A stretch of 63,517 nucleotides of DNA, filler included, from Folioceros fuciformis (lineage: Eukaryota): the NCBI GenBank assembly GCA_049999805.1. It is 21 parts of 21 records of this genome, joined end to end, with 100 filler letters (N's around TTAATTAATTAA, not from the genome) between each part and the next. Parts side by side here need not be neighbours in the genome. Positions count along the whole stretch, not along the records: positions 1 to 4,614 come from JBNGIO010000347.1; 20 more parts are not named here. The stretch is one strand, 5' to 3'. Below the pieces are notes generated by a model. That model saw only the letters and a program-made list of their open reading frames with translations. It ran no database searches and was not told where the DNA came from. Both the position numbers and the translations under genes were made by a program. Each line of letters starts with the position of its first letter. Position 1 is the stretch's first letter. Positions 1-63,517 of this stretch are shown here, one piece after another.

Positions 1-1669
1 CCCGAGCCGACGCGGCAGTGCTGTCTGGGCATAAAGTACCTGGCACGTGGGCTGGCCGGGTGCACCATGCGGCGTCCACAGGGGCCGTATGCCCGCCTGG
101 CGTCCTACATGGCCCGACTCATGCTCTGCGTGCTGTCCCCATACGCTGAACCTGGCCAGATCCGCACGGACCCGGGCCTGCCTGGCCGCCCAATCATCAC
201 CCACAGCCCCATCCCGAACGCCCCTCCTTCCCATACCGTTAGGGAAGCTGACCTAATCGTAACCGTTCGGCAAACTTTTCATGCAGCCCAGCCCCTTTTC
301 GCGGTACCCGATTTTTTTTCCCTTTTTATGGATTTCGAATTTCTATGTAAATATTTTAATGTACGTGCATTGTATACCGGGCAAACAGGCACAGGGTGAG
401 TGGGCTACGGGGTGAAAAAGTTATCCGTGGGGATCGAAGAATGTAGATGTCTTCAACGGGCGTCCATGACTTGCGTGCATGTGCATCGATGGGCTTCACA
501 ATCCATCTTGTCCCGTGCACGTCAAGGGCAGGATCATGGGGTCGGACACGCTCTCCTCTGCACGGTGTTGTGGGTGGAAGCTCGATTAAGGCACTCCTGT
601 TGCACCCGACGCAGCAAGACTTGTGAGAGCAGAGTAGAGAACACCTGATGCCCAAATACTGTAGCGTTCCACAACGCAGCACGACATGCGGAAGCTACCC
701 AGCAGGGATGGCCGGGAAAGTCTCCCCCACTTATCCAGGCGGCATGGCAGTGTAGAACGATCTGACCTCCACGCTATCCACAAGTCTACAGAAGAGAGAA
801 CAACAGTTTGTGGCCAACACTTGGCCATCACGTGGGAAAGTAAGTGGTGGATTTTTCGGACCTGTTGAAACCCACGTGGTGAAGGTGGAGCCATCTGTTG
901 GAATGACTTAGGAGGTCTCTAGTTGTGGGTCAGCGGGAAGGCGAAATAAGTACCTTTTCAGAACAGGGAGCAGATCCCTGGGCGTGAGACGAGAGGGAAA
1001 AGAAACGGATGCTGCACTTTTTGAGGAGGACGCGGGCGTTGCTTTGGGTCCTGCCTTGGCTTGGCTGCCTAGACTTCAGAATGAGGCACCTTGTGAACTG
1101 TGTTGAACTGTCCTCGTCTCTGCTGGTCAGGATGCAAGTTGATGCAGGGATGGTAGGGATCCTGGACTTGACTTGTATGGAGACACCGTGAGCACCCCCA
1201 GCACATCGCAGGGAGGGCTACCCTTGATCCACTCTCTCATGGGCTGAATTGGGGTGCCATCATTGGGTAGAGTCCAGGAGCCCCTGCTGGTTTGCAACTC
1301 TGCTTCCACTCCCACAGGACCAGGAGTTGCAACACTTGCACCCTCGTGTTGCTCCAAGCTCAATCCGACAACGCAGCCCCGATTCCACCGGATCTGAGCC
1401 GAATTTCAGGTCTGTACCCCGAGTCCTGGTCTCCGTGATCCAGCCAGAACACAACAGAAGCAAAGCCTAGACATGGCAGATGAGACGCTCGGAGTTCTAA
1501 CCGCGCTGCTCCATTCTGGTTCTTTCTGTGATGATGAGATGTGCCAGGATCACCGTCAGCCATCCATGCCCATGTCTCAGTTCGCACAGGAACGAAGTCA
1601 AGCAAGAACATCTGCTAGAAGAAAGAGAGCACCTTTCTCTGGCCTTCACACTTGAGTACTGGCTACTTC

Positions 1670-4063
1670 TTACGGTCGACCCTTACAGCTGCAAGAACCA
1701 GCTGCGAATCGATGTACTCGGTACCCATCCCTTACAACAATATTTCTCTGTTCAAGCCTTGACATTATCTCCGTGGAACTGTGGCAGTCACTGCACATGC
1801 GTAGGTTCTTCGTCACCACCAGAGGTGTCCCACTCGGAGTGTTCAAGAGACCGAACGCCAGAGCTAGCTTCTCAGCATGCCCACAAAGCACATCCTCTTT
1901 TTCCTTCTCACACACTCGCTTCAACACCAAATTTGTGTGTGGCACGTGGCCCCCTTCCAGCTTCAGACGTGCATTCATGCTCTCCAACTTGACTGCAATA
2001 TCATCTCTGTTTTCTCCCACCACAAAAGAGTGTACCGCCTTATTCACCTCAACCGTCGCCACTGCAGGCTTTTTGTTAGCTCCAGCTACCCTCCTCTGTG
2101 TTTCAACCCTGTCTACGTCGGTCCACCTACCTGCATCGGCATAGGCATTGGCCATGAGGACATAGGCTGGAGCCGCCTTCGGATCCAGCCTAACAATGCT
2201 TTCAAAACACGACATCGCCCTTTCAAGGTCCCCGTGACTTTTGGAGGCTGTCAACAAAGATGTCAAGCCCACAACATCACTTTGGACCTCACAAGATAAT
2301 AGCAGCTTCTCTGCGTCGTCTAAATGGCCAGCACGCCCAAGAAGATCAATCATGCAGGTGTAATGCTCAATAGTAGGTTTGATGCCATGCTGTTCAGCCA
2401 TGGAATTGAAGTGCTTGAAACCCTCGTCGACCAGCCCCTCATGACTGCATGCTGCTAGAAGGCAAGTGAAAGTAGCATCATTGGGCTGAATACCGGCAGC
2501 CAGCATATCCTGAAAACAAGCTAGTGCCTTGCGACCTTCACCACAATCGCCATACCCAGATAACATGGCGGTCCACGTCACCACGTTCTTCGTTTTCATG
2601 CCGTCAAAAACCTGGCTTGCAGCTTCCAGTTCACCACATTTTGCATACATGTCCACCAGGCAGGTGCTCACCACAACGTTATCCAGCAGTCCTCTTTCGA
2701 CGATTTGTGAGTGCAGCTGTCTGCCCCTCTGTAAGGCACCAGTGCTTGCACAGGCCTTCACAAGGCAAGCAAAAGTCACATGGTTCGCCAAAACCAGGCC
2801 CGACTCTTCCATCTGTGCATACAACAGCAGAGCCTCTTGGCCGAGTCCTTGCTGCGCATACCCAGCTATAAGGGAGGTCCATGTCACCACATCCTTTGTG
2901 GTCATGCTGGCAAAGGCCTCCCGCGCTTCTTCCAGTTCCCCACATTTTGCGTACCCAGCAATCAGGGCATTCCAAGTCACTACATCCTTTGTGGCCATGC
3001 CATCAAAAACCTGACGAGCATCTGCCATTTCGCCACATTTTGCATACATGTCCAACAGGCAATTGCCAACAAACAAGTTAGTGGGAATGCCACTATACAA
3101 CACATCACTGTGCACTTTTCTGCCGGATTCCAAATCGGCAGCAAATGCACAAGCTTGTAGGGCAGCCACAAAGACGTGGCCATTCGCCTTCACTCCTGAC
3201 CTACGCATGTCATGATACAGTTGTATGGCCTCATTATGTTTCCCATGATTAACATATGCAAAGATAATGGAACCCCACGTTTTAACATCCGGTTTGCCAA
3301 CCCTTCTGAACACATCCATGGCCTCCTTAAGGCTACCGCCACAAGCATACATGCGCAGGATATGGTTCCCCAAGTATGAATTCAACTCGTACCCAAGTTT
3401 GACAGTAAGATGATGAACTCGACGCCCCACAACCAAGTCCTTTCCAGCTGTACACAGTTTCAGCACAGTGCAAAACAGAGATTGAGAAACAGCAGAATCT
3501 GTCTGCACCAGACATTCCAGAGCTCCAACGGCCTCAGAGAGCTTCCCCTGCTGACACAACATGCTCACGGTCACAGCCGTAACGACGCCCATTCCCAAAC
3601 CTCCATGCCTCCCAGGTTCAGCCTCCTCCGGAAAGCCCGACTCGGAAGAAGAAGCACCATGACCCATCTGCATATCCAAAAAAACGAGCTGCTCATCAAC
3701 CCCAGCTGGCTTGAACATGCTATTCAACCACAGCACCTCGCCGGACCCCTTCCGCCGGAAATCAGGCCAATGCGAGCTCTTCTTATCTCGCCTATTATCC
3801 GACCACATTGTAGGATCCCGAAGAAATTGTTGCCACAGGTTCTCCTGCGCCTGGCGCCACCCATCTCTGGAAAATCCATCCGCACTCACACTTGTTCTCG
3901 GAAGCGGAGTTGCTGGGCTCCTTCCACTGCCCCGCCTGGAGGCATGGTTGTTTGCTGTGGCTGGACTCCCTGAAACGAGGTGACCGGGAGCCTCTCGTAG
4001 AATCCCTGTGCCCACACCAATTCGCCGGGTCCATAACGGGTCCGGTTGCCCTACTGAAGCCAT
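1670..4063 (-). CDS. PLS-class PPR protein with N-terminal OSB-like PDF motif, 12 PPR motifs, E1, E2 and DYW:KP (GRP-terminal) deaminase-like domain; putative organellar U-to-C RNA editing factor
   Basis: Intronless ORF (842 aa from 4198; MASVGQ at 4063 taken as the likelier start). Motifs parse as L-S-P-L-S-SS-P-L-S-P2-L2-S2-E1-E2. KKPAVATVEV replaces the PG box, then HAEKLALAFGLL, KNLRMCSDCH and C-terminal CSCKGRP. Confidence 0.95.
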   Translation of the reverse strand: MASVGQPDPLWTRRIGVGTGILREAPGHLVSGSPATANNHASRRGSGRSPATPLPRTSVSADGFSRDGWRQAQENLWQQFLRDPTMWSDNRRDKKSSHWPDFRRKGSGEVLWLNSMFKPAGVDEQLVFLDMQMGHGASSSESGFPEEAEPGRHGGLGMGVVTAVTVSMLCQQGKLSEAVGALECLVQTDSAVSQSLFCTVLKLCTAGKDLVVGRRVHHLTVKLGYELNSYLGNHILRMYACGGSLKEAMDVFRRVGKPDVKTWGSIIFAYVNHGKHNEAIQLYHDMRRSGVKANGHVFVAALQACAFAADLESGRKVHSDVLYSGIPTNLFVGNCLLDMYAKCGEMADARQVFDGMATKDVVTWNALIAGYAKCGELEEAREAFASMTTKDVVTWTSLIAGYAQQGLGQEALLLYAQMEESGLVLANHVTFACLVKACASTGALQRGRQLHSQIVERGLLDNVVVSTCLVDMYAKCGELEAASQVFDGMKTKNVVTWTAMLSGYGDCGEGRKALACFQDMLAAGIQPNDATFTCLLAACSHEGLVDEGFKHFNSMAEQHGIKPTIEHYTCMIDLLGRAGHLDDAEKLLLSCEVQSDVVGLTSLLTASKSHGDLERAMSCFESIVRLDPKAAPAYVLMANAYADAGRWTDVDRVETQRRVAGANKKPAVATVEVNKAVHSFVVGENRDDIAVKLESMNARLKLEGGHVPHTNLVLKRVCEKEKEDVLCGHAEKLALAFGLLNTPSGTPLVVTKNLRMCSDCHSSTEIMSRLEQRNIVVRDGYRVHRFAAGSCSCKGRP

Positions 4064-4614
4064 CGTGCAGGGACCGCGGTCGGCTTGCAAGCCAAATTCA
4101 AGCTTTGAGCAGGCATGCTCTTCAGCATATGAGGTAGGGGATATCTGCCTGAGCAGATTGATTGACAACCTAAACCCAGGTAGATACGTGTCATACATAT
4201 AGGATGAATGTGGAGGAGAATCAACATGAAGGAAGAGACATTTTCATGTGTCAAAAGATCAGACCCAACCTACGAGTTGCTCAACACCAGGAGGGCCAGT
4301 TTACAGGGTTTCAAGGAAGCATGTTCCATTGCAACGGGTGGGCTTGAAACTTGTTGGAGAGCAACAGGTTTAGTGCAAACCTGTTGTATGGCTCCGCGCG
4401 CGTAAATTAGCCGTTCGTTGGACTGTAACACGTGGTCAAAGTATCTTCTTCTTGCCGCAAAGGGCCCAACTGCCATCGGTCTCCATTGGAAACCGATGGC
4501 CCGTGTTTCGTGTTGTCGAGCGATGGCCCGCATCCCCACGGAACGACGGCTGTTCCGCAAGGGCTCGACGGCCCCCAGCCTCAGCTCTGGTAGAGCCCCA
4601 TGGACAATCGACCA

Positions 4615-4714
4615 NNNNNNNNNNNNNNNNNNNNNNNNNNNNNNNNNNNNNNNNNNNNTTAATTAATTAANNNNNNNNNNNNNNNNNNNNNNNNNNNNNN
4701 NNNNNNNNNNNNNN
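4615..4714. other. Artificial contig spacer (first of 20)
   Basis: 100 bp of Ns with a central TTAATTAATTAA (stops in all six frames), repeated identically through the window. Confidence 0.98.
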
Positions 4715-5290
4715 GAGAATTCTAAGACCTTCTTATGGTGGGATCTCTATCATTTGGAAGCTGGGATTTTGGGTACTTTGGCTTCCTGGTATGTCCAAGG
4801 ATCAGGGCCTGTCACTATAAGTGGAAGTGGAAGTGGTACCACTAGCATTCAAGCTCTATGCAATGCCATTGTATCGTATAATTGGAATGTTGCCATATAT
4901 CATGGAACCAGTTCAAGCGGTTCCAATGGTTCAATCGGTTCAACTGGTTCAAGCAATTCCAACAGTTCAAGCGGCGATGGAAGCATCCCAGCACTACCAC
5001 CTACACTACCAACACCAACAACACCAACACCAGCACCAACAAGCGTGGATGAATCGGCACCAACACCCGCACCGACCACAATAGATGAACCCACACCCGC
5101 ACCAGTTGAGGAACCGAGCACCCCGTACGATAGCCCCGTGCCAAGCGATGCCTCTCCTTCTGCACCTGAGCCTTATCAATGTGATACTCCTTCGTCCGAT
5201 TACTACTACTATTCAAGTCCGATCTCTTCACCTTCGAGTGGTTGTAGCGAGGAAACGATTGTGAATGGAAATAAGGGAGTGGTTGGTTAG
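4715..5290 (+). CDS. 3' part of a GDSL/SGNH-like esterase with Ser/Gly then Pro/Thr-rich C-terminal tail (5' truncated by contig edge)
   Basis: Frame is open from the contig edge: NSKTFLWWDLYHL resembles SGNH block V (FWDxxH). It is followed by SSSGSNGS and PTPAP repeats. Confidence 0.5.
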   Translation, partial: ENSKTFLWWDLYHLEAGILGTLASWYVQGSGPVTISGSGSGTTSIQALCNAIVSYNWNVAIYHGTSSSGSNGSIGSTGSSNSNSSSGDGSIPALPPTLPTPTTPTPAPTSVDESAPTPAPTTIDEPTPAPVEEPSTPYDSPVPSDASPSAPEPYQCDTPSSDYYYYSSPISSPSSGCSEETIVNGNKGVVG

Positions 5291-6279
5291 CTTAATATAG
5301 CATCATTAGTAGTTAGGGGATGAGTAGAAAGGGATCAAAAAAATTAGTGTAGGTGGAAAGAGAGAGGGAGAGAAAATTAGTGTAGGGGTAGGTAGAAAGG
5401 GATTTCTTTACTAAAAGGGAAAGGAGGTTGTCTTCGTTTTCTTTTTTTAATAAAAATCCTGAAATTTTGAAATAAATATGAAAACAATTGTGATAACCAC
5501 TTTTCATGGACTAAGCATCGACCCTGATTATGTAGTTGAAAACAAAATAGTACAGAGTGCTAAGATGAGTAGCATGATTTCTGAAGACCGAATCATTGGG
5601 AGGAAAGTGTGTATCATAAGTTGTGGGGGTGCAAACTATGCCCGCACATCTCTAAACTTGTGTGTAAGGTAAGATGGGATAAAGTGAGGTAGGAGCATAA
5701 TTGCATCCTCTTAGCCTGAGGTTTTGTAACATTTTCATTTTTGGCTGTGGCATATTACACCATTGAGGACTCGCGTTACAAGTTCACGGCCTGGCCCTCC
5801 CGTTGCCNNNNNNNNNNNNNNNNNNNNNNNNNNNNNNNNNNNNNNNNNNNNTTAATTAATTAANNNNNNNNNNNNNNNNNNNNNNNNNNNNNNNNNNNNN
5901 NNNNNNNGACTTGGCCGAATTTTTCTCTCATCTCCTTAGCAGCTAACACACTTTCTCCGCCTCTCCATCTCCGTTCTCCACTAAGAAGAACATACATACC
6001 TCTACTCTTTCAGATGGAAAGAGAAGTTCATGTAATTTACTTCTTGTTGAGCAAAGTATTTTAAGAAGTGAAAAAGACTTACTAATGGACCTTTACCCAT
6101 TGAGGCAAAGATACATTGTTCTTAGTTTCATGGTACATTGAGTCCCTCTAGATGGAGGGACAAAAAGTTACAAATGTATACAACAACCTATTTTGCTACA
6201 AACCACAACGCATTTTGCTTACAAGCAAATGTAAACAACAACCCATTTTATTGCAAAGCACATCCATTTTTTTTTGCTA

Positions 6280-9200
6280 TCAGCGACCGCTCATTGAGTT
6301 TGCTGATACTGAAAGTGGCAACCTTACAACATGACCTTTATCACTGGTCCATGTCAAAGATCCAAATGCAAAGGCTTGGTTGGGATATATAGTTTTCAAG
6401 GTTACAGTGAAGGTCAAAGTCCTCCTTTTCTTGATCACAAATGAAGAAGGTCTTACAGTCACTTCAACTCCACTTGGTGCTACCACAAATGCAGTGTAAG
6501 TTTCTTTGCTGCAAACAATGCTCCAACATTTGATGTTAGTGAAAGTGTATGCATAGGGACGCATGCATTTTTATAAACCTTAATGATATGTGCTTTGCTT
6601 ACCTATGACTGCCTACATTTGTCACCACTCTTTTCACTCTCCGAGTTCCTATAAGGTTTGCTATTGTAATGGACGGAGTATTAAGGTCTGATGTGCGGGC
6701 ACCATCTCTAGTTTCACACACTGCACTTGTTGCATCTTGTACTGAATTTGCATCCGCCCCCGGCAGCGTGCATAAGAAATTTATGTAGTCTTGGAAATCT
6801 ACAATGTCATTACAACTTGTGCAGTTTAATGCCTGATATGATCATACAAAGAACATGAAATATGTGACACTAGGAGAAACCTGAAACAAAGACTAGTCCA
6901 GGATCAAAGGCTGCACTTGCATTCACAGCACCGCTTCCCAAATCAAATGGTGATGCAACACCAATCAAAGAGGAGGTGTTCCCCTCCGGTTTTTGAGCTT
7001 TGATGGGACTAAACTTGTTATCTACAGATATGGCCGTAGTCTGTATTGCAGAGTGGATTGCAGAAACCGTCCACTTTGGATATTTTTGTCTTAAGAGAGC
7101 TGCTAATCCAGCAATATGAGGTGCGGCCATACTTGTACCAGATAGTAGAGCAAACTTTTGGCCTTCAAGTGTTCATAACCAAGTTAGTAAAACAAGTGTG
7201 AAAGAATCATGCTTGCAAAAAATAATTTGTTACAAAGTAAATAGCAATACCTGTAAAACCTCCCACATCAGTGCCAATTGGACTCCAAGCTGCCCATATT
7301 TCAAATCCAGGTGCGAGGATATCAGGCTTTAGCACATCACCAACAGTTGAGGTGATTGTGTTTGCATACACAGGCCCTCTTGAAGAGAATGCTACAACTT
7401 GAGGAGCCTCTAAAGAATATGAAGCATTGCGTGAATCCTTCAGTTTCCCTTTCGCTCCAAAAACAATAGCACCCCCTTTTGAATTATCCTTTATTGTGGC
7501 TTTGTTGTAATAGTCAAGGATAATCTGAAATGTAAGCACAAAGTTGATACAATGTTTCATGTGATTTGTATCTCAACACTTACAAATTAAACCCAACACA
7601 ATAGTACCTTTGAAAGATTCGAGTCAATAATGAATGTTGTTGGAAACGATAATGGTGTTGGATCAAACGATATAGCATGTTCCCGTGGAACATCAGAGGA
7701 AGGTTGTGCTAAGATAATAAGCCCTATTGCGCTTGTATTTTTGGCAGTTGCAATAGCATTATTCACTTGAGTTGATACAGCTCCAGAAAAGTAGTCCACA
7801 AAATTACATATCAAAATCTTTCCTTCTACCTTGGAACGATTAAAAGGTGAAGAATCTTGGCAGTATGAAAAATATTCATAGTCATATATGCTAGTGTTAT
7901 CAGTAAAAGCGTCTTCAGCATATATCAAAGAATGAAACTCATCTCCCGTCGTTCCTCCTATATGATGTGCATGTCTTGGTAAAAAACACGTAATATAAAA
8001 CTTACCTCAAAATATTTATATCTACAAATAAAGAATAATTGAATTTTGTTTTTGCCTACCTGAAAGTCCGCATCCATTAACTTCTTGCCCATTTCCAAGA
8101 ACTACAGGATTCAAATAAACTCTATCTGTAGTCCCTGCTGCAACCGAGATCAACCAAGGGCCATAGGAATTCATGGTCATAGGGAAAGGACCATTGTTTC
8201 CAGCTGCATGGACGACTGTAACTCCTGCTTTAACAGCAAATAGCAAAGCAATGTCGAATGAATTGAGGCATGCAATTCCATAAGCTCCTGTGGTGGCTCC
8301 TAATGATATGCTTAATACGTCCACTCCATCTTGAATAGCCTAATGCAAAATAGATATCTAGTAACCATTCTTTCTTTTGAAGATATGAAAATGTCCAATC
8401 TAAACATGACAACTCTCAATACCTGGTCAATGCCTGCAAGAACATCTGAAAGAAAGCCACCATCTCTGTAGATGACTTTGTAGATCGCCAATCTGGAACA
8501 AAAATCAATCACATCATCTCAACCCAACATGTAGAGTTATCTTATCACAAAACCCAAAACACTGAAGTACTTTGTAACCTTGCACGTGGAGCAACTCCAC
8601 TTGCCCAACCATATTGAAATCCACCAACATGGACTGGGACTCCATTATTTCCAGCTGCTGTTCCCGCAGTATGTCTGTTCAAAATACATGTTAGTGATTA
8701 ATCTTGGGTGTGTGTGTGCAGATACAATCCATGTTTGAACATTAAGCTACATGGATGCTATGAAATTTGGAATAGACTGTGTGTGACTCACGTTCCATGA
8801 CCATCTCCATCTAATGGTGAGTTGAAGTCGTAGCTGGCATTAAATATATTGGCAGCTATAATACCTTTGGAAAAATGCCTTGCAGCCACTATCTTTCCAT
8901 TGCATACCCCTTTGGGAAAGTCACCTAGGTTCACTTCACATTGTGAAGAGTTCATCGAGGGCCATTGTTTTAAAGGCTTATACGGATGTGAGGGCTTATT
9001 AGCAAAACTATGATGATAAGGAAAGATTCCTGTATCTAAAAACCCAATAACTACATTCTCTCCTGCACGCTGGATTCCTCCAACATTTTGCCATCCTGTA
9101 GCAAGTCCTAGAAATTCTGGAGTATGAGTTGTGGATTTCTGAAAGATCACTTCTTGTTCAGTTGAAACAACTTGAGGATGTTGTGCTATAGTTTCAATCT

Positions 9201-9455
9201 GAAAAGATAATGGTAATCCCCATGAGACAACAAGTTAGCTGCTACAAATGATCCAATACTTCATTTTTATTCTTACATGAGCTCAGGTGAAGATGTATGT
9301 ATTTACTTGTAGAGAATCTTGAAGCTTGACTGCAAAAGCATTCAAAATGTTGGTATAGCTGTAGAGGATTTCATAGCTACTTGGTTCAAAGAGAGATGCT
9401 GAAAGTTGAACATGTGAGACCCTCAGCTGATTGCTATACTCTAATAAAGATTCAC
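6280..9455 (-). CDS. Subtilisin-like serine protease (SBT2-type), multi-exon, 5' end truncated
   Basis: I9 prodomain exon (ILYSYTNILNAFAV, 9307-9455), TTHTPEFLGL, catalytic D (GFLDTG), H (DGHGT/HTAGTAAG), KPDILAPG, catalytic S (GTSMAAPH), Fn3-like tail ending at 6280. Short GT-AG introns. Confidence 0.93.
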
Positions 9456-9561
9456 TGCACANNNNNNNNNNNNNNNNNNNNNNNNNNNNNNNNNNNNNNN
9501 NNNNNTTAATTAATTAANNNNNNNNNNNNNNNNNNNNNNNNNNNNNNNNNNNNNNNNNNNN

Positions 9562-10680
9562 CAAGTTCGACCCCAAGTCCACCAACTGCATATTCATCGG
9601 CTTTACAACGGGTGTAAAAGGTTATAAGTTGCTGGACCGGCGGACTTGCCGTGTTACCCACTCACGAGATGTTGTGTTCTTGGAGGGTGTCGAGTCTGAC
9701 CATCCAGTGGGAGCTTTTTCCCCTGGTGATTTTGAGGCCGACTCCGCAAAAGAGGAGGAGGAGATCATGGTGGGAACAATCCCAGTTCCTCTTCCTGCTG
9801 TGCCTGTGCATGTACCAAGCCCACAAGTTGTTGCACAGTCACCTCAAGTGCATACACCTATTAGAACGCCTTGCATTGCGAATAGTAGCAGAGACATAGA
9901 TGACTCACCGTCTTATAGTCTCTCTTATGATGAGCCTGAGCCTGTCATTCCCTCTGCACCAGAAGCAGGCCAACATCAAAGGAACAACAATCATGCTCAA
10001 AATGAGCCTCGACGCTCTGAGAGAGTACGTCAACCACCTTCATACCTTCAGTCATATGTTCCTGGTGACTTCAGGCGCCAAAATCACATCTGACTTATTG
10101 CTTGGCTGCATATACTATTTTGTATGAGCCACCCACGTATGAAGCAACACTGAGCTGCCCAAATGCCAAGCATTGGCATGCAACCATTCAATCTGAACTG
10201 GCTTCATTGCTTCCTGCTACTCCATGAGATGGCACCTCCTGCTAGAATTGTGACGTAGCTAGAAATGCTCTTACGGCTGTCTGGGTCGCCTGCCTAGTCA
10301 GCGTCACTATAAGCTTGCAGGTGCAGCGCCTTCTTTACCTTTGCACTGTACAGGATTCCCCAAGTTGCAATTCCAGAAATATATTGGAGGACCCTTGTCA
10401 TTAGGTCTTCGTGAGATTTGTTGGGGTGAGAGACAAACCTTGAAGTAAGTCCCGAGCTGAAGGCAAGATCAAGCCTGCTACCTATCATTAGATGCATCAC
10501 ACTTCCATTCTTCGATGGGTACAGATCATCATGTGGCATCTCTCGTTCAAGTATTTCTCCCACTTGCTGGGTATATCTAGCATTCTGCTCTACAAGTGTT
10601 GCAGCAAGTTTGCATTCTAACATGCCAAACCTGTCGAGTATTTGCAGGGCATACTTATGCTGGTGAAGAAATATGGTGCC
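9562..10680. mobile_element. Ty1/copia pol fragments: integrase-RT linker (+) joined to inverted RT/RNase H piece (-)
   Basis: +: KFDPKSTNCIFIGF...SRDVVFLE...RRSERVR. -: SRLDLAFSSG...AYSDAD...AISWSSRKQ from about 10210-10680. Same family as the 44021-49886 element. Confidence 0.85.
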
Positions 10681-10681
10681 C

Positions 10682-11418
10682 TAGTTAGAAAATAAGGTAG
10701 ACCACGTGGTTCTGAATCATGTTGGTTAGTCTAACTGGACCTAGTTATAAGTGTAGTTAGTTAACTGGCAGGCTAGTTATAGGACGCACCCCTTCGTAAA
10801 CCACTATTTAAGGCCTACCTTTGTATCCACCTATTCAGTTGCTAATAGATCATCTTCGATGCATCTGCTTCCGCGTTAGCAATTCTAACTTGGTATCAAA
10901 GCTACGGCTCACATGGTTATTGATCATGGCTAGAAAGATGATGTTGAGTTTGCGCAAGATCTCTGGGGAGATCTGCGTAAGATGGGGAGATCTCTGGATC
11001 TCTTAGGATGTTTAATAGAAAGTTGCTTCTAATTAAATCTGCAGATCAATAGGTTTAGATTAGAGTAGCAAGCTTCTCTATACATTCTACTTTCAGAATA
11101 GAACGTTCTGATATAAAAATCCACGAAAATGATACCGTTGATTGATCCCCCACCTCAGTAATGATCCTACCCCTGGGCGCTTAACTTCAGAGTTTTGATG
11201 TGGAGCAGGTTTCTTACCCTGCTCATACCTCAACAAGTTATACATCTGGTTTGGTATAAAGATATGAAGAGGCAAACGCCGTAAAAATGACTTTAATTTT
11301 CGCGGAGAGGCTCGCGGCCTCTCTCTCTTCGCGCTTCGTTCACATGCGCGACGCGAGACAATTGTCTCGGGGGCAATTCTTCTCAATCTCTCCAATTAGA
11401 TCACCATGGCAAGAACTC
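10682..11418 (+). mobile_element. LTR + PBS + 5' leader of an LTR retrotransposon
   Basis: PBS-like TGGTATCAAAGC at 10891, preceded by ~200 bp AT-rich LTR-like sequence. The LTR start is approximate. Confidence 0.6.
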
Positions 11419-11683
11419 NNNNNNNNNNNNNNNNNNNNNNNNNNNNNNNNNNNNNNNNNNNNTTAATTAATTAANNNNNNNNNNNNNNNNNNNNNNNNNN
11501 NNNNNNNNNNNNNNNNNNGAAAGTAGTATTGAATGCTTCCTACTTGAAATGAGTTCATATTCAAAAATTCCACTCAAGCTTGAATCCTTCATGCAAATTG
11601 ACTTGTTCATGTGAACCGGAAAAAAGTATGACAGATCCAGCCGAAAACATGCTTGGAAAACTCAGAACGTAAGATTTATGCAC

Positions 11684-12104
11684 CTTAATAAAATCTGCCA
11701 CCGCTTGGCTTCTCACCTCGAAAGGCTGTATTAAATGAGCCAGCTGCAAAGTCAACAAAAGAAGGGTGAAGAATTTCACAATACATAAGGCAAGGATTCA
11801 GCGGACAACAAATATTTATGAAACACACCTACCTTCTTCTTCGTGAGCATGGGACCACTACAAATGCCAATTACAATCCGTTTCGTGGCGAGATCAGCAG
11901 CTGCCTAGTGACAGTAGCGCACTGAAACAAAATCAAGTCCTAGATCCAGACAGTCGCATCACAGCAAGAGAACTTGATTACTTGAGCAAAACAAGGATAC
12001 CCTAAACCAGAAAAAACCTGCAACAGAACTTTGTGGCCTGAGTGCAGGCGGTCGAAGGTACCTCCAAGTACCACAGCATCATAGGTATTAGCCATATGCA
12101 CTGC
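11684..12104 (-). CDS. COAD: Phosphopantetheine adenylyltransferase, three internal exons (12104-12018, 11904-11833, 11743-11684)
   Basis: VVLGGTFDRLHSGHKVLL (HxGH), AAADLATKRIVIGICSGPMLTKKK and LAHLIQPFEVRSQAVADFIK, each bounded by AG/GT and in phase. The first exon (about 12830-13095) is not resolved. Confidence 0.9.
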
Positions 12105-12193
12105 CTGCAAGCCATGATGCATTCAGAGGAATTTACAAGTCAGGCAAAAACGTGCCGCAAGAGGGATCCTATCAAACGAACAATCCTGCTTAC

Positions 12194-12480
12194 GAATGCA
12201 CACAGGGTTGGATACTGAATTGCCTCAAGAGCAGTCCTGCCAAAGGAGGAATGCACACAGGGCTGGATACGGAATTGCCTCAAGAGCAGTCCAGCCAAAG
12301 GAGGAATGCACACAGGGTTGGATACGGAATTGCCTCAAGAGCAGTCCTGCCAAAGGAGGAATGCACACAGGGTTGGATACGGAATTGCCTCAAGAGCAGT
12401 CCTGCAAAGGAGGAATGCACACAGGGTTGGATACTGAATTGCCTCAAGAGCAGTCCTGCCAAAGGAGGAATGCACACAGG
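12194..12480 (+). repeat. 55-bp minisatellite, ~5.2 copies
   Basis: AATGCACACAGG recurs at 12195, 12250, 12305, 12360, 12414 and 12469. Confidence 0.95.
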
Positions 12481-14519
12481 AAAAACAGGAAACAGTTTAT
12501 CCTCCGAAATTCAGCATATCATCATCACGGAGACCAATCCAGGCTAGCGAGGAGAGCGCAGGAGAATAAGAAAACAACCTCAGGAAGGCAGCCAAAGCAG
12601 GAGTACTGAACAAACGGCAGTGCAGCATGAACTGTGAAGAACTTGCTCCTTCCCAACTCAATGGAGTGTTAGAATCTGGACGCTCTCATCTACAAGCAGA
12701 GACGCCGTGAGAAAGAGCAGTGCGCAGCCCAATCGGCATAATATGCAACCGATTGCCCGTCGCTCAGTGATGCACATACATGTGAATTAAGGACCTGTGG
12801 TGCAGTGCGCCTAATTAACCATGTTTCTTCGAGTCGCTGGTGACGGGTGGCCTTCGTGCCTCAGCCAGGAAGCCAGATCGCCGCTAATTGCTTCTTCAAC
12901 TTTTTCACACAAAATGCCTGTGATTAGGGTTCCGAGATTTTTCAGCTGTGTCGCATCTGGCAGCCTTCCCTTCCAGATAGGAGGACGCAGGACTGGGATA
13001 CACGAAAGTGGCAAAAACCATGGCAGCAGCAATGGCCATGGCTTGCTCCAGCAGGGCGCTTGCGACAGCTGCACCCTTTCCCGCCTCCAAGCCACTGCTG
13101 CGTGATACGGAGCGGGCCGCTCAAACCGCGTCGTTTGTGCCCCGAGCGGCCAAGAGCGAAGGCGTGGAACCGGACTTGTTTGAAGGCAAGCGCGATCCCT
13201 GGATAACTCTCGGGGAGGACGAGGTGAGCCTACAGTGTCTGCTGTGGTGCACGAGCTGAGCTGAGTGTCCTTAGGCCTTCCCCTTGGTACTGAGCACGGA
13301 TGCTTTTCGACTTGCCGCGGTTTTCAGAGTTTGTTGTCCGCCCTTGGTTGAGTGATTCAGGAGTTGTATTTCCCCTACGGAAAGGCTGATGGAGCACACT
13401 CCTGGCACAAGGGCGACGATGGTGTGTTTTTCGCGTTATTGCAGTCTCCCGAGCAGTGAGTCTCTCTTCGTTAAGCAAGAAGTATTGAGCTGGTCTCTCA
13501 ATGGGGTGGCAGGGACATTTTGGGAAGGCATTGTTGAGGTCTTCGAATCCTCAGGCGGCCCTGTCGGGGTCCAAGGTACTTAGTTGTTGCTACAAGGTGT
13601 GACGAGCTGAGGCTGTGGAGCATGCTTACCTCTTTCGTCTGCTTGTATGCCAGTGTATCCATCTATTGTTTTGTCGCTGGTGCTGCTGTTCAGAACAGCA
13701 GTTTGACATTTTTTCATGTAGGCACAATCTCGTGGCTATATCCCTTGGGAGTATTCGCTGCGTTGTACGCCAATGCGCCAGTAAAGTTCTTAACTCCATC
13801 TGTTTTTCCTATTCACATTGTAGGAACTTGTGTAACTGAGTTTTCTTGCGTTGGATGCAGTCAGAGTTCTACGTGATCTACTCTTCTGTTTTTGTGTGGC
13901 TCTTTATTTCGTTTGAGTTTGCGAAGCCAGACCAGCCGTGGAATTTCGAGCCAGACATGTACTACGATGAGGAGTTGCTCAACGGTGCAAGGGAACCTGA
14001 GCGGCCAGTTGAGAATTCAAAATGAAATTTCCTTGTATAGCCCGTATCGTCGCACATTAAGTCTCTGTTGTTTTGGTCATCTGATTGTAGCTCACCACAC
14101 TGCGGTTCTCGAGTGTTGATCCCCCGGTCAACAGCTGCCTGTCCTGACTTGCTTAGTACTGTCGTCATGTGTACCGGGCATGCATGAGCAATGGGTATGC
14201 GAAAGTTTCCAACAAGTCAGCTGCTTTCGGGGAATACAGTGTGATAGTCTAAAGTAGAAAGGTGGAAGTGTATCAATATTGTAGAGTATATCAGGTCCTA
14301 GAATTACAGATAGGTGAAAAGGTGGTGGTCGAACGACTACGGGCATGGCCCTTTTTGACCAGCAACAGATTGACGTCAGGAAGCGTGTCTCTTTCATTCC
14401 TGACGGTATATACGTGGGTGGCCTCTCAGACAGAGGACTGCCACGAAACACGGGTCTAGCGCCAGCAGATGGGCGTAGCACCGACGAAAAAATGGTTCTG
14501 ACAATCGCTCGCCTTGGAG

Positions 14520-16954
14520 CGTCTAGAAGAAAACATATTTCCTGTTCTCTCTTTTTCTTCTGTCCACCTCCTTCTCCAGGTCAATTATCTTCCTTTCCAG
14601 CTCCTTCCTCTCCTGTTTTTCTCTTTGAATCATGCCCTCCACCAGAGTATTATGTTCAAGCAGGTCAACACATTTCTTGCCACTTTTCTTGGCTTGTAAA
14701 TTCATTTCAAGAGCTTTATGTCGATGCAACTGAACCTCACGATTTGCCCTTTCTAGTGTTGCGTGAACAACCTACAGCCAGTGAGGAATAGTGACAGCTG
14801 CTTGAGAAGAACAAACATCAGTAGAAAAACTCCTTGTTGCATAAGACCAAAAGATTCATAATACCCTCCTCCCCCACCCACCCACCCACCCAAGCAACAA
14901 TCTTGTACTGCACCCTCTCTTGGTCCTCCTACTGTGCCTTCATCTCAGCTGAATTTAGAGTGTTTGCCAGTTCATCGGCAGTTTACGGCTGGAAGGACAC
15001 GGTGACGACAGCAACAAAGCCGACCTAATCATCGCTTGATATACCTATGGGAGTGCCTAGCTTTGAACCGTGTTATCTTTGAGAACAGTGCAGTCTTCAT
15101 ACTCTTAATGAACCCAGGACATCCTGTCCATCAGGGGGCTTTCACTTGGTGCCACTGAGGCAGCAAGGAAAGCTCCTACTCAAGCGCCCCTGGGCACCCC
15201 TGGGGTCAGATCAAAATGGTTTCCTTGATCGCTGTGGGCTTCCACTTTTGCCCCGCGGTCGATACATGTTTAAGCGGTGAGCGGCTACTACTCCTCTCTT
15301 GTCACCCCGCAGCAGTAGCTGCTCATGGTGACATCATGTTGGCAAGATCAGATTCTGTTGAAGAGACCAACTGGGCTGAGTCATGTCAGGCAAATGACAG
15401 TGCTTAGTGGCCTTGAGAACCTGACTGCTTTCAGATGGCACAAGCAGATGGATGGCACAAGCAGATGGTGCTACCAGCTAGAGTTGGCTGATCCATCTGG
15501 ATGCACTCTTGGCTTAAGCAGGGGCGGAGGTAGGCCTAGGTCCTGAGTTCTACTAGGTTGCATCCATTAGTGGGCACCATGCTCCGTATACCCTCCAGCA
15601 AGCAGCCTCAATGTCACCTCCTCCTATGGGGAGAAATGAGTCCTTACCGAGATGCAGCTCTCTAGTTGCTGATTTGCCAGTTCCAGCTTCAGGGCCTTGT
15701 CCTTCAACCGAGTCAGCTCTCTGTTCTCACAGCTGATGTCGCTGTGCATGGCTTTGACTTTCTTCACAACTTTGCGAAGCCGGTTTATCTCTTGAGCAAA
15801 TACGTCTCTTTCAAATTCAGTTTCCTGGGGTTTACTCATTTTTTTAATAAAGTAATTTATCTGCCACCTTGTTGAATTTCCTGCATTACTCCAGAGTGTT
15901 GCCCACTTACTCTGGTACGAGTGACACGAACGTCCCGATGCAAAAGGCATAGCTCCTCGTGCTGGGCATCACAAGTTGCTTGCAAGTCTCCCAACCTTTG
16001 CTTCAATCCTGCAAAATGGCACATGGTGCTTTAGATATAAAACACTAAAATGATCATGATAGAAACTTTCTCAAAAAATGGGTGCTGACAGACTAGTGTA
16101 TGGAATTTTTGGCAGCAAGATAGGGCTATCAATTCTTTTTGGATGAGATTTACTACAACAATTGTGATGCATAGAAACATTTTGCTCATGCATAGATCTA
16201 CCTGTTTGGAGGACTAGAATCTATTGAGAGTGCACTTCTCTATACTCTATGCCATTAGAGTTGAAAGGATGTGTAGTTGTCAATGTATATGTGCCTTCCT
16301 GTGAGCTCAAGACAAATAAAAAAAATAAGGCCTTCAAGTGTGTTAACAACCACTACTGCAAGCAATGATAAGTGTACCAGTTTGTTTTCACTGTGATACT
16401 CCCTCTAATTTAGTGATGAATCAGGTCCTATCTTGCCGACTTTTGAAAACATAAATGATTAGGAACATGTAAGTGCAAGACTTGAATGAGAGAGGACCTG
16501 CAATCTTAGCACGTAGCCTCGTTTGCCCACCAGTGCGTTGGGCACCATCTGCTGATGCAGACAATTCAAGATCTTCCACATCTTTCTCCAATTTTCTATG
16601 GGGTTTGAAAGTGAACACAGATTCAAAGTTGATGAAAAAATACATTGTAGGACACAAAATACATGAGTTAGAAAACATGTAGCATTTAGGTTTTCCAAGA
16701 GCATCAAACCTATTTTCCAAATCAACAGCTGCCGCATGCGTTTTGTATAACTTAAGTTGATGTTGTCCATCAAGAAGTGCTCTCTTCAAATCCATAATTT
16801 CTTCTAGTAGGGATTCTTTATCTCGACTTGCTAACACTAATCTGCGAGATAAACCTGGACCTGGAGCTCTTCCTCGTGGCGATGTACACTCAGCCTCTTG
16901 TAACCCTACTTCTCCTAATGCTAAGAGATGTCCACTTGGTCCAATTCCTCCTAC
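14520..16954 (-). CDS. IQCE-like coiled-coil protein, multi-exon, possibly degenerate, 5' truncated
   Basis: Spliced exons read RDKESLLEEIMDLKRAL...ENR/KLEKDVEDL.../GLKQRLGDLQATC...DVRVTRTR/ETEFERDVFAQEINRLRKVV. This resembles the N-terminal coiled coil of animal IQCE as I recall it. The 3' extent is uncertain. Confidence 0.55.
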
Positions 16955-17054
16955 NNNNNNNNNNNNNNNNNNNNNNNNNNNNNNNNNNNNNNNNNNNNTT
17001 AATTAATTAANNNNNNNNNNNNNNNNNNNNNNNNNNNNNNNNNNNNNNNNNNNN

Positions 17055-19560
17055 AGCGGCCGCCTGGCCTGAACCTCACTTGCCCGCCAGCACTGCAAGC
17101 ATGGCCCGGATCAACCCGAGGCCTGCCTGGCTTGGATCCGACCTCGCCTCTGGCTTGCCACACTACCAGTCTAAACTCGGCCAGTCGCCAGCCCCAGCCG
17201 GCTACCCGGCCTTCGAATCCAACCCTGGCCAGCCTGCTGGGTCCTCCAACCACTGGCCCTACCTGATCTATTGGTCGGCCACCGGCTTGGCTGCTGCCCA
17301 CAGCCGGCCTTTGCAGGCCAACCGCTATCTGGCCGATCAGCCAGGCCGCCTGCGTCGCACCCATTCAGATCCATCCTAGCCAGTCGCTAGGCGGCTGCCT
17401 GACTGCTTGCTAGCGGGCCAGGTCTGTCTGCCGCCGTTCCACTAGCCAGCTCGGCTAGCCCGACCAGCCGGCCTCCCAAATCAGCCAACAGACCTACAGG
17501 CCGGCTACTCCTGTGTGCTCCAGGTTGCCTGGCTTCCGTCGTGAGCAGCCACAGCCATCCTTAACCACGCCACCAGAATTCGGCCCCGATCTGCTCCCGT
17601 CAACCCGGCTAGGCGATCAGCCAGGCTTTCCGGATCCGCCAACAACCCGCCTGCTCATCGACCAGCTAGCCGTCTGCCCGATCTCTGCTAGTCCTCGGGC
17701 TGTCTGCCTAGCTGCCTCCTCGCTTAGCCCGAGGCCTGCCTGGCTTGGGTCCAGCGCGTCCCCTGGCTTGGCCTGCAGCCTGATCCGCTGGCTGGTTGCT
17801 GATGGCCGGCTCAGCCTCTGCTGCCCAGCCCAAGTCCACCCCAGCCAGCTCCTGCACGCCAGGCGGCTTGCCTGCTAGCAGCCCGACTTGGCCAGCCGCC
17901 ATGGGCTCCTCCATCCCCAGAGGCCGCAAACCGGCCTCTGCCTGCCAGAATCCGCCAGCCTGCTCCCGGATCATGCAGCTACTGAGCCACTTGCCGGCCT
18001 CCTGATTCAGTCTCGGCTGCCTAGCAGTCGGGTGTTTGCCCAAGGGTCGCCTGCCCACCACGATCCAGGCCAGTCTGCCTGGCTTGCTTAGGTTCCTGCA
18101 ACCAGTGACTGTCCGGCTTCCCCGGCCGCCTTGCTGCCTGCTCGATCAAACCCGCCTCTTGGATCCGGCAGCCTTGCCTGGCTGCCTGGCCGGGCAGGGC
18201 TGCCTGATCCTCAACCAGTCGCTGCTAGGACAGCAACTTGCCAGGATCCCTCCCCAGCCTGGATATCCCCCAGCCGACCGCCTACCAAAGGCCGCAAGCT
18301 AGCCTGCTCTCCTTCCGGATCCGGTCAGGCAGCCAACCTGCTCGGCCTGGCAGCTTGCTGGATCCGTCCGCCAAGAGCCAACCCCTCTACGCATCCCCTG
18401 ATCCAGCCAGGGGGCCACCTGAGCCCGCTAGCTGGCTAGATCTGGCTGGGAAGTCAGCCGGACCTGGCAAGCCCCCCCTGGCCAACCTGCCCGTGTGCCT
18501 AAGCTTGCCTACTGGCTAGCCCGACCTGGATCTGGCTAGGCAGCCAGCCCACAGGGCGGCCTGCTTCTCCCGCACCTGGTTAAGTAGCCGTCTTGCACTA
18601 GCTCGCTTGCCCGATTCCCCTGGCCACCCCCCGCTGGCCCAGGCCGACTAGCCAGAGGCCGCTAGCTGGCCTCCGGCCTCTAGATCTAGCCGGGCAGCCA
18701 GCCTGCTCGGCCTGGCTGCTTGCTGGATCCACCTGCCTAGGGACCAGGCTAGCCTGCCTGGCTGCTTGGGCTCCTGCAGCCAGGCCGGTGCCTGGCTTTC
18801 GGATCCGGTAGCCAGCCGGCCTGCCGATCAACACCCCCTCCGGCCAGGACTCCCCTGGCCAATCGGCCACCCTAGGCGACTGCCCGGCTGCCTGGATCCA
18901 CCTGTAGGCTGCCCTTGCCGCTGGGGCGCCGGCCAGCTCCTCAGCAGCCGTTGCCAAGCTACCTGGCGACTGCCTGGATGCCTGGCCGAAATCGCCTGCT
19001 TCTGGCCTGCCCGCTAGCTGGCTGGCGATCCGGCCAGCGCCTGTCTGGCCCCGCCGCGACGAGTCATCATGACCCGGCCCCTGCCCAGCCAGCCTACTGG
19101 TTGCTTGGTCCAGCTGCAACCAGCCCGGCCTCCCGATCCAGCCAGGCACTTCACCCCCGAGTCCTCCCAATCAGCTCCCCGCGCTGCAGCCATCAACTGC
19201 CCGACTCACGGCCACCCCGGCCAGCTCCTTGCCAGCCAGGCGTCTTCCTGCTCTCAGCCCGCCGGCCGCCTAGCCTACACAACTGCCTGCTAGGCAACCT
19301 GTCCGATCCAGCCCAGCCCCCGGCCTGGGTCTGGCCATGCGGCCTACCAGCAGCCAGGCCGCCTACCCGGCTGCTGCCTACTCCTCCCTTGGCCAGCCGG
19401 CTGCCTGGCCTCGCCCAGGCCAAGTTAGCCGACTCGTGTGGCTAGCCGAACAGCCGGTCCATTACTCACCCGGCTACCCTCCAGCCTACTGACCCTGAGG
19501 CGACACTCCCCCTACTTGGCCATCTAGCTGGCTAACTTTCCCCGAACCTGGTACTCCCAC
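17055..19560. repeat. GC-rich degenerate low-complexity repeat region (CCAGCC / GGCTAG / GATCC words), probably TE-derived
   Basis: Dense short recurring words and no coherent ORF. Similar texture at 27480-27700 and 28020-28280. Confidence 0.55.
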
Positions 19561-20518
19561 CACCTTAGGCCCTTCTTGCGTGGCCACCTGCTCTCGGCCC
19601 TCGGTCCCAGGCACCGCTGTCCCCGTATCCCGCTTCCACCAGCATCGACCAAAGAGAGCCCCGCTCGCCTTCCATGACGTCCTAGGGTTTACTATTCCTC
19701 CGTCACCTTACCCCAGGAACCAGAGCCCACGTCCTATCTACCACTCAACCTACCTACCCTATCGACTCACCATCACTCTAGCTACTATTCTAAGCTAACC
19801 TTCCAACCTTTCCTCTACAACACTCACTCACAAATCCCAAAAAAAAGAAAACCTATCATTTCTCAGGGGTCTGTTCAGCATGTGGAGTCCACAGCTAGCA
19901 AGAACCAAGAACGGGTGGAGGACTAAGAGGATCAAGGAGCTAAAATGGCGGTTGTTCACTAAGGTGGTTCTTGGATTGGTGAACTTTCAACGCACCTCAN
20001 NNNNNNNNNNNNNNNNNNNNNNNNNNNNNNNNNNNNNNNNNNNTTAATTAATTAANNNNNNNNNNNNNNNNNNNNNNNNNNNNNNNNNNNNNNNNNNNNT
20101 CTGCCTACTACTGTATGACTCCATATACCAATTGACGCTGTCTGTCCTGGTGTGGGACCGCTGACCGGGCGCGGGCCAGAGGTAGAGCTTCGCATTCCTC
20201 GTCCCTGTAATATGCTAGACCTGATTCATCAAAGTGCGGAGCCCTGTTTTCTCATCCATCACGTCCAGCAAGTGGAGGACGTGGCAGATCTCTTGCAATT
20301 GAACGTGTTCAGGATGAAGTCAAAAACTTGTGGAGATGCCTGAGGTGATCATGGCGGCACAAGCTGGGTAGCTGCAATTGCATGTAGAGTGTCACTACAG
20401 TAGGTATTGGAGAAAGGATACACACAAAAGGAACTCGAGAAGCAAAAGATCGAGCTGCATTATTCTTGCCAAGGAAAGATATTGGCTGACTGACGCCGAC
20501 TCTCTCCGACCTTGCCAT

Positions 20519-23350
20519 TGTTAAAATGAATAGCACGCTAACCCTTAGGGCTCGTTTGGATTTTACGTTTTAGGATCCGATAGGGTACTCAGCAAAAAGT
20601 CATGAACATGCGGTTATGTTTTAGCATAACGTTTGGGCACAGTCCCCATGCTCACAACATTCTGTAGCACATGAACTTATAATCAATCTACCACTACGAT
20701 TTCGTCTCTCGGTCCATCTAACCGCAACATGGTATCAGAGCAGGATCCATCTGACCGCAACATGGTATCAGAGCAGGATCCATCTGACCGCAACATGGTA
20801 TCAGAGCAGGATCCATCTGACCGCAACATGGTATCAGAGCAGGATCCATCTGACCGCAACATGGTATCAGAGCAGGATCCATCTGACCGCAACATGGTAT
20901 CAGAGCAGGATCCATCTGACCGCAACATGGTATCAGAGCAGGATCCATCTGACCGCAACATGGTATCAGAGCAGGATCCATCTGACCGCAACATGGTATC
21001 AGAGCAGGATCCATCTGATCGCAACATGGTATCAGAGCAGGATCCATCTGACTGCAACATGGTATCTGACCGCAACATGGTATCAGAGCAGGACCCCTGC
21101 GCGTCGATCGCCCATCCAGCCAACTCATAAAGCCACATCTTCCATATCTCCATGCCAGGAGACAGAAGGCGTCAGTGCCTTGAAAGAAGAGCACGGCGAC
21201 AAACCGAACACCTAGAAAATCTAAGATCTTGCATAGAGCAGCAAAATCTAAAAGAAGCAAGGCAGAATTTATGGCATTATGGTTGGAACATTACCTGCAG
21301 CGTCCTATTGCTGATTGGAGAAGAACTCTCCCTCAGTGGATACGTGGACGCAAGTGAATATGATTGGGCTTACCTTCAAGTGGAATTCCTCTTCCACCAA
21401 TCATGAAGAAGGAATTTAGCACCACACTGGACATCACTGCCCCTATTTCTCTACCAAATGTCAGAGAGCAACTCACCTCCTATCTTGGATACCTAAGCCG
21501 CCATCACGGCCTCTTCAGACTTCCATCTGCACAAGAAATTGCATATCTCCACAATTCTGTGATAGACAAACTAATCAAATTAGACCAACCACACGCACAC
21601 ATCAAATCTCCCCAACGGACATACAGGATTCTCATCACTATGCACCTAGAAATCACCAGCATAATTAGAAACACTGTGTTCAGTGTTTAGACACCTACAC
21701 AGAACATAAACCAAAAAACAAGACAAAATGAGCTCCTCCATTAGCCTCTCCAAAGAAGACCGCTTCGATGGTCAGCAGCATAACTTTGCTGTATGGAAAT
21801 TCAGGAATTATCCGATATATTGAAGGAACATAAATTCTGGGCCTACGCCGGGGGCATTTGGCAGCCCACCCATCGTTACCGCACACCCTGGTGCATCAGC
21901 CACTGCAACAGAACAGGAGGCATGGGAAAACAAGAATCAGCAGGCGAAAAACGTCATTATGCAATCCATAAGACACAGCAACGTGCAAGAAATCTCTGGA
22001 GCAGAAACAGCAGCCCAAGCATGGACACAACTACATGAAATCTATGCCTCTAATAACATCATGCACATAGTGCATACCCTCAAAAACTTCTTCGGCCTGA
22101 AGATGGGAGAAGGTGATCCCGTCGACAATCACGTCATGCTTTTTCGCAGCTGGACTACCAAGTTTTTCTCTACAGGCTTCACCTTGACAGAGGATTTACA
22201 AGCTGCAATCCTCCTCACCACTTTACCAGAATCGTGGGTAACAGTGGTACAATCTCTACAAGGTGTCAAACCACTCACAGTCAATAAAGTTATCAGCTCC
22301 ATGTTAACAGAGGAAGCACGTAGAAAACTTGCAGCCACCTCAAGTTCAGGGGAGACTTCACATGCCTTCTTCTCAGGCCGCGGCAGATCCAGAGGTAGAG
22401 GCAGACCACCATTTAGAGGACAAAGCTCTCGTGGGAGAGGCGCTTGCACCTACCGAGGCAGAGGCACCTACAACCCAACATGGAAGAAGATCTGCAGTTA
22501 TTGCAAAATACCAGGCCACACATAAGAGGAGTGCAGGAAAAGAATGGCCAATCAGAACCAAAGGTACTTACCTCCCACAGGGCAATTGGCCCTCACAATG
22601 AAGCGTCATTCTAAGGCTTTTCTTACCAGCTGCAGCCCTCCTCTTTCAAACCCCAACCCATCCGCCCTAGTAGCCTCCTGCTTCTCAGCCCATGGATCCC
22701 ATGCCTGGTATATTGACTCTGGAGCCTCACAACACATGACTCCACACATCGAATACTTTACAAATCTGAACCCCATAACCTCAAAACAATTTGTCAGTCT
22801 GGGAGATGACACCCGACACCCCATTCAGGGATATGGTTCAGTACAATTGGCCCTACAGCCCTCTACTTCCTTACAAATATTAGACGTCCTTCACGTACCC
22901 AGTTTAACCAAAAACCTCTTCTCTGTCCGAAAGGTAGATGAATCCGGATGTTATATATGCTTTGGCCAAGGCCGCTGCGTAATCGAGTTTCCACAAGGGG
23001 AAGTATTGGTCACAGGCGATTTAAGAAGCGACGATCTGTATCATCTGAACACATCCACTCCACCCGTTCCTTCCCTTACAGCCAGTACATAGAAAAACCA
23101 ATCCTACCTATGGCATGCCCGACTTGGGCACATGCACCTTCAACGAATGAAAGATACAATTTCAACAACAGCAGCTACTAGCATTCCTCTTACCAAGGTG
23201 GAGGATTTTGGCCCATGCGAAGCATGCACTTTAGGGAAGAGCCACCATACTCCTTTCCCCAAGGGCCCTACCACAAGAGCCACCAACAAATTACAACTGG
23301 TGCATTTGGACCTCTGTGGTCCCTTTAAAAGATCTCTCCACAGCCATTTA
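20519..23350 (+). mobile_element. Ty1/copia element: 5' LTR (20519-20729), amplified PBS, extra 5' ORF, gag-PR-integrase start; decayed
   Basis: TGTT...AACA LTR. gag starts at 21728 (KEDRFDG..NFAVWKFR), with zinc knuckle CSYCKIPGH, protease WYIDSGAS, and integrase CEAC...LVHLDLCGP. Confidence 0.9.
20713..21093 (+). repeat. 33-bp tandem array of LTR 3' end + tRNA-iMet PBS
   Basis: Unit TCCATCTGACCGCAACATGGTATCAGAGCAGGA. TGGTATCAGAGC occurs at 20730+33k (k=0-9), truncated at 21060 and full at 21078. Confidence 0.97.
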
Positions 23351-23453
23351 TACTTTAGGGTTTAGGGTTCTTTTAAAGGATCTTTTAAAGGGACCGCAGA
23401 GGTCCGAATGCACCAGTTGTAATTTGTTGGTGGCTCTTGTGGTAGGGCCCTTG
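23260..23453. repeat. 75-bp inverted repeat (fold-back) with telomeric filler
   Basis: 23260-23334 is the reverse complement of 23379-23453 with 2 mismatches. TTTAGGGTTTAGGGTT lies at 23354-23369. Confidence 0.92.
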
Positions 23454-23553
23454 NNNNNNNNNNNNNNNNNNNNNNNNNNNNNNNNNNNNNNNNNNNNTTA
23501 ATTAATTAANNNNNNNNNNNNNNNNNNNNNNNNNNNNNNNNNNNNNNNNNNNN

Positions 23554-24027
23554 GAACGTCCCCACGGCTCCGCACCCGTGCGTCACGAACCGGTTTCCAG
23601 CCGCTACCGCGAAGGGCGAGGAGGCGGCGAGGTCGAGATCCAGCCTCGAGCTCCCAGTCCGGTTCGACCCGGCGCAGGTCGGAGGCGCCACCAGCCACTC
23701 GTTGCCCAGCAGCACCCACGCCTCCTTCACGTCCAGAGCCAGCACCTGGAACGGGCCGGATTTCGTGTCCAGCAACGGCCCAGTCACTGCGTCGCACCGG
23801 ATGACGAGGTCCGGCAGGCCCGAGCTCGCCGTGCTCCCGTTGCTGCCGCCGCCGCACCCGGATCCGGGTCCGGATCCCGATCCATTTCCTTGTAGACTGA
23901 AGGGGAAGGGAATTGTGAGCTTGCCGCACACGCAAGGAGCTGCAGTGGAAGCGGAAGAAGCACGCCTGGCTAAGACCCAAGCCCAAGCCAGGAGCAGCAC
24001 GATGGCCGCAGCTCGGACATCCACCAT
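23554..24027 (-). CDS. Wall-associated kinase-like protein, signal peptide + GUB_WAK-like ectodomain start (3' truncated)
   Basis: MVDVRAAAIVLLLAWAWVL signal, then CGKLTIPFPF...GCG...IRC...FQVLAL...SPFAVAAGNRFVTHGC. Confidence 0.75.
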
Positions 24028-24131
24028 CCTCTGCTCATGCCTCCTCCTGCTGCTCTCCGTTCCGCGATGCAGGTGACTGTTTCCGGCAAGCAAGCCGGCC
24101 CCCCGGTGACGAGGGTCATTGACCCTTCCCT

Positions 24132-24291
24132 TCCTGTGTCCGCCTCGTCTGAAAGGCCGCTTGCTAGGAAACGCGGCCCAAAGTGTCTGGCCTCCTCTCC
24201 TGTGTCCGCCTCGTCTGAAAGGCCGCTAGCTAAGAAACGCGGCCCAAAGTGTCTGGCCTCCTCTCCTGTGTCCGCGTCGTGTGAAAGACCG
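24132..24291 (+). repeat. 66-bp tandem repeat, ~2.4 copies
   Basis: TCCTGTGTCCGC recurs at 24132, 24198 and 24264. Confidence 0.9.
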
Positions 24292-24767
24292 TGCTACAGT
24301 ACATGTTCCGGTAAGCTATGTCCGTAATTCGATACCAAACTCGGCCCACGGATTGCCGGCTGAAGCTAAAGATAGCCTGACCAGCCGCGGGGCCCCCCAC
24401 CTCCATGACATGGTGAGCCATGACCCTACCTACGGAGTTCTCCCCTGAAGACATACATACGGCCCATCGTGTACCTCCTTCGTCTCGCGAAGCCGGGTTT
24501 GAGTTTTCAGCGAAACCGGATCGTTTCGGTGATAAACCCGGTTCTGGACGGCTTGATCCAAAGGGGACACTCTCTCACTATACATTTTTTAATGTTTTTC
24601 CATGGGTATCTACCTGAATATTTTCTTTTGATGCATATATTTTTCCTCTCCGTTTTCATAAACCGACCAAACCAAACTCCACACCAAAGGGGCACAGAAT
24701 AAACACCATAACTCTTCTTTTCCATGTTCACACTGTGTAAATTTGTCATACAGGTTTCCTATTCCTA

Positions 24768-24856
24768 GGTTGGATCTTCACAAAATATTCTCTTTTTAGG
24801 GTTGGATCTTCACATAATATTCTCTTTTTACGGTTGGATCTTCACAATATATTCTT
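24768..24856 (+). repeat. 32-bp tandem repeat, ~3 copies
   Basis: GGTTGGATCTTCACA..ATATTCT occurs three times. Confidence 0.9.
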
Positions 24857-25029
24857 TGTGACCCGTTTCTCGCAAGGCTGTCAGAGACGGAGGTGGAGGG
24901 CATTGGTATGGCATGGGGCNNNNNNNNNNNNNNNNNNNNNNNNNNNNNNNNNNNNNNNNNNNNTTAATTAATTAANNNNNNNNNNNNNNNNNNNNNNNNN
25001 NNNNNNNNNNNNNNNNNNNGGAGAGCACA

Positions 25030-25500
25030 ATGGCTCGGCTCAAGCACTGTGGACTCCCCAGGCAGAAGCGATCACGAACTCCACCTGAGCTGAAGAAGGT
25101 GTCCCGGTACAGCACAGATGAGGAGGATAGTGACCTGGAGGATCGCCAGATTAGGGTCAAGCTTGAGCATGACGACAAGGGGAAGACCAGCGCTCCCTCT
25201 AGACGGAGGATAGCCCAACAACTCGCTCCCTTTGTTGCCACTCAACCTGCAAGCCCTAGCTCCTGGTGGCCTACCCAAACAGAACGCAACCTCCTGTGGC
25301 ATCTCCACAAAATGCTGGAGAAATGTGATGAATTGAAGACTGTCCTGAATTCTGCAAAGGAGAGGACGTTGGAACTCGAAGCTTTGCTGCATGAGTCGCA
25401 GCCCAAGGACATCTTAGCTCATCCGCTGACACCTGCTGAGTGTAGGGATGTCATACGAGAACTAGAGCTCCTGGGCTACATCTACAAGCCACCGTCCTAG
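25030..25500 (+). CDS. Hypothetical 156-aa protein, antisense ORF downstream of copia pol
   Basis: Uninterrupted ATG-TAG ORF with a basic patch (PRQKRSR), an acidic patch and a heptad-like helix. It lies convergent with the pol end at 25734. Confidence 0.55.
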   Translation: MARLKHCGLPRQKRSRTPPELKKVSRYSTDEEDSDLEDRQIRVKLEHDDKGKTSAPSRRRIAQQLAPFVATQPASPSSWWPTQTERNLLWHLHKMLEKCDELKTVLNSAKERTLELEALLHESQPKDILAHPLTPAECRDVIRELELLGYIYKPPS

Positions 25501-25733
25501 CTTGGTAAGCTCACTTCTGTTTGTTTTGGCAGCATTCACGATTAGGTTTAGCAGGACTACTTCATCCACTGAACGTGCCATTGTTTCTCAACTTGTATGC
25601 AGCACACAGATAGCATGGGGACATGCCCTGTCCACAGGGAACCAAGGAAGTTTGCCTGTAAAGCAGTCCCTGTGTGGACATGTCATTTTCCTGTTAGCTG
25701 TCGCTGCTGCTGTCATAGGTTGGTACAGATCTT

Positions 25734-26882
25734 TTAGGCTGAAGTAGGCATAGAGAACACCCTTAGCCCTAGGGCTGCAAGGTGCTTGTTGTGCTTTGGC
25801 TTACTCAAGCCTTTTGTAAGAATATCAGCCACGTTGTTGTCAGTGCTGACATACTCCACTTTTACTATGCCTCTTTCAGCCACATATCGAATATAGTGAT
25901 GATAAAGCTCGATATGCTTGGTTCTCGCATGAAAACGAGGGTTGGAGACCAAGGCTATGGCAGACATGTTGTCGCAAAACAGCAGAGTTGGCCTTTGCTG
26001 AGGTAAGTGCACAGCATCTAAAAATTGCCGTTCTCATTCTAACTCCTTGCATGCATCTGTCAGGGACTTATATTCGGCTTCAGTCGAAGACAAAGCAAGG
26101 GAAGTCTGTTTCTTACACGACCAGTTAACGGCCCCTTGAGCTAGCAAGAACACATGGGTAGAAAGGCTTTTCCTTGTGTCCGCATCCGACGCCCAGTCGG
26201 CATCAGCAAAAGAGGACAGGTGAAATTCCCTCCTGCCAGTGCTTGTATAGTGCAAGCCATATTGCAAAGTCCCTCGAAGATAGCGGTATATTCGTTTGAC
26301 AGCACCCCAGTGGGCCTTGCCAGGTGCTTTCAAGAATTGGGACACAACACTAACAGAGTAGCTGATGTCCGGACGTGTCCAATTAGCAAGGAAGATCAAA
26401 CATCCTACAGCCTCAGCATAGCGAACACCAGTCATCATAGCCTCGTCAACGGCATCCTGTGGTGACTGCTCCAAGGTCAGTTTTTCCCCCACTGCTGTAG
26501 GTGTTGATACAGACTTAGCAGAGTCCAAATTAAACCGTTTGAGGATCTCGTTAATGTATTTAGTCTGATGGCCCCTTGTGGTCTGTCCCGTAGAATCTGT
26601 ATCCCAAGGCAGAACGCAAGGGGGCCCTGATCCGTCATCTCAAACTCAGATCTTAGCAGAGATTTAACCTTATCCAATTGAGCAGGATGATTACTTAACA
26701 GGATTGCATCATCAACATATAGCGCCAAGATGACAAAGAGCCCATCAGACTCAAGATAAAACACATTGGAGTCAGCAGGTGATTGGACAAACCCATGCCT
26801 TTTAAGGAATTTCATTATCCTCTTGTACCAAGCACGAGGGCTTTGCTTGAGCCCGTATATGGTTTTTAGCAACTTACAGACT
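25734..26882 (-). mobile_element. Ty1/copia RT-RNase H fragment (disrupted)
   Basis: YGLKQSPRAW, LYVDD, FADADWA, SSTEAEY, ADILTK. Contains a frameshift and a premature stop. Confidence 0.95.
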
Positions 26883-27164
26883 NNNNNNNNNNNNNNNNNN
26901 NNNNNNNNNNNNNNNNNNNNNNNNNNTTAATTAATTAANNNNNNNNNNNNNNNNNNNNNNNNNNNNNNNNNNNNNNNNNNNNCCCCGATCCGGTGCCCGC
27001 GGTCGGGGCTGGCCGCGATTCGGCGCCCTCTACATCCGTGCCCCGTTTGCACCGGCGCTCCGAGCGTCTCGTGCTCCTCCTAAATGTCGCATAACGTCCA
27101 GTTCACTCCGATGCTGCCATCACTCCAAAGCCTCTGCGCACCATCACCCTTGCTCCACACCCAA

Positions 27165-27470
27165 GCTCTGATATCACTTGAAGGAACGCTCTAGGAGCTA
27201 CATGGTGAAGGAGAGGAGAGGAGGAGGCAAGGAGGAGAAGAAAGAGAGGTCACACTCTCACAATAGAGTCACACTAGAAAGGGAGCTCAAGGGGATATTT
27301 ATACCCTCTAGAAGAGCTCCCTAAGAAGCTTCACAAGAAGCGCATAGGAAGTTGCACAAGAAGCTTCCTACAGATTAGCTTAAGCTAATCTAGACTAATG
27401 GTACTTAACTAGACACTAATCTTAGACTAAACACATTAGTCTAGGCACATTGGGCTTTAATAACCCTACA
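27165..27470 (-). mobile_element. 5' LTR (27179-27470) + PBS of the same copia family as 62977-63276
   Basis: TGTAGG...CCTTCA on the minus strand, near-identical to 62991-63276. The PBS reads TGATATCAGAGC (1 mismatch). Confidence 0.9.
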
Positions 27471-27859
27471 CCAGGCACCTTCCCTTGCATCTGCAGTCAG
27501 CCGGATCCGCCCGAGACCACAGCCCAAATCCCACTGTCTTTCTTGCTTAGGATCTTGTAGCCAGGCCGTAGGTCGCTGCTCGGCTCCCGAATCCAGTCCC
27601 CAATCGTCTCACGAGGGCCACCCTTGCCCCCCGCTTGGTAGGCCTGGCCCTGATCTAGCCAGCTGCTGCTAGGCCAGCCACCTGCTGGGATTTCCCCCAG
27701 CCAGGTTTTGTAGTTTTCTCACCAATTAGCAGTGAGGTTGAAATGTGTCCCCACAACTCCATTCCGTCCCCAGCGCCGTTGCCCTGTGAGGTCCTGCCCA
27801 CAACCTTGGCCCCGCCCTTAGGCAGGCATGTTGCACCGTGAACGGAGGAAGAAGGACGG

Positions 27860-28005
27860 GCAGGGGTAGAGGGGTGCACAGGCAGCAAGGTGATAATGTC
27901 TCCCCTACTAACCACATTGAGCATGGCCCAGCGTAATGCAGCCCTTGCAGACTTCACATCATCCACCACCATCCTCCTTGCCTCCAGCCTACTAGAGAAA
28001 CACAC
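27860..28005 (-). pseudogene. Universal stress protein (USP)-like N-terminal fragment
   Basis: RRMVVDDVKSARAALRWAMLNVVSRGDIITLLPVHP resembles the plant USP-like N-terminus. There is no convincing continuation. Confidence 0.55.
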
Positions 28006-28380
28006 ATTTTTCCACCGCTGCCTCCCCGTCCACCTTCAATTTCCCTGGCTAGTCGGCCACCCCAGGCGGCCCCAACTCAACCAGCCGCTGCCAACCTGCC
28101 ATGTGCCGACAAGCCGGCCTCCTACCAAAATCCGCCTTCCCCTCTGGCCCGGTTTCTCCCCAGCTAGCCGCCAGGTGGCTGCGTGGCTTCGGGGATCCAG
28201 CCCTGCTAACCCTAAACCCCCCTAGCAGATCCCGTCACCTGCAGCCCGTCTTGGTTGCTTGCCTACACCCTGTCTTCCCCNNNNNNNNNNNNNNNNNNNN
28301 NNNNNNNNNNNNNNNNNNNNNNNNTTAATTAATTAANNNNNNNNNNNNNNNNNNNNNNNNNNNNNNNNNNNNNNNNNNNN

Positions 28381-31230
28381 ACAAAAGTGGCTCCACTCAT
28401 CAAGGAAAGAGAGGAAGTATACTGCTCTCCAAAGGACTGTGTCGACATAGGTCCACAAACATCGGAATGAATTACCTCAAGCAAAGAAGTAGCCCTTGTT
28501 GGAGAAGGGTTGTTATACGGTTTTTGGGTAAGTTTCCCTATTTGGCAGCTTTCACATAAGAGGGTAGGGTCGGTTTTAAGCGTAAAACCATCCTTATACA
28601 AGTGTGCGTTTTGTGCTACCCGATCAACATAAGCAAGACTTGGATGACATAATCCACATTGCCATAGGCAGGTAGTGCTAACTTCTGGATTAGCATCTGC
28701 AACGTGAACTTGATGTGTGTTAGGTTGACAGTTGCCTTGTGTTACGATCAGGTGATAAAGGTCATGGTATGGTGAGCCATTGGCTAAAACTAGAGAAGGT
28801 TGTGAAGCTGGGGAAACTACACAATTTGTGGGAGTGAAAACGACTTGTAGACTATGGTCACAGGTGAGCTTATGGACTGACAGCAAGTTCTTAGTCATTT
28901 GAGAAACATGTAGAACTCCCTTCAACAGTATGTTGTATCTATGGTTGAGTCCTAGTTTAACATTGCTAGTCCCTTGAATAGAGAGTCCATTGTCGTCTCC
29001 TAACAAGACCAATTGATTTGTTGTATTAAGGGAGTATGTACAAAACATGTCCTACGAGTGGCAGATGTGGTTGGTCGCTCCAGAGTTCAAAAACCACATG
29101 TTTCTGTTTGCCTTGGTAAGTGACAGACACACTGCTAGTATAGCTGGTGTCTTATTGTTGGTACTTGCTGTTGTAGATTGTACAACCACATTAGTTTCAG
29201 CTGCAGGTCGATGTGCTTTGCCTGATTGTTTTTTGCAGCACTCACTCTCAAAATGCCCTGGGATCCTGCACCAGTTGCATGGTCCTTTCACTCTCCAGGG
29301 AGTGAAGGAATTCTGTGGTACTGATTGTCCACTATAGGGACGTCAAGGTGCAGAGAAGTATCCTCGGCCTCGACCCCTACCTCGACCATGAGAGGTAAAC
29401 AACACGTGCTGTTGATTAGAGGAGGAGGGTCTTCCAGCTCCTATTCTGCTAGATTCCTCCTCCAACAAGGCACCCATTACCTCTGACAGAGTAATAGTGG
29501 AGCCTAATTGTCAAAGCAAGGTAGATTGAGAGCTGACAAATGTCCGATAACTTGCTGGCAGGGATGTTAGAAGAACAGTGGCAGCCTTCAACTCAGTCAG
29601 GGTCTCTCCAGCGGCTGCTAAACGTGCTCCCAAGGTCCGAAACCGATGAAGGTGATGTTCCACTGTTTCACTTTCTTTCATTCGAAGAGAATAGAATATT
29701 CGAGTGCAGTTAATAAGTGACATGGAATCTTTAGCAGCGAACATGTCATGGAATACTTTCCAAACATCGTGTGCGACATGTGACTTGTCCTTGTGTATGT
29801 TGCATCATGTTTTTGTCAAGTGCTGAAAGTTATATATTCCTTGCCTTTTTGTCTTTCTTGTGCCATGTTGCAATTACATTCACGGCACTTCGTCCTACAG
29901 AAGGTGTTGGATTTGTGGTAGGGGCTGCAAGTGAACCGTCCACAATATCCATAAGCTCATGCTCTTCAAGAATTGCAACCATTTGCATCTGCCAGACTGC
30001 AAAATCGGTGGCATTAAACCCGTCCCTGTCTTTGAAGGCGATCTTAATAGACATTTTAATAGTGATAAGTGATGGTGCATTAGCTAAATTCTCCTAAACG
30101 GGAGATTGACTCAGTGCTATGACATACTACTGTAGGTAACCAACTAAGAGGATACCATACAGGACTAATAGTTTTTAGTTGAAAAGTGTAGCAAGTCCTA
30201 TGAGGACTGACTCTACACGTTTAGGTATAGAAGAAAAAGAACTCAAGTTTTCTGGTTCAGGTAGGGGAGAATAAATCTTATCTGGAGCTTGAGAAGTGGA
30301 AGGCATGTTGCAAACATAGGAGGCAGATTGATCATTGAGTGTGACTGATTCTGCTTTGATACATGTGCCAAAAACATAGGTATGCACAAGTGTTGACAAC
30401 TGTTTGACCTTCTCTTCAAGTTGATTTATCTATTTCCTAAGCATTATGTTTTCAATTTTGATCCTTCGCTGGGAATCATGAGTATGTTCTTCTAAAGCTT
30501 GAATCTTATAGAGGATTGGTTCTATATGTTTAGGCACTAAGTAAGCGACCTATTTATGCTCTCTGAAGTGTGATTGATGATCCTATTGCCTGGATATATG
30601 TGCAAGATAGGATTTTTCTCTAAAAGGGAGACAGGGGGTGCAGCAAATGCAAGAATTGTTATAGCCAGTAACAATGTGAGATGACCTATGATTTACTTGG
30701 CATCTACAATATAGCCAGTAACAATGTGAGATGACCTATGATTTACTTGGCATCTACAATATAGCCTGTAACAATGTGAGATGACCTATGATTTACTTGG
30801 CATCTACAATATTCTGCTACAGCAATTCTTTGTCATTGCTGCGCTAGGCTATCGTAAACTCGAAAGCATTGTAGGGTTAAGTGAGGAGGAATCTTGGTAT
30901 GAAAAACTGCATAGCACGCCAACGGCGGTAGACAATTTGGATTATTCATCCAAACAAAAGGATGAGTGACTTGCTGTCAAAGAATGTCTCACACTAGCGC
31001 GCCAAGTAGATGATCATAATAATCTTACAGCTTTGATACCATAAACGATTGGAAGCACACATCGCGACATGTAGAACAGGAAGTTGTAACCGTTTCGTAA
31101 TTAGGAATTAATTTAAACTACTCGCTAATCCAGCTAGAATAAGCTTGCCGAATATTTCACATTTGGACTGAACTAGTGATATTGATAATATCTCAATAAT
31201 TAGGATTCCTGGACAAGGTGTCGGCATTCT
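28381..31230 (-). mobile_element. Ty1/copia element A: LTR remnant, PBS (31030-31041), upstream coding extension, gag, PR, integrase N-terminus; decayed
   Basis: PBS TGGTATCAAAGC; gag FKDRDGFNATDFAVWQ; CNWCRIPGH; WFLNSGATNH; CESC...IHSDVCGP. Confidence 0.9.
30661..30812 (+). repeat. 50-bp tandem repeat x3 in the leader of element A
   Basis: ATAGCCAGTAACAATGTGAGATGACCTATGATTTACTTGGCATCTACAAT occurs three times (1 mismatch). Confidence 0.95.
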
Positions 31231-31231
31231 A

Positions 31232-31460
31232 GTGTTTCGCGCCAGGCCTGTGCACCACATTGAACTCATAATCTTGCAAGATCATAGCCCATCTTACCAG
31301 CTTACCACTGAGCTTGGTGCTCGTCATCAGCCACTTGAGAGGCTAGTGATCTGTCACCAATGTAAAGGGCTTCCCGAACAGATATGGGCAGAAATGGCAA
31401 ACAGCGCACACGGCCGCTAAGCATTCCCCATGCTATAGTTGGCCTCCACACGGCTATTGA
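31232..31460 (-). mobile_element. Ty3/gypsy RNase H fragment between two divergent copia 5' ends
   Basis: GECLAAV...YLFGKPFTLVTDH*PLKWL...RWAMILQDYEFNVVHRPG. Confidence 0.85.
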
Positions 31461-32759
31461 TATTGGAATGGTATTTAAAGAGCAAACACTAACTCATTAT
31501 TACCAAGCAGTATAAGGGTTAGTATAACGATTAATTAGTATGTTTATATACGTTAGGTTAAAACGGTTACAAAATACTCTTTTAATGTTGTTTCTTTTTC
31601 ATACACTCAAGTCGTTACTCTCTTTGTGCGCCTCTCCGGTGCTCGTGTGCTCACACCTGCTTTCTACGATTGGATCCTACATGATGCAATAGCTCACTCC
31701 AATACATTATGGTATCAAAGCCAGATCGCCGCCAGCCATTTGGCATTTCCAGCAGCGCCAAGAATGTGGTATCCAACGCATTGCGAACAATGGAGAAGAC
31801 TTTATCCAGTTTCGCTACTACCAATGACTACACAGTCCTGGACAGAGACACAACAGATAGCATAATCCAAAATGCTGCGAGAACACTAGAGATCATTTTC
31901 GAATTGGAAACATATCCAGTGTCATCATCTCTGAACACTGCACCATGACTAGGAACAATAAGAGACGGTTCAAAAGGACATCTTGTTCTAGTCCTATAGC
32001 ATGCCCTCACACACAATCGCTTTGTTGTTATCAGGAGACTGCTCCTATTTCATCTTGTTCTTATCACACCACACATAGAACACTTAGTAAAGGCACCTGT
32101 CAGACCCCGGCATTACTACGCGATTTATGCAATCTCAGAACCACACTCACCGTGTTGAAGCATACTGCATCTGCTGACAAGTTAAAGCATAGGAAAGAGA
32201 TCCAAAACTTGAAAGAACAAAACGATTATCTGGTTAGGAAAGTTCACTACTTCTACCGCTTGTATGAAGATATCATTACTAACAATGATGCTCAACATCA
32301 AGCTGCAATTTTTGCATATGTGCCTTTCGGTAAGGCTAATGATGGATATGTGGATTTTCTAGTCACAACATCCATGAGATCGTGCTCCTCAAAGATGGAC
32401 TCCATCCTCAGTTCCCAGATTGAGTAATCAGTCATGTTGAATATGTCTTTGTCCTTTATGTCAACTTTGAATGTGTTATTAATCATTGTGTTCATTGAGC
32501 TTGTTCCAGCCCCAGACATGTTGTGCGGCTGAGGGTTCCTAAGTGCTAAGCTAAAGTGTAGTGGATTTTCAGGGATCTTATGTGGTGGTGACCACATCAA
32601 CTATGCAAACTTGGAAACAGACTTATAGAGAATGGTGAGCTCCTCACCAAATAGCTTAGCAAGTGATGTAAGTACATGCTCAATGGGTTCAAGCAGATGC
32701 TTGCTGACAACGTGAGGGGATGATGCTTTGCTAACTGGGGTGCTAGGTGTAGCATCATT
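31461..32759 (+). mobile_element. Ty1/copia element B 5' end: LTR, PBS (31710), upstream ORF; 32293-32750 is inverted and contains the gag start
   Basis: LTR termini TATTGGA/TCCAATA; PBS TGGTATCAAAGCC; minus-strand gag KVDIKDKDIFNMTDYSIWELRM; AATGATGCT is inverted at both breakpoints. Confidence 0.8.
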
Positions 32760-32789
32760 TTGCCCTTGCCGAATAGACCACCTAGCAGG

Positions 32790-35250
32790 GGCTTGCTCCA
32801 GCTCTTCCGCTTCGTGACACATCCCTGAACATGAACAACATGAACACATCCAAACAAACCCTCAGTTAGCATCCCAGCAGCAACCACAACAAGTAAGTCA
32901 TCAAGAACCAGAGGTAAACCCCCACCAACCTGTAGCCCATCTAGTTCCATTTCAGCCTCTCCTCCAAGATGTACCGACTCTCAGGCAATCATCAAGGAAC
33001 AAGCCACCAAGAGAAGAATGGAAGGATCCTCCCTACACACCTGGAGACACACTGATTGGCAAAACTCCTCCTTCAGCAGAACCCATACCTACAGACACGC
33101 AAACATAAGTGGATCAATTGCATCTCATTATGCACAAGGCATACTCAGCCATTGAGATGCAAGGAGTTCCCCCAACAATCGAGGAAGCCCTCCGCACACC
33201 TGAATGGAAGGCAACAGTTCAATCAGAGTACGATTCACTCATCTCAAACAAAACTTGGATTCTTACTGATCTACCACATGGTAGAAAGCCCATTTCTTGC
33301 AAATGGACCTTCCGAAGGAAGCTCAATCCCAATGGAAGCGTCTCACGACACAAAGCAAGCCTGGTAGCCTGTGGATTTACACAAATCCCAAGCTTCGACT
33401 ACGAAGAGAGCAAGCTCTTCAGCCCAGTGGTAACATCTATTAGGATCCTCTTGGCTTTTGCTGCATTGCACAAACTTGACATCCATTAGGTGGACATCAA
33501 AACAGCTTTCTTGTATGGAACCCTACACGAGGAGATATACATGCTGCAGCCGCCCGGATTCGTCAAGGACCATCAAAAGGTCTGCAAGCTGCTAAATTCA
33601 CTCTACGGTCTCAAACAATTAGCACAGGTCTGGAATGAGACAGTCGAATTGTACCTCAAGAAATGTGGCTTCACACCCCTCTCAGCTGACTCAAGTGTAT
33701 ACATGCTAAGGACTGACAAAGATAAGTACGTCATCGTTACCTTGTACGTGGATGATAATTTCATCTTCGGTACTGACCCACAACTGATCCAACATGTTAA
33801 GAATTTGCTCACCAAAGAATATGAGGTGGCGGACATGGGCACCCTAAGGTACGCCCTAGGAGTCCAGTTTGAGAGGAGCATAGATGAGCACTCCTTTTTC
33901 ATACACCAAGAGCACTACGTCTAGCAACTCCTCACCAGGTTCAACCTGAAAGATGCGAAACCAGTATCCACTCCCATGGCCACAAGACAAAAGGTATCAG
34001 CCTTAGACAGCCCAATAACACCTGAGCAGACAATAGAGATGGCAAATGTGCCCTACAGTGACGCTGTAGGAAGTTTACTCTACATCGCCCAAGCTGTGAA
34101 CGTGGCATCGAGGTACCTTTCAAACCCCGGCATGGCCCACTGGACCTACGTGAAGAGAATCCTGCGTTACCTAAAGGGAACAAAGTCACGTGACATAGCA
34201 TACAGAGGTGATTACAGTACCCAGAAGTGCCTACTGACCTCCTTCTCAAATGCTGACTGGGCAGGCGACCTTGACACCTGCAAGTCCATCTCCGCATACT
34301 GCATGATGATAAACACAAGCGCTGTCTCCTGGGCATGCAAGAAAATGCACACAGTACACCTGTCATCAACAGAGGCAGAGTATGCAGCCACATCCCTGGC
34401 CGCAAAAGAAATACTCTGGATCCGCCAGTTCCCGCACAATATACACGAAGATCAGGAACAACCTACAGAGTTGCAGTGCGACAATCAGTCAACCATCACC
34501 ATGACGTTAAACCCTATTCTACACGCAAGAACAAAGCATGTGGAGATCCAGCACCACTTCATCCGACAAGTGGTGGCTAACAAATACGTAAAGCTTAGGT
34601 ACGTGAGCACAATTGAGAACACAGCCGACCTTTTGACGAAGGGACTCACAAAGCAACTCCACTTCAAGCACGCGCAAGGTATCGGCTTACTCAAGAAGGA
34701 GACTTATCTTGAGGCCGCCCAGCAGCCAGAGGCAGAGGGAGCACTTGCAAGAGCGACATCGTCAGACGAACAATAATCAGTTGTCCGGCAAGGGTTGCCC
34801 AATAGCAATCTTAAACCTCTCAGTTCTCACGCCTGCATCCTTCTACACACGTCCAGGCACAGCACCAGCTCCACATCGCTTCTTCCGCAACTTGGGCCTT
34901 GGAGCTTCGGTCCGCTCGAGACTCTCCACTCCCTCACTTATGAGCTGGATGATGCAACTCGCGAGCTGAAGCAACCACCACAGGCCAGAGAGAACGCACA
35001 GTAGAAACTACACACAAGCATGTGCCAAGGAAGACATCCTCCCTAGACTGAAGCCTCTTCCACACACTCCTTGTCCGTGGCAAGGGGGAGTGTTGTCACC
35101 ACTAAAGATGCGCCGACGAAACGAAGGGCAAATACATAAGTAATTTCAGCAGTTATAAAATACTGTTAAGATAGTTAAGACGGTTTAATTGCTAACCAGG
35201 GCTGTATATAACGAGTCCACAAGCAATCATAAATCTATCTTTCCGCTTCA
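32790..35250 (+). mobile_element. Ty1/copia RT-RNase H, PPT and complete 3' LTR (35090-35250)
   Basis: DIKTAFLYG, YGLKQ, LYVDD, NADWAGD, ADLLTK; PPT AAGGGGGAG, then TGTTG...CTTCA. This LTR does not match the LTR of element B. Confidence 0.92.
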
Positions 35251-36800
35251 AGTTTCTAAACCTCTTTTGGCGCCACATCCTTTGTTGGTGAATAACGCGT
35301 GAGTGCTAGATGGGGTTGCCCTGTGATTCATGGGCCTGCTGGATTCTTCCTCTAGGAGAACCGCAACTACCTCAGTGAATGTGTAAGTAGATGGCTGTCC
35401 TACTGCAGTTGCCTGGATTGCCGCTCGAATTGCCGAGTTTTGTGCACTAATGAATGTTCTGTATATGGAAGGCAAGGAAGTTAGGAGAGGGATTAGAAGA
35501 TAACGGTACCTCTTGAGGCTAGCTTTGCCCTGAAGGATTGGAACACATTCACATGTTGTTCCACCGTATCCGACTCATTCATTCTCAGGGAGTAGAATTG
35601 CCTAGTCGCATTAATGAGGGACATGCTGCTTTGGGCTTGGAACATGCCTTTAAAGGTCTTCCAGACTGCGTGGGAGGAAGTTTGGCCACTAGTGTGTTGA
35701 AGCATGCTTTTGTCAATAGCACAGATGAGGATGCTTATGGCACGTTTGTCCTTCTTAGACCAAGCTGCGATCTGGTTAGCAGTTGCAGGTGAGGTAGATG
35801 TGGTAGTCGGTGAGGGGATTGTACCATCAACGATACCCATGAGGTTGTGTTCTTCTAGCAGCGCAGTGATGCACATCTGCCAGATTTCGTAATCGCTTCC
35901 CGTGAAGCGATCTCTATCTCGAAACTCTACTTTGGTTGTATTGACGATGCTGGTGGCCATTGCTATGCGATTTACAAGACGGGTGAGTCTTTTAGCAAGC
36001 AAGTTTGTAGTATGCTGACCTAGTGGATTGAAGCGAGGCATACACTTGTTCAGAGTGCTTCTGATTCATTATGGGTGTGTAGAGGTAGATTGGAGATGGC
36101 AACGAGAAGTGCCTCCATTTGTGACTTGATCAGTACTAGCTAGCTCTTAAGGTAATCCTCGGAGGAGATTTCTGGATTGCGAAGCACTTGGGAAGTTGTG
36201 CTGCTACGGCGTGCAGGTAGGACTGTCACTCTGTGAATTCTTGAGAAATTTCTTGCTTCAAGAAGGTGGTCAGGTTGAGTGACAAAGGTGTCCCCATGGC
36301 AGGCGCAAAATCGCTCTAGTGGTGGCATTGCTAATCGTGCGCAGCAAGACTGTGTAAAAGCATTCCTACTCAGGGAATTCCTGCTCGGGGCATAGCTTGC
36401 AGGGGTGCGGCGCCGAGGCATCGTAGATGGCTTAGGAATGTTGAAGGTTGCCTTTGTTGCTCCGGGTGTGCGCCATGTCGAGTGGCTAAGGAGAGCTAAG
36501 GAGAAACGCGAGGCGCGTGCACGAAGCTAGACGGGGCATGACTCCTTCGCTCTGATACCATAAAAATGAGCCAAAGCTTTTGAGAAAAGGATAATCTACA
36601 TTGATAATGAAGGGGTATTTATACAATGGATTATTGCAGTTATAACTGCCGGTTCTTAATAACTAACTCTAAGTCTAACTGCCGAGGTAAAACTTGGATA
36701 ACTGCTATTTATTGAATTTAAGTATTAAATTAATTATCCACACATGTAAACTATGCCCTTAAGTGCTGCTTCCAGTGTAGTCGGCGCATATGTCACAACA
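35251..36800 (-). mobile_element. Ty1/copia element C 5' end: LTR (36561-36800), PBS (36549-36560), upstream ORF remnant, gag
   Basis: Perfect PBS TGGTATCAGAGC; gag KVEFRDRDRFTGSDYEIWQ, related to the gag of elements A and B. Confidence 0.9.
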
Positions 36801-37609
36801 CGGAACTCCCCTCAAAATAATCAAACGATAGGGACTTGGTAGTTTTTGTTTGTTTTGAGCAATAGAGTGACTGAATAGAGTCCGAGTGGTCTCTTTTATA
36901 ACCAAGAGTCTCCTTGGCCCATAATAGTTTCACTCCTCGGTATGATTTTGGCTACTAATAACAGGTCCTTGGGCCGCCGAACCCAAAGTTCCTTGGACAT
37001 TGGCAGTAGTATCCTTGAGTTGTTTTTTTGCAATAATTCGTCCTTGGCCCATGGGTTTGAGGTAGGCCGGGCTAGGAGTTCCTTGGCTCTTGGTGGTTTG
37101 GAATAACTAGGAGCCTCTATATAAGGAGGAGAGGGGGGGGCATTCCACCACGGTCGCTCATTCAGGTTGGATGGTGGTTGGCACCCCTGTGTTGGCTAAG
37201 TAAGGAGGGTGCCGATTCGGTCAAGGCGGAGTCAACAACCCTAGAGGTAGACATGAGATGAGAGGTGTGAGCTCTCGATCTTTGGGGACCGGGGTGGTCG
37301 ATGGAGGCGGTTGTTGTGGAGACAGTGATGAAGGTTAGGAAAAGGCGAAATGAAGCGGGAGCGCGCTCGGAGACTGAGCTTGCATTTGTTCTTGGGAAAT
37401 AAACAGAGGCAAGGGCGGAGGGTAAAATTGTTGACGTGCAGGGCGAGAGTTGGTGATTGCCGAAGAAGGTGGTGACGGATGGCAGCCCCTGACGTTGAGA
37501 CGGGACTGGAGTCGGAGGGAAGCGCTCGACGCTCGTCTCTTCACATTGCCAGATCCTCGGTCCGCGGGACCTCGGGAAGAGTGTGGCGGCCGTGGAATCG
37601 GACACGACT

Positions 37610-37846
37610 GCCATGGCCGGGGAGTTGGGATTTCCTGCCCGGGCCAGATCCGTGGACCAAGGTCTGGCTGCGTATGGCGTCGATCCCGATAAGGGGTTGA
37701 GTAGTGCTGTTGTGGAGCGGCGGAGGAAGCAGTACGGGTGGAACGAGTTGGAGAAGGACGGGGGGGGAAGCCTATGTGGAAGCTGGTGCTGGAGCAGTTT
37801 GATGACACGCTTGTTAAGATTTTGCTTGCAGCCGCTGTGGTGTCCT
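37610..37846 (+). pseudogene. ECA: ECA-type (P2A) Ca2+-ATPase N-terminal fragment with apparent frameshift
   Basis: FPARARSV...GLSSAVVERRRKQYGWNELEK, then after the G8 run (37760-37767) KPMWKLVLEQFDDTLVKILLAAAVVS in another frame. Ends at the contig edge. Confidence 0.75.
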
Positions 37847-38357
37847 NNNNNNNNNNNNNNNNNNNNNNNNNNNNNNNNNNNNNNNNNNNNTTAATTAATT
37901 AANNNNNNNNNNNNNNNNNNNNNNNNNNNNNNNNNNNNNNNNNNNNTGGTAAGGTCCGAGCACTGGACGTGTGTGTGTGGGTCAGTCGAGCTTTAGGTGT
38001 TAATTGACTTTAGAAGCTAACCTGTGTAGTTTAACTTAAATCATTCCCTTGGGATCGAATCCCAGAGCTACAACAACATAGAGGGCTTGTGTGGACCTCG
38101 CGGTACCCCCGGGTACCATATTTTAACCCCACATAGGGCGATTAGAATATCCTGGAGCTTCATCCACCTATCTGCAAGATTGCTTGCATCTGCACGCCAC
38201 ACGCAGGTCTTGGGTCCTTGTGTGACTGTAACAGAACTGATACCCTCCCTGTCCATGTATTGCAGCTCCTGAAGTGTCATAGGAGTGGAGAGGCGTAATA
38301 CAGATCATCAATGAACACCAAGGTACCAAGATCTCACCCATAAGCTGATCATCATGG

Positions 38358-40006
38358 CTATGTTGCGGCCTTAAAATATTGTTGATAATTAAATAGGCCG
38401 AGACCTTCCATATGCTTGAAGTACTTGTCTTTCGGCAAAGGTTTGGTTAGGATGTCCGCTGTGTTATCATCTGTGGGCACATAGAGAATTTTAACCACCC
38501 CCCTCTCAGCGGCATCTCTAACGTAATGATGGTGGACTTCGATGTGTTTAGTGCAGGCGTAGAAATGAGGATTCGCTACCAAGGCTATCGTAGACTGATT
38601 ATCACACCAGAGGTGAGTAGGGCCCGTTTGTGATTCCCCAATATCTCGTAAGAAAGCACGCTCCCACTCAACCTCTTTCGTGGCATTTGTTAAAGACTTG
38701 TATTCGGCCTCAGTGCTAGAGAGGGCAATACTCGTCTGTTTTTTACAGCTCTAGTTGACAGCAGCCTGAGAAAGCAGAAAAACATATGTGGAAAGGCTTT
38801 TTCGGGAGTCACTATTAGAGGCCAAATCCGCGTCTGTGAACCCCTTCAGAGATAAGTTCCCTGTTCCACTCCTTCTATAACAGAGTCCAATGTGATGAGT
38901 GCCTTTCAAGTAACGAAATATTCGTTTGACAGCAGTCCAGTGAGCACGCCCAGGGTTTTCTAGAAATTGAGAAACAATACTAACTGAGTGCTGTATATCA
39001 GGACGGGTCCAGTTGCTGACAAAAATCAAGCTGCCGATAGCGTGTCGGTAAGGAACATCTTGCAAATCCTTTTGATCAGCTTCTATAAGAGCACACTCAT
39101 ATCTAGTGAGCTTGGCACCTACTACACCTGGAGTGGTAGCTGGGTGTGCAGAGCTCGTGTGGAACTTGTGAAGAATTTCAGCTATATATTTATGCTGGTG
39201 AATAATAAGAAGGCCTTCAGAGCGAATGCGAAGTACTTGAATTCCTAGACAGAAAAGTAGATCCCCACTATCTGTTATTTCGAAGGTTTGCCTTAACATA
39301 TTTTTGACTGTGACCAGCATAGAGGTGTCATTAGCAACAAGGATTACATCGTCGACATACAGTGCAAGAATCACGTAAGTATTTCCCTCCTGCAGGATAT
39401 AGACATTAGAGTCCGCTGCACACTGCCGAAACCCTAGGGCCTTTAGAGCTTTATCACAACGTTTGTACCAGCGTTCTGCACTTTGCTTCAAACCATATAT
39501 GCATTTAATAAGCTGACATACATATTCTGGATGTGCAGGGTCCTCATAACCCTCCGGCTGTTCCATGTACAACTCCTCTTCTAAAATGCCATGCAAGAAA
39601 GCTGTGCAGACGTCCATCTGCTGCAGCTGTAGGTCATACTCTGCAGCTAAGGCGAAAATGAGATGGAGTGACTGGGCAAGTACTACAGGAGAAAATGTCT
39701 CCTGATAATCAAGTCCTACCACTTGTGTGAAGTCTCTAGCACAGAGTCGTGCTTTGTATCTTGCAATTTTCCCTTCAACATTGAGTTTATGTTTAAAACC
39801 CATTTGCACGTGATTGGTTTACGGTTTGGAGGTCTGGGATCTAATTTCCATGTGCCATTTTTGATCAAGCTGTTGTATTCATCATCCACAGCGATTTTCC
39901 ATTTATCTTTATTAGGTCCTGTAAAAGCTTCTGTAAGGCTGGTAGGCTCAAGAGGAACATGTGGAGGAACTACAACAGCTCCTGCTGTATGGCGGAAGTC
40001 TATAGA
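38358..40006 (-). mobile_element. Ty1/copia RT-RNase H fragment (family of 25734-26882)
   Basis: RYKARL, QMDVCTAFLHG, LYVDD, SNWTRPDI, ADILTK. Confidence 0.95.
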
Positions 40007-40193
40007 NNNNNNNNNNNNNNNNNNNNNNNNNNNNNNNNNNNNNNNNNNNNTTAATTAATTAANNNNNNNNNNNNNNNNNNNNNNNNNNNNNNNNNNNNNN
40101 NNNNNNAGGTGTGAGGGTAACTATCAAAATCTACATTACATTCCGACTGTTTTCTAACTAGCCTTTTAATTGATTTGCATCGATTTTTGAATC

Positions 40194-41291
40194 ATGACGT
40201 CCTCAGAAAACGTCATGTTCAATATCGAGAACTTAGATGGTACTAACTTCCCATTCTGGAAAGAACAAGTGTATAATATTCTAGTGTAGAAGAAACAAAT
40301 CAAGCCGATAAAGTTGCTAGGAGTGAAACCTGTTAGCATGACTTAGGATGAGTGGCAGGATCTAGATGAGCTTGCTAGGTCTAGGTCTACTTCAATGTGA
40401 AAGACAAGACCAGAAGCTACGAGCTATGGCAGAAGTTGTGTGACCTGTACGAGAAGCAAAGTGCGGCTTCTCAGGTGTACTGGTTGAAACAGCTGGTGGA
40501 CTTGAAGATGAAGGAAGGGATGAGGATGTCCGATCATCTGAACGAGTTCAATACCATTTTCAACCAGCTCTCATCTCAAGGTATCTCGTTCCCAGATTCC
40601 GTGAGAGCTATGTTTCTGTTGGTCACATTACCAGAGAGCTGGGACACCTTTCGTACAGCTCTAAGTAATTCCGCTCATGCCAGTGGTCATACCATTGTAA
40701 ATGTAGAAGGTTTTCTGTTAATAGAGGAGGTGAACAGGAAGAATATGGAACCTTCCAAAGGTTCCAATGCCCTCATGGTGAGAGGAAGGTCCACTTCAAA
40801 GGGGAAGTACAAGGAGCAAAGTCGTTCCCGTAGTAAGTCTCGTAGTCGTAACAATGTTAAGTGTTACCATTGTCACAAGAAGGGTCACATCAGAAAGGAC
40901 TGCGAGAAGTTCAAGAAGGACAAAGAAAAGGAAAAGAAGCAGAGTGACAACAAGGCGAGCTCAAGTACCAAGCCTAACGAGGTGAATTTTGTTGACGATG
41001 GAGATGTTCTTATCTCTTCTTCCTTCGATTCTGCACAACTGACAGCCGTGGAGAGTCACTTATTCTCTAATTGGATAATTGAGTCTTGAGCATCCTTCTA
41101 TGTTACTCTCCATAGGGAGTGGTTTAGCACGTATGATGCTACTAGGAAAGGATGTCTTCGGCTTGGAAATAACTACACATGCGAGATTGCAGGCATTGGT
41201 GATGTACAGCTGAAGTTCGACAATGGATCTTCATTCGTACTGAGGGATGTTAGGCATGTTCCGAAGTTGACCAAAAGCATGATTAGCGCAG
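40194..41291 (+). mobile_element. Ty1/copia (Tnt1-like) gag-protease fragment
   Basis: IENLDGTNFPFWK, TLPESWD, CYHCHKKGHIRKDC, WIIES. Same family as 62098-62670. Confidence 0.9.
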
Positions 41292-43171
41292 NNNNNNNNN
41301 NNNNNNNNNNNNNNNNNNNNNNNNNNNNNNNNNNNTTAATTAATTAANNNNNNNNNNNNNNNNNNNNNNNNNNNNNNNNNNNNNNNNNNNNCACCCCAGG
41401 GTCAGTCTTCCATGGCCGAGGAACCATTTCGGCTGGAAGCTGATTCTGCTGAATAAGCTACCGTTTTCAGCCCAGGTTCCGACTACTGATCCCATTGCTT
41501 CTTACCTCCTCTGTATCTTTCCCACTACTCTACTTCTCCCCTGGAGGCTGGCTCAACCACCAAGGGTGAATAGTTGCAGGGGAAGACTTAGCGGGCGGCC
41601 ATCCAGCAAGGAAGAGGCGGCGTCCGCAGATCTTTGAAGATCAGACATCCTCCGAAGTCTCAGGATAGTCTAAGAGGTGGTAGATCCTTGTGGTGGTAGG
41701 GCCAGCTCATTGGTGGCAGGATGTGCTAGAAGTCTAAATAAGTGGCTTGTGACAGCCGGCTAGGCTAGTGGTCCTATTAAAATAATATTTATCAAGCTAG
41801 AGAGAGGTGAAGTCAGAGAGAGAGAGGCTCCTATAAGATCAGGTGAGCCTGTAGGAGGAGGTAGTCATTCACTTTGGGAGTCAGTCTGTCACTTCGTGAG
41901 CTCTTGGAGGTACTCTCTACATAAGCTCTTGCGGTCTGTCTCTGCTTGGTTTAGGACCTGCAGTGTGTTGCCGGCTGTGCAATGTCTGGTAGGATCGCAA
42001 GGTGTAATGACCAGGGTGAAGGGGCTTGCCCCTAGCTCTTGATTGTAAAGGATGTGTCTTTCTCTCGACCTGTCCACTCTTGTTCCCTGTTTGGACAAGT
42101 GCTGTAGGCCGGCCATGTTTCATGGCGTCTGGTAAGGTTGTGGGGAGGAGATATCCAAGAGGAGAGTGTGTTCCCTTCTTTCTTTTCTTTGGGGTTAGTA
42201 TAGTGACTCTTGCCGGGTAGGAGGAGTCAATAGGGAAGTGTAGAAGGTAATGGTGTCGTTGTTAGTTGCTGGTGTTGGTGCTGGAGTGAGAGAGCGAGTG
42301 AAGTGAGTGAGGGAAGTTGCAGATTTGAGAGGTTAGGGTCGTTGTAGTGACTGGAGTGAGTTTGTGGGCACCAATAGAGGTGCAGCTGACTGCTGGACAG
42401 TGAGGCTTGTCCTACGCCTGATTGGAGCTGGAGGGGAGCCTTTGAATCCATTACCAAGTCGATTGAGTCCGACCCTCCTTCCATAACAGCGAGGAACCTC
42501 ATCGCTCCTTCATGGGAACGGAACCCAATGTCTCAACAACAGTGGGATAAGTGTGGCCACTAAAGGTGGAACCCGTCAACAATTAGTGCCCGGGGTTTTG
42601 CCTCCACAACGGTAGACTTGAAGTTTTGTACTAGTCGACCAAGCAAATGACAGCAAACATCTTGACCAAGTCATTGAGCTTTGTGAAGCATCAACAACAC
42701 TACGCATGTATGGGCTTGAGAAGATTATTATAGATGATTAGTAATATTTAAAGGCTAGCCATGTCTAGCATTGAAACTTAAGCACCTAATACTCGCACAT
42801 TAAGTAGGAGTGTTCAGATATGTAGTGTTCTAAGCATCAGGGCACGCTTTGTGCCGATCATGGAACATCACTCAATTAAGCGATTACTTGTATACCACTA
42901 TTGCACCACAAGAGCAGCACTCTCTGTACATTCATTTAGATTAAATCCATATGCCTATGCACATCAATCAAAAGCATCCCCTCATGATTTCCTCCCCCTC
43001 GATTCCTCTTCCTTGTCCCTCTCCTTTCCACACCATGCTTAGGATCTTCACTCCCCTCCTCGATTTTTCCCNNNNNNNNNNNNNNNNNNNNNNNNNNNNN
43101 NNNNNNNNNNNNNNNTTAATTAATTAANNNNNNNNNNNNNNNNNNNNNNNNNNNNNNNNNNNNNNNNNNNN

Positions 43172-44020
43172 TTCAGCAATTGTGGGTAGGGCAGGGCTTT
43201 TACACCTTCTTCCTCGCATGTGTGAGGCTGACTAGCCCATGGCGCTCTGTATCCAACTCCAAACAGCTGCAACAATATTTAGAAATACATCATGAGGAAT
43301 TCCCAGCCTGCAAGCTTGTTCAACCTATACATGCAGAAATTCCTCCTTCAAAATGGCATGCTCTCTCATAGCTACAAGTGCCCACTTTCGCCTCTCATTT
43401 CTCATCCAAATTGGACCCTTATCGGGCTTGACATTCCTGTGTACCTTTGCAATTCTCCTTCTCACAATCTCCTGCCTTCGCAAAGTACTGGCTTCTCGCT
43501 CTATTCATTCATGCTCAAAGTATGTTTGCCCTTGAGCATATGCAGCATCCCACTCTGGCCTGAAGCCTCTCATGTCTCTCCTCATTGCTATGCCTAGAGA
43601 CTTCTGCTTCAGCTTCCACCTCATGTGGATTTAATACAGCATCATTACCGTCTTCTTCAAGAGCCATGTTCACACTTAGCACGTTACAGTGCTCACATAA
43701 CCATTCTCCTTTTGGAACATTGTCCAGTGCTGGTTTGAGACAAAACAAATGGTAACCACGATTACATCTGTCACATAACAACATGAACTCTTCGTCAGTT
43801 GTGTGCCCACACTCCTCACAGGGTAATATGTTGGTGGCATCCAGGCCGGAGGCACAGTTTGTGTGTCCAAGTTAGGCAAATGGCATGGATCCAAGTGCTT
43901 CATGTGCTCCTTGCACCTTTTGCCATCTCTTTCTTCAAGTTCAACCACACCCTACTTACCAACATGCACAACTCTCAAGATAAGCCTCCTTGTGCTGACA
44001 TCCAGCATGCTTGCAGGCCT
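43172..44020 (-). mobile_element. Ty3/gypsy integrase C-terminal region with PHD finger
   Basis: CEECG...MLLCDRCNRGYHLFCLKPAL..VPKGEWLCEHC follows VELEERDGK...PCHLPNLD. Continues the gypsy at 49887-51667. Confidence 0.75.
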
Positions 44021-47000
44021 TGTTAGAGTAGGTTAAGTACATTAAGTTACTAACAGGATTAGGGCTAGACAGTTGGAAACCCTAACCGTCACTAGGTCTT
44101 GGTCATGTGACTAAGAATAATGTACATCCTTTTCTTCTTTCTTACGCCAATACACACGTTTGATCCTTCTCATGGTATTAGAGCTCTAGTGATCTGCGAC
44201 ATGCGCCATTTATCTGGCGCATGATTATGGTATCCTTGGCATCGCCGAATGGGCCGGCGATGCCAATGCGGATCCTTTGCCATCATTCCGGTTTTCTGGA
44301 ATTTTGCACAAATTATTTGACGCCTCTTGGCTTTGCTACTTTCTATCTAATTTAGCGCTCTATTTCCTAAAAATTATGGACGGTTGCTTTGGTGCAGCAG
44401 TCCTATGTGTGTAGATGCCTTAAGGCACCTTGCCTACAAGAATGCACATACACATGTTTGTCAACATCTTAAGATGCCCGGCCTTAGAAAACAGCAATGA
44501 CTAGCAAGAAGGGCACAATGTCAGCACACGCTCACCGAGTGGTTGGCAGCCAGGGTCAGAGATTATACGCTTATCTTGGGAGACACGCGGTGGCAACAAA
44601 TTTGGGTGCGTATGTATAACATCTTGGAACTAATGGCTACCTCTGTCTATCCTAGCCTCGACGGATATGACTAGAGCCACCAAGATGTTGCCCCCAAGAA
44701 TTGCATTTATCTCTATCCTCTATCTTTCTACAATTATATGTATGTGTACCCCTTATATGTATGTTGCACAACAACATATGTGACGTATTTTCAGCGAATC
44801 AGTAAAACTGTCAGCAACTTTAATTGATCAATATGCAAAGCACTTTCCCTATTACATATGCTTAGAATTAAACACATCAGAATTAGAAATAGTGACGATT
44901 ACCTTACAACTATGTAGGGAACCAAGTTAGCAATCCTCCCTGAAAGCTAACTATGTCTCAATAATGCTATAAATTTGTAGCAGTTCCTACCATGACCCAG
45001 CAGCAAATGAACAATCCGTCTTTGCATTTTAATTCAACCATACCTAAAGAAGACAAGTTTGATGGTACTAATTTCCATGTCAGGAAATTTCGCATGATTG
45101 AATTGCTCAAGTCAAGAAAGCTCTGGGCTCATGTCCATAGCACAGGAAGTCCACCAGTCCCTACGCCAAAGCCACCTACAACTCAACCTGATGAGGTGGC
45201 AAAATGGGAGGAAAACGATCAGCTGGCCAGAACGTTGCTCCATTTCAACGTTAAAAGTACACACATCAATGTATTCCAAGGCACACAAGAACTTGCATCG
45301 AATTGGTGGAAACAAGTGTTAATGGTCTATGACTCTAGAGATTTGATGCTGCAAACCTATGTGCTTCACCAATTCACTAGCCTTAAGATGTCTGATAGAG
45401 AGCCAGTTGACAAACATGTGCGTGCTAGAATTTAGAAACTAGAGGGATAAGATGCTTTCTGCTAGTTTTGACTTGGAAGAGGAGTTCATGGCCGTCTTCT
45501 TTCTAACCATGCTCCCTGAATCATGGTCAAGTGTGGTCCACACCCTCCAGGATGTTCCTACACTCATAGTGAACAGAGTGATTGCTGCAATGCTTACCGA
45601 GGAGTCCAAGAGAAAGATTGCAAGCACATCTATTTCTAGCAGCCGCATAGACTAGGGGTTGTACATGAATCGACCTATCAGAGGTTGAGGGCAAGGCCGT
45701 CCTTTGCCAGAGGACGCGGAGGATGTGGAGGTCGAGGAGCATTTCAACCCTAACAGTTTGGTAGCACAAGGCCAAAGCCTCCATGAGGGTTATGTGGCAT
45801 GCAAAATCATACATAGGAAGTGTGTCCCAAGTGACTGTCAGGAGAGAGTGGCCCATCTTCAGGCCACTTAGCTGTGACAATGAGCAAATACAGCAAAGCA
45901 TTCCTTACCCAAGTTGTGAAGTCTCCAACAACGTTTTCTGATGACATTAAATTACAGCACTCTTGTGATGTGGACTCATGCTATGCTAACCAGCCAGCAC
46001 ATGCCTGGTACATCAACAGTGGTGCTTCCCAGCACATGAATCCTCACTTGGCCTACTTCACAGAAATGAGGAGCTGTACACCAGCGGAGTACGTGTGCTT
46101 AGGAGACGATACCAAGCACCACATTGAAGGTCAGGGGACCACTAGACTCGACCTTATGCTGTCTCATTATGTGGAGATCCCTAATGTGTTGTATGTTACG
46201 GGACTTACTAAAAATTTGGTCTCGGTGAGGAAAATCGATGAGTCTGGATGCTTTATATGCTTTGGTGGAGGAAAATGTGTTGTAGAGTCAAGCGTAGGGA
46301 CTCTCCTTGCAACTGGACATCTGCAAAATGACGATCTATATCACCTCGATCTGCAGACAGCAAAGGCCAATGTTGTTCAGTCATCATCCAGGTTTGCAAA
46401 GCCATCTCAAACATATTTATGGCACCTCTGCCTTGGCCATACAAACTATCACAAGGTAGTACATATGTACAAACACAACATGGTGGACAGGCTCACCTTA
46501 GATAAGCTTGATGATGTTGGAGTTTGCAAGTCTTGTGTCCTGGGCAAGCCTGAAAGGACCCCCTTTCCTACAAACGCCTCTACTAGGGCCACAGAGGTAC
46601 TTGGATTAGTCCACAGCAATGTATGTGGGACTTTGCCTAAATCTCTTGGCAGGAAGGAATATTTTCTTACATTTATTGATGACTACACTCGATTTTGCAT
46701 AGTCTACTTCCTCCGCCACAAGTCTAATACATGTTCATACTTCCTGGAGTATAAAGCTTGGGCCGAATTACAAACTAGTGCCAACCTAAAGAAGCTTCGC
46801 ACCATCAATGGTGACGAGTTCCTCTCCGGAGAGTTCAACGCCTACTACACACAGCATAGCATTGTCAGACAGCTCACAAATGCATACACACCCCAGCAAA
46901 ATGGGGTAGCTGAACACAAGAATGATGACCCGGAGACGTCAGCTTCGAGCATGCTTCAATATACAGCCCTGCCTAGCAGCTATTGGGTAGAGGCCGTGGC

Positions 47001-49782
47001 CTATGCCACTTACATTCAGAACCGCATTGCTTACAGTTGTGTGCCGGAGAAAACTCCATACGATCTCTAGACAGGAAGAAGATCGGGTGTAGCCCACATG
47101 CGAGTTTTTGGCTCTACAGTGTATGCACAAGTCCAAAAAGACATTCTTAAGAAGTTCGAGCCTAAGTTGAAGGAATGCATTTTTGTGGGCTTTGCCGAAG
47201 GCATTAAAGGTTACAAGTTGCTGAATTGACAAACAAGGAAGATGACACACTCAAGAGATGTGGTGTTTGTCGAAGGAGTTGCGCCAAACCTCATAGTGGG
47301 AGAAGTAGCCAGCTCAGAGTGGGATAACGAAGGAGACAACAACTCAGAAGACCAAGAGGAGATCATTGTTGGTGACATGCATGTACCGCTGCCTACACCA
47401 CAACCACAAGGTCAGCAGCAGCAAGTTTCAACCTGTTTGCCTCCACAAGTACCAATAGTCTCCCAGCAAACACCAGCAGCTAACCTAAGGCCAACACTCC
47501 GTACACTTGTAAAGATGTCAACCGAGGAGCCTAAGAGTAAAAAACAAACTCCTTAGCAAAGGAAAACACACAAGTACGCTTACCCGAAGCCAAGGTCTTC
47601 AACAAGGACACGCAAGCCTCCCGACTATTGGGTACCTGAAGACTTTAGGCATCCAAAGTCGCATTTGACTTATTGCCTAGTAGCATACTTGAAGGCTTTT
47701 TGAGCCATAGTCCTATGAAGAAGCATTATCATGCCCTGATGCGAAATTATGGCAAAAGGCCATCGATTTCTGAGCTAGGCTCATTGTATGCGAACAAGAC
47801 CTAGTCCCTAACAAGCCTACTTGCACATCGCAAGGCTGTTGGGTCCAAATGGGTCTTCAAGTCAAAGATGCGGGTAGACGGCAATATCGATAGATACAAA
47901 GCAAGGGTTGTTGTAAAAGGATACTCACAAATTCATGGAGTTGACTACAACAATACATTGAATTTCAGTCCAGTCGTCAAGCTAACAACACTTAGATTGT
48001 TTGTGGCACTTGTAGCAATGGGAGACTATGAACTGGAATAGCTAGACGTGACCACTACTTTCCTATATGGGAACCTCCAAGAGAAAATCTACATGTCAGT
48101 GCCTTCAGGATTTGACATTCCACGTGGCTTGCAAAATCCAGTATGCAAGTTGCATAAATCCTTCTATGGGCTCAAACAGAGCCCAAGGGCCTGGTACTCA
48201 CGCATAGACAGCTATCTCAAGTTGATTGGTTATGAGAACATCAATGCTGATAGCAATGTTTACATAAAGAGAGAAGGGAGAGAGTTTTTGGCACTTGCTA
48301 TATATGTCGACGACATAATTATAATGAGTAACTCCTTCCAGATGATAGAAGAACTGAGACAATAGCTAAGCAGAGCATGCAAGACGACTACTGGAGGAGC
48401 TCTGGCGTTTTGCCTTGGCATGTACTTGCTACGAAATCGCAAGAATGGAACCATATTCAAGAGCATCAGACAAAGTATGCATAAGAAATCCTTGCAAAAT
48501 TCGAGATGAGTAACTGCAAGCCCATCTCAACACCTATCGAGCAAAACACCAAGTATTATGCACAGGTGGGTGACATACTTACAGAGGACGTAGAGAAGGT
48601 ATAACAATATCTTTCTAGAAATGGAAGTGTTATGCATTTGGTGATAGGGTCTCGTCCAGACTTGGCATTTAGCTCTGGCCTGACCTCAAGGTTTGTTTCA
48701 AACCCAAACATGCAGCATAATGCTCTGATGACAAGGCTCTACAGGTATATAGCAACCACCTACGACTAGGACATCATGTATAGCTGAAAATCCAAGAATG
48801 CATTGCAGTTAGTGGCGTATAGTGACGCCGATTGGGCCACCGACCCTGATAGCAAAAAGAGCATTTCTAGCTATGTTACCTTGCTTGCCGAAGGTGCTGT
48901 GGGCTGGAGCAATAGGAGACATACCACAATCACACTCTCTTTGACAGAGGCCGAGTACAAGAGCCTCATAGAGGCCCGCAAAGAGGTAACATGGACAGTG
49001 GGAGCTCTGTGGGAGCTGGGAGTAGTACAAAGTCTACCGGTCAGCTTGTTTTGCGACAATCAAAGTGTGATCTCAGCATGAACCCCCGGTTCCACGCGAG
49101 GACGAAGCACATTGAAATTCAACACCATTATATCTGGGAAGTGATTGCAACAGGAGTGGTGGAGATTATCTACTACCCGACATAAGAGATGACGGCCGAT
49201 ATCCTCACGAAGAGTCTTGGGCGCATTAAGCACTACTAGCACGCCACCGGCCTTGGACTTTGCATTGCAGGAGAACCCATCGAGTGGAGCAGGGTGCCCA
49301 ATCAGCAACTCTAACAGAGCTCGGGCGTAGCCGTGCAATGACTGGAGCACAAGTGAATGAACAAAAGTGATGACGCCGAATAGTTACCATGATGATCACC
49401 ACGATGATCACTGGAATCATGCCTGCCCTTGGGGAAGGTGAGCCCCATAGCCCTCGGGGGAATTTGAGGGTTAAGACTGGATGGTCTTAGCAGTCCGTTA
49501 GTATCAGGGTGGTGGGAAGCTTTTTCCACGTCTTGTCTAGAGGGCTGGACACGAGATCGATTTTTCTCCCGATCCTGTACACATGCTATGTAAATACGTA
49601 GGTAGGGGTCCCCTTGGTATTGTAGGAGGACGACAATATTAATCTGAATATTTTCTTCGTGAAAAAAAAAGCTAAAAAGTCGGCCTACCCAAGTTTCTGG
49701 ATTTTAGGTCTAGGTCGTCCAAGTTTCTTTAGCAAGTTTAAGTTTCTTCTATGTCATGTCGATATAGATAAGCAAACAATAA

Positions 49783-49818
<36 letters not shown>

Positions 49819-49886
49819 GTGTATAGATAGCCCTCTCACCTGAGTGGGAGTGTTAGAGTAGGTTAAGTACTTTAACTTACTAACAG
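44021..49886 (+). mobile_element. Near full-length decayed Ty1/copia element nested in gypsy: 5' LTR 44021-44172, PBS 44173, extra 5' ORF, gag-pol 44992-49270, PPT, truncated 3' LTR 49851-49886
   Basis: TGTTAGAGTAGGTTAAGTAC occurs at 44021 and 49851. Domain order is gag-PR-IN-RT-RH, with many C->T type stops. Confidence 0.95.
49787..49813. repeat. (TA)n microsatellite
   Basis: Direct TA run. Confidence 0.95.
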
Positions 49887-51667
49887 AGACTCAGATCTCC
49901 TGTGAGACTCCTGTTCAGCAAGGTCTGGAATTCAGCTCGAAACTCGTTACCCTGGTCTATGAGCACCTATGCGCAGCTCCCAAATCTGCTGAGCACACAC
50001 TGTAGAAAGGCTCTGCTAGTGTAATGCAAAGTTCTCTGTGGCAAGAAGGCTACCTCAACCCACTTAGAGAAGTCCTCAATCATGACCATGCAATGTCGGT
50101 TACCTTGCTTCGTGAGAGGAAGCTCTGGCATAAGATCAACCGACCATCTGAAAAATAGTCCTATGATTGGTAGGGAGTGCAACATCACATTGTGGGTGTT
50201 GAATATGGCTTTGACTGTGTCACATATAGCAAACTTAGCCACCACCTTCTCAACATCTGCATACAACCTTGACTAGAAATACGTATTCTTCAACATGTGG
50301 TGTGTCCTCTTCACACCAAAGTGGCCAAGGGTTTCGTGCACTTTAGTCACCATCCCAACCCTTTCCTCATGGCTTGGAACTTTCTTCACGAGCTCTCCCT
50401 CTGATAGCGGCAACTCACCATTTCTCCATGAGTATTTGGCCACGCACCTCCTGAGCTTAGCCAAGCCTGCTTCAGTGATTCCAGGCATTATGCTTTCCTT
50501 CAGCAGCTGTAGGGCTTGAGGATGTCTCCACACATCCTTGACAGACTTTGTCAACACCTGTCCTTCTTCATGCTCATCGGTCCCGGCGATGAGTGCCATG
50601 AAGCTATTGGGTGCACCATTTATGTGCCCCTCATCCTGTCGAGCTCCTGTGACATCCTTGTCACTCTCCAGTGGATTTTTGCTTAGCCCATTTGCATTGT
50701 GATGCACCTTGCTTGCCTTGTGCACGACCTCCATATCGTACTCAGATACCAGCAGCACCCACCTAGCTATCTTACCACTCAATTTCATATTGGTCATCAG
50801 CCAATGTAATGGCTAGTTATAAGTGACCAATTGAAAATGCCTTCCATACAGATAAACCCTAAAATGTAGAACTGCCCACACTGCAGCAAGACACTCTCCC
50901 TCATATGAGAAGTAGTTCACTTCATCAGAGTTGTTAGACCGGCTTGCATAAGCCATAACTCATTCAACACCATCTATACCATGCTATAACAACACCGCTC
51001 CAATTCCCGCAGTGCTCCAATTTGTGTACAAAGTGAAAGGAAGATCAAAGTCCGGCCTAGCCAACATAGGCTTCTCCACCAATTGATCCTGCAGATCCTG
51101 CCAAGCCAGCTCCTAGTCTTGGTCCCATTTCCACGCAACGTCCTTCTTCAACAGCTCATACAGAGATTTACAAGTGGAACTGATGTCCATCATAAACCTC
51201 CTGTAATAGTTCACCAACCCCAGGAATGCTCTGAGAGCAGCTACATCCTTTGGCCTAGGCATCTGCATCATCGCCTGCACCTTAGCCAGCTATGGCATAA
51301 TGCCTCCGGGCACTATCTCATGCCCGAGATACTTGATCTGTTGGAAAGAAAACTTGCATTTCTTAGGATGAGCTTTCAAACCTAAGCTAGACAACCTCTG
51401 TAGCAATATCTCCAGATGATCCATATGCTCTTCGATTGTCTCACTGAAAACCATGATGTCATCTATGTAACAATGCACAAATGGCAGCCCCTGTAGCTCT
51501 AGATCCACAACTCTCTGGAAATATATGGAAGCATTCTTCAGCCCAAACGACATCGTCTCCCACTCCCAAGGCTGGTCCTTCCCCCCAAAGGCTGTCTTGC
51601 ACTTATCCTACTCTTCAATTACAATTTGGTTGAAGCCTGAGCAAAAATCCAAGCTGGTAAAGAATTT
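49887..51667 (-). mobile_element. Ty3/gypsy RT-RNase H-integrase fragment
   Basis: MSFGLKNA, CYIDD, KYLGH, RWVLLVSEYD, GHFG, SKWVEV in gypsy order RT-RH-IN. Confidence 0.93.
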
Positions 51668-51767
51668 NNNNNNNNNNNNNNNNNNNNNNNNNNNNNNNNN
51701 NNNNNNNNNNNTTAATTAATTAANNNNNNNNNNNNNNNNNNNNNNNNNNNNNNNNNNNNNNNNNNNN

Positions 51768-53449
51768 AGTTGGAAGTTTGATGTATGCCATGATAGGAAC
51801 GCGTTTGGACATTGCAAAAGCAGTGGGAGTAGTGAGCCAATTTATGTAGAATCCCGGAAAACAACATTGGATTGCAGTAAAGAGGATCATGCGATACTTG
51901 GGAGGTACAAGCAACATGTGGTTGGAGTTTTCAGGTGCAAACAAAGACCCCAATGTTGTTGGGTATTGTGATTCAGATTGGGCAAGTGATTTAGATGATA
52001 GAAGATCAACAACCGGATTCGCCTTTACCCTAGGAGAAGGTGCCATCACCTGGAACAGCAAGAAGCAACACTCTGTGGCCATATCCACTGTGGAGGCTGA
52101 GTACATGGCATCTACTCAAGCCACCAAGAAGGCCGTGTGGTTGAGAAAGCTAATGGAGGACATTGGTTATAAGCAGCAGCAGCCAACCACTCTTAGAAGT
52201 GATAGCCAAGGAAGTATGGCTTTGATCAAGAACTCGGTACACCATGCGAGGACAAAGCATATTGATATTCAACATCACTTTGTGCGCGAGAAGATGAAGC
52301 TATTGGAGGTTGCCTTTGAGTATTGCCAAACGGAGGAAATGGCTGTAGACTTTTTAACCAAGGCAGTCAGCAAGTTCAAGTTTGAGAAATGCAGAGGATT
52401 GCTTGGATTGAAGCAAACTCAAGTGCGCTGAGTGGGAGTGTTAAGAGTGATTAGTGCTGAGAGTAATTAGTGATAATCCAGCTTATTGAGTTTTCTTAAT
52501 TAGTGTGCTAAGAGTGATTAGCATTTAGGGTGTTTTAGGGTTGGGAGCATTTATCCCATATTGGGCATGAAATAAGAGTGCCACCCTTAGGTCCATAAAA
52601 GGAGGAATGAACCAACCTAGTTTGTGTGGTCTAACCCCCACCCTCGTTACTTGTATTATGCTGTTGTTTTGAGAGCTTTTGAGTTCCCCAATTTATTTTG
52701 TTTTAGAGCCTTGTTTAAGAGCTCGTAATTTGAGATGCTTCATCTTGGTTTTCTAACCAAGTTCTAACGCTATCCAAGCATGGCGGGGACTTCATCTCAA
52801 TAGGTTATGGGCCCACACACGCAAGGGACCGTCACCCTGCAAGTGATTTCCAAGTTTGGAGGCGACAACTTCAACTTGTGGAAATTCAAGATGCGAATGC
52901 TGTTGGCTGAAAAAGGCCTTTGGGGAATTGTGTCGGGGACTGAAGTGCGTCCCGTTGAACCGGAGAGACAGCCCAAGTGGGATGAGTATGCAGGCAAGGC
53001 ATTTGCAAACATTTGTTTCAACCTCAATGATGCACAATTGATGCATGTAACTACTTGCAAGTCAGCAAGGAAGCTTGGTTGAAATTAGAGGCCTTGTATG
53101 AGAACAAAAGCCTTGTCAATCGATTGTTTTTGAGGCATAGATTCTTTTCCATCCAAATGGCTGAGAGTGATAGTGTGATTGAGCATGTGGATAAAGTGAG
53201 AAGTCTTTCACAACAGTTGGCAGCTATTGGAGCACCTGTGACAGACGATGACCTTGTGATGACTCTTCTCGCAAGTCTTCCGAAGTCCTACAATAATCTT
53301 ATTGTAGCCTTGGAGTCTAGAGTAGATACTCTTACCTTTGAGTTTGTTGTGGGAAGGCTACTTCATGAAGAGACTAAGCACAAGGAGAAGGGGAAGGTCT
53401 CAGAAGAATCGGCCTTTGTGACCAAGAAGAATGAGGATGGATTAGCTAA
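51768..53449 (+). mobile_element. Ty1/copia tandem junction: RNase H - PPT - single LTR (52439-52802) - half-tRNA PBS (52803-52816) - gag
   Basis: YCDSDWA...TKHIDI; PPT GAGTGGGAG; LTR TGTTAAGA...TCTCAATA; PBS GGTTATGGGCCCAC; gag KFGGDNFNLWKFKM. Confidence 0.9.
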
Positions 53450-56400
53450 NNNNNNNNNNNNNNNNNNNNNNNNNNNNNNNNNNNNNNNNNNNNTTAATTA
53501 ATTAANNNNNNNNNNNNNNNNNNNNNNNNNNNNNNNNNNNNNNNNNNNNACCTGTAGGCGAGCTTGGTTGGCACGGATTGCTCTCAAAAATTGAGACTTC
53601 ACAGCTAGGCCTTCACTCGTGCCGACCGTGATGATATCGATCATAGGGGGCTCAGGCGATGGAAGGACCTCTGGAAGCCTTCACAACAGGGACTATGATG
53701 TGACCGGAAAGGGCAGCAAGGTTGGAGTCATTTATAGCTGGGATGCGTAACGGGACCAGAGACTGCTGCAGCCAGGAGGAGTGCTAACTGCTGACGCCGG
53801 CAGAGACCAGACCCGTGTCGTTTTTTGGGAGTTTGACAACCGTGTGACGCCGGTCAGCTTTGGGACGGATCACGCCACTGCAGCTTCATTTGTCAGAGAA
53901 GTGTTCACGGCGAACCTTCTTCCAGTCAAAGCCCCGTTTTCTTTTCCCCCTTTGGGCCCTCTTCCGGGCTCTTCCCCTCTCCTCACGGGGTCACGGGATC
54001 TCCGATCTCTTAAAACTAAATAGAAAAATACAGTGTGCGTCTCTGAGGTGGAACAGGTAGGTTTCCGGGAAGCCGTCCAGTTCCTTTCCCCGCATGTGGC
54101 AGTACTGGCTGGCCTCGGGAGTCACGGAGGTGACTGTGCATCATCAGATCCTCGAGTCCTTAGCATGGGGAAGCTGGTTTCATTTAGAACTGTGGCTACC
54201 ATGCCGTCCAGCCACAGGGCGCGGCGCTTGTTTCATTGCAACTCGCACACCAACGATTTGTGTTCCTGTCGCACACATATGACAGCAGCTGACGCCAGCC
54301 CTCCCCTCATGTGGCACAGGCAGGGGTCACGATCCTGGACCACCTCACTTCAGTGCATCCTGGATAACCAGGAAGCCTCGTGGGATAGTCTCCCATCAGT
54401 CGATCGCAAGCCTAGGGAGTTACTTTGCCTACACTAGGGCTCTACAGGCGCATGGTGAATCCAAGCAGGTTGCGAAGCCGACGAGTGAGAGTGGGATAGT
54501 GAACATTTTTAGGAGGAAAGAGCACATCCATTGATCCCAAGTTGAACGTTGAGTCAGGCAAGCTGGTTGTTCAGTCTCCTGCGAGTGCAAGAGGCTTGGC
54601 CGCTAACTAGGTCTATGCCTTGGCCCTGAAAACAACACATGCTCCACAGTGACTGTGTGAAATTATTGTGCACCATCTTCTCTTCCTTGGCGCCGGAGTG
54701 CCAACTGCTGCCACTGGAGGACCCTTACGTGTTGCCCTGGGGCTTGCTCACAGTTTACTTGAAAGGTGAAACAAGCATCCGATTCAGCCCGGATGGATGT
54801 GTGGTGGCCTAGTCTTGGACATTCACACAAGGTGCTGATAACAGCAGATGGCTCGAATCGTCCATCATGATGAAATTGAACATCATACTGTACAAGTAGT
54901 GGAGTGGCGCAGGAGATGAACCAGTACCACTCAGTGGGCAGCAGGGCTATTCCCTGATGCACCAGCCTGCACGCACTGGATGTGGGGTGAAGCNNNNNNN
55001 NNNNNNNNNNNNNNNNNNNNNNNNNNNNNNNNNNNNNTTAATTAATTAANNNNNNNNNNNNNNNNNNNNNNNNNNNNNNNNNNNNNNNNNNNNTCTCTTT
55101 CTCTCTCTCTCTATAACTCACACTTTCTCTCTCTATCTCCTTCTCCTCTTCCCCCGCTCTAATTTACCCCACGGCTTACTTTTCCGACTTATGCCTCTTG
55201 ACGGTCACGTTCTTCCTCCCTTGCTGGTGAACGTCCTCCCCTCATTACACACGCCCTTCCGACCACTCACGTCTACGCGTTGTCCCTCTTTGGGATTGAA
55301 GGCATTCAGTTCATATACCCGTTCACGTTCTTATACGACTCCTAATCAATCCGCGCACCCTCGTCGACTGCCATATTCTACTCCCATCCTCAGCCGGTCT
55401 CACACACCCACTCGCGCATCCTCTCGCCTCAATCTCACACACATATAGTCATCTCTTTACCTCACGATATTTCGTCTCAGCGTATAGGCCCATCTCGCTT
55501 TTGTCACAACCTTTTACTCCATGCACTTTCTTGTCGACCACGACCACCCCGTCGCAGCGCCACACACCCGCTGATGAGCTCCTCAGCTCAATCTTCGCCA
55601 ACCCTAGGCTTACACACCCACAGTCACCACAGTCACCACAGTTATTCCGTCACACAACCTCTTCCTTCTAACATTGCCACCCTCACGACCCACGGCCGCT
55701 CACCGCTTTCGCAACATCAGTCACTCCGACTCACATTACTCCTCCACCAACATACATTCATGGGCACTCTTACACACACACCCACTCATTTTTCAACCCA
55801 CTCATGACTCTCAACATACGCCTCCACCTCGCCCGTCCTGGGCCTCTCTTCCCTTTGAAATTGAAGGAATGGTGGGTAATCGAAGGCTAAGGGAAGGGGT
55901 ATCCACTTCCACTCCGGACCCGCAGATTCGGCCTCCAGCACCTTTACCACTCCACACAACCGTCACAGGAATAGCTGGGGAGTTTGTCTCCCACTCGGTG
56001 AGGTCTCTCCTCCCGATTCGTTCCCGGTCTCCGATTACGGAGCATCCACCACCTGCACCCACACCTTCAGAGCAGTATGAGCACTCGCTTGCCTGGACCT
56101 CCTGTCCAGCAACGGCCATTGCTAGGCTTCCACAAGGTCGGAATGTCTGGCTGGTTTCTAGTTGATTTTTCCAAGGACTCAACCTGGCCTCTTGTACACG
56201 GTAGTGGTGGTCTTTCCGCCATAAAGTCTGCTAGGAGGCAATCAGCGCTCTTAAATTCTGAGCGGCTTAGGTCCAAGCAAAAACAATCTAAAAAAAACTA
56301 GTCTACATTGTAATTACTGTTGCCTCCCTCTTTGCCGCTGGCGCGTTCCTCCTGGCCGTCGTGCTCCTCCCCCTACTGGTCCGCCTCTGGTCCTCCTGCC

Positions 56401-57069
56401 CCGCCGCTGGTTAGGCAGGTCCTCCCATAGGACCTCCACCTCATTGCTACTGCTGCTGGCCCTCGCTGGTGGCGGCGCAGGTGGGTCCCGTTACAGGAAA
56501 TCCCTCTCCTCCCTCCGTTGCCGATTACTGAGGATGAGGACAGGCTCCCGTTCAACCCACCGCTACGCCTCCTCCTCCGTCAGTTCCTCCAAGACTGCCT
56601 CAGAATAGCAGTGAGGCAGCCCCCATACCCGCCAACGGTAGTAGTAGATGCCCCTGCGGGTCTTCAGTTGTAGGCCGTAGCCCCGCGTCCCTCCTGTGCC
56701 CATACGTACATACAAAAACAGCTTCTGAACTCGGGCTCCCTCCACATAGAGGCCTGGCACATAAGAAGCCTCCTCCTCATACTGCAGCATAACCTGACCC
56801 TTTGTCATAAGGGAGGTGCTTACCCCTTCCTCCCTTGGGCTACCTCAGGCTGCTTGACCCTTGCTCTCCTGGGGTACCTAAGAGTCCTCCATCCCTCCGG
56901 CTGCTACTGCTTCCCCCGGCTCAGTCCGCCTGGTGCGAGTCGCCCTCCTGGAACGCCTGAGCACAGGCGNNNNNNNNNNNNNNNNNNNNNNNNNNNNNNN
57001 NNNNNNNNNNNNNTTAATTAATTAANNNNNNNNNNNNNNNNNNNNNNNNNNNNNNNNNNNNNNNNNNNN

Positions 57070-59600
57070 CCTAATGATTATTGGGCAGAAGCAGTGATGA
57101 CAGCAGTGTATGTACTGAATCGAACTCCTACGGCAGGAATTCATGATGCTACACCAATTGAGAGACTGTATGGCTATAAGGCGGATATTAGGCACTTGAA
57201 AGTGTTTGGGTGCATTGCATATGTGCATGTACCTGGTGAGAAGCGTAGGAAGCTGGATCCTAAAGTAGTGAAGAGTGTTTTTTTGGGGTATGCACGAAAT
57301 AGGAAGGTATATAAGTGTTATGTGTCATCCAAACATGAGATCCTGATAAGCAGGGATGTGGTATTTGATGAGTTATCCTCCTGGAATAGCAACTCAGTTG
57401 CACTACCCTCTGACGAACCCACAGGGGAGAGTACTGTTAAGAATACTCCAGCAAAGAGTGAGGATGTGACCAATGGTGGATCACCAACGGTGAATCCATG
57501 GTCTAGAAGACTACGGAATGGTAAACCGAAGACCACTGACCCGGATATGTCAGTGAGGGGGAGAGTAGAAAGCAGCAAAACTAGAAATAAGGGATATGAA
57601 TCCTCAAGTAGTGAGAGCATTGACAGTGAGTTTGGCATTCCGTCTGTGGAAACGCCAGGTGCTAAGGAGCAACAATATCCAAGGCAGGTTCAAAATGAAC
57701 CAAGACCAAGGAGATCTAAGAGGTTAAGGAAACCCATTGACAGGTACACCTATACAAGCTACAATGCGCAACATTATGCGTATATGACAAGGGTCATAGC
57801 TTGTAAGGAGCCAACCAAGTTTGCTGAGGCAGTGACAGATGATAAGTGGTGTCGAGCCATGGATGAAGAATACTCAGCATTAGTTAAGAACGGAACGTGG
57901 GATTTGGTTCAATTGCCTGATGACAAGGTTCCTATTGGTTCTAAGTGGGTGTACAAGCTGAAGTTCAAGTCAGATGGAACGCTGGAGCGTTACAAGGCCA
58001 GGTTGGTTGCAAAGGTATATGCACAACAGTATGGTCTTGATTATGAGGAAACCTTTAGTCCAGTAGCCAAGATGACAATTGTAAGGATAGTCATAGCATT
58101 AGCAGCAGTTGAAGGATGGAAGTTATGGCAAATGGATGTCAAGAATGCCTTCTTGAATGGTGAGTTGCAGGAGGAAGTGTACGTGGAACAACTTGAAGGC
58201 TATGTTCATCCTAAGTTTCCAACATACGTCTGCAAACTGAAGAAGGCATTGTATGGACACAAACAGGCACCTAGAGCATGGAATGCTCGTATCACAAGCT
58301 ATTTGAAGGAGCGAGGGTTTGTGATTGGAGAGGCAGATCACAGTCTGTTTGTAAAACAGACCAAGGTAGGACAAGTGTGTCTTGTCGTTTATTTTGACGA
58401 CCTGATCATCACAGGAGATGATGCAGATGGTATTGCAGATGTCAAGGCAAATCTGCAAAAAGAGTTCAAGGTGAAGGATCTTGGTGAACTCAAATACTTC
58501 TTAGGAATTGAGGTTGTGTCTACACCTCAAGGAATCTGGCTATTCTAAAAACAATATGCTAAGGATATGTTGCAGAAGTATGGCATGGCAGATTGCAAAG
58601 CGATGGATACAGCATTGGAGCATAACGTCAAGCTGCAAATGGATGTAGGAGCTGAGCTGGAAAATGTGATTATGTATCGACAGATGGTCGGAAGTTTGAT
58701 CTACTTGACTATGACACGTCTTGACTTAAGTTATGCAGTGGGACTGATTAGTCAATTCATGCAGAACCCAAGGAAACCGCACTTGGATGCAGTTAGAAGA
58801 ATCATGAGATATGTAAAAGGAACTACTGAGTTTGGATTTCTCTATGAGCATAGGAAGCATCTTGAAATGATAGGATATACAGATGCTGATTGGGCTGGTT
58901 GTGCGTATGACAGAAGATCAAAAAGTGGATATGCATTCAGTCTGGGAAAGTAGTATGATCAGCTGGCAAAGCAAGAAACAACCGACAGTTGCTTTGTCAA
59001 GCACAGAAGCAGAGTATCGAGGAGCTGCAATGGCAACCTGTGAAGCAGCATGGTTGCAGAAGTTGCTACATGATCTTGGAAATATAGTGAACAGCAAGGT
59101 TACAATCTACTGTGACAACATGAGTAGCATGAGGTTGGTTTCTAATCCTGTGTTTCATGCTCGTTCGAAGCACATAGAAGTACATTATCACTTCGTCAGG
59201 GAAGCGGTATTATCTGAGAAGATAGATCTTCGGCACGTGAAGACCGACGACCAGGTAGCAGATATCTTTACTAAGTCTCTAGGTAGAGATAAGTTCTTAC
59301 ACTTTCGTGAACTACTTGGAGTGTTACAAATAGTCTGAGCTTGAGGAGGAGTGTTAGAAATCAAGCTCTAACTGAATTGTTATTAAGAGCATACAACACT
59401 TAGGATAGTGTAGATTATCCCATATTGAACTCGTAGTTATCTATCACATAAGTGTTATCAGGATATATCACGATATACTAGGATATTGCACCCTCGAGAC
59501 TAAGGCGTACCTTATCGAGGGTTGCCCCGCCTAAAGGCTACATATGTAGCATCTTATGCACCATAAGTAAGGAACTGTGGAGTCCTTATAAGCCTGTGGT
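57070..59600 (+). mobile_element. Ty1/copia integrase-RT-RNase H, PPT and 3' LTR start (59352)
   Basis: VFGCIAY, SRDVVFDE, QMDVKNAFLNG, YTDADWAG, ADIFTK; GAGGAGGAG then TGTTAG. Confidence 0.95.
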
Positions 59601-60309
59601 GCTATTTCAACAAGTAGCAGGCAGGAGGGTGGATTCCTGGGTGGATGTGGTGTGCAGGATCATGTTGCTGGGGTTGGGAGAGCTAGCAGATCAAGCATTG
59701 TTGGAGATTCGAGCATCGTTTGGGATGCTGCAGGAGGCATTGCGGATTCGTGTCTGTGGAGGCAAAACCCCGGGCACTGATTGCCGACGGGTTCCACCTT
59801 TAGTGGCCACACTTATCCCACTGTCGTTGAGACATTGGGTTTCGTTCCCACGAAGGAGCGATGGGGTTCCTTGCTGCTGTGGATGGAGGGTCGGACTNNN
59901 NNNNNNNNNNNNNNNNNNNNNNNNNNNNNNNNNNNNNNNNNTTAATTAATTAANNNNNNNNNNNNNNNNNNNNNNNNNNNNNNNNNNNNNNNNNNNNGGG
60001 GGGTAGCATATATAGAGACCTAAGGGGTCCCGGACCACCAAAGGCCAAGGACATACCCCACTCACCTACCTACAGACCTGATCCTTAATGTTCTCAATGA
60101 CCCGAGGGCCAAGGAGTCACTCGCTCATTCCCCCTCCTTGTCCCGGTCTCCAGTACACCCCAAACCCCGAAGCCCAAGGGGGACTTTGGGTATAAATACC
60201 CTAGTCTTATTCACCTACTAAGCCGATTCGCTTGTCCCTTCACAAAAAAAATCACAACCTGCTCATTCCGTCGCTCAAAATGGGAGTTCCGAAAGTTTTT
60301 TTCGTTCAC

Positions 60310-61595
60310 AACATAATAGAGCCTGGGCAACGCACAGACACAACACAACCTAGGCAACGCATAGACACAACATAGCCTGGGCAACACACATACACAACAC
60401 AGTTAGCAGACACAAGCAGAGGCTATGGATGGCACATGCAATAGCACCATTGGCTTACATAGGCTCAATAGTATGAGGCAATATGGTGCACAGGGTGCTA
60501 CATGTATAGCCCTTAGGCTGGGCAACTATCGAGAAGGTAAGACCTAGACTCGAGAGTGCAATATCCTAATATACTAGAGTAAGTAGCAAATGATTGAATC
60601 TCTAACACTCCCACTTCAAGCTAAAGCTACTTACCAACACCAAGATTCGAACAAAAATGTGCAAACTTTACGCCGCTAAATGCCTTGGTGAAGATATCCG
60701 CCACTGTATCCCCGGTGCGGAGGTATGAGATCTTCAGGTCCGTTTCGTGCTTCCTCAATTGTGAGCGGGATATCATCTTCGAGAAGAAAACACCATTCTG
60801 GTCCGCTCACCATGTTGAGCTGGGCATTCTCGAGGACCTTTCGCAAAGGCAGTCGGACCCTTGTCGACCATCTCGGAATAGCTGATGTTGGTTTGTCCTG
60901 TGCATCCTCCAATGCTGGAACTAACTCCTCAACTTGCTGCTGCTGTTGTGCTCCTTCTGGGTTTCCTCCTTCAAGAATTTATATGAGAACAATAGGTGGT
61001 ACAACTTCACCTGCTAGGATGCCCTCACCATCACCCTTCGGTGTGTGGTGATCCTCTTTTGCTATTGTTGGTGGATCTGGAACAAGGAAGGTATCCTGGA
61101 TAAGCTTAGAGTCGAGGTCTGTGTAAACAGCCGTGCTCTCCACATGACTTCCAATGTTGTTCTCAGCAAACATGACATCAGAACTTTCATGCATCTGTTT
61201 GCTGATGGGATCCCACAATCTGTAAGCCTTTTGCTCATTCGCGTAACCAATGAAGCTGCACTTGATGCTTCTATCGTCCAACTTCTTCCGCAGTTGCTCA
61301 GGAACATGCACACATGCTACACAGCCAAACACTCTTAAGTGTGAGACATTTGGTTTCTCACCAAACCAAGCTTCATGGGGTGTCATGGAGCCACCTAGTG
61401 CCATGGTAATTGACATATTCTGTACGTGTATCGCCGCTGCCATTGCATCTGCCAAAAATATTTTGGCAGCCTGCTTTCCGCTAGCCTACTCCTAGCGCCA
61501 TTGCAAATGGTACGATTCTTCCGCTCGGCGATCCCTGCCTATTGCAGCGTGTACCTTGTCGTCAACTGCCTCTCAATTCCGGCCGCTATGCATTC
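60310..61595 (-). mobile_element. Internally deleted Ty1/copia: integrase/linker joined to RNase H end, PPT, 3' LTR (starts 60607)
   Basis: HLRVFGC...IEEARNGPE is joined near 60735 to VADIFTKA. The LTR core is similar to 59482-59565. Confidence 0.85.
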
Positions 61596-62097
61596 NNNNN
61601 NNNNNNNNNNNNNNNNNNNNNNNNNNNNNNNNNNNNNNNTTAATTAATTAANNNNNNNNNNNNNNNNNNNNNNNNNNNNNNNNNNNNNNNNNNNNTCAGA
61701 CCCTGACCCCTGACACTGACATACCCAGATACCCGTTCCTATGTTCAAACCATTATTTCATTTATTTTATTATTATTATTATTAATCATTTAATATTATA
61801 TATCTTTAATTAATATTCAACTAATCACCAAACCTAGACTCAAACTTTCCCAACCCTATGGCCTGGTACCGAACCTAAACCTTCCCAGGTCTGGGACCAA
61901 ACCCATACCCACTCTTATAACCAAACCAACTATTTCCTGGTCAATTAACCTAATTAGCACAAAGAAAAATAGGAAAAATAACTAGAAAATAAAGGAAAAT
62001 TAGGGAAAATAAGTTGAAAAAGAAAACCAAACCATACCACTATTGACCCTTTTTCAACCAAAACAAACTACTACCCCAAACTTTGGAGGTTCACATC

Positions 62098-63276
62098 TTC
62101 CTATTCACCTCCTCTGTTAACAGGCTACCTTCTACATTTACAATGGTAAGACCACTGGCAGGAGCGGAATTACTCAGAGCTATACAAAAGATGTCCTAGC
62201 TCTCTGGTAATGTGACCAATAGAAACATAGCTCTTATGGAATTTGGGAACGAGATACCTTAAGATAAGAGCTGGCTGAAAATGATATTGAACTCATTCAG
62301 ATGATCGGACATCCTCGTCCCTTCCTTCATCTTCAAGTCCACCAGCTGTTTCAACCAGTACACCTGAGAAGCTGCACTTTGCTTCTCGTACAGGTCACAC
62401 AACTTCTGCCATAGCTCGTAACTTGTGGTCTTGTCTTTCATCTTGAAGTAGACCGACTTCAACAATGTTAGCATGATGGTAGATCTAGCAAGCTCATCTA
62501 GATCCTGCCGCTCATCATGAGTCATGCTAACTGGTTTCACTCCTAGCAACTTGATGGGCTTGATCTGCTTCTTCTGTACTAAAACATTATACACTTGTTC
62601 TTTCTAGAACGGGAAGTTAGTACTATCTAACTTCTCGATATTGAACATGACATTTTCTGAGGACGTCATGTTTCCAAATTGATGCAGATCAAGCAAAAGG
62701 CTAGTTAGAAAACGGTCGAAATGTAAAAGTTACCCTCACAACTTGTTCAGAATTGGCTGTCCACAATTCAACTTGATGGACCTAAATTTTTCGATCGAAA
62801 TCTTGCTGCCTTGCGGTTGGGATCTCGGCTAGCACACACCCACGTCGGTTGCACCTCCGTGCCCACGCCTCAACGACAATACTCGCATCGACTACGTCTC
62901 GGCAGCCACACCTGCACCTTGTCCGTAGCAACAAGAGCCATCACCCTTGCTCCACAATCCAAGCTCCACAACCTGTGCTTTGATACCACTTGAAGGATCG
63001 CTCCAGGAGCTACATGGTAAAGGAGGAGAGGAGGAGAGAAGGAGGAGAGGAGAAAGAGAGGTCACACTCTCACACACAGTCACAAGGGAGCTCAAGGGGG
63101 GTATTTATACCCTCTATAAGAACTCCCTAAGAAGCTTCACAAGAAGCGCATAGAAAGTTGCGCAAGAAGCTTCCTACAGATTAGCTTAAGCTAATCTAAA
63201 CTAATGGTACTTAACTAGACACTAATCTTAGACTAAACACATTAGTCTAAGCACATTGGGCTTTAATAACCCTACA
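62098..63276 (-). mobile_element. Ty1/copia 5' LTR (62991-63276), PBS (62977-62988), truncated gag
   Basis: LTR matches 27179-27470 and gag matches 40194-40745. Confidence 0.92.
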
Positions 63277-63517
63277 GATCCTGCTGGGGGCTGGGTCGCC
63301 AAGCGGGAGGAGGCTGACTGCGTGGGAGGAAATCTAGGCAGGCGGCCCGGTAGGGCGTATGGCAGGTGCTGGCCGGATTGGCTGCATGCGGTGGGCAGCA
63401 GCGCGGAGACTCCTGCCGCTCGTGGTGGCCTGGAGTAGCGGTCCGGACTGATTCGGACATGGCGGGATGTCAAAGCTGGATCTTCCGATGTGAGTGCGAA
63501 TTGCGTTGGGGGGTACA

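Follow-up and report, generated by a model that had tools for sequence, protein, structure and literature searches.

An OSB-type PDF domain N-terminal to the PPR array of a DYW:KP-type editing factor from Folioceros fuciformis

In a window of 63,517 nucleotides from Folioceros fuciformis (the whole stretch of DNA analysed, filler included; assembly GCA_049999805.1) we found a gene encoding a PPR-DYW:KP editor with one OSB-type PDF domain of about 55 residues that follows a presumed transit peptide and precedes the PPR array, and of this identity and architecture we are nearly certain. PPR-DYW proteins are site-specific RNA editors of plant organelles and are being made into programmable C-to-U and U-to-C tools. 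The stop-free, intronless open reading frame translates into 842 aa and runs from N- to C-terminus through a presequence, the PDF domain, a linker, a PLS-class PPR array, E motifs and a DYW:KP domain. Pfam matched PPR families, E_motif and DYW_deaminase in this protein, with the PDF motif in the same ORF. The features, with the evidence in brackets, are:

1670..4198, minus strand: intronless ORF, 842 codons plus stop (ORF list, translation, Pfam)
4196-4198, minus strand: Met1, an alternative start
4061..4063, minus strand: Met46 (MASVGQ...), the probable real start codon (contig depth)
3854..4060, minus strand: presequence, residues 47-115 (composition)
3686..3853, minus strand: PDF domain, residues 116-171; central P145-D146-F147 (phmmer, BLASTP, HMM, AF2)
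3593..3661, minus strand: disordered Gly/Ser/Glu-rich linker from the PDF domain to the first PPR helix, residues 180-202 (AF2 pLDDT <50)
2237..3574, minus strand: PLS-class PPR array, approximately residues 209-654 (Pfam PPR, PPR_1, PPR_2, PPR_3)
2075..2236, minus strand: E1/E2 motifs, residues 655-708 (Pfam E_motif PF20431)
1673..2074, minus strand: DYW:KP domain of GRP type, residues 709-842, 134 aa (Pfam, alignment, motif positions)

The PDF motif of OSB proteins is described as approximately 50 residues long with a conserved Pro-Asp-Phe signature (excerpts of the reviews PMC6963530 and PMC4166229), and residues 116-171, the extent of the motif by HMM (3686-3853), have this length and signature. 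An earlier reading made from the sequence only had placed the motif at 3686-3844, which was right for the location but one codon too long for the peptide, as NLWQQFLRDPTMWSDNRRDKKSSHWPDFRRKGSGEVLWLNSMFKPAGVDEQL corresponds to residues 120-171 and to window positions 3686-3841. Its proposal that the stretch is a homologue of the OSB PDF motif was borne out. A phmmer search with an 86-aa query against 1.84 billion representatives gave 334 matches with E<=1e-3, 71 of them with E<=1e-10, including 'protein OSB3, chloroplastic/mitochondrial-like [Chenopodium quinoa]' (P0007, E 8.5e-38) and 'protein OSB1, mitochondrial-like [Populus nigra]' (P0042, E 1.1e-14). By BLASTP, identity to these named OSB1/OSB3 motifs was 42-47% (28/66 residues, E 6e-15, for C. 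quinoa OSB3; 28/59 residues, E 3e-14, for P. nigra OSB1). The HMM check suggested at that time also came out in favour of the motif: a model built from 268 motif copies in non-PPR phmmer matches scored 64.5 bits at residues 116-171, as against 9.8 bits at most in 1000 shuffles of the first 200 residues. Scanned in all six frames, the whole window gave a sole PDF match of 59.5 bits, the next best reaching 0.4 bits, and neither a second PPR gene nor a further PDF copy. Chance resemblance is excluded by these phmmer, HMM-versus-shuffle and six-frame results. A frame-shifted second PDF remnant considered at 3951-4031 was rejected (0.4 bits, different frame). Pfam held no model matching the PDF motif and word-index protein searches with the 86-aa piece and with residues 100-330 returned nothing, relatives being recovered only by exhaustive phmmer and profile searches.

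All eight columns that were invariant in an alignment of 46 sequences are kept in the window copy (D134, R136, K139, P145, D146, F147, L156 and W157). At column 54 it has G166 where at least 90% of the 46 aligned motifs have a near-invariant tryptophan, and S133 stands in place of the second W of WWDNR that is found in most other copies. Of the 13 PPR-linked proteins that were compared, with copies at 61-84 bits, it had one of the lowest HMM scores, 64.5 bits. This PDF copy could be weakened.

Structure prediction, also suggested earlier, yielded a confident small alpha/beta domain, with AF2 giving a helix, three short strands and a helix at pLDDT 92.5 for the domain alone. When residues 105-363 were modelled, pLDDT was 82-93 in the domain, below 50 at model residues 76-98 (protein residues 180-202, a linker of approximately 23 residues) and above 90 in the PPR helices, the first confident one of which begins at model residue 104, i.e. 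protein residue 208. The PDF domain is thus predicted to fold independently and to be tethered by the disordered linker. Searching the PDB by sequence brought up XIAP BIR domains at chance level only (E 0.067), Foldseek of the AF2 model against the PDB stayed empty at the E<=0.001 threshold (its best E was 6.8), VIA-align over 48,161 chains reached a Z of 3.6 at most, with none at Z>=5, and the ESM Atlas contained no usable match. Lacking a Foldseek or VIA-align match, we make no fold assignment, and fold novelty is not implied.

The GRP subgroup of DYW:KP domains is the group tied to U-to-C editing, and the hornwort GRP/DYW:KP group was reportedly defined by Gerke 2020 and Gutmann 2020. As the earlier reading had it, the motif precedes a PLS-PPR array whose C-terminal end is a domain of DYW:KP type. 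The PPR, PPR_1, PPR_2 and PPR_3 families each matched 8-9 stretches (PPR_2 E 3.9e-65, PPR E 1.4e-63), followed by E_motif PF20431 at residues 655-717 (E 4.8e-14) and DYW_deaminase at residues 750-840 (E 6.3e-33), so that the protein has the tandem PPR motifs, the E motifs and the C-terminal DYW deaminase-like domain of PLS-class PPR-E-DYW proteins. Landmarks of the last domain are a KKPAVA box, HAEKLA, KNLRMCSDCH and a terminal GRP; with HAE at 774-776 and CSDCH within 797-806, the HxE...CxxCH zinc-binding signature is present. The DYW:KP call was made from motif positions and from an alignment against five DYW:PG domains, which showed KKPAVA versus (K)xPG, a 4-residue gap at xHP(x), HAEKLA versus HSE(K/R)LA, LRMC versus LR(I/V)C, and GRP versus DYW. 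These are the features by which the GRP subgroup is recognised in the excerpted text of PMC9478123 (KP for the PG box, HAE, missing xHP, M for V before CxxCH, terminal GRP), all of which the domain shows. Designer KP domains have a conserved active-site lysine, Lys88 (PMC11845758, in part), to which K797 in TKNLRMCSDCH, roughly the 89th residue of this 134-residue domain, may correspond. On sequence grounds the gene product is a PLS-class PPR editing factor of DYW:KP type and GRP subgroup, with a putative U-to-C role.

The window protein and the OSB proteins have the same PDF domain, with the invariant D..R..K...PDF...LW core in common, and both are probably organelle-targeted. OSB proteins are described as having 1-3 PDF motifs C-terminal to an SSB-like OB-fold (PMC6963530 and PMC4166229, from excerpts), and in the OSB-type phmmer match P0039 the PDF matches lie C-terminal to a Pfam SSB domain (78-175). 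In the 842-aa protein, by contrast, Pfam detected no SSB domain at E<=1, and here the PDF domain lies towards the N-terminus, ahead of a PPR-E-DYW editing module. Because an SSB domain is missing, we do not regard this PDF-bearing protein as an OSB protein. Its C-terminal half resembles the hornwort GRP DYW:KP proteins (KP for the PG box, HAE, xHP gap, LRM, final GRP), for which the excerpted accounts in PMC9478123 and PMC11845758 describe a PLS array plus C-terminal domains, with no mention in those excerpts of an N-terminal PDF domain. MORF/RIP, ORRM (RRM) and OZ helpers are alike in idea, that is, an extra module that holds or positions RNA for PLS-PPR proteins, a helper role which is hypothetical for PDF, whereas in fold and origin they are unrelated to the PDF domain. 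Excerpts of PMC13386178 report RRM-PPR fusions across plants and state that MORF proteins occur in seed plants only.

PPR proteins with the motif N-terminal made up 12 of the 150 best phmmer matches, and PPR Pfam domains were present in 31 of the 120 best profile matches (29 from Diphasiastrum complanatum, 1 from Adiantum and 1 unnamed). Among 260 retrieved proteins, 44 combined PDF and PPR, and in 43 of them all PDF copies preceded the first PPR match. These proteins had 1-3 PDF copies each and came from Ceratopteris, Adiantum, Pteridium, Selaginella, Diphasiastrum and Sphagnum; the named ones were all from seed-free plants. In transcript-derived Pteridium ORFs, PDF and PPR shared one reading frame. 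Ceratopteris KAH7429238.1, Adiantum KAI5076972.1, Selaginella XP_024517303.1, Diphasiastrum KAJ7231026.1 and Sphagnum compactum CAM6033764.1 are like the window protein in their PDF copies (1-3), short linker and PLS-class PPR array. The seed-free proteins differ from it in that any DYW domain is the canonical PG/HSE/DYW type, and many have nothing beyond the E motifs or come from truncated models. Their source names were 'hypothetical protein' or plain PPR protein.

The DYW domains among the 44 proteins terminate in DYW, and those of the Sphagnum compactum and Diphasiastrum complanatum proteins are canonical (PG box, HSE, terminal DYW), while ferns and Selaginella have PDF on E-only or truncated PLS proteins. 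The special link of PDF to U-to-C editors proposed earlier did not stand in view of these proteins, and a KP-specific association was rejected on the PG-type DYW domains of Sphagnum and Diphasiastrum. Going by the protein sequences, the combination of 1-3 PDF copies with PPR is widespread in a moss, lycophytes and ferns, whether with DYW:PG, DYW:KP or E only. As it extends over DYW:PG and E-only or truncated PLS proteins, the architecture is an ancient one, shared across the family in seed-free land plants, and not specific to this gene. A search of the full-text literature, with Zaegel 2006, Gerke 2020, Gutmann 2020 and supplements outside its scope, found no description of a PDF+PPR fusion, in agreement with the earlier impression of an undescribed architecture. 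The fusion is common in mosses, lycophytes and ferns yet apparently undescribed, and Pfam-based surveys probably overlooked it because the PDF domain has neither a Pfam model nor a solved structure.

In a tree of the motifs the window copy clustered with fern motifs (SH-aLRT 90), the 65 columns being too few to resolve origins, with 10 of 258 inner branches starred. PPR-linked motifs fell into clusters of their own, with 10 label changes compared to approximately 66 in shuffles, on imperfect labels: several 'OSB'-labelled rows inside the PPR clusters were short fragments or PPR proteins named so by their source.

Related contigs were informative on the N-terminus. Depth of paralogue and relative contigs at 3964-4074 was far above that of the bins on either side, which suggests a shared N-terminal presequence beginning near Met46, and this is probably the real start codon. 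The presequence region, mostly single-copy among these contigs, is enriched in G, S, R, A, P and T; residues 46-115 include 9 basic and 4 acidic ones, and residues 47-115 are presumed from their sequence to be an organelle transit peptide. At position 3703 within the motif, 44 and 51 distinct contigs aligned at >=85% in two runs under the label of the source organism, and 88 and 118 under two other organism labels (also >=85%); paralogue contig cover drops sharply upstream of 3853. No run recorded as RNA was listed with the locus. Contigs of run X3 were identical to 3961-4600, but an RNA origin of X3 is a guess and the contigs are silent on transcription, ends and strand.

The roles put forward in the earlier reading, namely tethering to nucleoids, help with unwinding or replacement of MORF/ORRM helpers, are hypothetical. 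We consider it fairly likely that the PDF domain binds some single-stranded nucleic acid, be it RNA or DNA. The explanation that we prefer is that it serves in cis as an auxiliary module that binds single-stranded nucleic acid, most likely the RNA substrate. PPR tracts bind RNA with their N-terminal repeats toward the 5' side, and an N-terminally tethered PDF domain would therefore meet the RNA immediately 5' of the PPR footprint. This contact might add non-sequence-specific affinity and might hold the target in single-stranded form during the action of the C-terminal DYW:KP domain on the uridine 3' of the footprint. Taken as a whole, architecture together with in-cis accessory binding, this best explanation falls a little short of an even chance, and the mechanism in exactly this wording is more tentative still. 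The reported preference of OSB proteins for ssDNA over RNA (excerpts of PMC4166229) speaks against an RNA substrate and for a tether to DNA. The departures at G166 and S133, the comparatively low HMM score and the absence of the locus from runs recorded as RNA also count against the preferred explanation.

Such a DNA tether would have the PDF domain bind ssDNA and hold the editor at the transcriptionally active organelle chromosome, with editing coupled to transcription. The PDF motif of OSB1 is reported as sufficient for ssDNA binding (PMC6963530, in excerpts), OSB1 and OSB2 as preferring ssDNA over dsDNA or RNA (PMC4166229, likewise), and the window domain is closely homologous to OSB PDF and sits on a flexible tether. 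We nevertheless regard this reading as unlikely, since the remainder of the protein is built to bind and modify RNA, dozens to hundreds of ssDNA-binding paralogues would compete with dedicated OSB, SSB and Whirly proteins, and the separate tree clusters of PPR-linked motifs suggest that specificity may have shifted. Alternatively, the domain could serve in assembly, by self-association, by recruitment of partners such as OSB proteins or other editing factors, or as a folding or solubility cap. Tandem PDF arrays of 1-13 copies occur among the phmmer matches, as is often the case with interaction modules, AtOSB2 is a tetramer (according to excerpts of PMC6963530), and neither Foldseek nor VIA-align recognised a nucleic-acid-binding fold. 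Against this, the conserved surface is aromatic and basic (W, F, R and K invariant or nearly so), as is typical of single-strand binders, ssDNA binding is the experimental role reported for the motif in the excerpts of PMC6963530, and the disordered 23-residue linker speaks against capping, which makes an assembly role quite improbable.

It is also conceivable, if very unlikely, that the fusion is ancestral and the PDF domain in this gene is drifting and contributes no more. The replaced tryptophans and the low score relative to other PPR-linked copies would be in line with decay, but all eight invariant positions are intact in an open reading frame, AF2 still folds the domain, and the segment persists at >=85% nucleotide identity in dozens of paralogous contigs. 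The motif might even lie outside the protein, as a 5' leader to translation from in-frame ATGs at Met176 or Met178, or be a chance resemblance, and the locus does not occur in the recorded RNA runs. This seems extremely improbable to us: apart from the exclusion of chance, PDF precedes PPR arrays in frame in the 44 proteins from at least six named genera, transcript-derived ORFs included, Met176 and Met178 are located where the final helix of the predicted domain ends, and the coding-strand segment is conserved among paralogues up to the first residues of the motif.

With this fusion the PDF domain is known from more than OSB proteins. Many editors, in a moss, in lycophytes, in ferns and in this hornwort-type gene, carry an N-terminal PDF that is conserved, predicted to fold on its own and probably nucleic-acid-binding. 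The domain is a concrete candidate for an in-cis helper of the PPR-DYW editors of seed-free plants, which work without helper proteins. A more speculative reading, in our view unlikely, is that PDF may be a built-in RNA-handling helper in cis of PLS editors in seed-free plants, a counterpart of MORF that disappeared from PPR genes in the seed-plant lineage, the one in which MORFs came up. The complementary distribution of named PDF+PPR proteins, seed-free or hornwort-type only among those retrieved, and of MORF proteins, reported from seed plants only, would then be accounted for. If it were true, adding a PDF domain should improve designer C-to-U and U-to-C PPR editors.

A single uninterrupted ORF of 842 codons at window positions 1670-4198 (minus strand) encodes a PLS-class PPR-E-DYW:KP protein, whose first ~200 residues matched no Pfam family at E<=1. 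Its features are as follows.

Residues 116-171 (window 3686-3853, minus strand): PDF domain
PPR repeats: Pfam PPR_2, E 3.9e-65
Residues 655-717: E motif (Pfam)
Residues 750-840: DYW deaminase domain (Pfam)

Across the 63.5-kb window we found no second PPR gene and no other PDF-like stretch. The sequence-only reading had placed a motif of the type found in organellar single-stranded DNA-binding (OSB) proteins at 3686-3844; the peptide is real (residues 120-171, window 3686-3841), and the interval was one codon too long.

The PDF motif is described as a 50-residue element named for Pro-Asp-Phe, with one to three copies following the OB-fold in OSB proteins (PMC6963530, PMC4166229), and in OSB1 it is reported to suffice alone for ssDNA binding (PMC6963530). 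We searched 1.84 billion cluster representatives exhaustively by phmmer, using as query an 86-residue piece of the protein that contains the motif (P0002). At E<=1e-3 there were 334 matching proteins, of which 71 reached E<=1e-10 and 10 reached E<=1e-30. Most of them showed 2-13 matched stretches, in keeping with the tandem arrangement reported for PDF motifs. Among them were Populus nigra 'protein OSB1, mitochondrial-like' (E 1.1e-14; 28/59 identities by BLASTP) and Chenopodium quinoa 'protein OSB3, chloroplastic/mitochondrial-like' (E 8.5e-38; 28/66 identities), and a Linum protein (P0039) showed a Pfam SSB domain followed by a PDF motif, as is the architecture of OSB proteins. An HMM of such motifs, the check that the sequence-only reading had proposed, was trained on 268 copies from non-PPR matches. 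It scored residues 116-171 at 64.5 bits, aligning 56 of its 61 positions, whereas 1000 shuffles of the first 200 residues reached at most 9.8 bits; the HMM's training motifs had been retrieved with the query itself, and the named OSB matches and pairwise scores are independent of that. All eight positions invariant in a 46-sequence alignment (D134, R136, K139, P145, D146, F147, L156 and W157) are kept in the window copy. Two other positions deviate: G166 replaces a tryptophan present in at least 90% of the aligned sequences, and S133 occupies the place of the second W of WWDNR, which most of them share. The OSB matches, the BLASTP identities and the HMM margin over the shuffles bear out the claimed OSB-type motif, and residues 116-171 are homologous to the OSB PDF domain.

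There is no Pfam-A model for the PDF motif, and two OSB-like proteins (P0014 and P0017) gave zero Pfam families; the SSB-like domain of OSB proteins often falls under the Pfam threshold. Five non-PPR proteins (P0003 from Kingdonia uniflora, 1160 aa, and P0004, P0005, P0012 and P0015) carry 8-13 tandem PDF stretches, far more than the one to three copies given for OSB proteins in reviews. Two further gene models with PDF motifs (P0057, Coptis chinensis, 1526 aa; P0037, Striga hermonthica, 1063 aa), where a kinesin motor domain is also present or the given name is 'Interactor of constitutive active ROPs 2', may be merged models and not real fusions. Other profile matches were labelled in a way that suggests green-algal or marine microbial eukaryotic sources (P0010, Sanguina aurantia; P0020, eukprot PRCOL; P0190, an MMETSP transcript), in line with a review that traces the motif back to green algae (PMC4166229).

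An AlphaFold2 model of the PDF domain, built on the 46-sequence motif alignment, reached pLDDT 92.5 and pTM 0.76, with these predicted elements (model numbering).

2-15: helix
20-22, 35-37 and 43-44: short strands
55-62: helix

When residues 105-363 were modelled as a 259-residue construct from an alignment of 18 sequences, the PDF domain was still confident, residues 180-202 had pLDDT <50, and the PPR helices from ~208 were >90. These predictions depict the PDF domain as a module that folds by itself and is attached by a flexible tether. Neither Foldseek nor VIA-align gave a convincing solved structural relative of the domain model.

The last ~140 residues of the protein were aligned with five canonical DYW domains.

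C-terminal features of the window protein and of canonical DYW domains
PG box: KKPAVA in the window protein; (K)xPG in canonical domains
xHP: four-residue gap in the window protein; present in canonical domains
Active site: HAE in the window protein; HSE in canonical domains
Before CxxCH: LRMC in the window protein; LR(I/V)C in canonical domains
Last three residues: GRP in the window protein; DYW in canonical domains

The same five features (KP, xHP gap, HAE, LRM, GRP) are given for DYW:KP domains, specifically the hornwort 'GRP' subgroup, in PMC9478123, and the window protein matches them. They make a nuclear genome of hornwort type the most likely origin of the gene.

The combination of PDF and PPR is a family trait and not a one-off. 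Among the best 150 of the 334 phmmer matches, 12 were PPR proteins with an N-terminal PDF motif. A profile of 13 PPR-linked motifs matched 1258 proteins at E<=1e-5, counted among the 7981 candidates sharing most words, and PPR Pfam domains were present in 31 of the best 120 of these; 29 of the 31 came from Diphasiastrum complanatum, mostly with 2-3 PDF copies and four with a DYW domain. Named carriers were Ceratopteris richardii, Adiantum capillus-veneris, Pteridium aquilinum (transcript ORFs), Selaginella, D. complanatum and Sphagnum compactum; none of those named in either set of best matches was of seed-plant origin. PDF and PPR occurred together in 44 of 260 fetched proteins, with all PDF copies upstream of the first PPR match in 43; the sole exception, P0193, with a third PDF copy at 679-733, appears to combine two gene models. 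The DYW domains in the fetched PDF+PPR proteins, five in total, all have PG/HSE features and terminate in DYW; hence there is no tie between the PDF domain and U-to-C-type editors, and the specific link to DYW:KP that had been proposed did not hold.

Public contigs aligned to window 1300-4600 at >=85% likeness gave the motif region (bins 3631-3852) and the N-terminal PPR repeats similarly heavy cover, with a steep drop upstream of 3853. We used only contig counts because summed contig depth is not copy number. A variant letter at place 3703 was carried by 44 distinct contigs in one run and 51 in another, both under the window's organism label; the counts under two other organism labels were 88 and 118. 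The PDF-coding segment is common to dozens of paralogous genes in the source organism. A contig of the locus itself (record 8 of sequencing run X1, 3738-4472, zero differences) joins the motif to upstream sequence. Around Met46 (MASVGQPDPLW...) there is a lesser conserved patch, 3964-4074, in which cover by contigs from paralogues and from other organism labels was much deeper than in flanking bins; this points to a presequence common to family members.

Elsewhere the window resembles nuclear DNA of a plant and contains Ty1/copia fragments together with a subtilase-like exon.

38751-39809 (-): Ty1/copia-type ORF, RVT_2
45874-47070 (+): Ty1/copia-type ORF, Pol_BBD with gag_pre-integrase and rve
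57094-58548 (+): Ty1/copia-type ORF, RVT_2 with SH3_retrovirus

These three ORFs seem to be pieces of two or more elements. Two short ORFs, at 7587-7928 (-) and 7207-7560 (-), resemble exons of a gene for a subtilase-like protease; one has a weak PA-domain match (E 7.3e-4, below Pfam's cut-off) and the other a VLKPDILAPG-type stretch. Immediately upstream of the PPR gene in the window, a Ser/Pro/Thr-rich ORF at 4754-5290 (+; 178 aa, no Pfam family) may be non-coding low-complexity sequence. The window contains 1760 N in several runs, e.g. 4641-4700 (masked or unassembled stretches).

The sequence-only reading knew of no description of a PDF-PPR architecture, and a full-text search of the accessible literature likewise found none, though an earlier mention may exist. 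In the one review containing both 'PDF motif' and PPR, the latter stands only for RNA polymerase, and the main text of a 2026 survey of editing-factor domain fusions (PMC13386178) contains none of OSB, PDF or 'single-stranded'. Being without a Pfam model, the motif would escape Pfam-based surveys. This is a known domain in a widespread but apparently undescribed architecture.

We infer that the PDF domain binds single-stranded nucleic acid. On bound RNA, the N-terminal repeats of a PPR tract face the 5' side, so that a tethered N-terminal PDF domain would reach RNA just upstream of the PPR footprint, where it might strengthen binding and prevent the site from folding. Because of this orientation, and because the protein is otherwise an RNA-binding editor, we tentatively favour an RNA substrate. 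The main rival, a tether to ssDNA or the nucleoid, has a smaller though appreciable chance and is consistent with the ssDNA preference reported for OSB proteins (PMC4166229). A protein-interaction role seems less probable still, it is improbable that the window copy is a decaying relic, and we give very little credence to a motif that is not translated or matches by chance.

For PPR and RNA-editing research the finding offers a concrete accessory domain that lends itself to easy testing. It also suggests the PDF domain as a possible counterpart, acting in cis, of the MORF helpers, which are stated to be restricted to seed plants (PMC13386178).

Follow-up and report, generated by a model that had tools for sequence, protein, structure and literature searches.

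Ty1/copia elements are usually treated as carrying gag and pol only (SIRE has a supplementary 3' ORF), and the long leaders as untranslated. Neumann et al. 2019 (PMC6317226) record sense 5' extra ORFs of at least 250 codons for Tekay, TatII and Ogre, all of them gypsy groups. The available descriptions of Ogre ORF1, of the ORF0 of Retrosat2/FRetro3 and of the eORF-5'F of Tekay/TatII present them as lineage-specific, fast-evolving and of unknown function (PMC6317226, PMC3485330, PMC4093653). In the table of the survey PMC6317226, 13 of the 16 copia lineages are marked by a dash in each of the four eORF columns, SIRE has entries in the 3' columns only, and the rows of Bianca and Ikeros hold two numbers that are not placed to eORF columns. 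An earlier note on the DNA studied here had stated that 5' extra ORFs are typical of Ogre gypsy elements and not of copia elements; this statement roughly agrees with the table, except that short ORFs lie below the survey floor and that Bianca and Ikeros are unplaced. Because its criterion is a minimum of 250 codons, that survey, as its table presents it, is blind to an ORF of 84 codons such as the one described here (ORF A), which falls short of this length. Among the available texts, we found no report of a sense 5' ORF in a copia leader.

ORF A belongs with the extra ORFs that LTR retrotransposons are known to carry, here as a short one in a copia leader. Like the gypsy 5' ORFs, it is an additional sense ORF located between the 5' LTR/PBS and gag. 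However, the gypsy ORFs occur in large gypsy hosts and the surveyed ones comprise at least 250 codons, whereas ORF A has about 80 codons and its hosts are copia elements of about 6 kb. A 5' ORF of the Ogre/Retrosat2 type requires a Ty3/gypsy host, and the hosts of ORF A are copia. In a Pfam comparison at E 0.1 or better, ORF A matched none of the domains reported for the gypsy extra ORFs (PF10536, PF04195 and PF03078). The env-like eORF-3'F of SIRE is also an extra sense ORF in Ty1/copia, highly divergent between families in the available accounts (PMC6317226, PMC7264820). According to the same accounts, it is downstream of pol, long and often membrane-spanning by prediction, whereas ORF A is upstream of gag, short and displays no clear membrane segment. 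Finally, the grapevine elements Tvv1/Noble share with the present elements short LTRs starting with TGTT, the PBS TGGTATCAGAGC and, between LTR and gag, several hundred bases of leader (PMC2576258). In the available text of that study their leaders are described as untranslated and length-variable, with no conserved ORF reported, whereas here a part of the leader is conserved as protein.

The window, i.e. the whole stretch of DNA analysed, has a length of 63,517 nt and is composed of 21 joined parts of the Folioceros fuciformis assembly GCA_049999805.1. Two copia elements are considered, and all their features are on the plus strand. Element 1 is found in JBNGIO010000354.1 (20,100-23,453). Its presumed 5' LTR (20519..20729, 211 bp, TGTTA...CA) has its end set by the PBS directly after it and its start placed from the TG and from the TGTTA common with element 2. 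No 3' LTR is present because the contig ends at 23453. The LTR end is part of a tandem array (20713..21089; 10.7 copies of a 33-bp unit at 98% with TRF) in which the unit is formed by the final 17 LTR bases, the PBS TGGTATCAGAGC and 4 bases. This PBS is exactly matched 11 times in the array, the last time at 21078-21089. An ORF runs through the repeats (20729..21130) and ends 21 bases upstream of ORF A; its ATG is made by the junction of the LTR-terminal CA with the TGG of the PBS, and with one PBS only it would be reduced to a short ORF upstream.

ORF A is located at 21152..21406 and is intact (84 codons and the stop TGA), its likeness to element 2 extending until about 21370. It is followed by ORF B (21403..21690, 95 codons from its ATG), which is in a different frame. 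The region 21152-21690 had been taken for a single ORF, which is incorrect, as ORF A stops with the TGA at 21404-21406. Gag (ATG at 21728), the protease and the start of the integrase occupy 21728..23453, where they are cut off by the contig end. The copia gag and Pol_BBD are the Pfam families recognized ahead of this end. The gag region is damaged by an in-frame TGA (21821-21823) and by changes of frame around 21805-21857, and the CCHC knuckle contains a TAA (22523-22525).

Element 2 begins with a 5' LTR of 152 bp (44021..44172, TGTTA...CA), directly followed by the PBS TGGTATTAGAGC (44173..44184), which displays one mismatch relative to the initiator-Met type. In both elements the PBS thus comes after the LTR-terminal CA, and a PBS of this form is of the initiator tRNA-Met type in the available texts (PMC2576258, PMC6317226). 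The counterpart of ORF A is at 44474..44692 and is interrupted by two in-frame stops, TGA (44498-44500) and TAG (44672-44674); after 44692 its frame is open to 44827, without similarity to element 1. The gag-protease-integrase-RT-RNase H region (44992..49850) contains several stops and frame changes. It displays the Pfam order Retrotran_gag_2, Pol_BBD, gag_pre-integrs, rve and RVT_2, which is that of Ty1/copia. The coding region is closed by the purine run GAGTGGGAG, just 5' of a 3' LTR remnant of 36 bases (49851..49886) that is 94% identical to the start of the 5' LTR. Downstream of this remnant there is unrelated sequence with minus-strand retroelement ORFs. The hosts are copia elements of about 6 kb with LTRs of 150-210 bp, and both copies are dead or broken.

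The comparison of ORF A with its counterpart by BLASTP gave 25 identical residues out of 75 (E 4e-5, for a single comparison). When each ORF was compared with the whole window by tblastn, the two were reciprocal best non-self matches (E 0.026 and 0.004), the next-best matches having E values of 1.5 and 0.46. Both have a common start ATG and the similarity begins exactly there. Conservation is best at the front end and extends neither to the stop position nor to the C-terminus. The translations starting at 21152 and 44474 read as given in the earlier note, and the motifs listed there, MPGxRxxQxLxRRAxxQ, ExL and WxxxW-x6-LxL, were all found, as was YD, after which element 1 has W and element 2 a stop. 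The TGA and TAG of element 2 stand opposite TGC and TGG in element 1, each with a difference of one base. Both ORFs are placed between the PBS and gag and are collinear with gag, protease and integrase. All the stop-to-stop pieces of element 1 match element 2 with their order kept, with identities of 34% over 70 aa for ORF A, of 57%, 30% and 47% for gag, of 49% for the protease and of 40% for the integrase. ORF A is therefore conserved on a par with the weakest part of gag. It is inside the element, outside gag-pol and conserved among members, in two out of two related elements.

The conservation is at the level of the protein. The pair formed by the two ORF frames has a local score of 66, whereas the eight other sense pairs score 25-33 and the 18 pairs with an antisense frame at most 34. 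In 200 dinucleotide shuffles the best of nine scores had a mean of 34.8 (sd 3.6, max 45), which places the ORF pair 8.8 sd higher. These scores, together with the collinearity, bear out that two diverged copia elements have a homologous extra ORF between PBS and gag. At the nucleotide level, the local score of 15 is within the range of the shuffles (12.2, sd 1.5, max 18), and therefore the DNA of the two ORFs is not recognisably alike. Over 79 aligned codons, the identity at the three codon positions is 0.49/0.53/0.28, with 0.25 expected at random, and different codons are used in 15 of the 26 identical residues. Non-synonymous change is below synonymous change (pN 0.49 vs pS 0.83), and when the 134 base differences were redistributed randomly in 5000 runs, 12.9 identical residues were retained (sd 2.6, max 24) against 26 observed. 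The alignments used for pN/pS and for this neutral simulation were guided by protein scores, which biases them toward the result; the frame-naive test is fairer (p 0.003-0.03). In the frame-naive MAFFT alignment of the DNA, identities by codon position are 38/72, 37/72 and 21/71 (0.53/0.51/0.30), with a chi-square p of 0.0075 for the periodicity and a p of 0.003 for positions 1 and 2 vs position 3. Third positions agree in only 4 of the first 17 codons, and the conserved front end is therefore not an RNA signal. The earlier note had deduced past selection from conserved protein and diverged DNA, and the frame-pair scores, the codon periodicity and the pN and pS values support this deduction: since the protein and not the DNA was conserved, purifying selection acted in the past on a small protein during the divergence of the families.

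We consider that ORF A is probably the remnant of a real small protein gene of about 75-84 codons, separate from gag and selected in an ancestral leader, a reading based on two copies that are both in broken elements, the one of element 2 with two in-frame stops. It also counts against this reading that ORF A is not the first ATG in either leader. The common ancestor of both short-LTR Ty1/copia families would have carried this gene in its leader, apart from gag, and purifying selection would have held it while both families diverged.

An unlikely alternative is that ORF A is a regulatory upstream ORF, with an effect in cis on gag translation (stalling or controlled reinitiation) and a peptide without a role of its own. 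The conserved-peptide upstream ORFs of plant mRNAs are defined by conservation at the level of the peptide, and ORF A resembles them as a peptide-conserved ORF located 5' of a main ORF. It is in a leader amid other upstream ATGs. Moreover, the sequence ATGA in element 1 holds both its stop and the overlapping ATG of ORF B. However, this overlap is seen in a single copy, 84 codons is long for this class, and ORF A is carried by a retroelement RNA. Conservation in stalling peptides is usually near the stop, whereas in ORF A the front end is the best conserved and the stop position and the C-terminus are not conserved. Concerning ORF B itself, no counterpart was detected in element 2, where frame pairs involving ORF B score 27-32 and no codon periodicity appears (0.36/0.45/0.43), and no Pfam family was matched. 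Between ORF B and the leader of 30055-31029, a weak likeness (score 43) was within noise and was rejected.

It is still less probable that ORF A is an N-terminal extension of Gag, to which it would be connected in intact relatives, either through a spliced leader or through a reading frame that is decayed here. The ATGs of ORF A (21152) and gag (21728) are in the same frame in element 1, 576 bases apart, and ORF A is about as well conserved as the weakest gag segment. However, in element 1 the stretch from ORF A to gag contains ten stops, the counterpart and gag are in different frames in element 2 (518 bases apart), and the approximately 300 bases between ORF A and gag have no similarity in any frame. 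In addition, the similarity of gag begins in each element near its own gag ATG. On the question raised in the earlier note, whether the ORF is separate from gag or fused to it, separation is the more probable.

The searches for relatives bear on a further explanation, which we hold to be very improbable, that of a captured host sequence: transduction would have brought a host gene's first coding exon into the ancestor, the protein-like conservation then being due to inheritance with some selection, or two captures would have been made from related genes. The available text of PMC7264820 documents that LTR retrotransposons capture genes, and the similarity begins at an ATG. However, a phmmer search with ORF A in 1.84 billion representative proteins gave no relative, host-like or other, at E 0.001; this is a weak argument against a capture because a relative of 84 residues with 33% identity, the distance of element 2, is below the reach of the threshold. 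It is unlikely that two captures independently reached the same site with the same orientation, and a single old capture later kept under selection would be the favoured small protein gene with an origin added. No Pfam match at E 0.1 or better was obtained for ORF A, nor any for its counterpart. Word-based protein searches with ORF A, at near and longer lengths, returned no relative, and the ESM Atlas gave no usable match. In viral contigs scanned with the two-sequence alignment, none of 71 pattern matches was confirmed. In metagenome contigs one of 195 was confirmed (L001), and it was rejected as a chance match since it is an out-of-frame reading of pyrH in a bacterial tsf-pyrH-frr contig.

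The last explanation, a chance resemblance or a non-coding leader signal (packaging or dimerisation) mimicking a protein, could draw on the use of two sequences only with frames picked by eye and on an RNA fold of 21090-21410 slightly stabler than shuffles (z -2.2), but it is already largely refuted and can hardly be sustained, as a single frame pair is raised, 8.8 sd beyond the shuffles, identity at third codon positions is no more than random with positions 1 and 2 about 50% identical, the DNA score is not significant and Rfam has no match within the leader.

Returning to the favoured reading, a small protein gene separate from gag, the product of ORF A is presumably a small helical protein. 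Residues 1-40 are basic and arginine-rich (pI 10.5, 10 Arg/Lys), and residues 41-84 are acidic and hydrophobic (pI 4.1), with Arg/Lys absent. AlphaFold2 run on the single sequence predicts three helices (2-29, 33-62 and 67-82) with a middling confidence (pLDDT of 73.8 for the best model and 51-58 for the four others). Foldseek of the model against the PDB yielded only generic helical bundles, none at E 0.001 or better, and the best E of a PDB profile search with ORF A was 2.8. Neither of these two comparisons matched ORF A to arginine-rich RNA-binding proteins of the Rev/Tat type by sequence or fold. The putative RNA-binding or NLS role proposed in the earlier note draws only on the arginine-rich composition of the front half. 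ORF A would be translated from the full-length RNA of the element, as the first long ORF past the PBS, and gag would then be reached through leaky scanning or reinitiation. The basic front half may serve in nucleic-acid binding or nuclear import and the acidic hydrophobic back half in protein contacts, and the product may act upon the element's own RNA, in its transport, packaging or translation.

More doubtful is a specific form of this proposal, by analogy with known regulators, in which ORF A, in a copia lineage of a poorly sampled land-plant group, would encode a small trans-acting protein. Its arginine-rich helix would bind the RNA of the element itself and its acidic-hydrophobic tail would recruit host factors, so that it would regulate RNA export, packaging or translation in the manner of Rev or Tat or, as conjectured in the earlier note, protect against silencing. 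Were this the case, some at least of the "untranslated leaders" of short-LTR copia elements would be coding, and short 5' genes would have been missed because surveys use a floor of 250 codons. A selected leader gene would represent an added accessory function in the copia life cycle and a concrete candidate for how copia elements manage their RNA or evade host control, and long minimum ORF lengths in surveys would overlook a class of retroelement genes. As only two decayed copies are available, the result is for now a well-founded lead.

Concerning further copies, the other copia leaders of the window (PBS at 31041-, 36560- and 62988-) contain no counterpart of ORF A. No RNA runs were listed among the sequencing runs carrying the stretch. 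In the two DNA runs that carry it exactly and may be where it comes from (X1 and X2), the contigs contain no further copy of ORF A at 80% likeness or above, and the ORF A region is present as an exact copy in one contig per run. The contigs of these runs also contain a gag paralogue that is 93% alike but no longer matches upstream of 21785, and these contigs therefore give no support to a leader common to close members of the family. The differences observed in run X3 were considered as paralogue variation and rejected, since nearly all are C>T or G>A and look like chemical conversion. Finally, the matches of run X4 are confined to conserved protease motifs.

Two decayed Ty1/copia retrotransposons of the window, hereafter element 1 (contig 20100-23453) and element 2 (contig 43172-51667), carry related ORFs in the leader, the stretch between the PBS and gag. 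In element 1, this ORF (ORF A) extends from 21152 to 21406 and consists of 84 codons followed by TGA. Its counterpart in element 2 starts with the ATG at 44474 and is interrupted by a TGA at codon 9 and a TAG at codon 67. The earlier note had proposed a conserved extra ORF at 21152-21690; its two translations are correct on retranslation, and its end coordinate belongs to a second ORF of element 1 (ORF B). The latter is in another frame (95 codons, ATG 21403, to 21690), overlaps the stop of ORF A as ATGA and occupies most of the remaining leader. The codon period is absent from the ORF B region (identities of 0.36, 0.45 and 0.43 by position), and ORF B may be a chance ORF. The proposal should be narrowed to 21152-21406 in element 1 and 44474-44692 in element 2.

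In BLASTP, as a single comparison, 25 of 75 residues are identical between ORF A and its counterpart (E 4e-5). Both leaders, from the PBS end to the gag ATG, were translated in the three sense frames and all nine pairs were locally aligned. The pair of the ORF A frames displays a score of 66, against 25-33 for the remaining eight sense pairs and at most 34 for pairs with an antisense frame; the best of nine on 200 dinucleotide shuffles has a mean of 34.8 (sd 3.6, maximum 45). The two ORFs are also reciprocal best non-self matches in a tblastn search of the whole window in six frames (E 0.026 and 0.004; runners-up 1.5 and 0.46). The DNA similarity of the leaders is not significant, the best nucleotide local score being 15 versus 12.2 (sd 1.5, maximum 18) for the shuffles. 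The likeness of the two leaders is seen in protein and not in DNA.

Over 79 codons of a protein-guided alignment, the identities by codon position are 0.49, 0.53 and 0.28 (random expectation 0.25). As such an alignment is biased towards positions 1 and 2, the count was redone on a frame-blind MAFFT alignment of the DNA, which gives 38/72, 37/72 and 21/71 (chi-square p 0.0075; positions 1 and 2 versus 3, p 0.003); with a plain global alignment of the DNA the values are 0.65, 0.58 and 0.43 (p 0.026). Different codons encode 15 of the 26 identical residues (e.g. Leu CTA/TTG, Ser TCC/AGC). When the 134 observed base differences were randomly redistributed, 12.9 identical residues were retained on average (sd 2.6, maximum 24 in 5000 runs), against the 26 observed. 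The proportions of synonymous and non-synonymous differences are 0.83 and 0.49, respectively, the former being saturated, so that dS is not estimable. The first 17 codons are the best conserved, and their third positions agree in only four cases, so that an RNA signal does not account for this front end. The protein-level similarity largely bears out the earlier suggestion of a small extra gene common to two diverged copia families, and past selection is upheld by the codon-position pattern together with a residue identity above random expectation. Judged from these comparisons of two dead copies, ORF A is a small extra gene 5' of gag, formerly under selection and shared by two diverged copia families.

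All stop-to-stop pieces of element 1 of at least 25 residues (three frames, 21090-23453) were searched against element 2. They match collinearly: ORF A (34% over 70 amino acids), gag start (57% over 21), gag middle (30% over 76), gag end (47% over 94), protease (49% over 179) and integrase start (40% over 87). Two low-scoring out-of-frame matches (E 0.017 and 7.5e-4) were taken as noise. The conservation of ORF A is about equal to that of the weakest part of gag. An unconstrained leader should be without similarity at this divergence, as is the case for the leader outside ORF A. About 320 bases lie between ORF A and gag in element 1, and about 300 between the counterpart and gag in element 2. 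The ORF A start of element 1 is in frame with the ATG of gag, which lies 576 bases further on, but the interval contains ten stops; in element 2 the counterpart and the gag ATG are 518 bases apart and in different frames.

Residues 1-40 of the ORF A product are basic (10 Arg/Lys, pI 10.5), and residues 41-84, devoid of Arg and Lys, are acidic and hydrophobic (pI 4.1). AlphaFold2 without alignment predicts three helices (2-29, 33-62 and 67-82) in its best model (pLDDT 73.8, pTM 0.50; 51-58 for the other four models). All Foldseek matches were generic helical bundles, and none of them reached E 0.001. ORF A had no match in Pfam or among PDB sequences, Atlas clusters and database proteins, in large searches which, with so short a query, reach fairly close relatives only.

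According to Pfam, each element contains a Retrotran_gag_2 gag and the Pol beta-barrel domain, followed in element 2 by gag_pre-integrs, rve and RVT_2. A PBS of initiator-Met type lies immediately 3' of an LTR ending in CA in both. The 5' LTR of element 2 (44021-44172, 152 bp) has its first 36 bases repeated at 49851-49886 after a purine run; this gives the element a length of about 5.9 kb, with a truncated 3' LTR. This remnant adjoins minus-strand ORFs (49887-51667, -) that resemble reverse transcriptase and integrase sequences from a different retroelement, an arrangement that points to nested insertion or to rearrangement. For element 1, the LTR would cover about 20519-20729, as placed from its termini only. 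The top match of the protease-integrase piece of element 2 is an unnamed protein with 69% identity; the best named matches are fern proteins (35-40%), then pine and ginkgo, so that the lineage has poor coverage in annotated data.

An ATG is created where the CA of the LTR end meets the TGG of the PBS. Its frame crosses the PBS array in element 1 and stops 21 bases 5' of ORF A, and several short upstream ORFs precede 44474 in element 2, so that in both copies the RNA has at least one ATG 5' of ORF A. Any route by which ribosomes would reach ORF A and then gag is hypothetical. The array itself (20713-21089) consists of the U5 end and PBS of element 1 in tandem (33-bp unit, 10.7 copies, 98%, 11 exact PBS copies). 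Each unit has an in-frame ATG, resulting in a 133-codon repeat ORF, and the array could be a product of slippage or strand transfer, or an assembly effect.

Extra ORFs are known upstream or downstream of gag-pol in either orientation, most commonly between pol and the 3' LTR (Vicient and Casacuberta, PMC7264820). The survey of Neumann et al. (PMC6317226) set a minimum of 250 codons for extra ORFs. It gives sense 5' ORFs for the gypsy lineages Tekay (33%), TatII (23%) and Ogre (21%); for copia, it reports a 3' sense ORF for SIRE (74%), whereas each of the four eORF columns holds a dash for 13 of 16 lineages, and there are two small numbers, of ambiguous column, for Bianca and Ikeros. An ORF0 lies 5' of gag-pol in Retrosat2/FRetro3 (PMC3485330; PMC4093653). 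In the grapevine copia family Noble, the leaders following TGGTATCAGAGCC are 270-700 bases long and are termed untranslated, their size variation being likened to that of Tvv1 (149-bp LTR) (PMC2576258). Our literature searches yielded no publication describing a conserved sense ORF within the leader of a copia element.

The window has the composition and content of a repeat-rich plant-like genome. Its 20 linkers (44 N, 12 bases, 44 N; e.g. 20000-20099, 23454-23553 and 43072-43171), whose 12 bases provide stops in all frames, join about 21 short contigs, and features on opposite sides of a linker are consequently not demonstrably linked. At one contig end, a palindrome (23291-23422) matches Rfam MIR9486 on both strands below the gathering score (56.5 and 52.7 bits versus 100) and is probably an inverted repeat.

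Two DNA runs from one sample contain the stretch exactly and are possibly its origin, the ORF A region being covered in each by a single contig with zero differences. In the same runs, gag and protease draw additional contigs at 85-93% likeness. One of these is 93% alike over 21785-22154 and extends a further 1719 bases upstream without matching the leader at >=80% likeness, so that among the close relatives of this gag at least one either is without this leader or has undergone rearrangement at this place. From a third run of the same sample, the contigs differ from 21067-23453 at 282 places, almost all of them C>T (87) or G>A (171), as expected of a converted (bisulfite-like) library, and are uninformative on paralogues. 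Scans of viral and metagenome contigs for ORF A gave no genuine match. The leaders of two further related copia elements, 30055-31029 (-; PBS at 31041, gag start 30054) and 35961-36548 (-; PBS at 36560, gag start 35960), both containing stops, are also alike at the protein level, though more weakly, in a single frame pair (score 54, the remaining pairs having 25-37; 54 is attained in 1 of 200 shuffles) and may represent a second leader-ORF family.

Follow-up and report, generated by a model that had tools for sequence, protein, structure and literature searches.

Extra open reading frames (ORFs) are a known kind of addition to plant LTR retrotransposons, where they are common, fast-evolving and of almost wholly unknown function, and the studied 5′ cases are those of Ty3/gypsy. 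The 5′ additional ORFs (5′aORFs) of Tekay elements encode proteins with basic stretches, predicted helices and long disordered parts, according to excerpts of two reports (PMC11728184; PMC6317226). In the excerpted text of the latter, a survey with a cut-off of 250 codons, the sole lineage-typical extra ORF mentioned for Ty1/copia lies at the 3′ side, in SIRE, and ORFs that some copies carry as a fusion with the polyprotein were excluded, so that a leader fused to gag would be absent from its list (PMC6317226).

We analysed a window of 63,517 nt (the whole stretch of DNA under study) from Folioceros fuciformis (GCA_049999805.1), in which three related Ty1/copia families, represented by elements A, B and C, carry a long leader between the primer-binding site and gag. 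On balance, we read this leader as the decayed remains of a 5′ coding region that is specific to the lineage and lies in the gag frame, whether as an N-terminal extension of Gag or as a 5′ extra ORF; the remnant would span 600–1000 nt from the primer-binding site to the gag ATG. Three decayed copies make this a lead rather than a result.

The carriers were assigned to Ty1/copia by their primer-binding sites and gene order. A pattern scan placed the primer-binding sites at 31030–31041 on the minus strand in A (TGGTATCAAAGC), at 31710–31721 on the plus strand in B and at 36549–36560 on the minus strand in C, each with at most one mismatch to TGGTATCAGAGC, which we take to be the complement of the tRNA-Met 3′ end and which is the site expected of Ty1/copia. 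Pfam matches, together with the alignment of gag to that of C, gave the order copia-type Gag followed by PR-INT-RT; on the minus strand, the pol of A contains Pol_BBD and gag_pre-integrs (28332–29051) and, downstream, RVT_2 (26480–26926). Element C has an open frame of 190 codons with no stops (35496–36065, minus strand) that matched Retrotran_gag_2 at 1.4e-24. The gag N-terminus of A (MSIKIAFKDRDGFNATDF..., 29830–30054, minus strand) scored 184 against the gag of C and 118 against that of B (73 codons, 32301–32519, minus strand, from translation and alignment). The three N-termini scored 116–184 among themselves at 42–51% identity, whereas A and B scored 21–77 against four other copia gags. 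The three elements thus group together by their gag N-termini, and the leader feature tracks a lineage. No 3′ LTR partners of the three elements were found within the window.

The initial annotation had translated the leader of element A upstream from gag, and our minus-strand translation from 30660 was identical: 202 codons (30055–30660) with six in-frame stops (five TAG, one TAA), entering gag at the ATG at 30054–30052 (MSIKIAFKDRD...). Stops thus occur about every 34 codons, against open runs of 126–240 codons in the pol of A. The annotation had explained all of these stops as former Gln codons; this stood for one of the six, at codon 77, where all contigs listed from other copies (two DNA runs) have a Gln codon and element B, when aligned, has Glu. 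Between copies, four of the nine differences listed in 30055–30660 were synonymous, a small sample taken from the 40 differences, of 758, that the tool ranked for listing. A candidate start ATG (MTKN..., 30834–30836, minus strand) shares the context ATGAC.A.GAA with that of B (MTRN...), and in each of the two elements four ATGs lie upstream of this start. In the present copy the candidate start of A is not in frame with gag, since its distance from the leader reading (30836 to 30660, 176) is not a multiple of 3. A tandem repeat of 50 nt × 3.1 units with 99% matches lies within the leader at 30660–30812 and moves the frame by 2 per unit.

Element B, the best-kept copy, is split by an inversion. 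Part 1 of its extension comprises 116 open codons on the plus strand (MTRNNKRR...ITNNDA, 31945–32292), with a basic, Cys/His-rich N-terminus followed by a long predicted helix. It is followed by an inverted block (32293–32759, minus strand). A 9-nt word, AATGATGCT, stands on either side of this block in opposite orientations, one copy at 32284–32292 on the plus strand and its reverse complement at 32751–32759, and the reading frame passes through this word. Part 2, on the minus strand, comprises 49 codons (32604–32750) and contains IEHVLTSLAKLFGEELTILY; the minus-strand translation of 32798–32280 reads ...NDATPSTPVSK...IEHVLTSLAKLFGEELTILYKSVSKFA, a stop, and then ...MSGAGTSS of gag. The joined order is therefore 116 + 49 codons (165 in all), TAG at 32603–32601, a further 27 codons and, at 32519, the gag ATG. 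These results bear out three earlier statements on B, namely the reading as quoted once the block is read on the minus strand, the re-inversion at 32750, which the flanking copies and the continuous frame support, and the in-frame continuation into gag across one TAG. Element B is a deleted copy that has lost the remaining gag, PR and most of INT, which accounts for RVT_2 (33109–33921) being found alone in its pol remnant (from about 32760, plus strand). That remnant has two internal stops in about 555 codons of one frame (33109–34776), a rate of decay that the single stop of the leader matches.

In element C, the gag-frame reading of the leader (35961–36476, minus strand, from MAHTRSNKGN...) has eight stops and resembles part 1 of B with a score of 72. 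An open frame of 128 codons lies at +1 relative to gag (36143–36526, minus strand), and farther downstream (about 36310–36052) the same +1 frame scored 58 with the gag-frame reading of A. The B-like part (36470–36303) and the A-like part (36310–36052) follow one another, so that C fits a collinear reading with frameshifts. The last 35 codons ahead of the gag ATG (35960) are free of stops and contiguous with gag, and the last leader block lies in the gag frame in all three elements.

Stop depletion beyond chance was found in B alone. Its gag-frame leader has a single stop over 196 codons where 10.3 ± 3.1 would be expected, none of 4000 Markov simulations had so few, and the other five frames over both pieces have 2–12 stops each. 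The longest uninterrupted run in B as it stands (144 codons) was reached in five of 1000 simulations over six frames. The depletion in A was only marginal (6 stops in 202 codons against 12.4 expected, with as few in 125 of 4000 simulations), the other five frames having 13–20 stops. Element C was not depleted in its gag-frame leader, with 8 stops in 172 codons against 6.7 expected and as few in 3051 of 4000 simulations. Codon-usage log-odds gave a weak preference for the gag frame and discriminated poorly, antisense frames being equally high.

The leaders share amino-acid similarity that is weak yet frame-specific and above nulls drawn from real sequence. In what follows, f0 is the gag frame, f1 and f2 are shifts by one and two bases, and f0/f0 is the gag frame in both elements; as 45 frame pairings were tested, the weaker z-scores are borderline once corrected. 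Part 1 of B and the leader of C scored 72 (z 6.4, f0/f0) and A in f0 with C in f1 scored 58 (z 5.2), neither of which was reached by any of 400 real window segments. Two motifs had been proposed as shared between A and B. The hydrophobic one, E.VL..LA.LF...L..LY, held (A with part 2 of B, score 48, z 4.1–4.2, reached in 0 of 300 shuffles and one of 400 real window segments), and z was lower in shifted frames (1.3 for f1/f1 and 0.3 for f2/f2). The coiled-coil motif did not hold as protein: A with part 1 of B scored 31, which 115 of 300 shuffles and 97 of 400 real segments reached. It coincides with the only significant A–B nucleotide patch (45 nt, z 5.2), and its earlier register was dropped, as the nucleotide alignment supports one in which RK-stop-I is aligned with RKEI. 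Nucleotide alignments of the pairs A–B part 2, B part 1–C and A–C gave nothing significant (z −0.7, 1.0 and −0.5). That amino acids resemble one another in one frame while the nucleotides do not points to coding sequence. Identities by codon position were 0.60/0.70/0.30 and 0.45/0.56/0.25, a split partly inherent in amino-acid-based alignment. A tblastn search at E ≤ 10 left the leaders of A and B unlinked and detected nothing similar elsewhere in the window.

Database searches returned no family for the leader. A phmmer search with part 1 of B against 1.84 billion representatives gave no match at E ≤ 0.001. Searches for a leader family, of a kind suggested by the initial annotation, yielded chance-level rows only in Pfam at E ≤ 1 (HSL_N, CpG_bind_C and Bac_small_YrzI), PHROGs and PDB sequences, and the best ESM Atlas score was 0.89, under its line of 0.9, with no family. 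A word-index search of longer proteins with the C gag ORF gave none among 589 candidates at 1e-5, and scans of viral contigs with C gag and part 1 of B gave no match. A metagenome scan with part 1 of B gave one locus; its match, YEDIITNN inside a 703-aa ORF on a phage- or bacterium-like contig, was put down to chance. By RT, element B matched 14 proteins at E ≤ 1e-10 with 28–45% identity, the named ones being from angiosperms; in four of these, covered at full length, an N-terminus like the leader protein was absent. The best RT identity of this copia lineage to library proteins was 45%, and the best named relatives of a neighbouring host gene were lycophyte and fern proteins. Since the copia lineage and its host are scarcely represented in the libraries, the blank homology searches say little. 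AlphaFold2 run on part 1 of B without an alignment gave a mean pLDDT of 52, with the first 65 residues below 50 and a helix at 79–114 forming a block of pLDDT 80–89. As a pointer to a coiled coil, taken as heptad periodicity over at least 28 proline-free helical residues, a crude contrast of a/d heptad positions was 0.68 for residues 65–92 of A (equalled in 7 of 300 shuffles) and 0.62 for residues 83–110 of B (17 of 300). One run presumed to be RNA contained just two short pieces, which matched unrelated repeat parts.

The earlier claim of upstream coding sequence in the gag frame is thus supported in part, by the open frame of B, the frame-specific similarity and the Gln at codon 77, and is weakened by the marginal depletion in A, its lack in C, the upstream ATGs and the missing homologues. 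In our proposed reading, B would encode about 165 residues from a start ATG some 220 nt past its primer-binding site. The protein would consist of an N-terminus that is basic, rich in Cys and His and probably disordered, a long heptad-like helix and the conserved hydrophobic block [VI]E.VL..LA.LF...L..LY, and its coding region would stop 27 codons short of the gag ATG in the frame of gag. Most likely, translation in intact ancestors began at the upstream start and gave a Gag with this protein at its N-terminus, in which case the TAG in B would be decay. Its role would most plausibly have been in RNA binding or particle assembly. The frames, the stops and the similarity are observations; translation, fusion to Gag and function are inferred. 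We regard as improbable the more ambitious version, in which a basic Cys/His-rich head, a coiled-coil stalk and a hydrophobic tail make up an undescribed accessory module fused to Gag and selected across families in a copia lineage of spore-bearing plants; if true, the elements would have a role additional to that of Gag-Pol, for example in counteracting silencing by the host or in steering how particles assemble or are targeted.

A minority possibility is that the leader held a separate 5′ extra ORF ending ahead of gag, in B at the TAG at 32603–32601, with Gag made via reinitiation or leaky scanning, as has been proposed for the 5′aORFs of some Ty3/gypsy lineages. The stop falls at nearly the same place in two families, 8 codons past the ...LY block in B and 10 in A. 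Moreover, a 52-codon upstream ORF in B (31790–31948, plus strand) ends with its TGA overlapping the ATG of the long ORF at 31945 (ATGA), an overlap through which termination and reinitiation can be coupled. The excerpted literature also describes extra ORFs upstream of gag as a class (PMC6317226; PMC11728184). Against a separate ORF, the frame is shared with gag in A and B (expected by chance one time in three per element), the last block of C enters gag without a stop, the stops of A and B lie in different alignment columns, and two more nearby stops in A would have to be decay.

We consider it unlikely that the stretch is a non-coding 5′ leader with RNA signals for packaging, dimerisation or translation control, its open frame and motifs being products of chance or composition. 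The numerous stops in A and C, the several upstream ATGs, the blank searches of representatives, Pfam and PDB, and tandem repeats in the window leaders, typical of non-coding parts, would fit such a leader, and the 45-nt patch conserved between A and B could be an RNA element. This explanation does not, however, account for the stop depletion of B (0 of 4000), or for similarity confined to particular frame pairings that exceeds real-sequence nulls without nucleotide likeness; an RNA signal should show conservation of nucleotides or structure rather than of amino acids with free third positions. Capture of a fragment, be it of a host gene or of some other mobile element, carried as a passenger in the copia lineage with no role for the element, appears very improbable. 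Gene capture by LTR retrotransposons has been described (PMC7264820), but the leader keeps its place across three families that share only 42–51% identity in their gag N-termini, which argues for long retention, and no host-type protein or domain was matched among representatives or in Pfam, nor anything similar elsewhere in the window.

The gag-frame coding region that we favour can be compared with three known systems. The Cys-rich proteins of hordei-, tobra-, peclu- and carlaviruses are silencing suppressors, to which the leader had initially been likened. The likeness is one of loose layout only (a basic Cys-rich N-terminal part and a heptad-like helix), and the analogy is not borne out: no such family was matched in Pfam at E ≤ 1, and Cys spacing is unconserved, since where C aligns with B a Cys stands opposite only two of the six Cys of B. 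The glyco-Gag of murine leukaemia virus is translated from an in-frame start upstream of gag and carries an N-terminal extension; an upstream in-frame start in the leader would likewise add an N-terminal segment to Gag. The two have no sequence relation, and here the fusion would have to be assumed across the stops that separate the parts in A and B.

The closest likeness, judged from the excerpts, is to eORF-5′F and the 5′aORFs of Tekay (REXdb; Retrosat-2, RIRE3/8 and group 2 of sunflower Tekay), which also are forward coding stretches between the primer-binding site and gag, lineage-specific, fast-evolving and without a known domain. The leaders of A, B and C agree with eORF-5′F in position and orientation, lying between the 5′ LTR/primer-binding site and the polyprotein, and fall below its length of at least 250 codons, the longest having 144 codons in B as it is and 165 with the pieces joined. 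As for separation from gag, stops lie between the two in A and B and none over 35 codons in C, as judged from three decayed copies. The leaders differ from eORF-5′F in lying in the gag frame, and, whereas the 5′ extra ORFs characterised in these excerpts belong to Ty3/gypsy, the present one belongs to Ty1/copia. As the leader lies below the 250-codon threshold and within the fused-ORF exclusion of the excerpted survey, such cases may be systematically missed (PMC6317226). If real, it would be a conserved gag-frame 5′ coding stretch of a Ty1/copia lineage whose hosts belong to a poorly sampled group of plants, and the class of 5′ extra ORFs would gain an example from copia and possibly one of fusion to Gag.

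We read the leaders (primer-binding site to gag ATG) of three decayed Ty1/copia retrotransposons, elements A, B and C, upstream in the frame of gag. Element A has its primer-binding site at 31041–31030 and its gag ATG at 30054, both on the minus strand, and its leader of about 980 nt contains a 50-nt repeat in 3.1 copies (30660–30812). The initial annotation had described an in-frame Cys-rich and coiled-coil Gag extension in A and B; the string quoted for A matched the gag-frame reading from 30660 exactly, and its in-frame stops were indeed all TAG or TAA (5 TAG and 1 TAA, six per 202 codons).

Element B, with its primer-binding site at 31710–31721 on the plus strand, carries an open stretch (MTRNNKRR...ITNNDA) at 31945–32292 on the same strand. 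A minus-strand block running downward from 32759 reads NDATPSTPVSK...IEHVLTSLAKLFGEELTILYKSVSKFA, a TAG at 32603–32601, 27 codons and then the gag start MSGAGTSS at 32519. Because AATGATGCT at 32284–32292 recurs as its reverse complement at 32751–32759, the block is an inversion between 9-nt inverted copies; the open frame passes continuously through this shared word, so that the earlier reading of B via the re-inverted block was right. B is a deleted copy with 73 gag codons followed by the end of integrase and the reverse transcriptase (RT). The 467-nt inversion (32284–32759) and the deletion from about gag codon 73 to the integrase end are a complex rearrangement at microhomology.

The minus strand also carries element C, whose primer-binding site is at 36560–36549 and whose gag ATG is at 35960. 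The gag-frame reading of its 600-nt leader begins MAHTRSNKGN; the frame shifted by one base (+1) has a 128-codon open run (36143–36526), and a 190-codon frame (35496–36065) covers the 35 codons ahead of the gag ATG and continues into gag with no intervening stop. The N-terminal gag sequences of all three elements grouped together, with pairwise scores of 116–184, compared with 21–77 for A and B against four other copia gags in the window.

Stop counts were compared with 4000 first-order Markov simulations of the same stretches. The gag frame of B had 1 stop in 196 codons where 10.3 ± 3.1 were expected, and none of the 4000 simulations had as few; the corresponding values were 6 stops in 202 codons for A (12.4 expected; 125/4000) and 8 in 172 for C (6.7 expected; 3051/4000). 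The five remaining frames held 2–12 stops per B piece and 13–20 in A. The stop rate in the B leader agrees with that of B pol, where a single frame of about 555 codons is interrupted by 2 internal stops.

Similarity between leaders was scored by the Smith–Waterman method against shuffles and against 400 real window segments. With gag frames paired, the plus-strand part of B and C scored 72, reached by 0/300 shuffles and 0/400 real segments. A and the inverted part of B scored 48 (0/300 and 1/400), which bears out the reported sharing of the hydrophobic block E.VL..LA.LF...L..LY, and the gag frame of A scored 58 with the +1 frame of C (z 5.2 from 200 shuffles; 0/400 real segments). Once corrected for the 45 frame pairings tried, 48 and 58 become borderline scores and 72 does not. 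The coiled-coil motif ExxxL[RK]xQxxxLxxKV fared differently, as A and the plus-strand part of B scored 31, a protein similarity that is not significant (115/300 shuffles, 97/400 real segments). The first three pairs showed no nucleotide similarity (z 1.0 for B–C, −0.7 for A–B, −0.5 for A–C), and their wrong-frame pairings gave z of 1.5 or less. Nucleotide-level similarity was confined to one patch, shared by A and B over 45 nt where the coiled-coil motif lies (z 5.2); here a GAG of B faces a TAG of A. By tblastn (E ≤ 10), A and B were not linked, and B and C were linked weakly (E 0.14). The B-like part of C (36470–36303, gag frame) is followed by the A-like part (36310–36052, +1 frame), consistent with a collinear arrangement in C that two frameshifts have broken.

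Residues 1–60 of the predicted B product contain 9 Lys + Arg against 2 Asp + Glu, with 6 Cys and 3 His. AlphaFold2 without an alignment placed residues 1–65 below pLDDT 50 and predicted helices at 55–74 and 79–114, the latter at a block pLDDT of 80–89. A crude heptad contrast picked the same motif in A (residues 65–92; 7/300 shuffles) and B (83–110; 17/300). Cys positions were poorly conserved (2/6 in the B–C alignment), and we found nothing behind the proposed analogy to viral silencing suppressors.

In two DNA runs of the same organism, about 180–200 contig pieces each aligned to the stretch at 80% likeness, showing that paralogous copies exist. Among the 40 of 758 differences listed, nine fell within 30055–30660 (4 synonymous, 4 first-position, 1 second-position). 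The third stop of A was a Gln codon in every contig listed at that place; the suggestion that the stops are deaminated Gln codons is in line with this stop only, and the differences listed are far too few to test it. In a third DNA run, made from the same sample, nearly all differences over 29500–33500 were C>T (133 places) or G>A (205 places), a pattern like that of bisulfite data; this run could show how these elements are methylated.

The DNA is that of a land plant. An intact 857-codon frame at 1673–4243 (minus) encodes a PPR protein with an E motif and a DYW deaminase domain, the architecture of organelle RNA-editing factors; the named proteins most like it came from a lycophyte (Diphasiastrum) and from ferns (Adiantum, Ceratopteris), with identity of at most 53% for all 120 matches listed. 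The source is probably a spore-bearing plant missing from the protein libraries. Degraded Ty1/copia fragments, together with some from gypsy elements, make up the rest as a patchwork, and no full 5′ LTR or 3′ partner for A or B was recognisable within the window. Paired 44-nt N runs, 12 nt apart, occur at 40 places (e.g., 4615–4658, 28281–28324, 37847–37890) and break several retrotransposon frames, A pol among them. A 33-nt tandem repeat of about 11–13 units at 20647–21141 (plus) carries the full tRNA-Met primer-binding-site word TGGTATCAGAGC in each unit and lies upstream of another copia gag (21824–22522), indicating that the primer-binding site of that element was multiplied. Further tandem repeats were found at 12139–12517 (plus; about 55 nt × 6) and 24127–24258 (plus; 66 nt × 2), and a 239-codon open frame at 23509–24225 (minus) showed a weak resemblance to the galacturonan-binding domain of wall-associated kinases (E 1e-4, short of the Pfam cut-off). 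The primer-binding sites of A and B are head to head, and in the interval between them a minus-strand fragment (31150–31430; ...RPGAKH.NADTLSR) is 67% like 50758–50887, which adjoins a gypsy-type integrase zinc-domain ORF; its contig depth of 513, against about 20–140, was by far the highest across the examined stretch.

The leader had no homologues among 1.84 billion representatives and no match in Pfam, PHROGs, PDB sequences, the ESM Atlas or viral contigs. One metagenome match, a phage-like contig, was rejected as a chance word. Since the nearest relative of the B RT had 45% identity and the C gag search returned no match, these blanks are weak evidence, the lineage being absent from the libraries.

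The in-frame observation is real and, because a third element has the same feature, somewhat better supported than the initial annotation could know. We lean towards a coding region, now decayed and specific to this lineage, that shares the gag frame in the A, B and C leaders; fusion to Gag is somewhat favoured over a separate ORF. A serious rival, to which we give a low probability, is that the leader is non-coding. Several findings count against coding: gag-frame stops fill the C leader although C gag is clean, the A leader is more broken than A pol, and codon-usage log-odds for the leaders are weak. The candidate start ATG of A also lies in a different frame from the gag-frame reading, a shift to which the 50-nt repeats contribute. 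In A and likewise in B, the candidate start has four other ATGs ahead of it; in B, a 52-codon upstream ORF (31790–31948, plus) ends with a TGA that shares bases with the start codon of the long ORF (ATGA).

In the parts of the literature consulted, extra ORFs 250 or more codons long are reported for 582/5410 copia and 3372/8453 gypsy elements; they are highly heterogeneous (45 groups in copia), the 3′ ORF of SIRE is the only lineage-typical copia case named, and that survey left out any ORF that some copies carry as a fusion with the polyprotein (PMC6317226). A narrow search of such sources found no account of a copia lineage with a 5′ coding stretch in frame with gag. Tekay-type gypsy elements, as described in the portions seen, have 5′ additional ORFs without known function, with nuclear-localisation-type basic stretches, helices and disorder (PMC11728184, PMC7264820). 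If real, the coding stretch in the leaders of A, B and C would be a further case of this already known class of extra ORFs.
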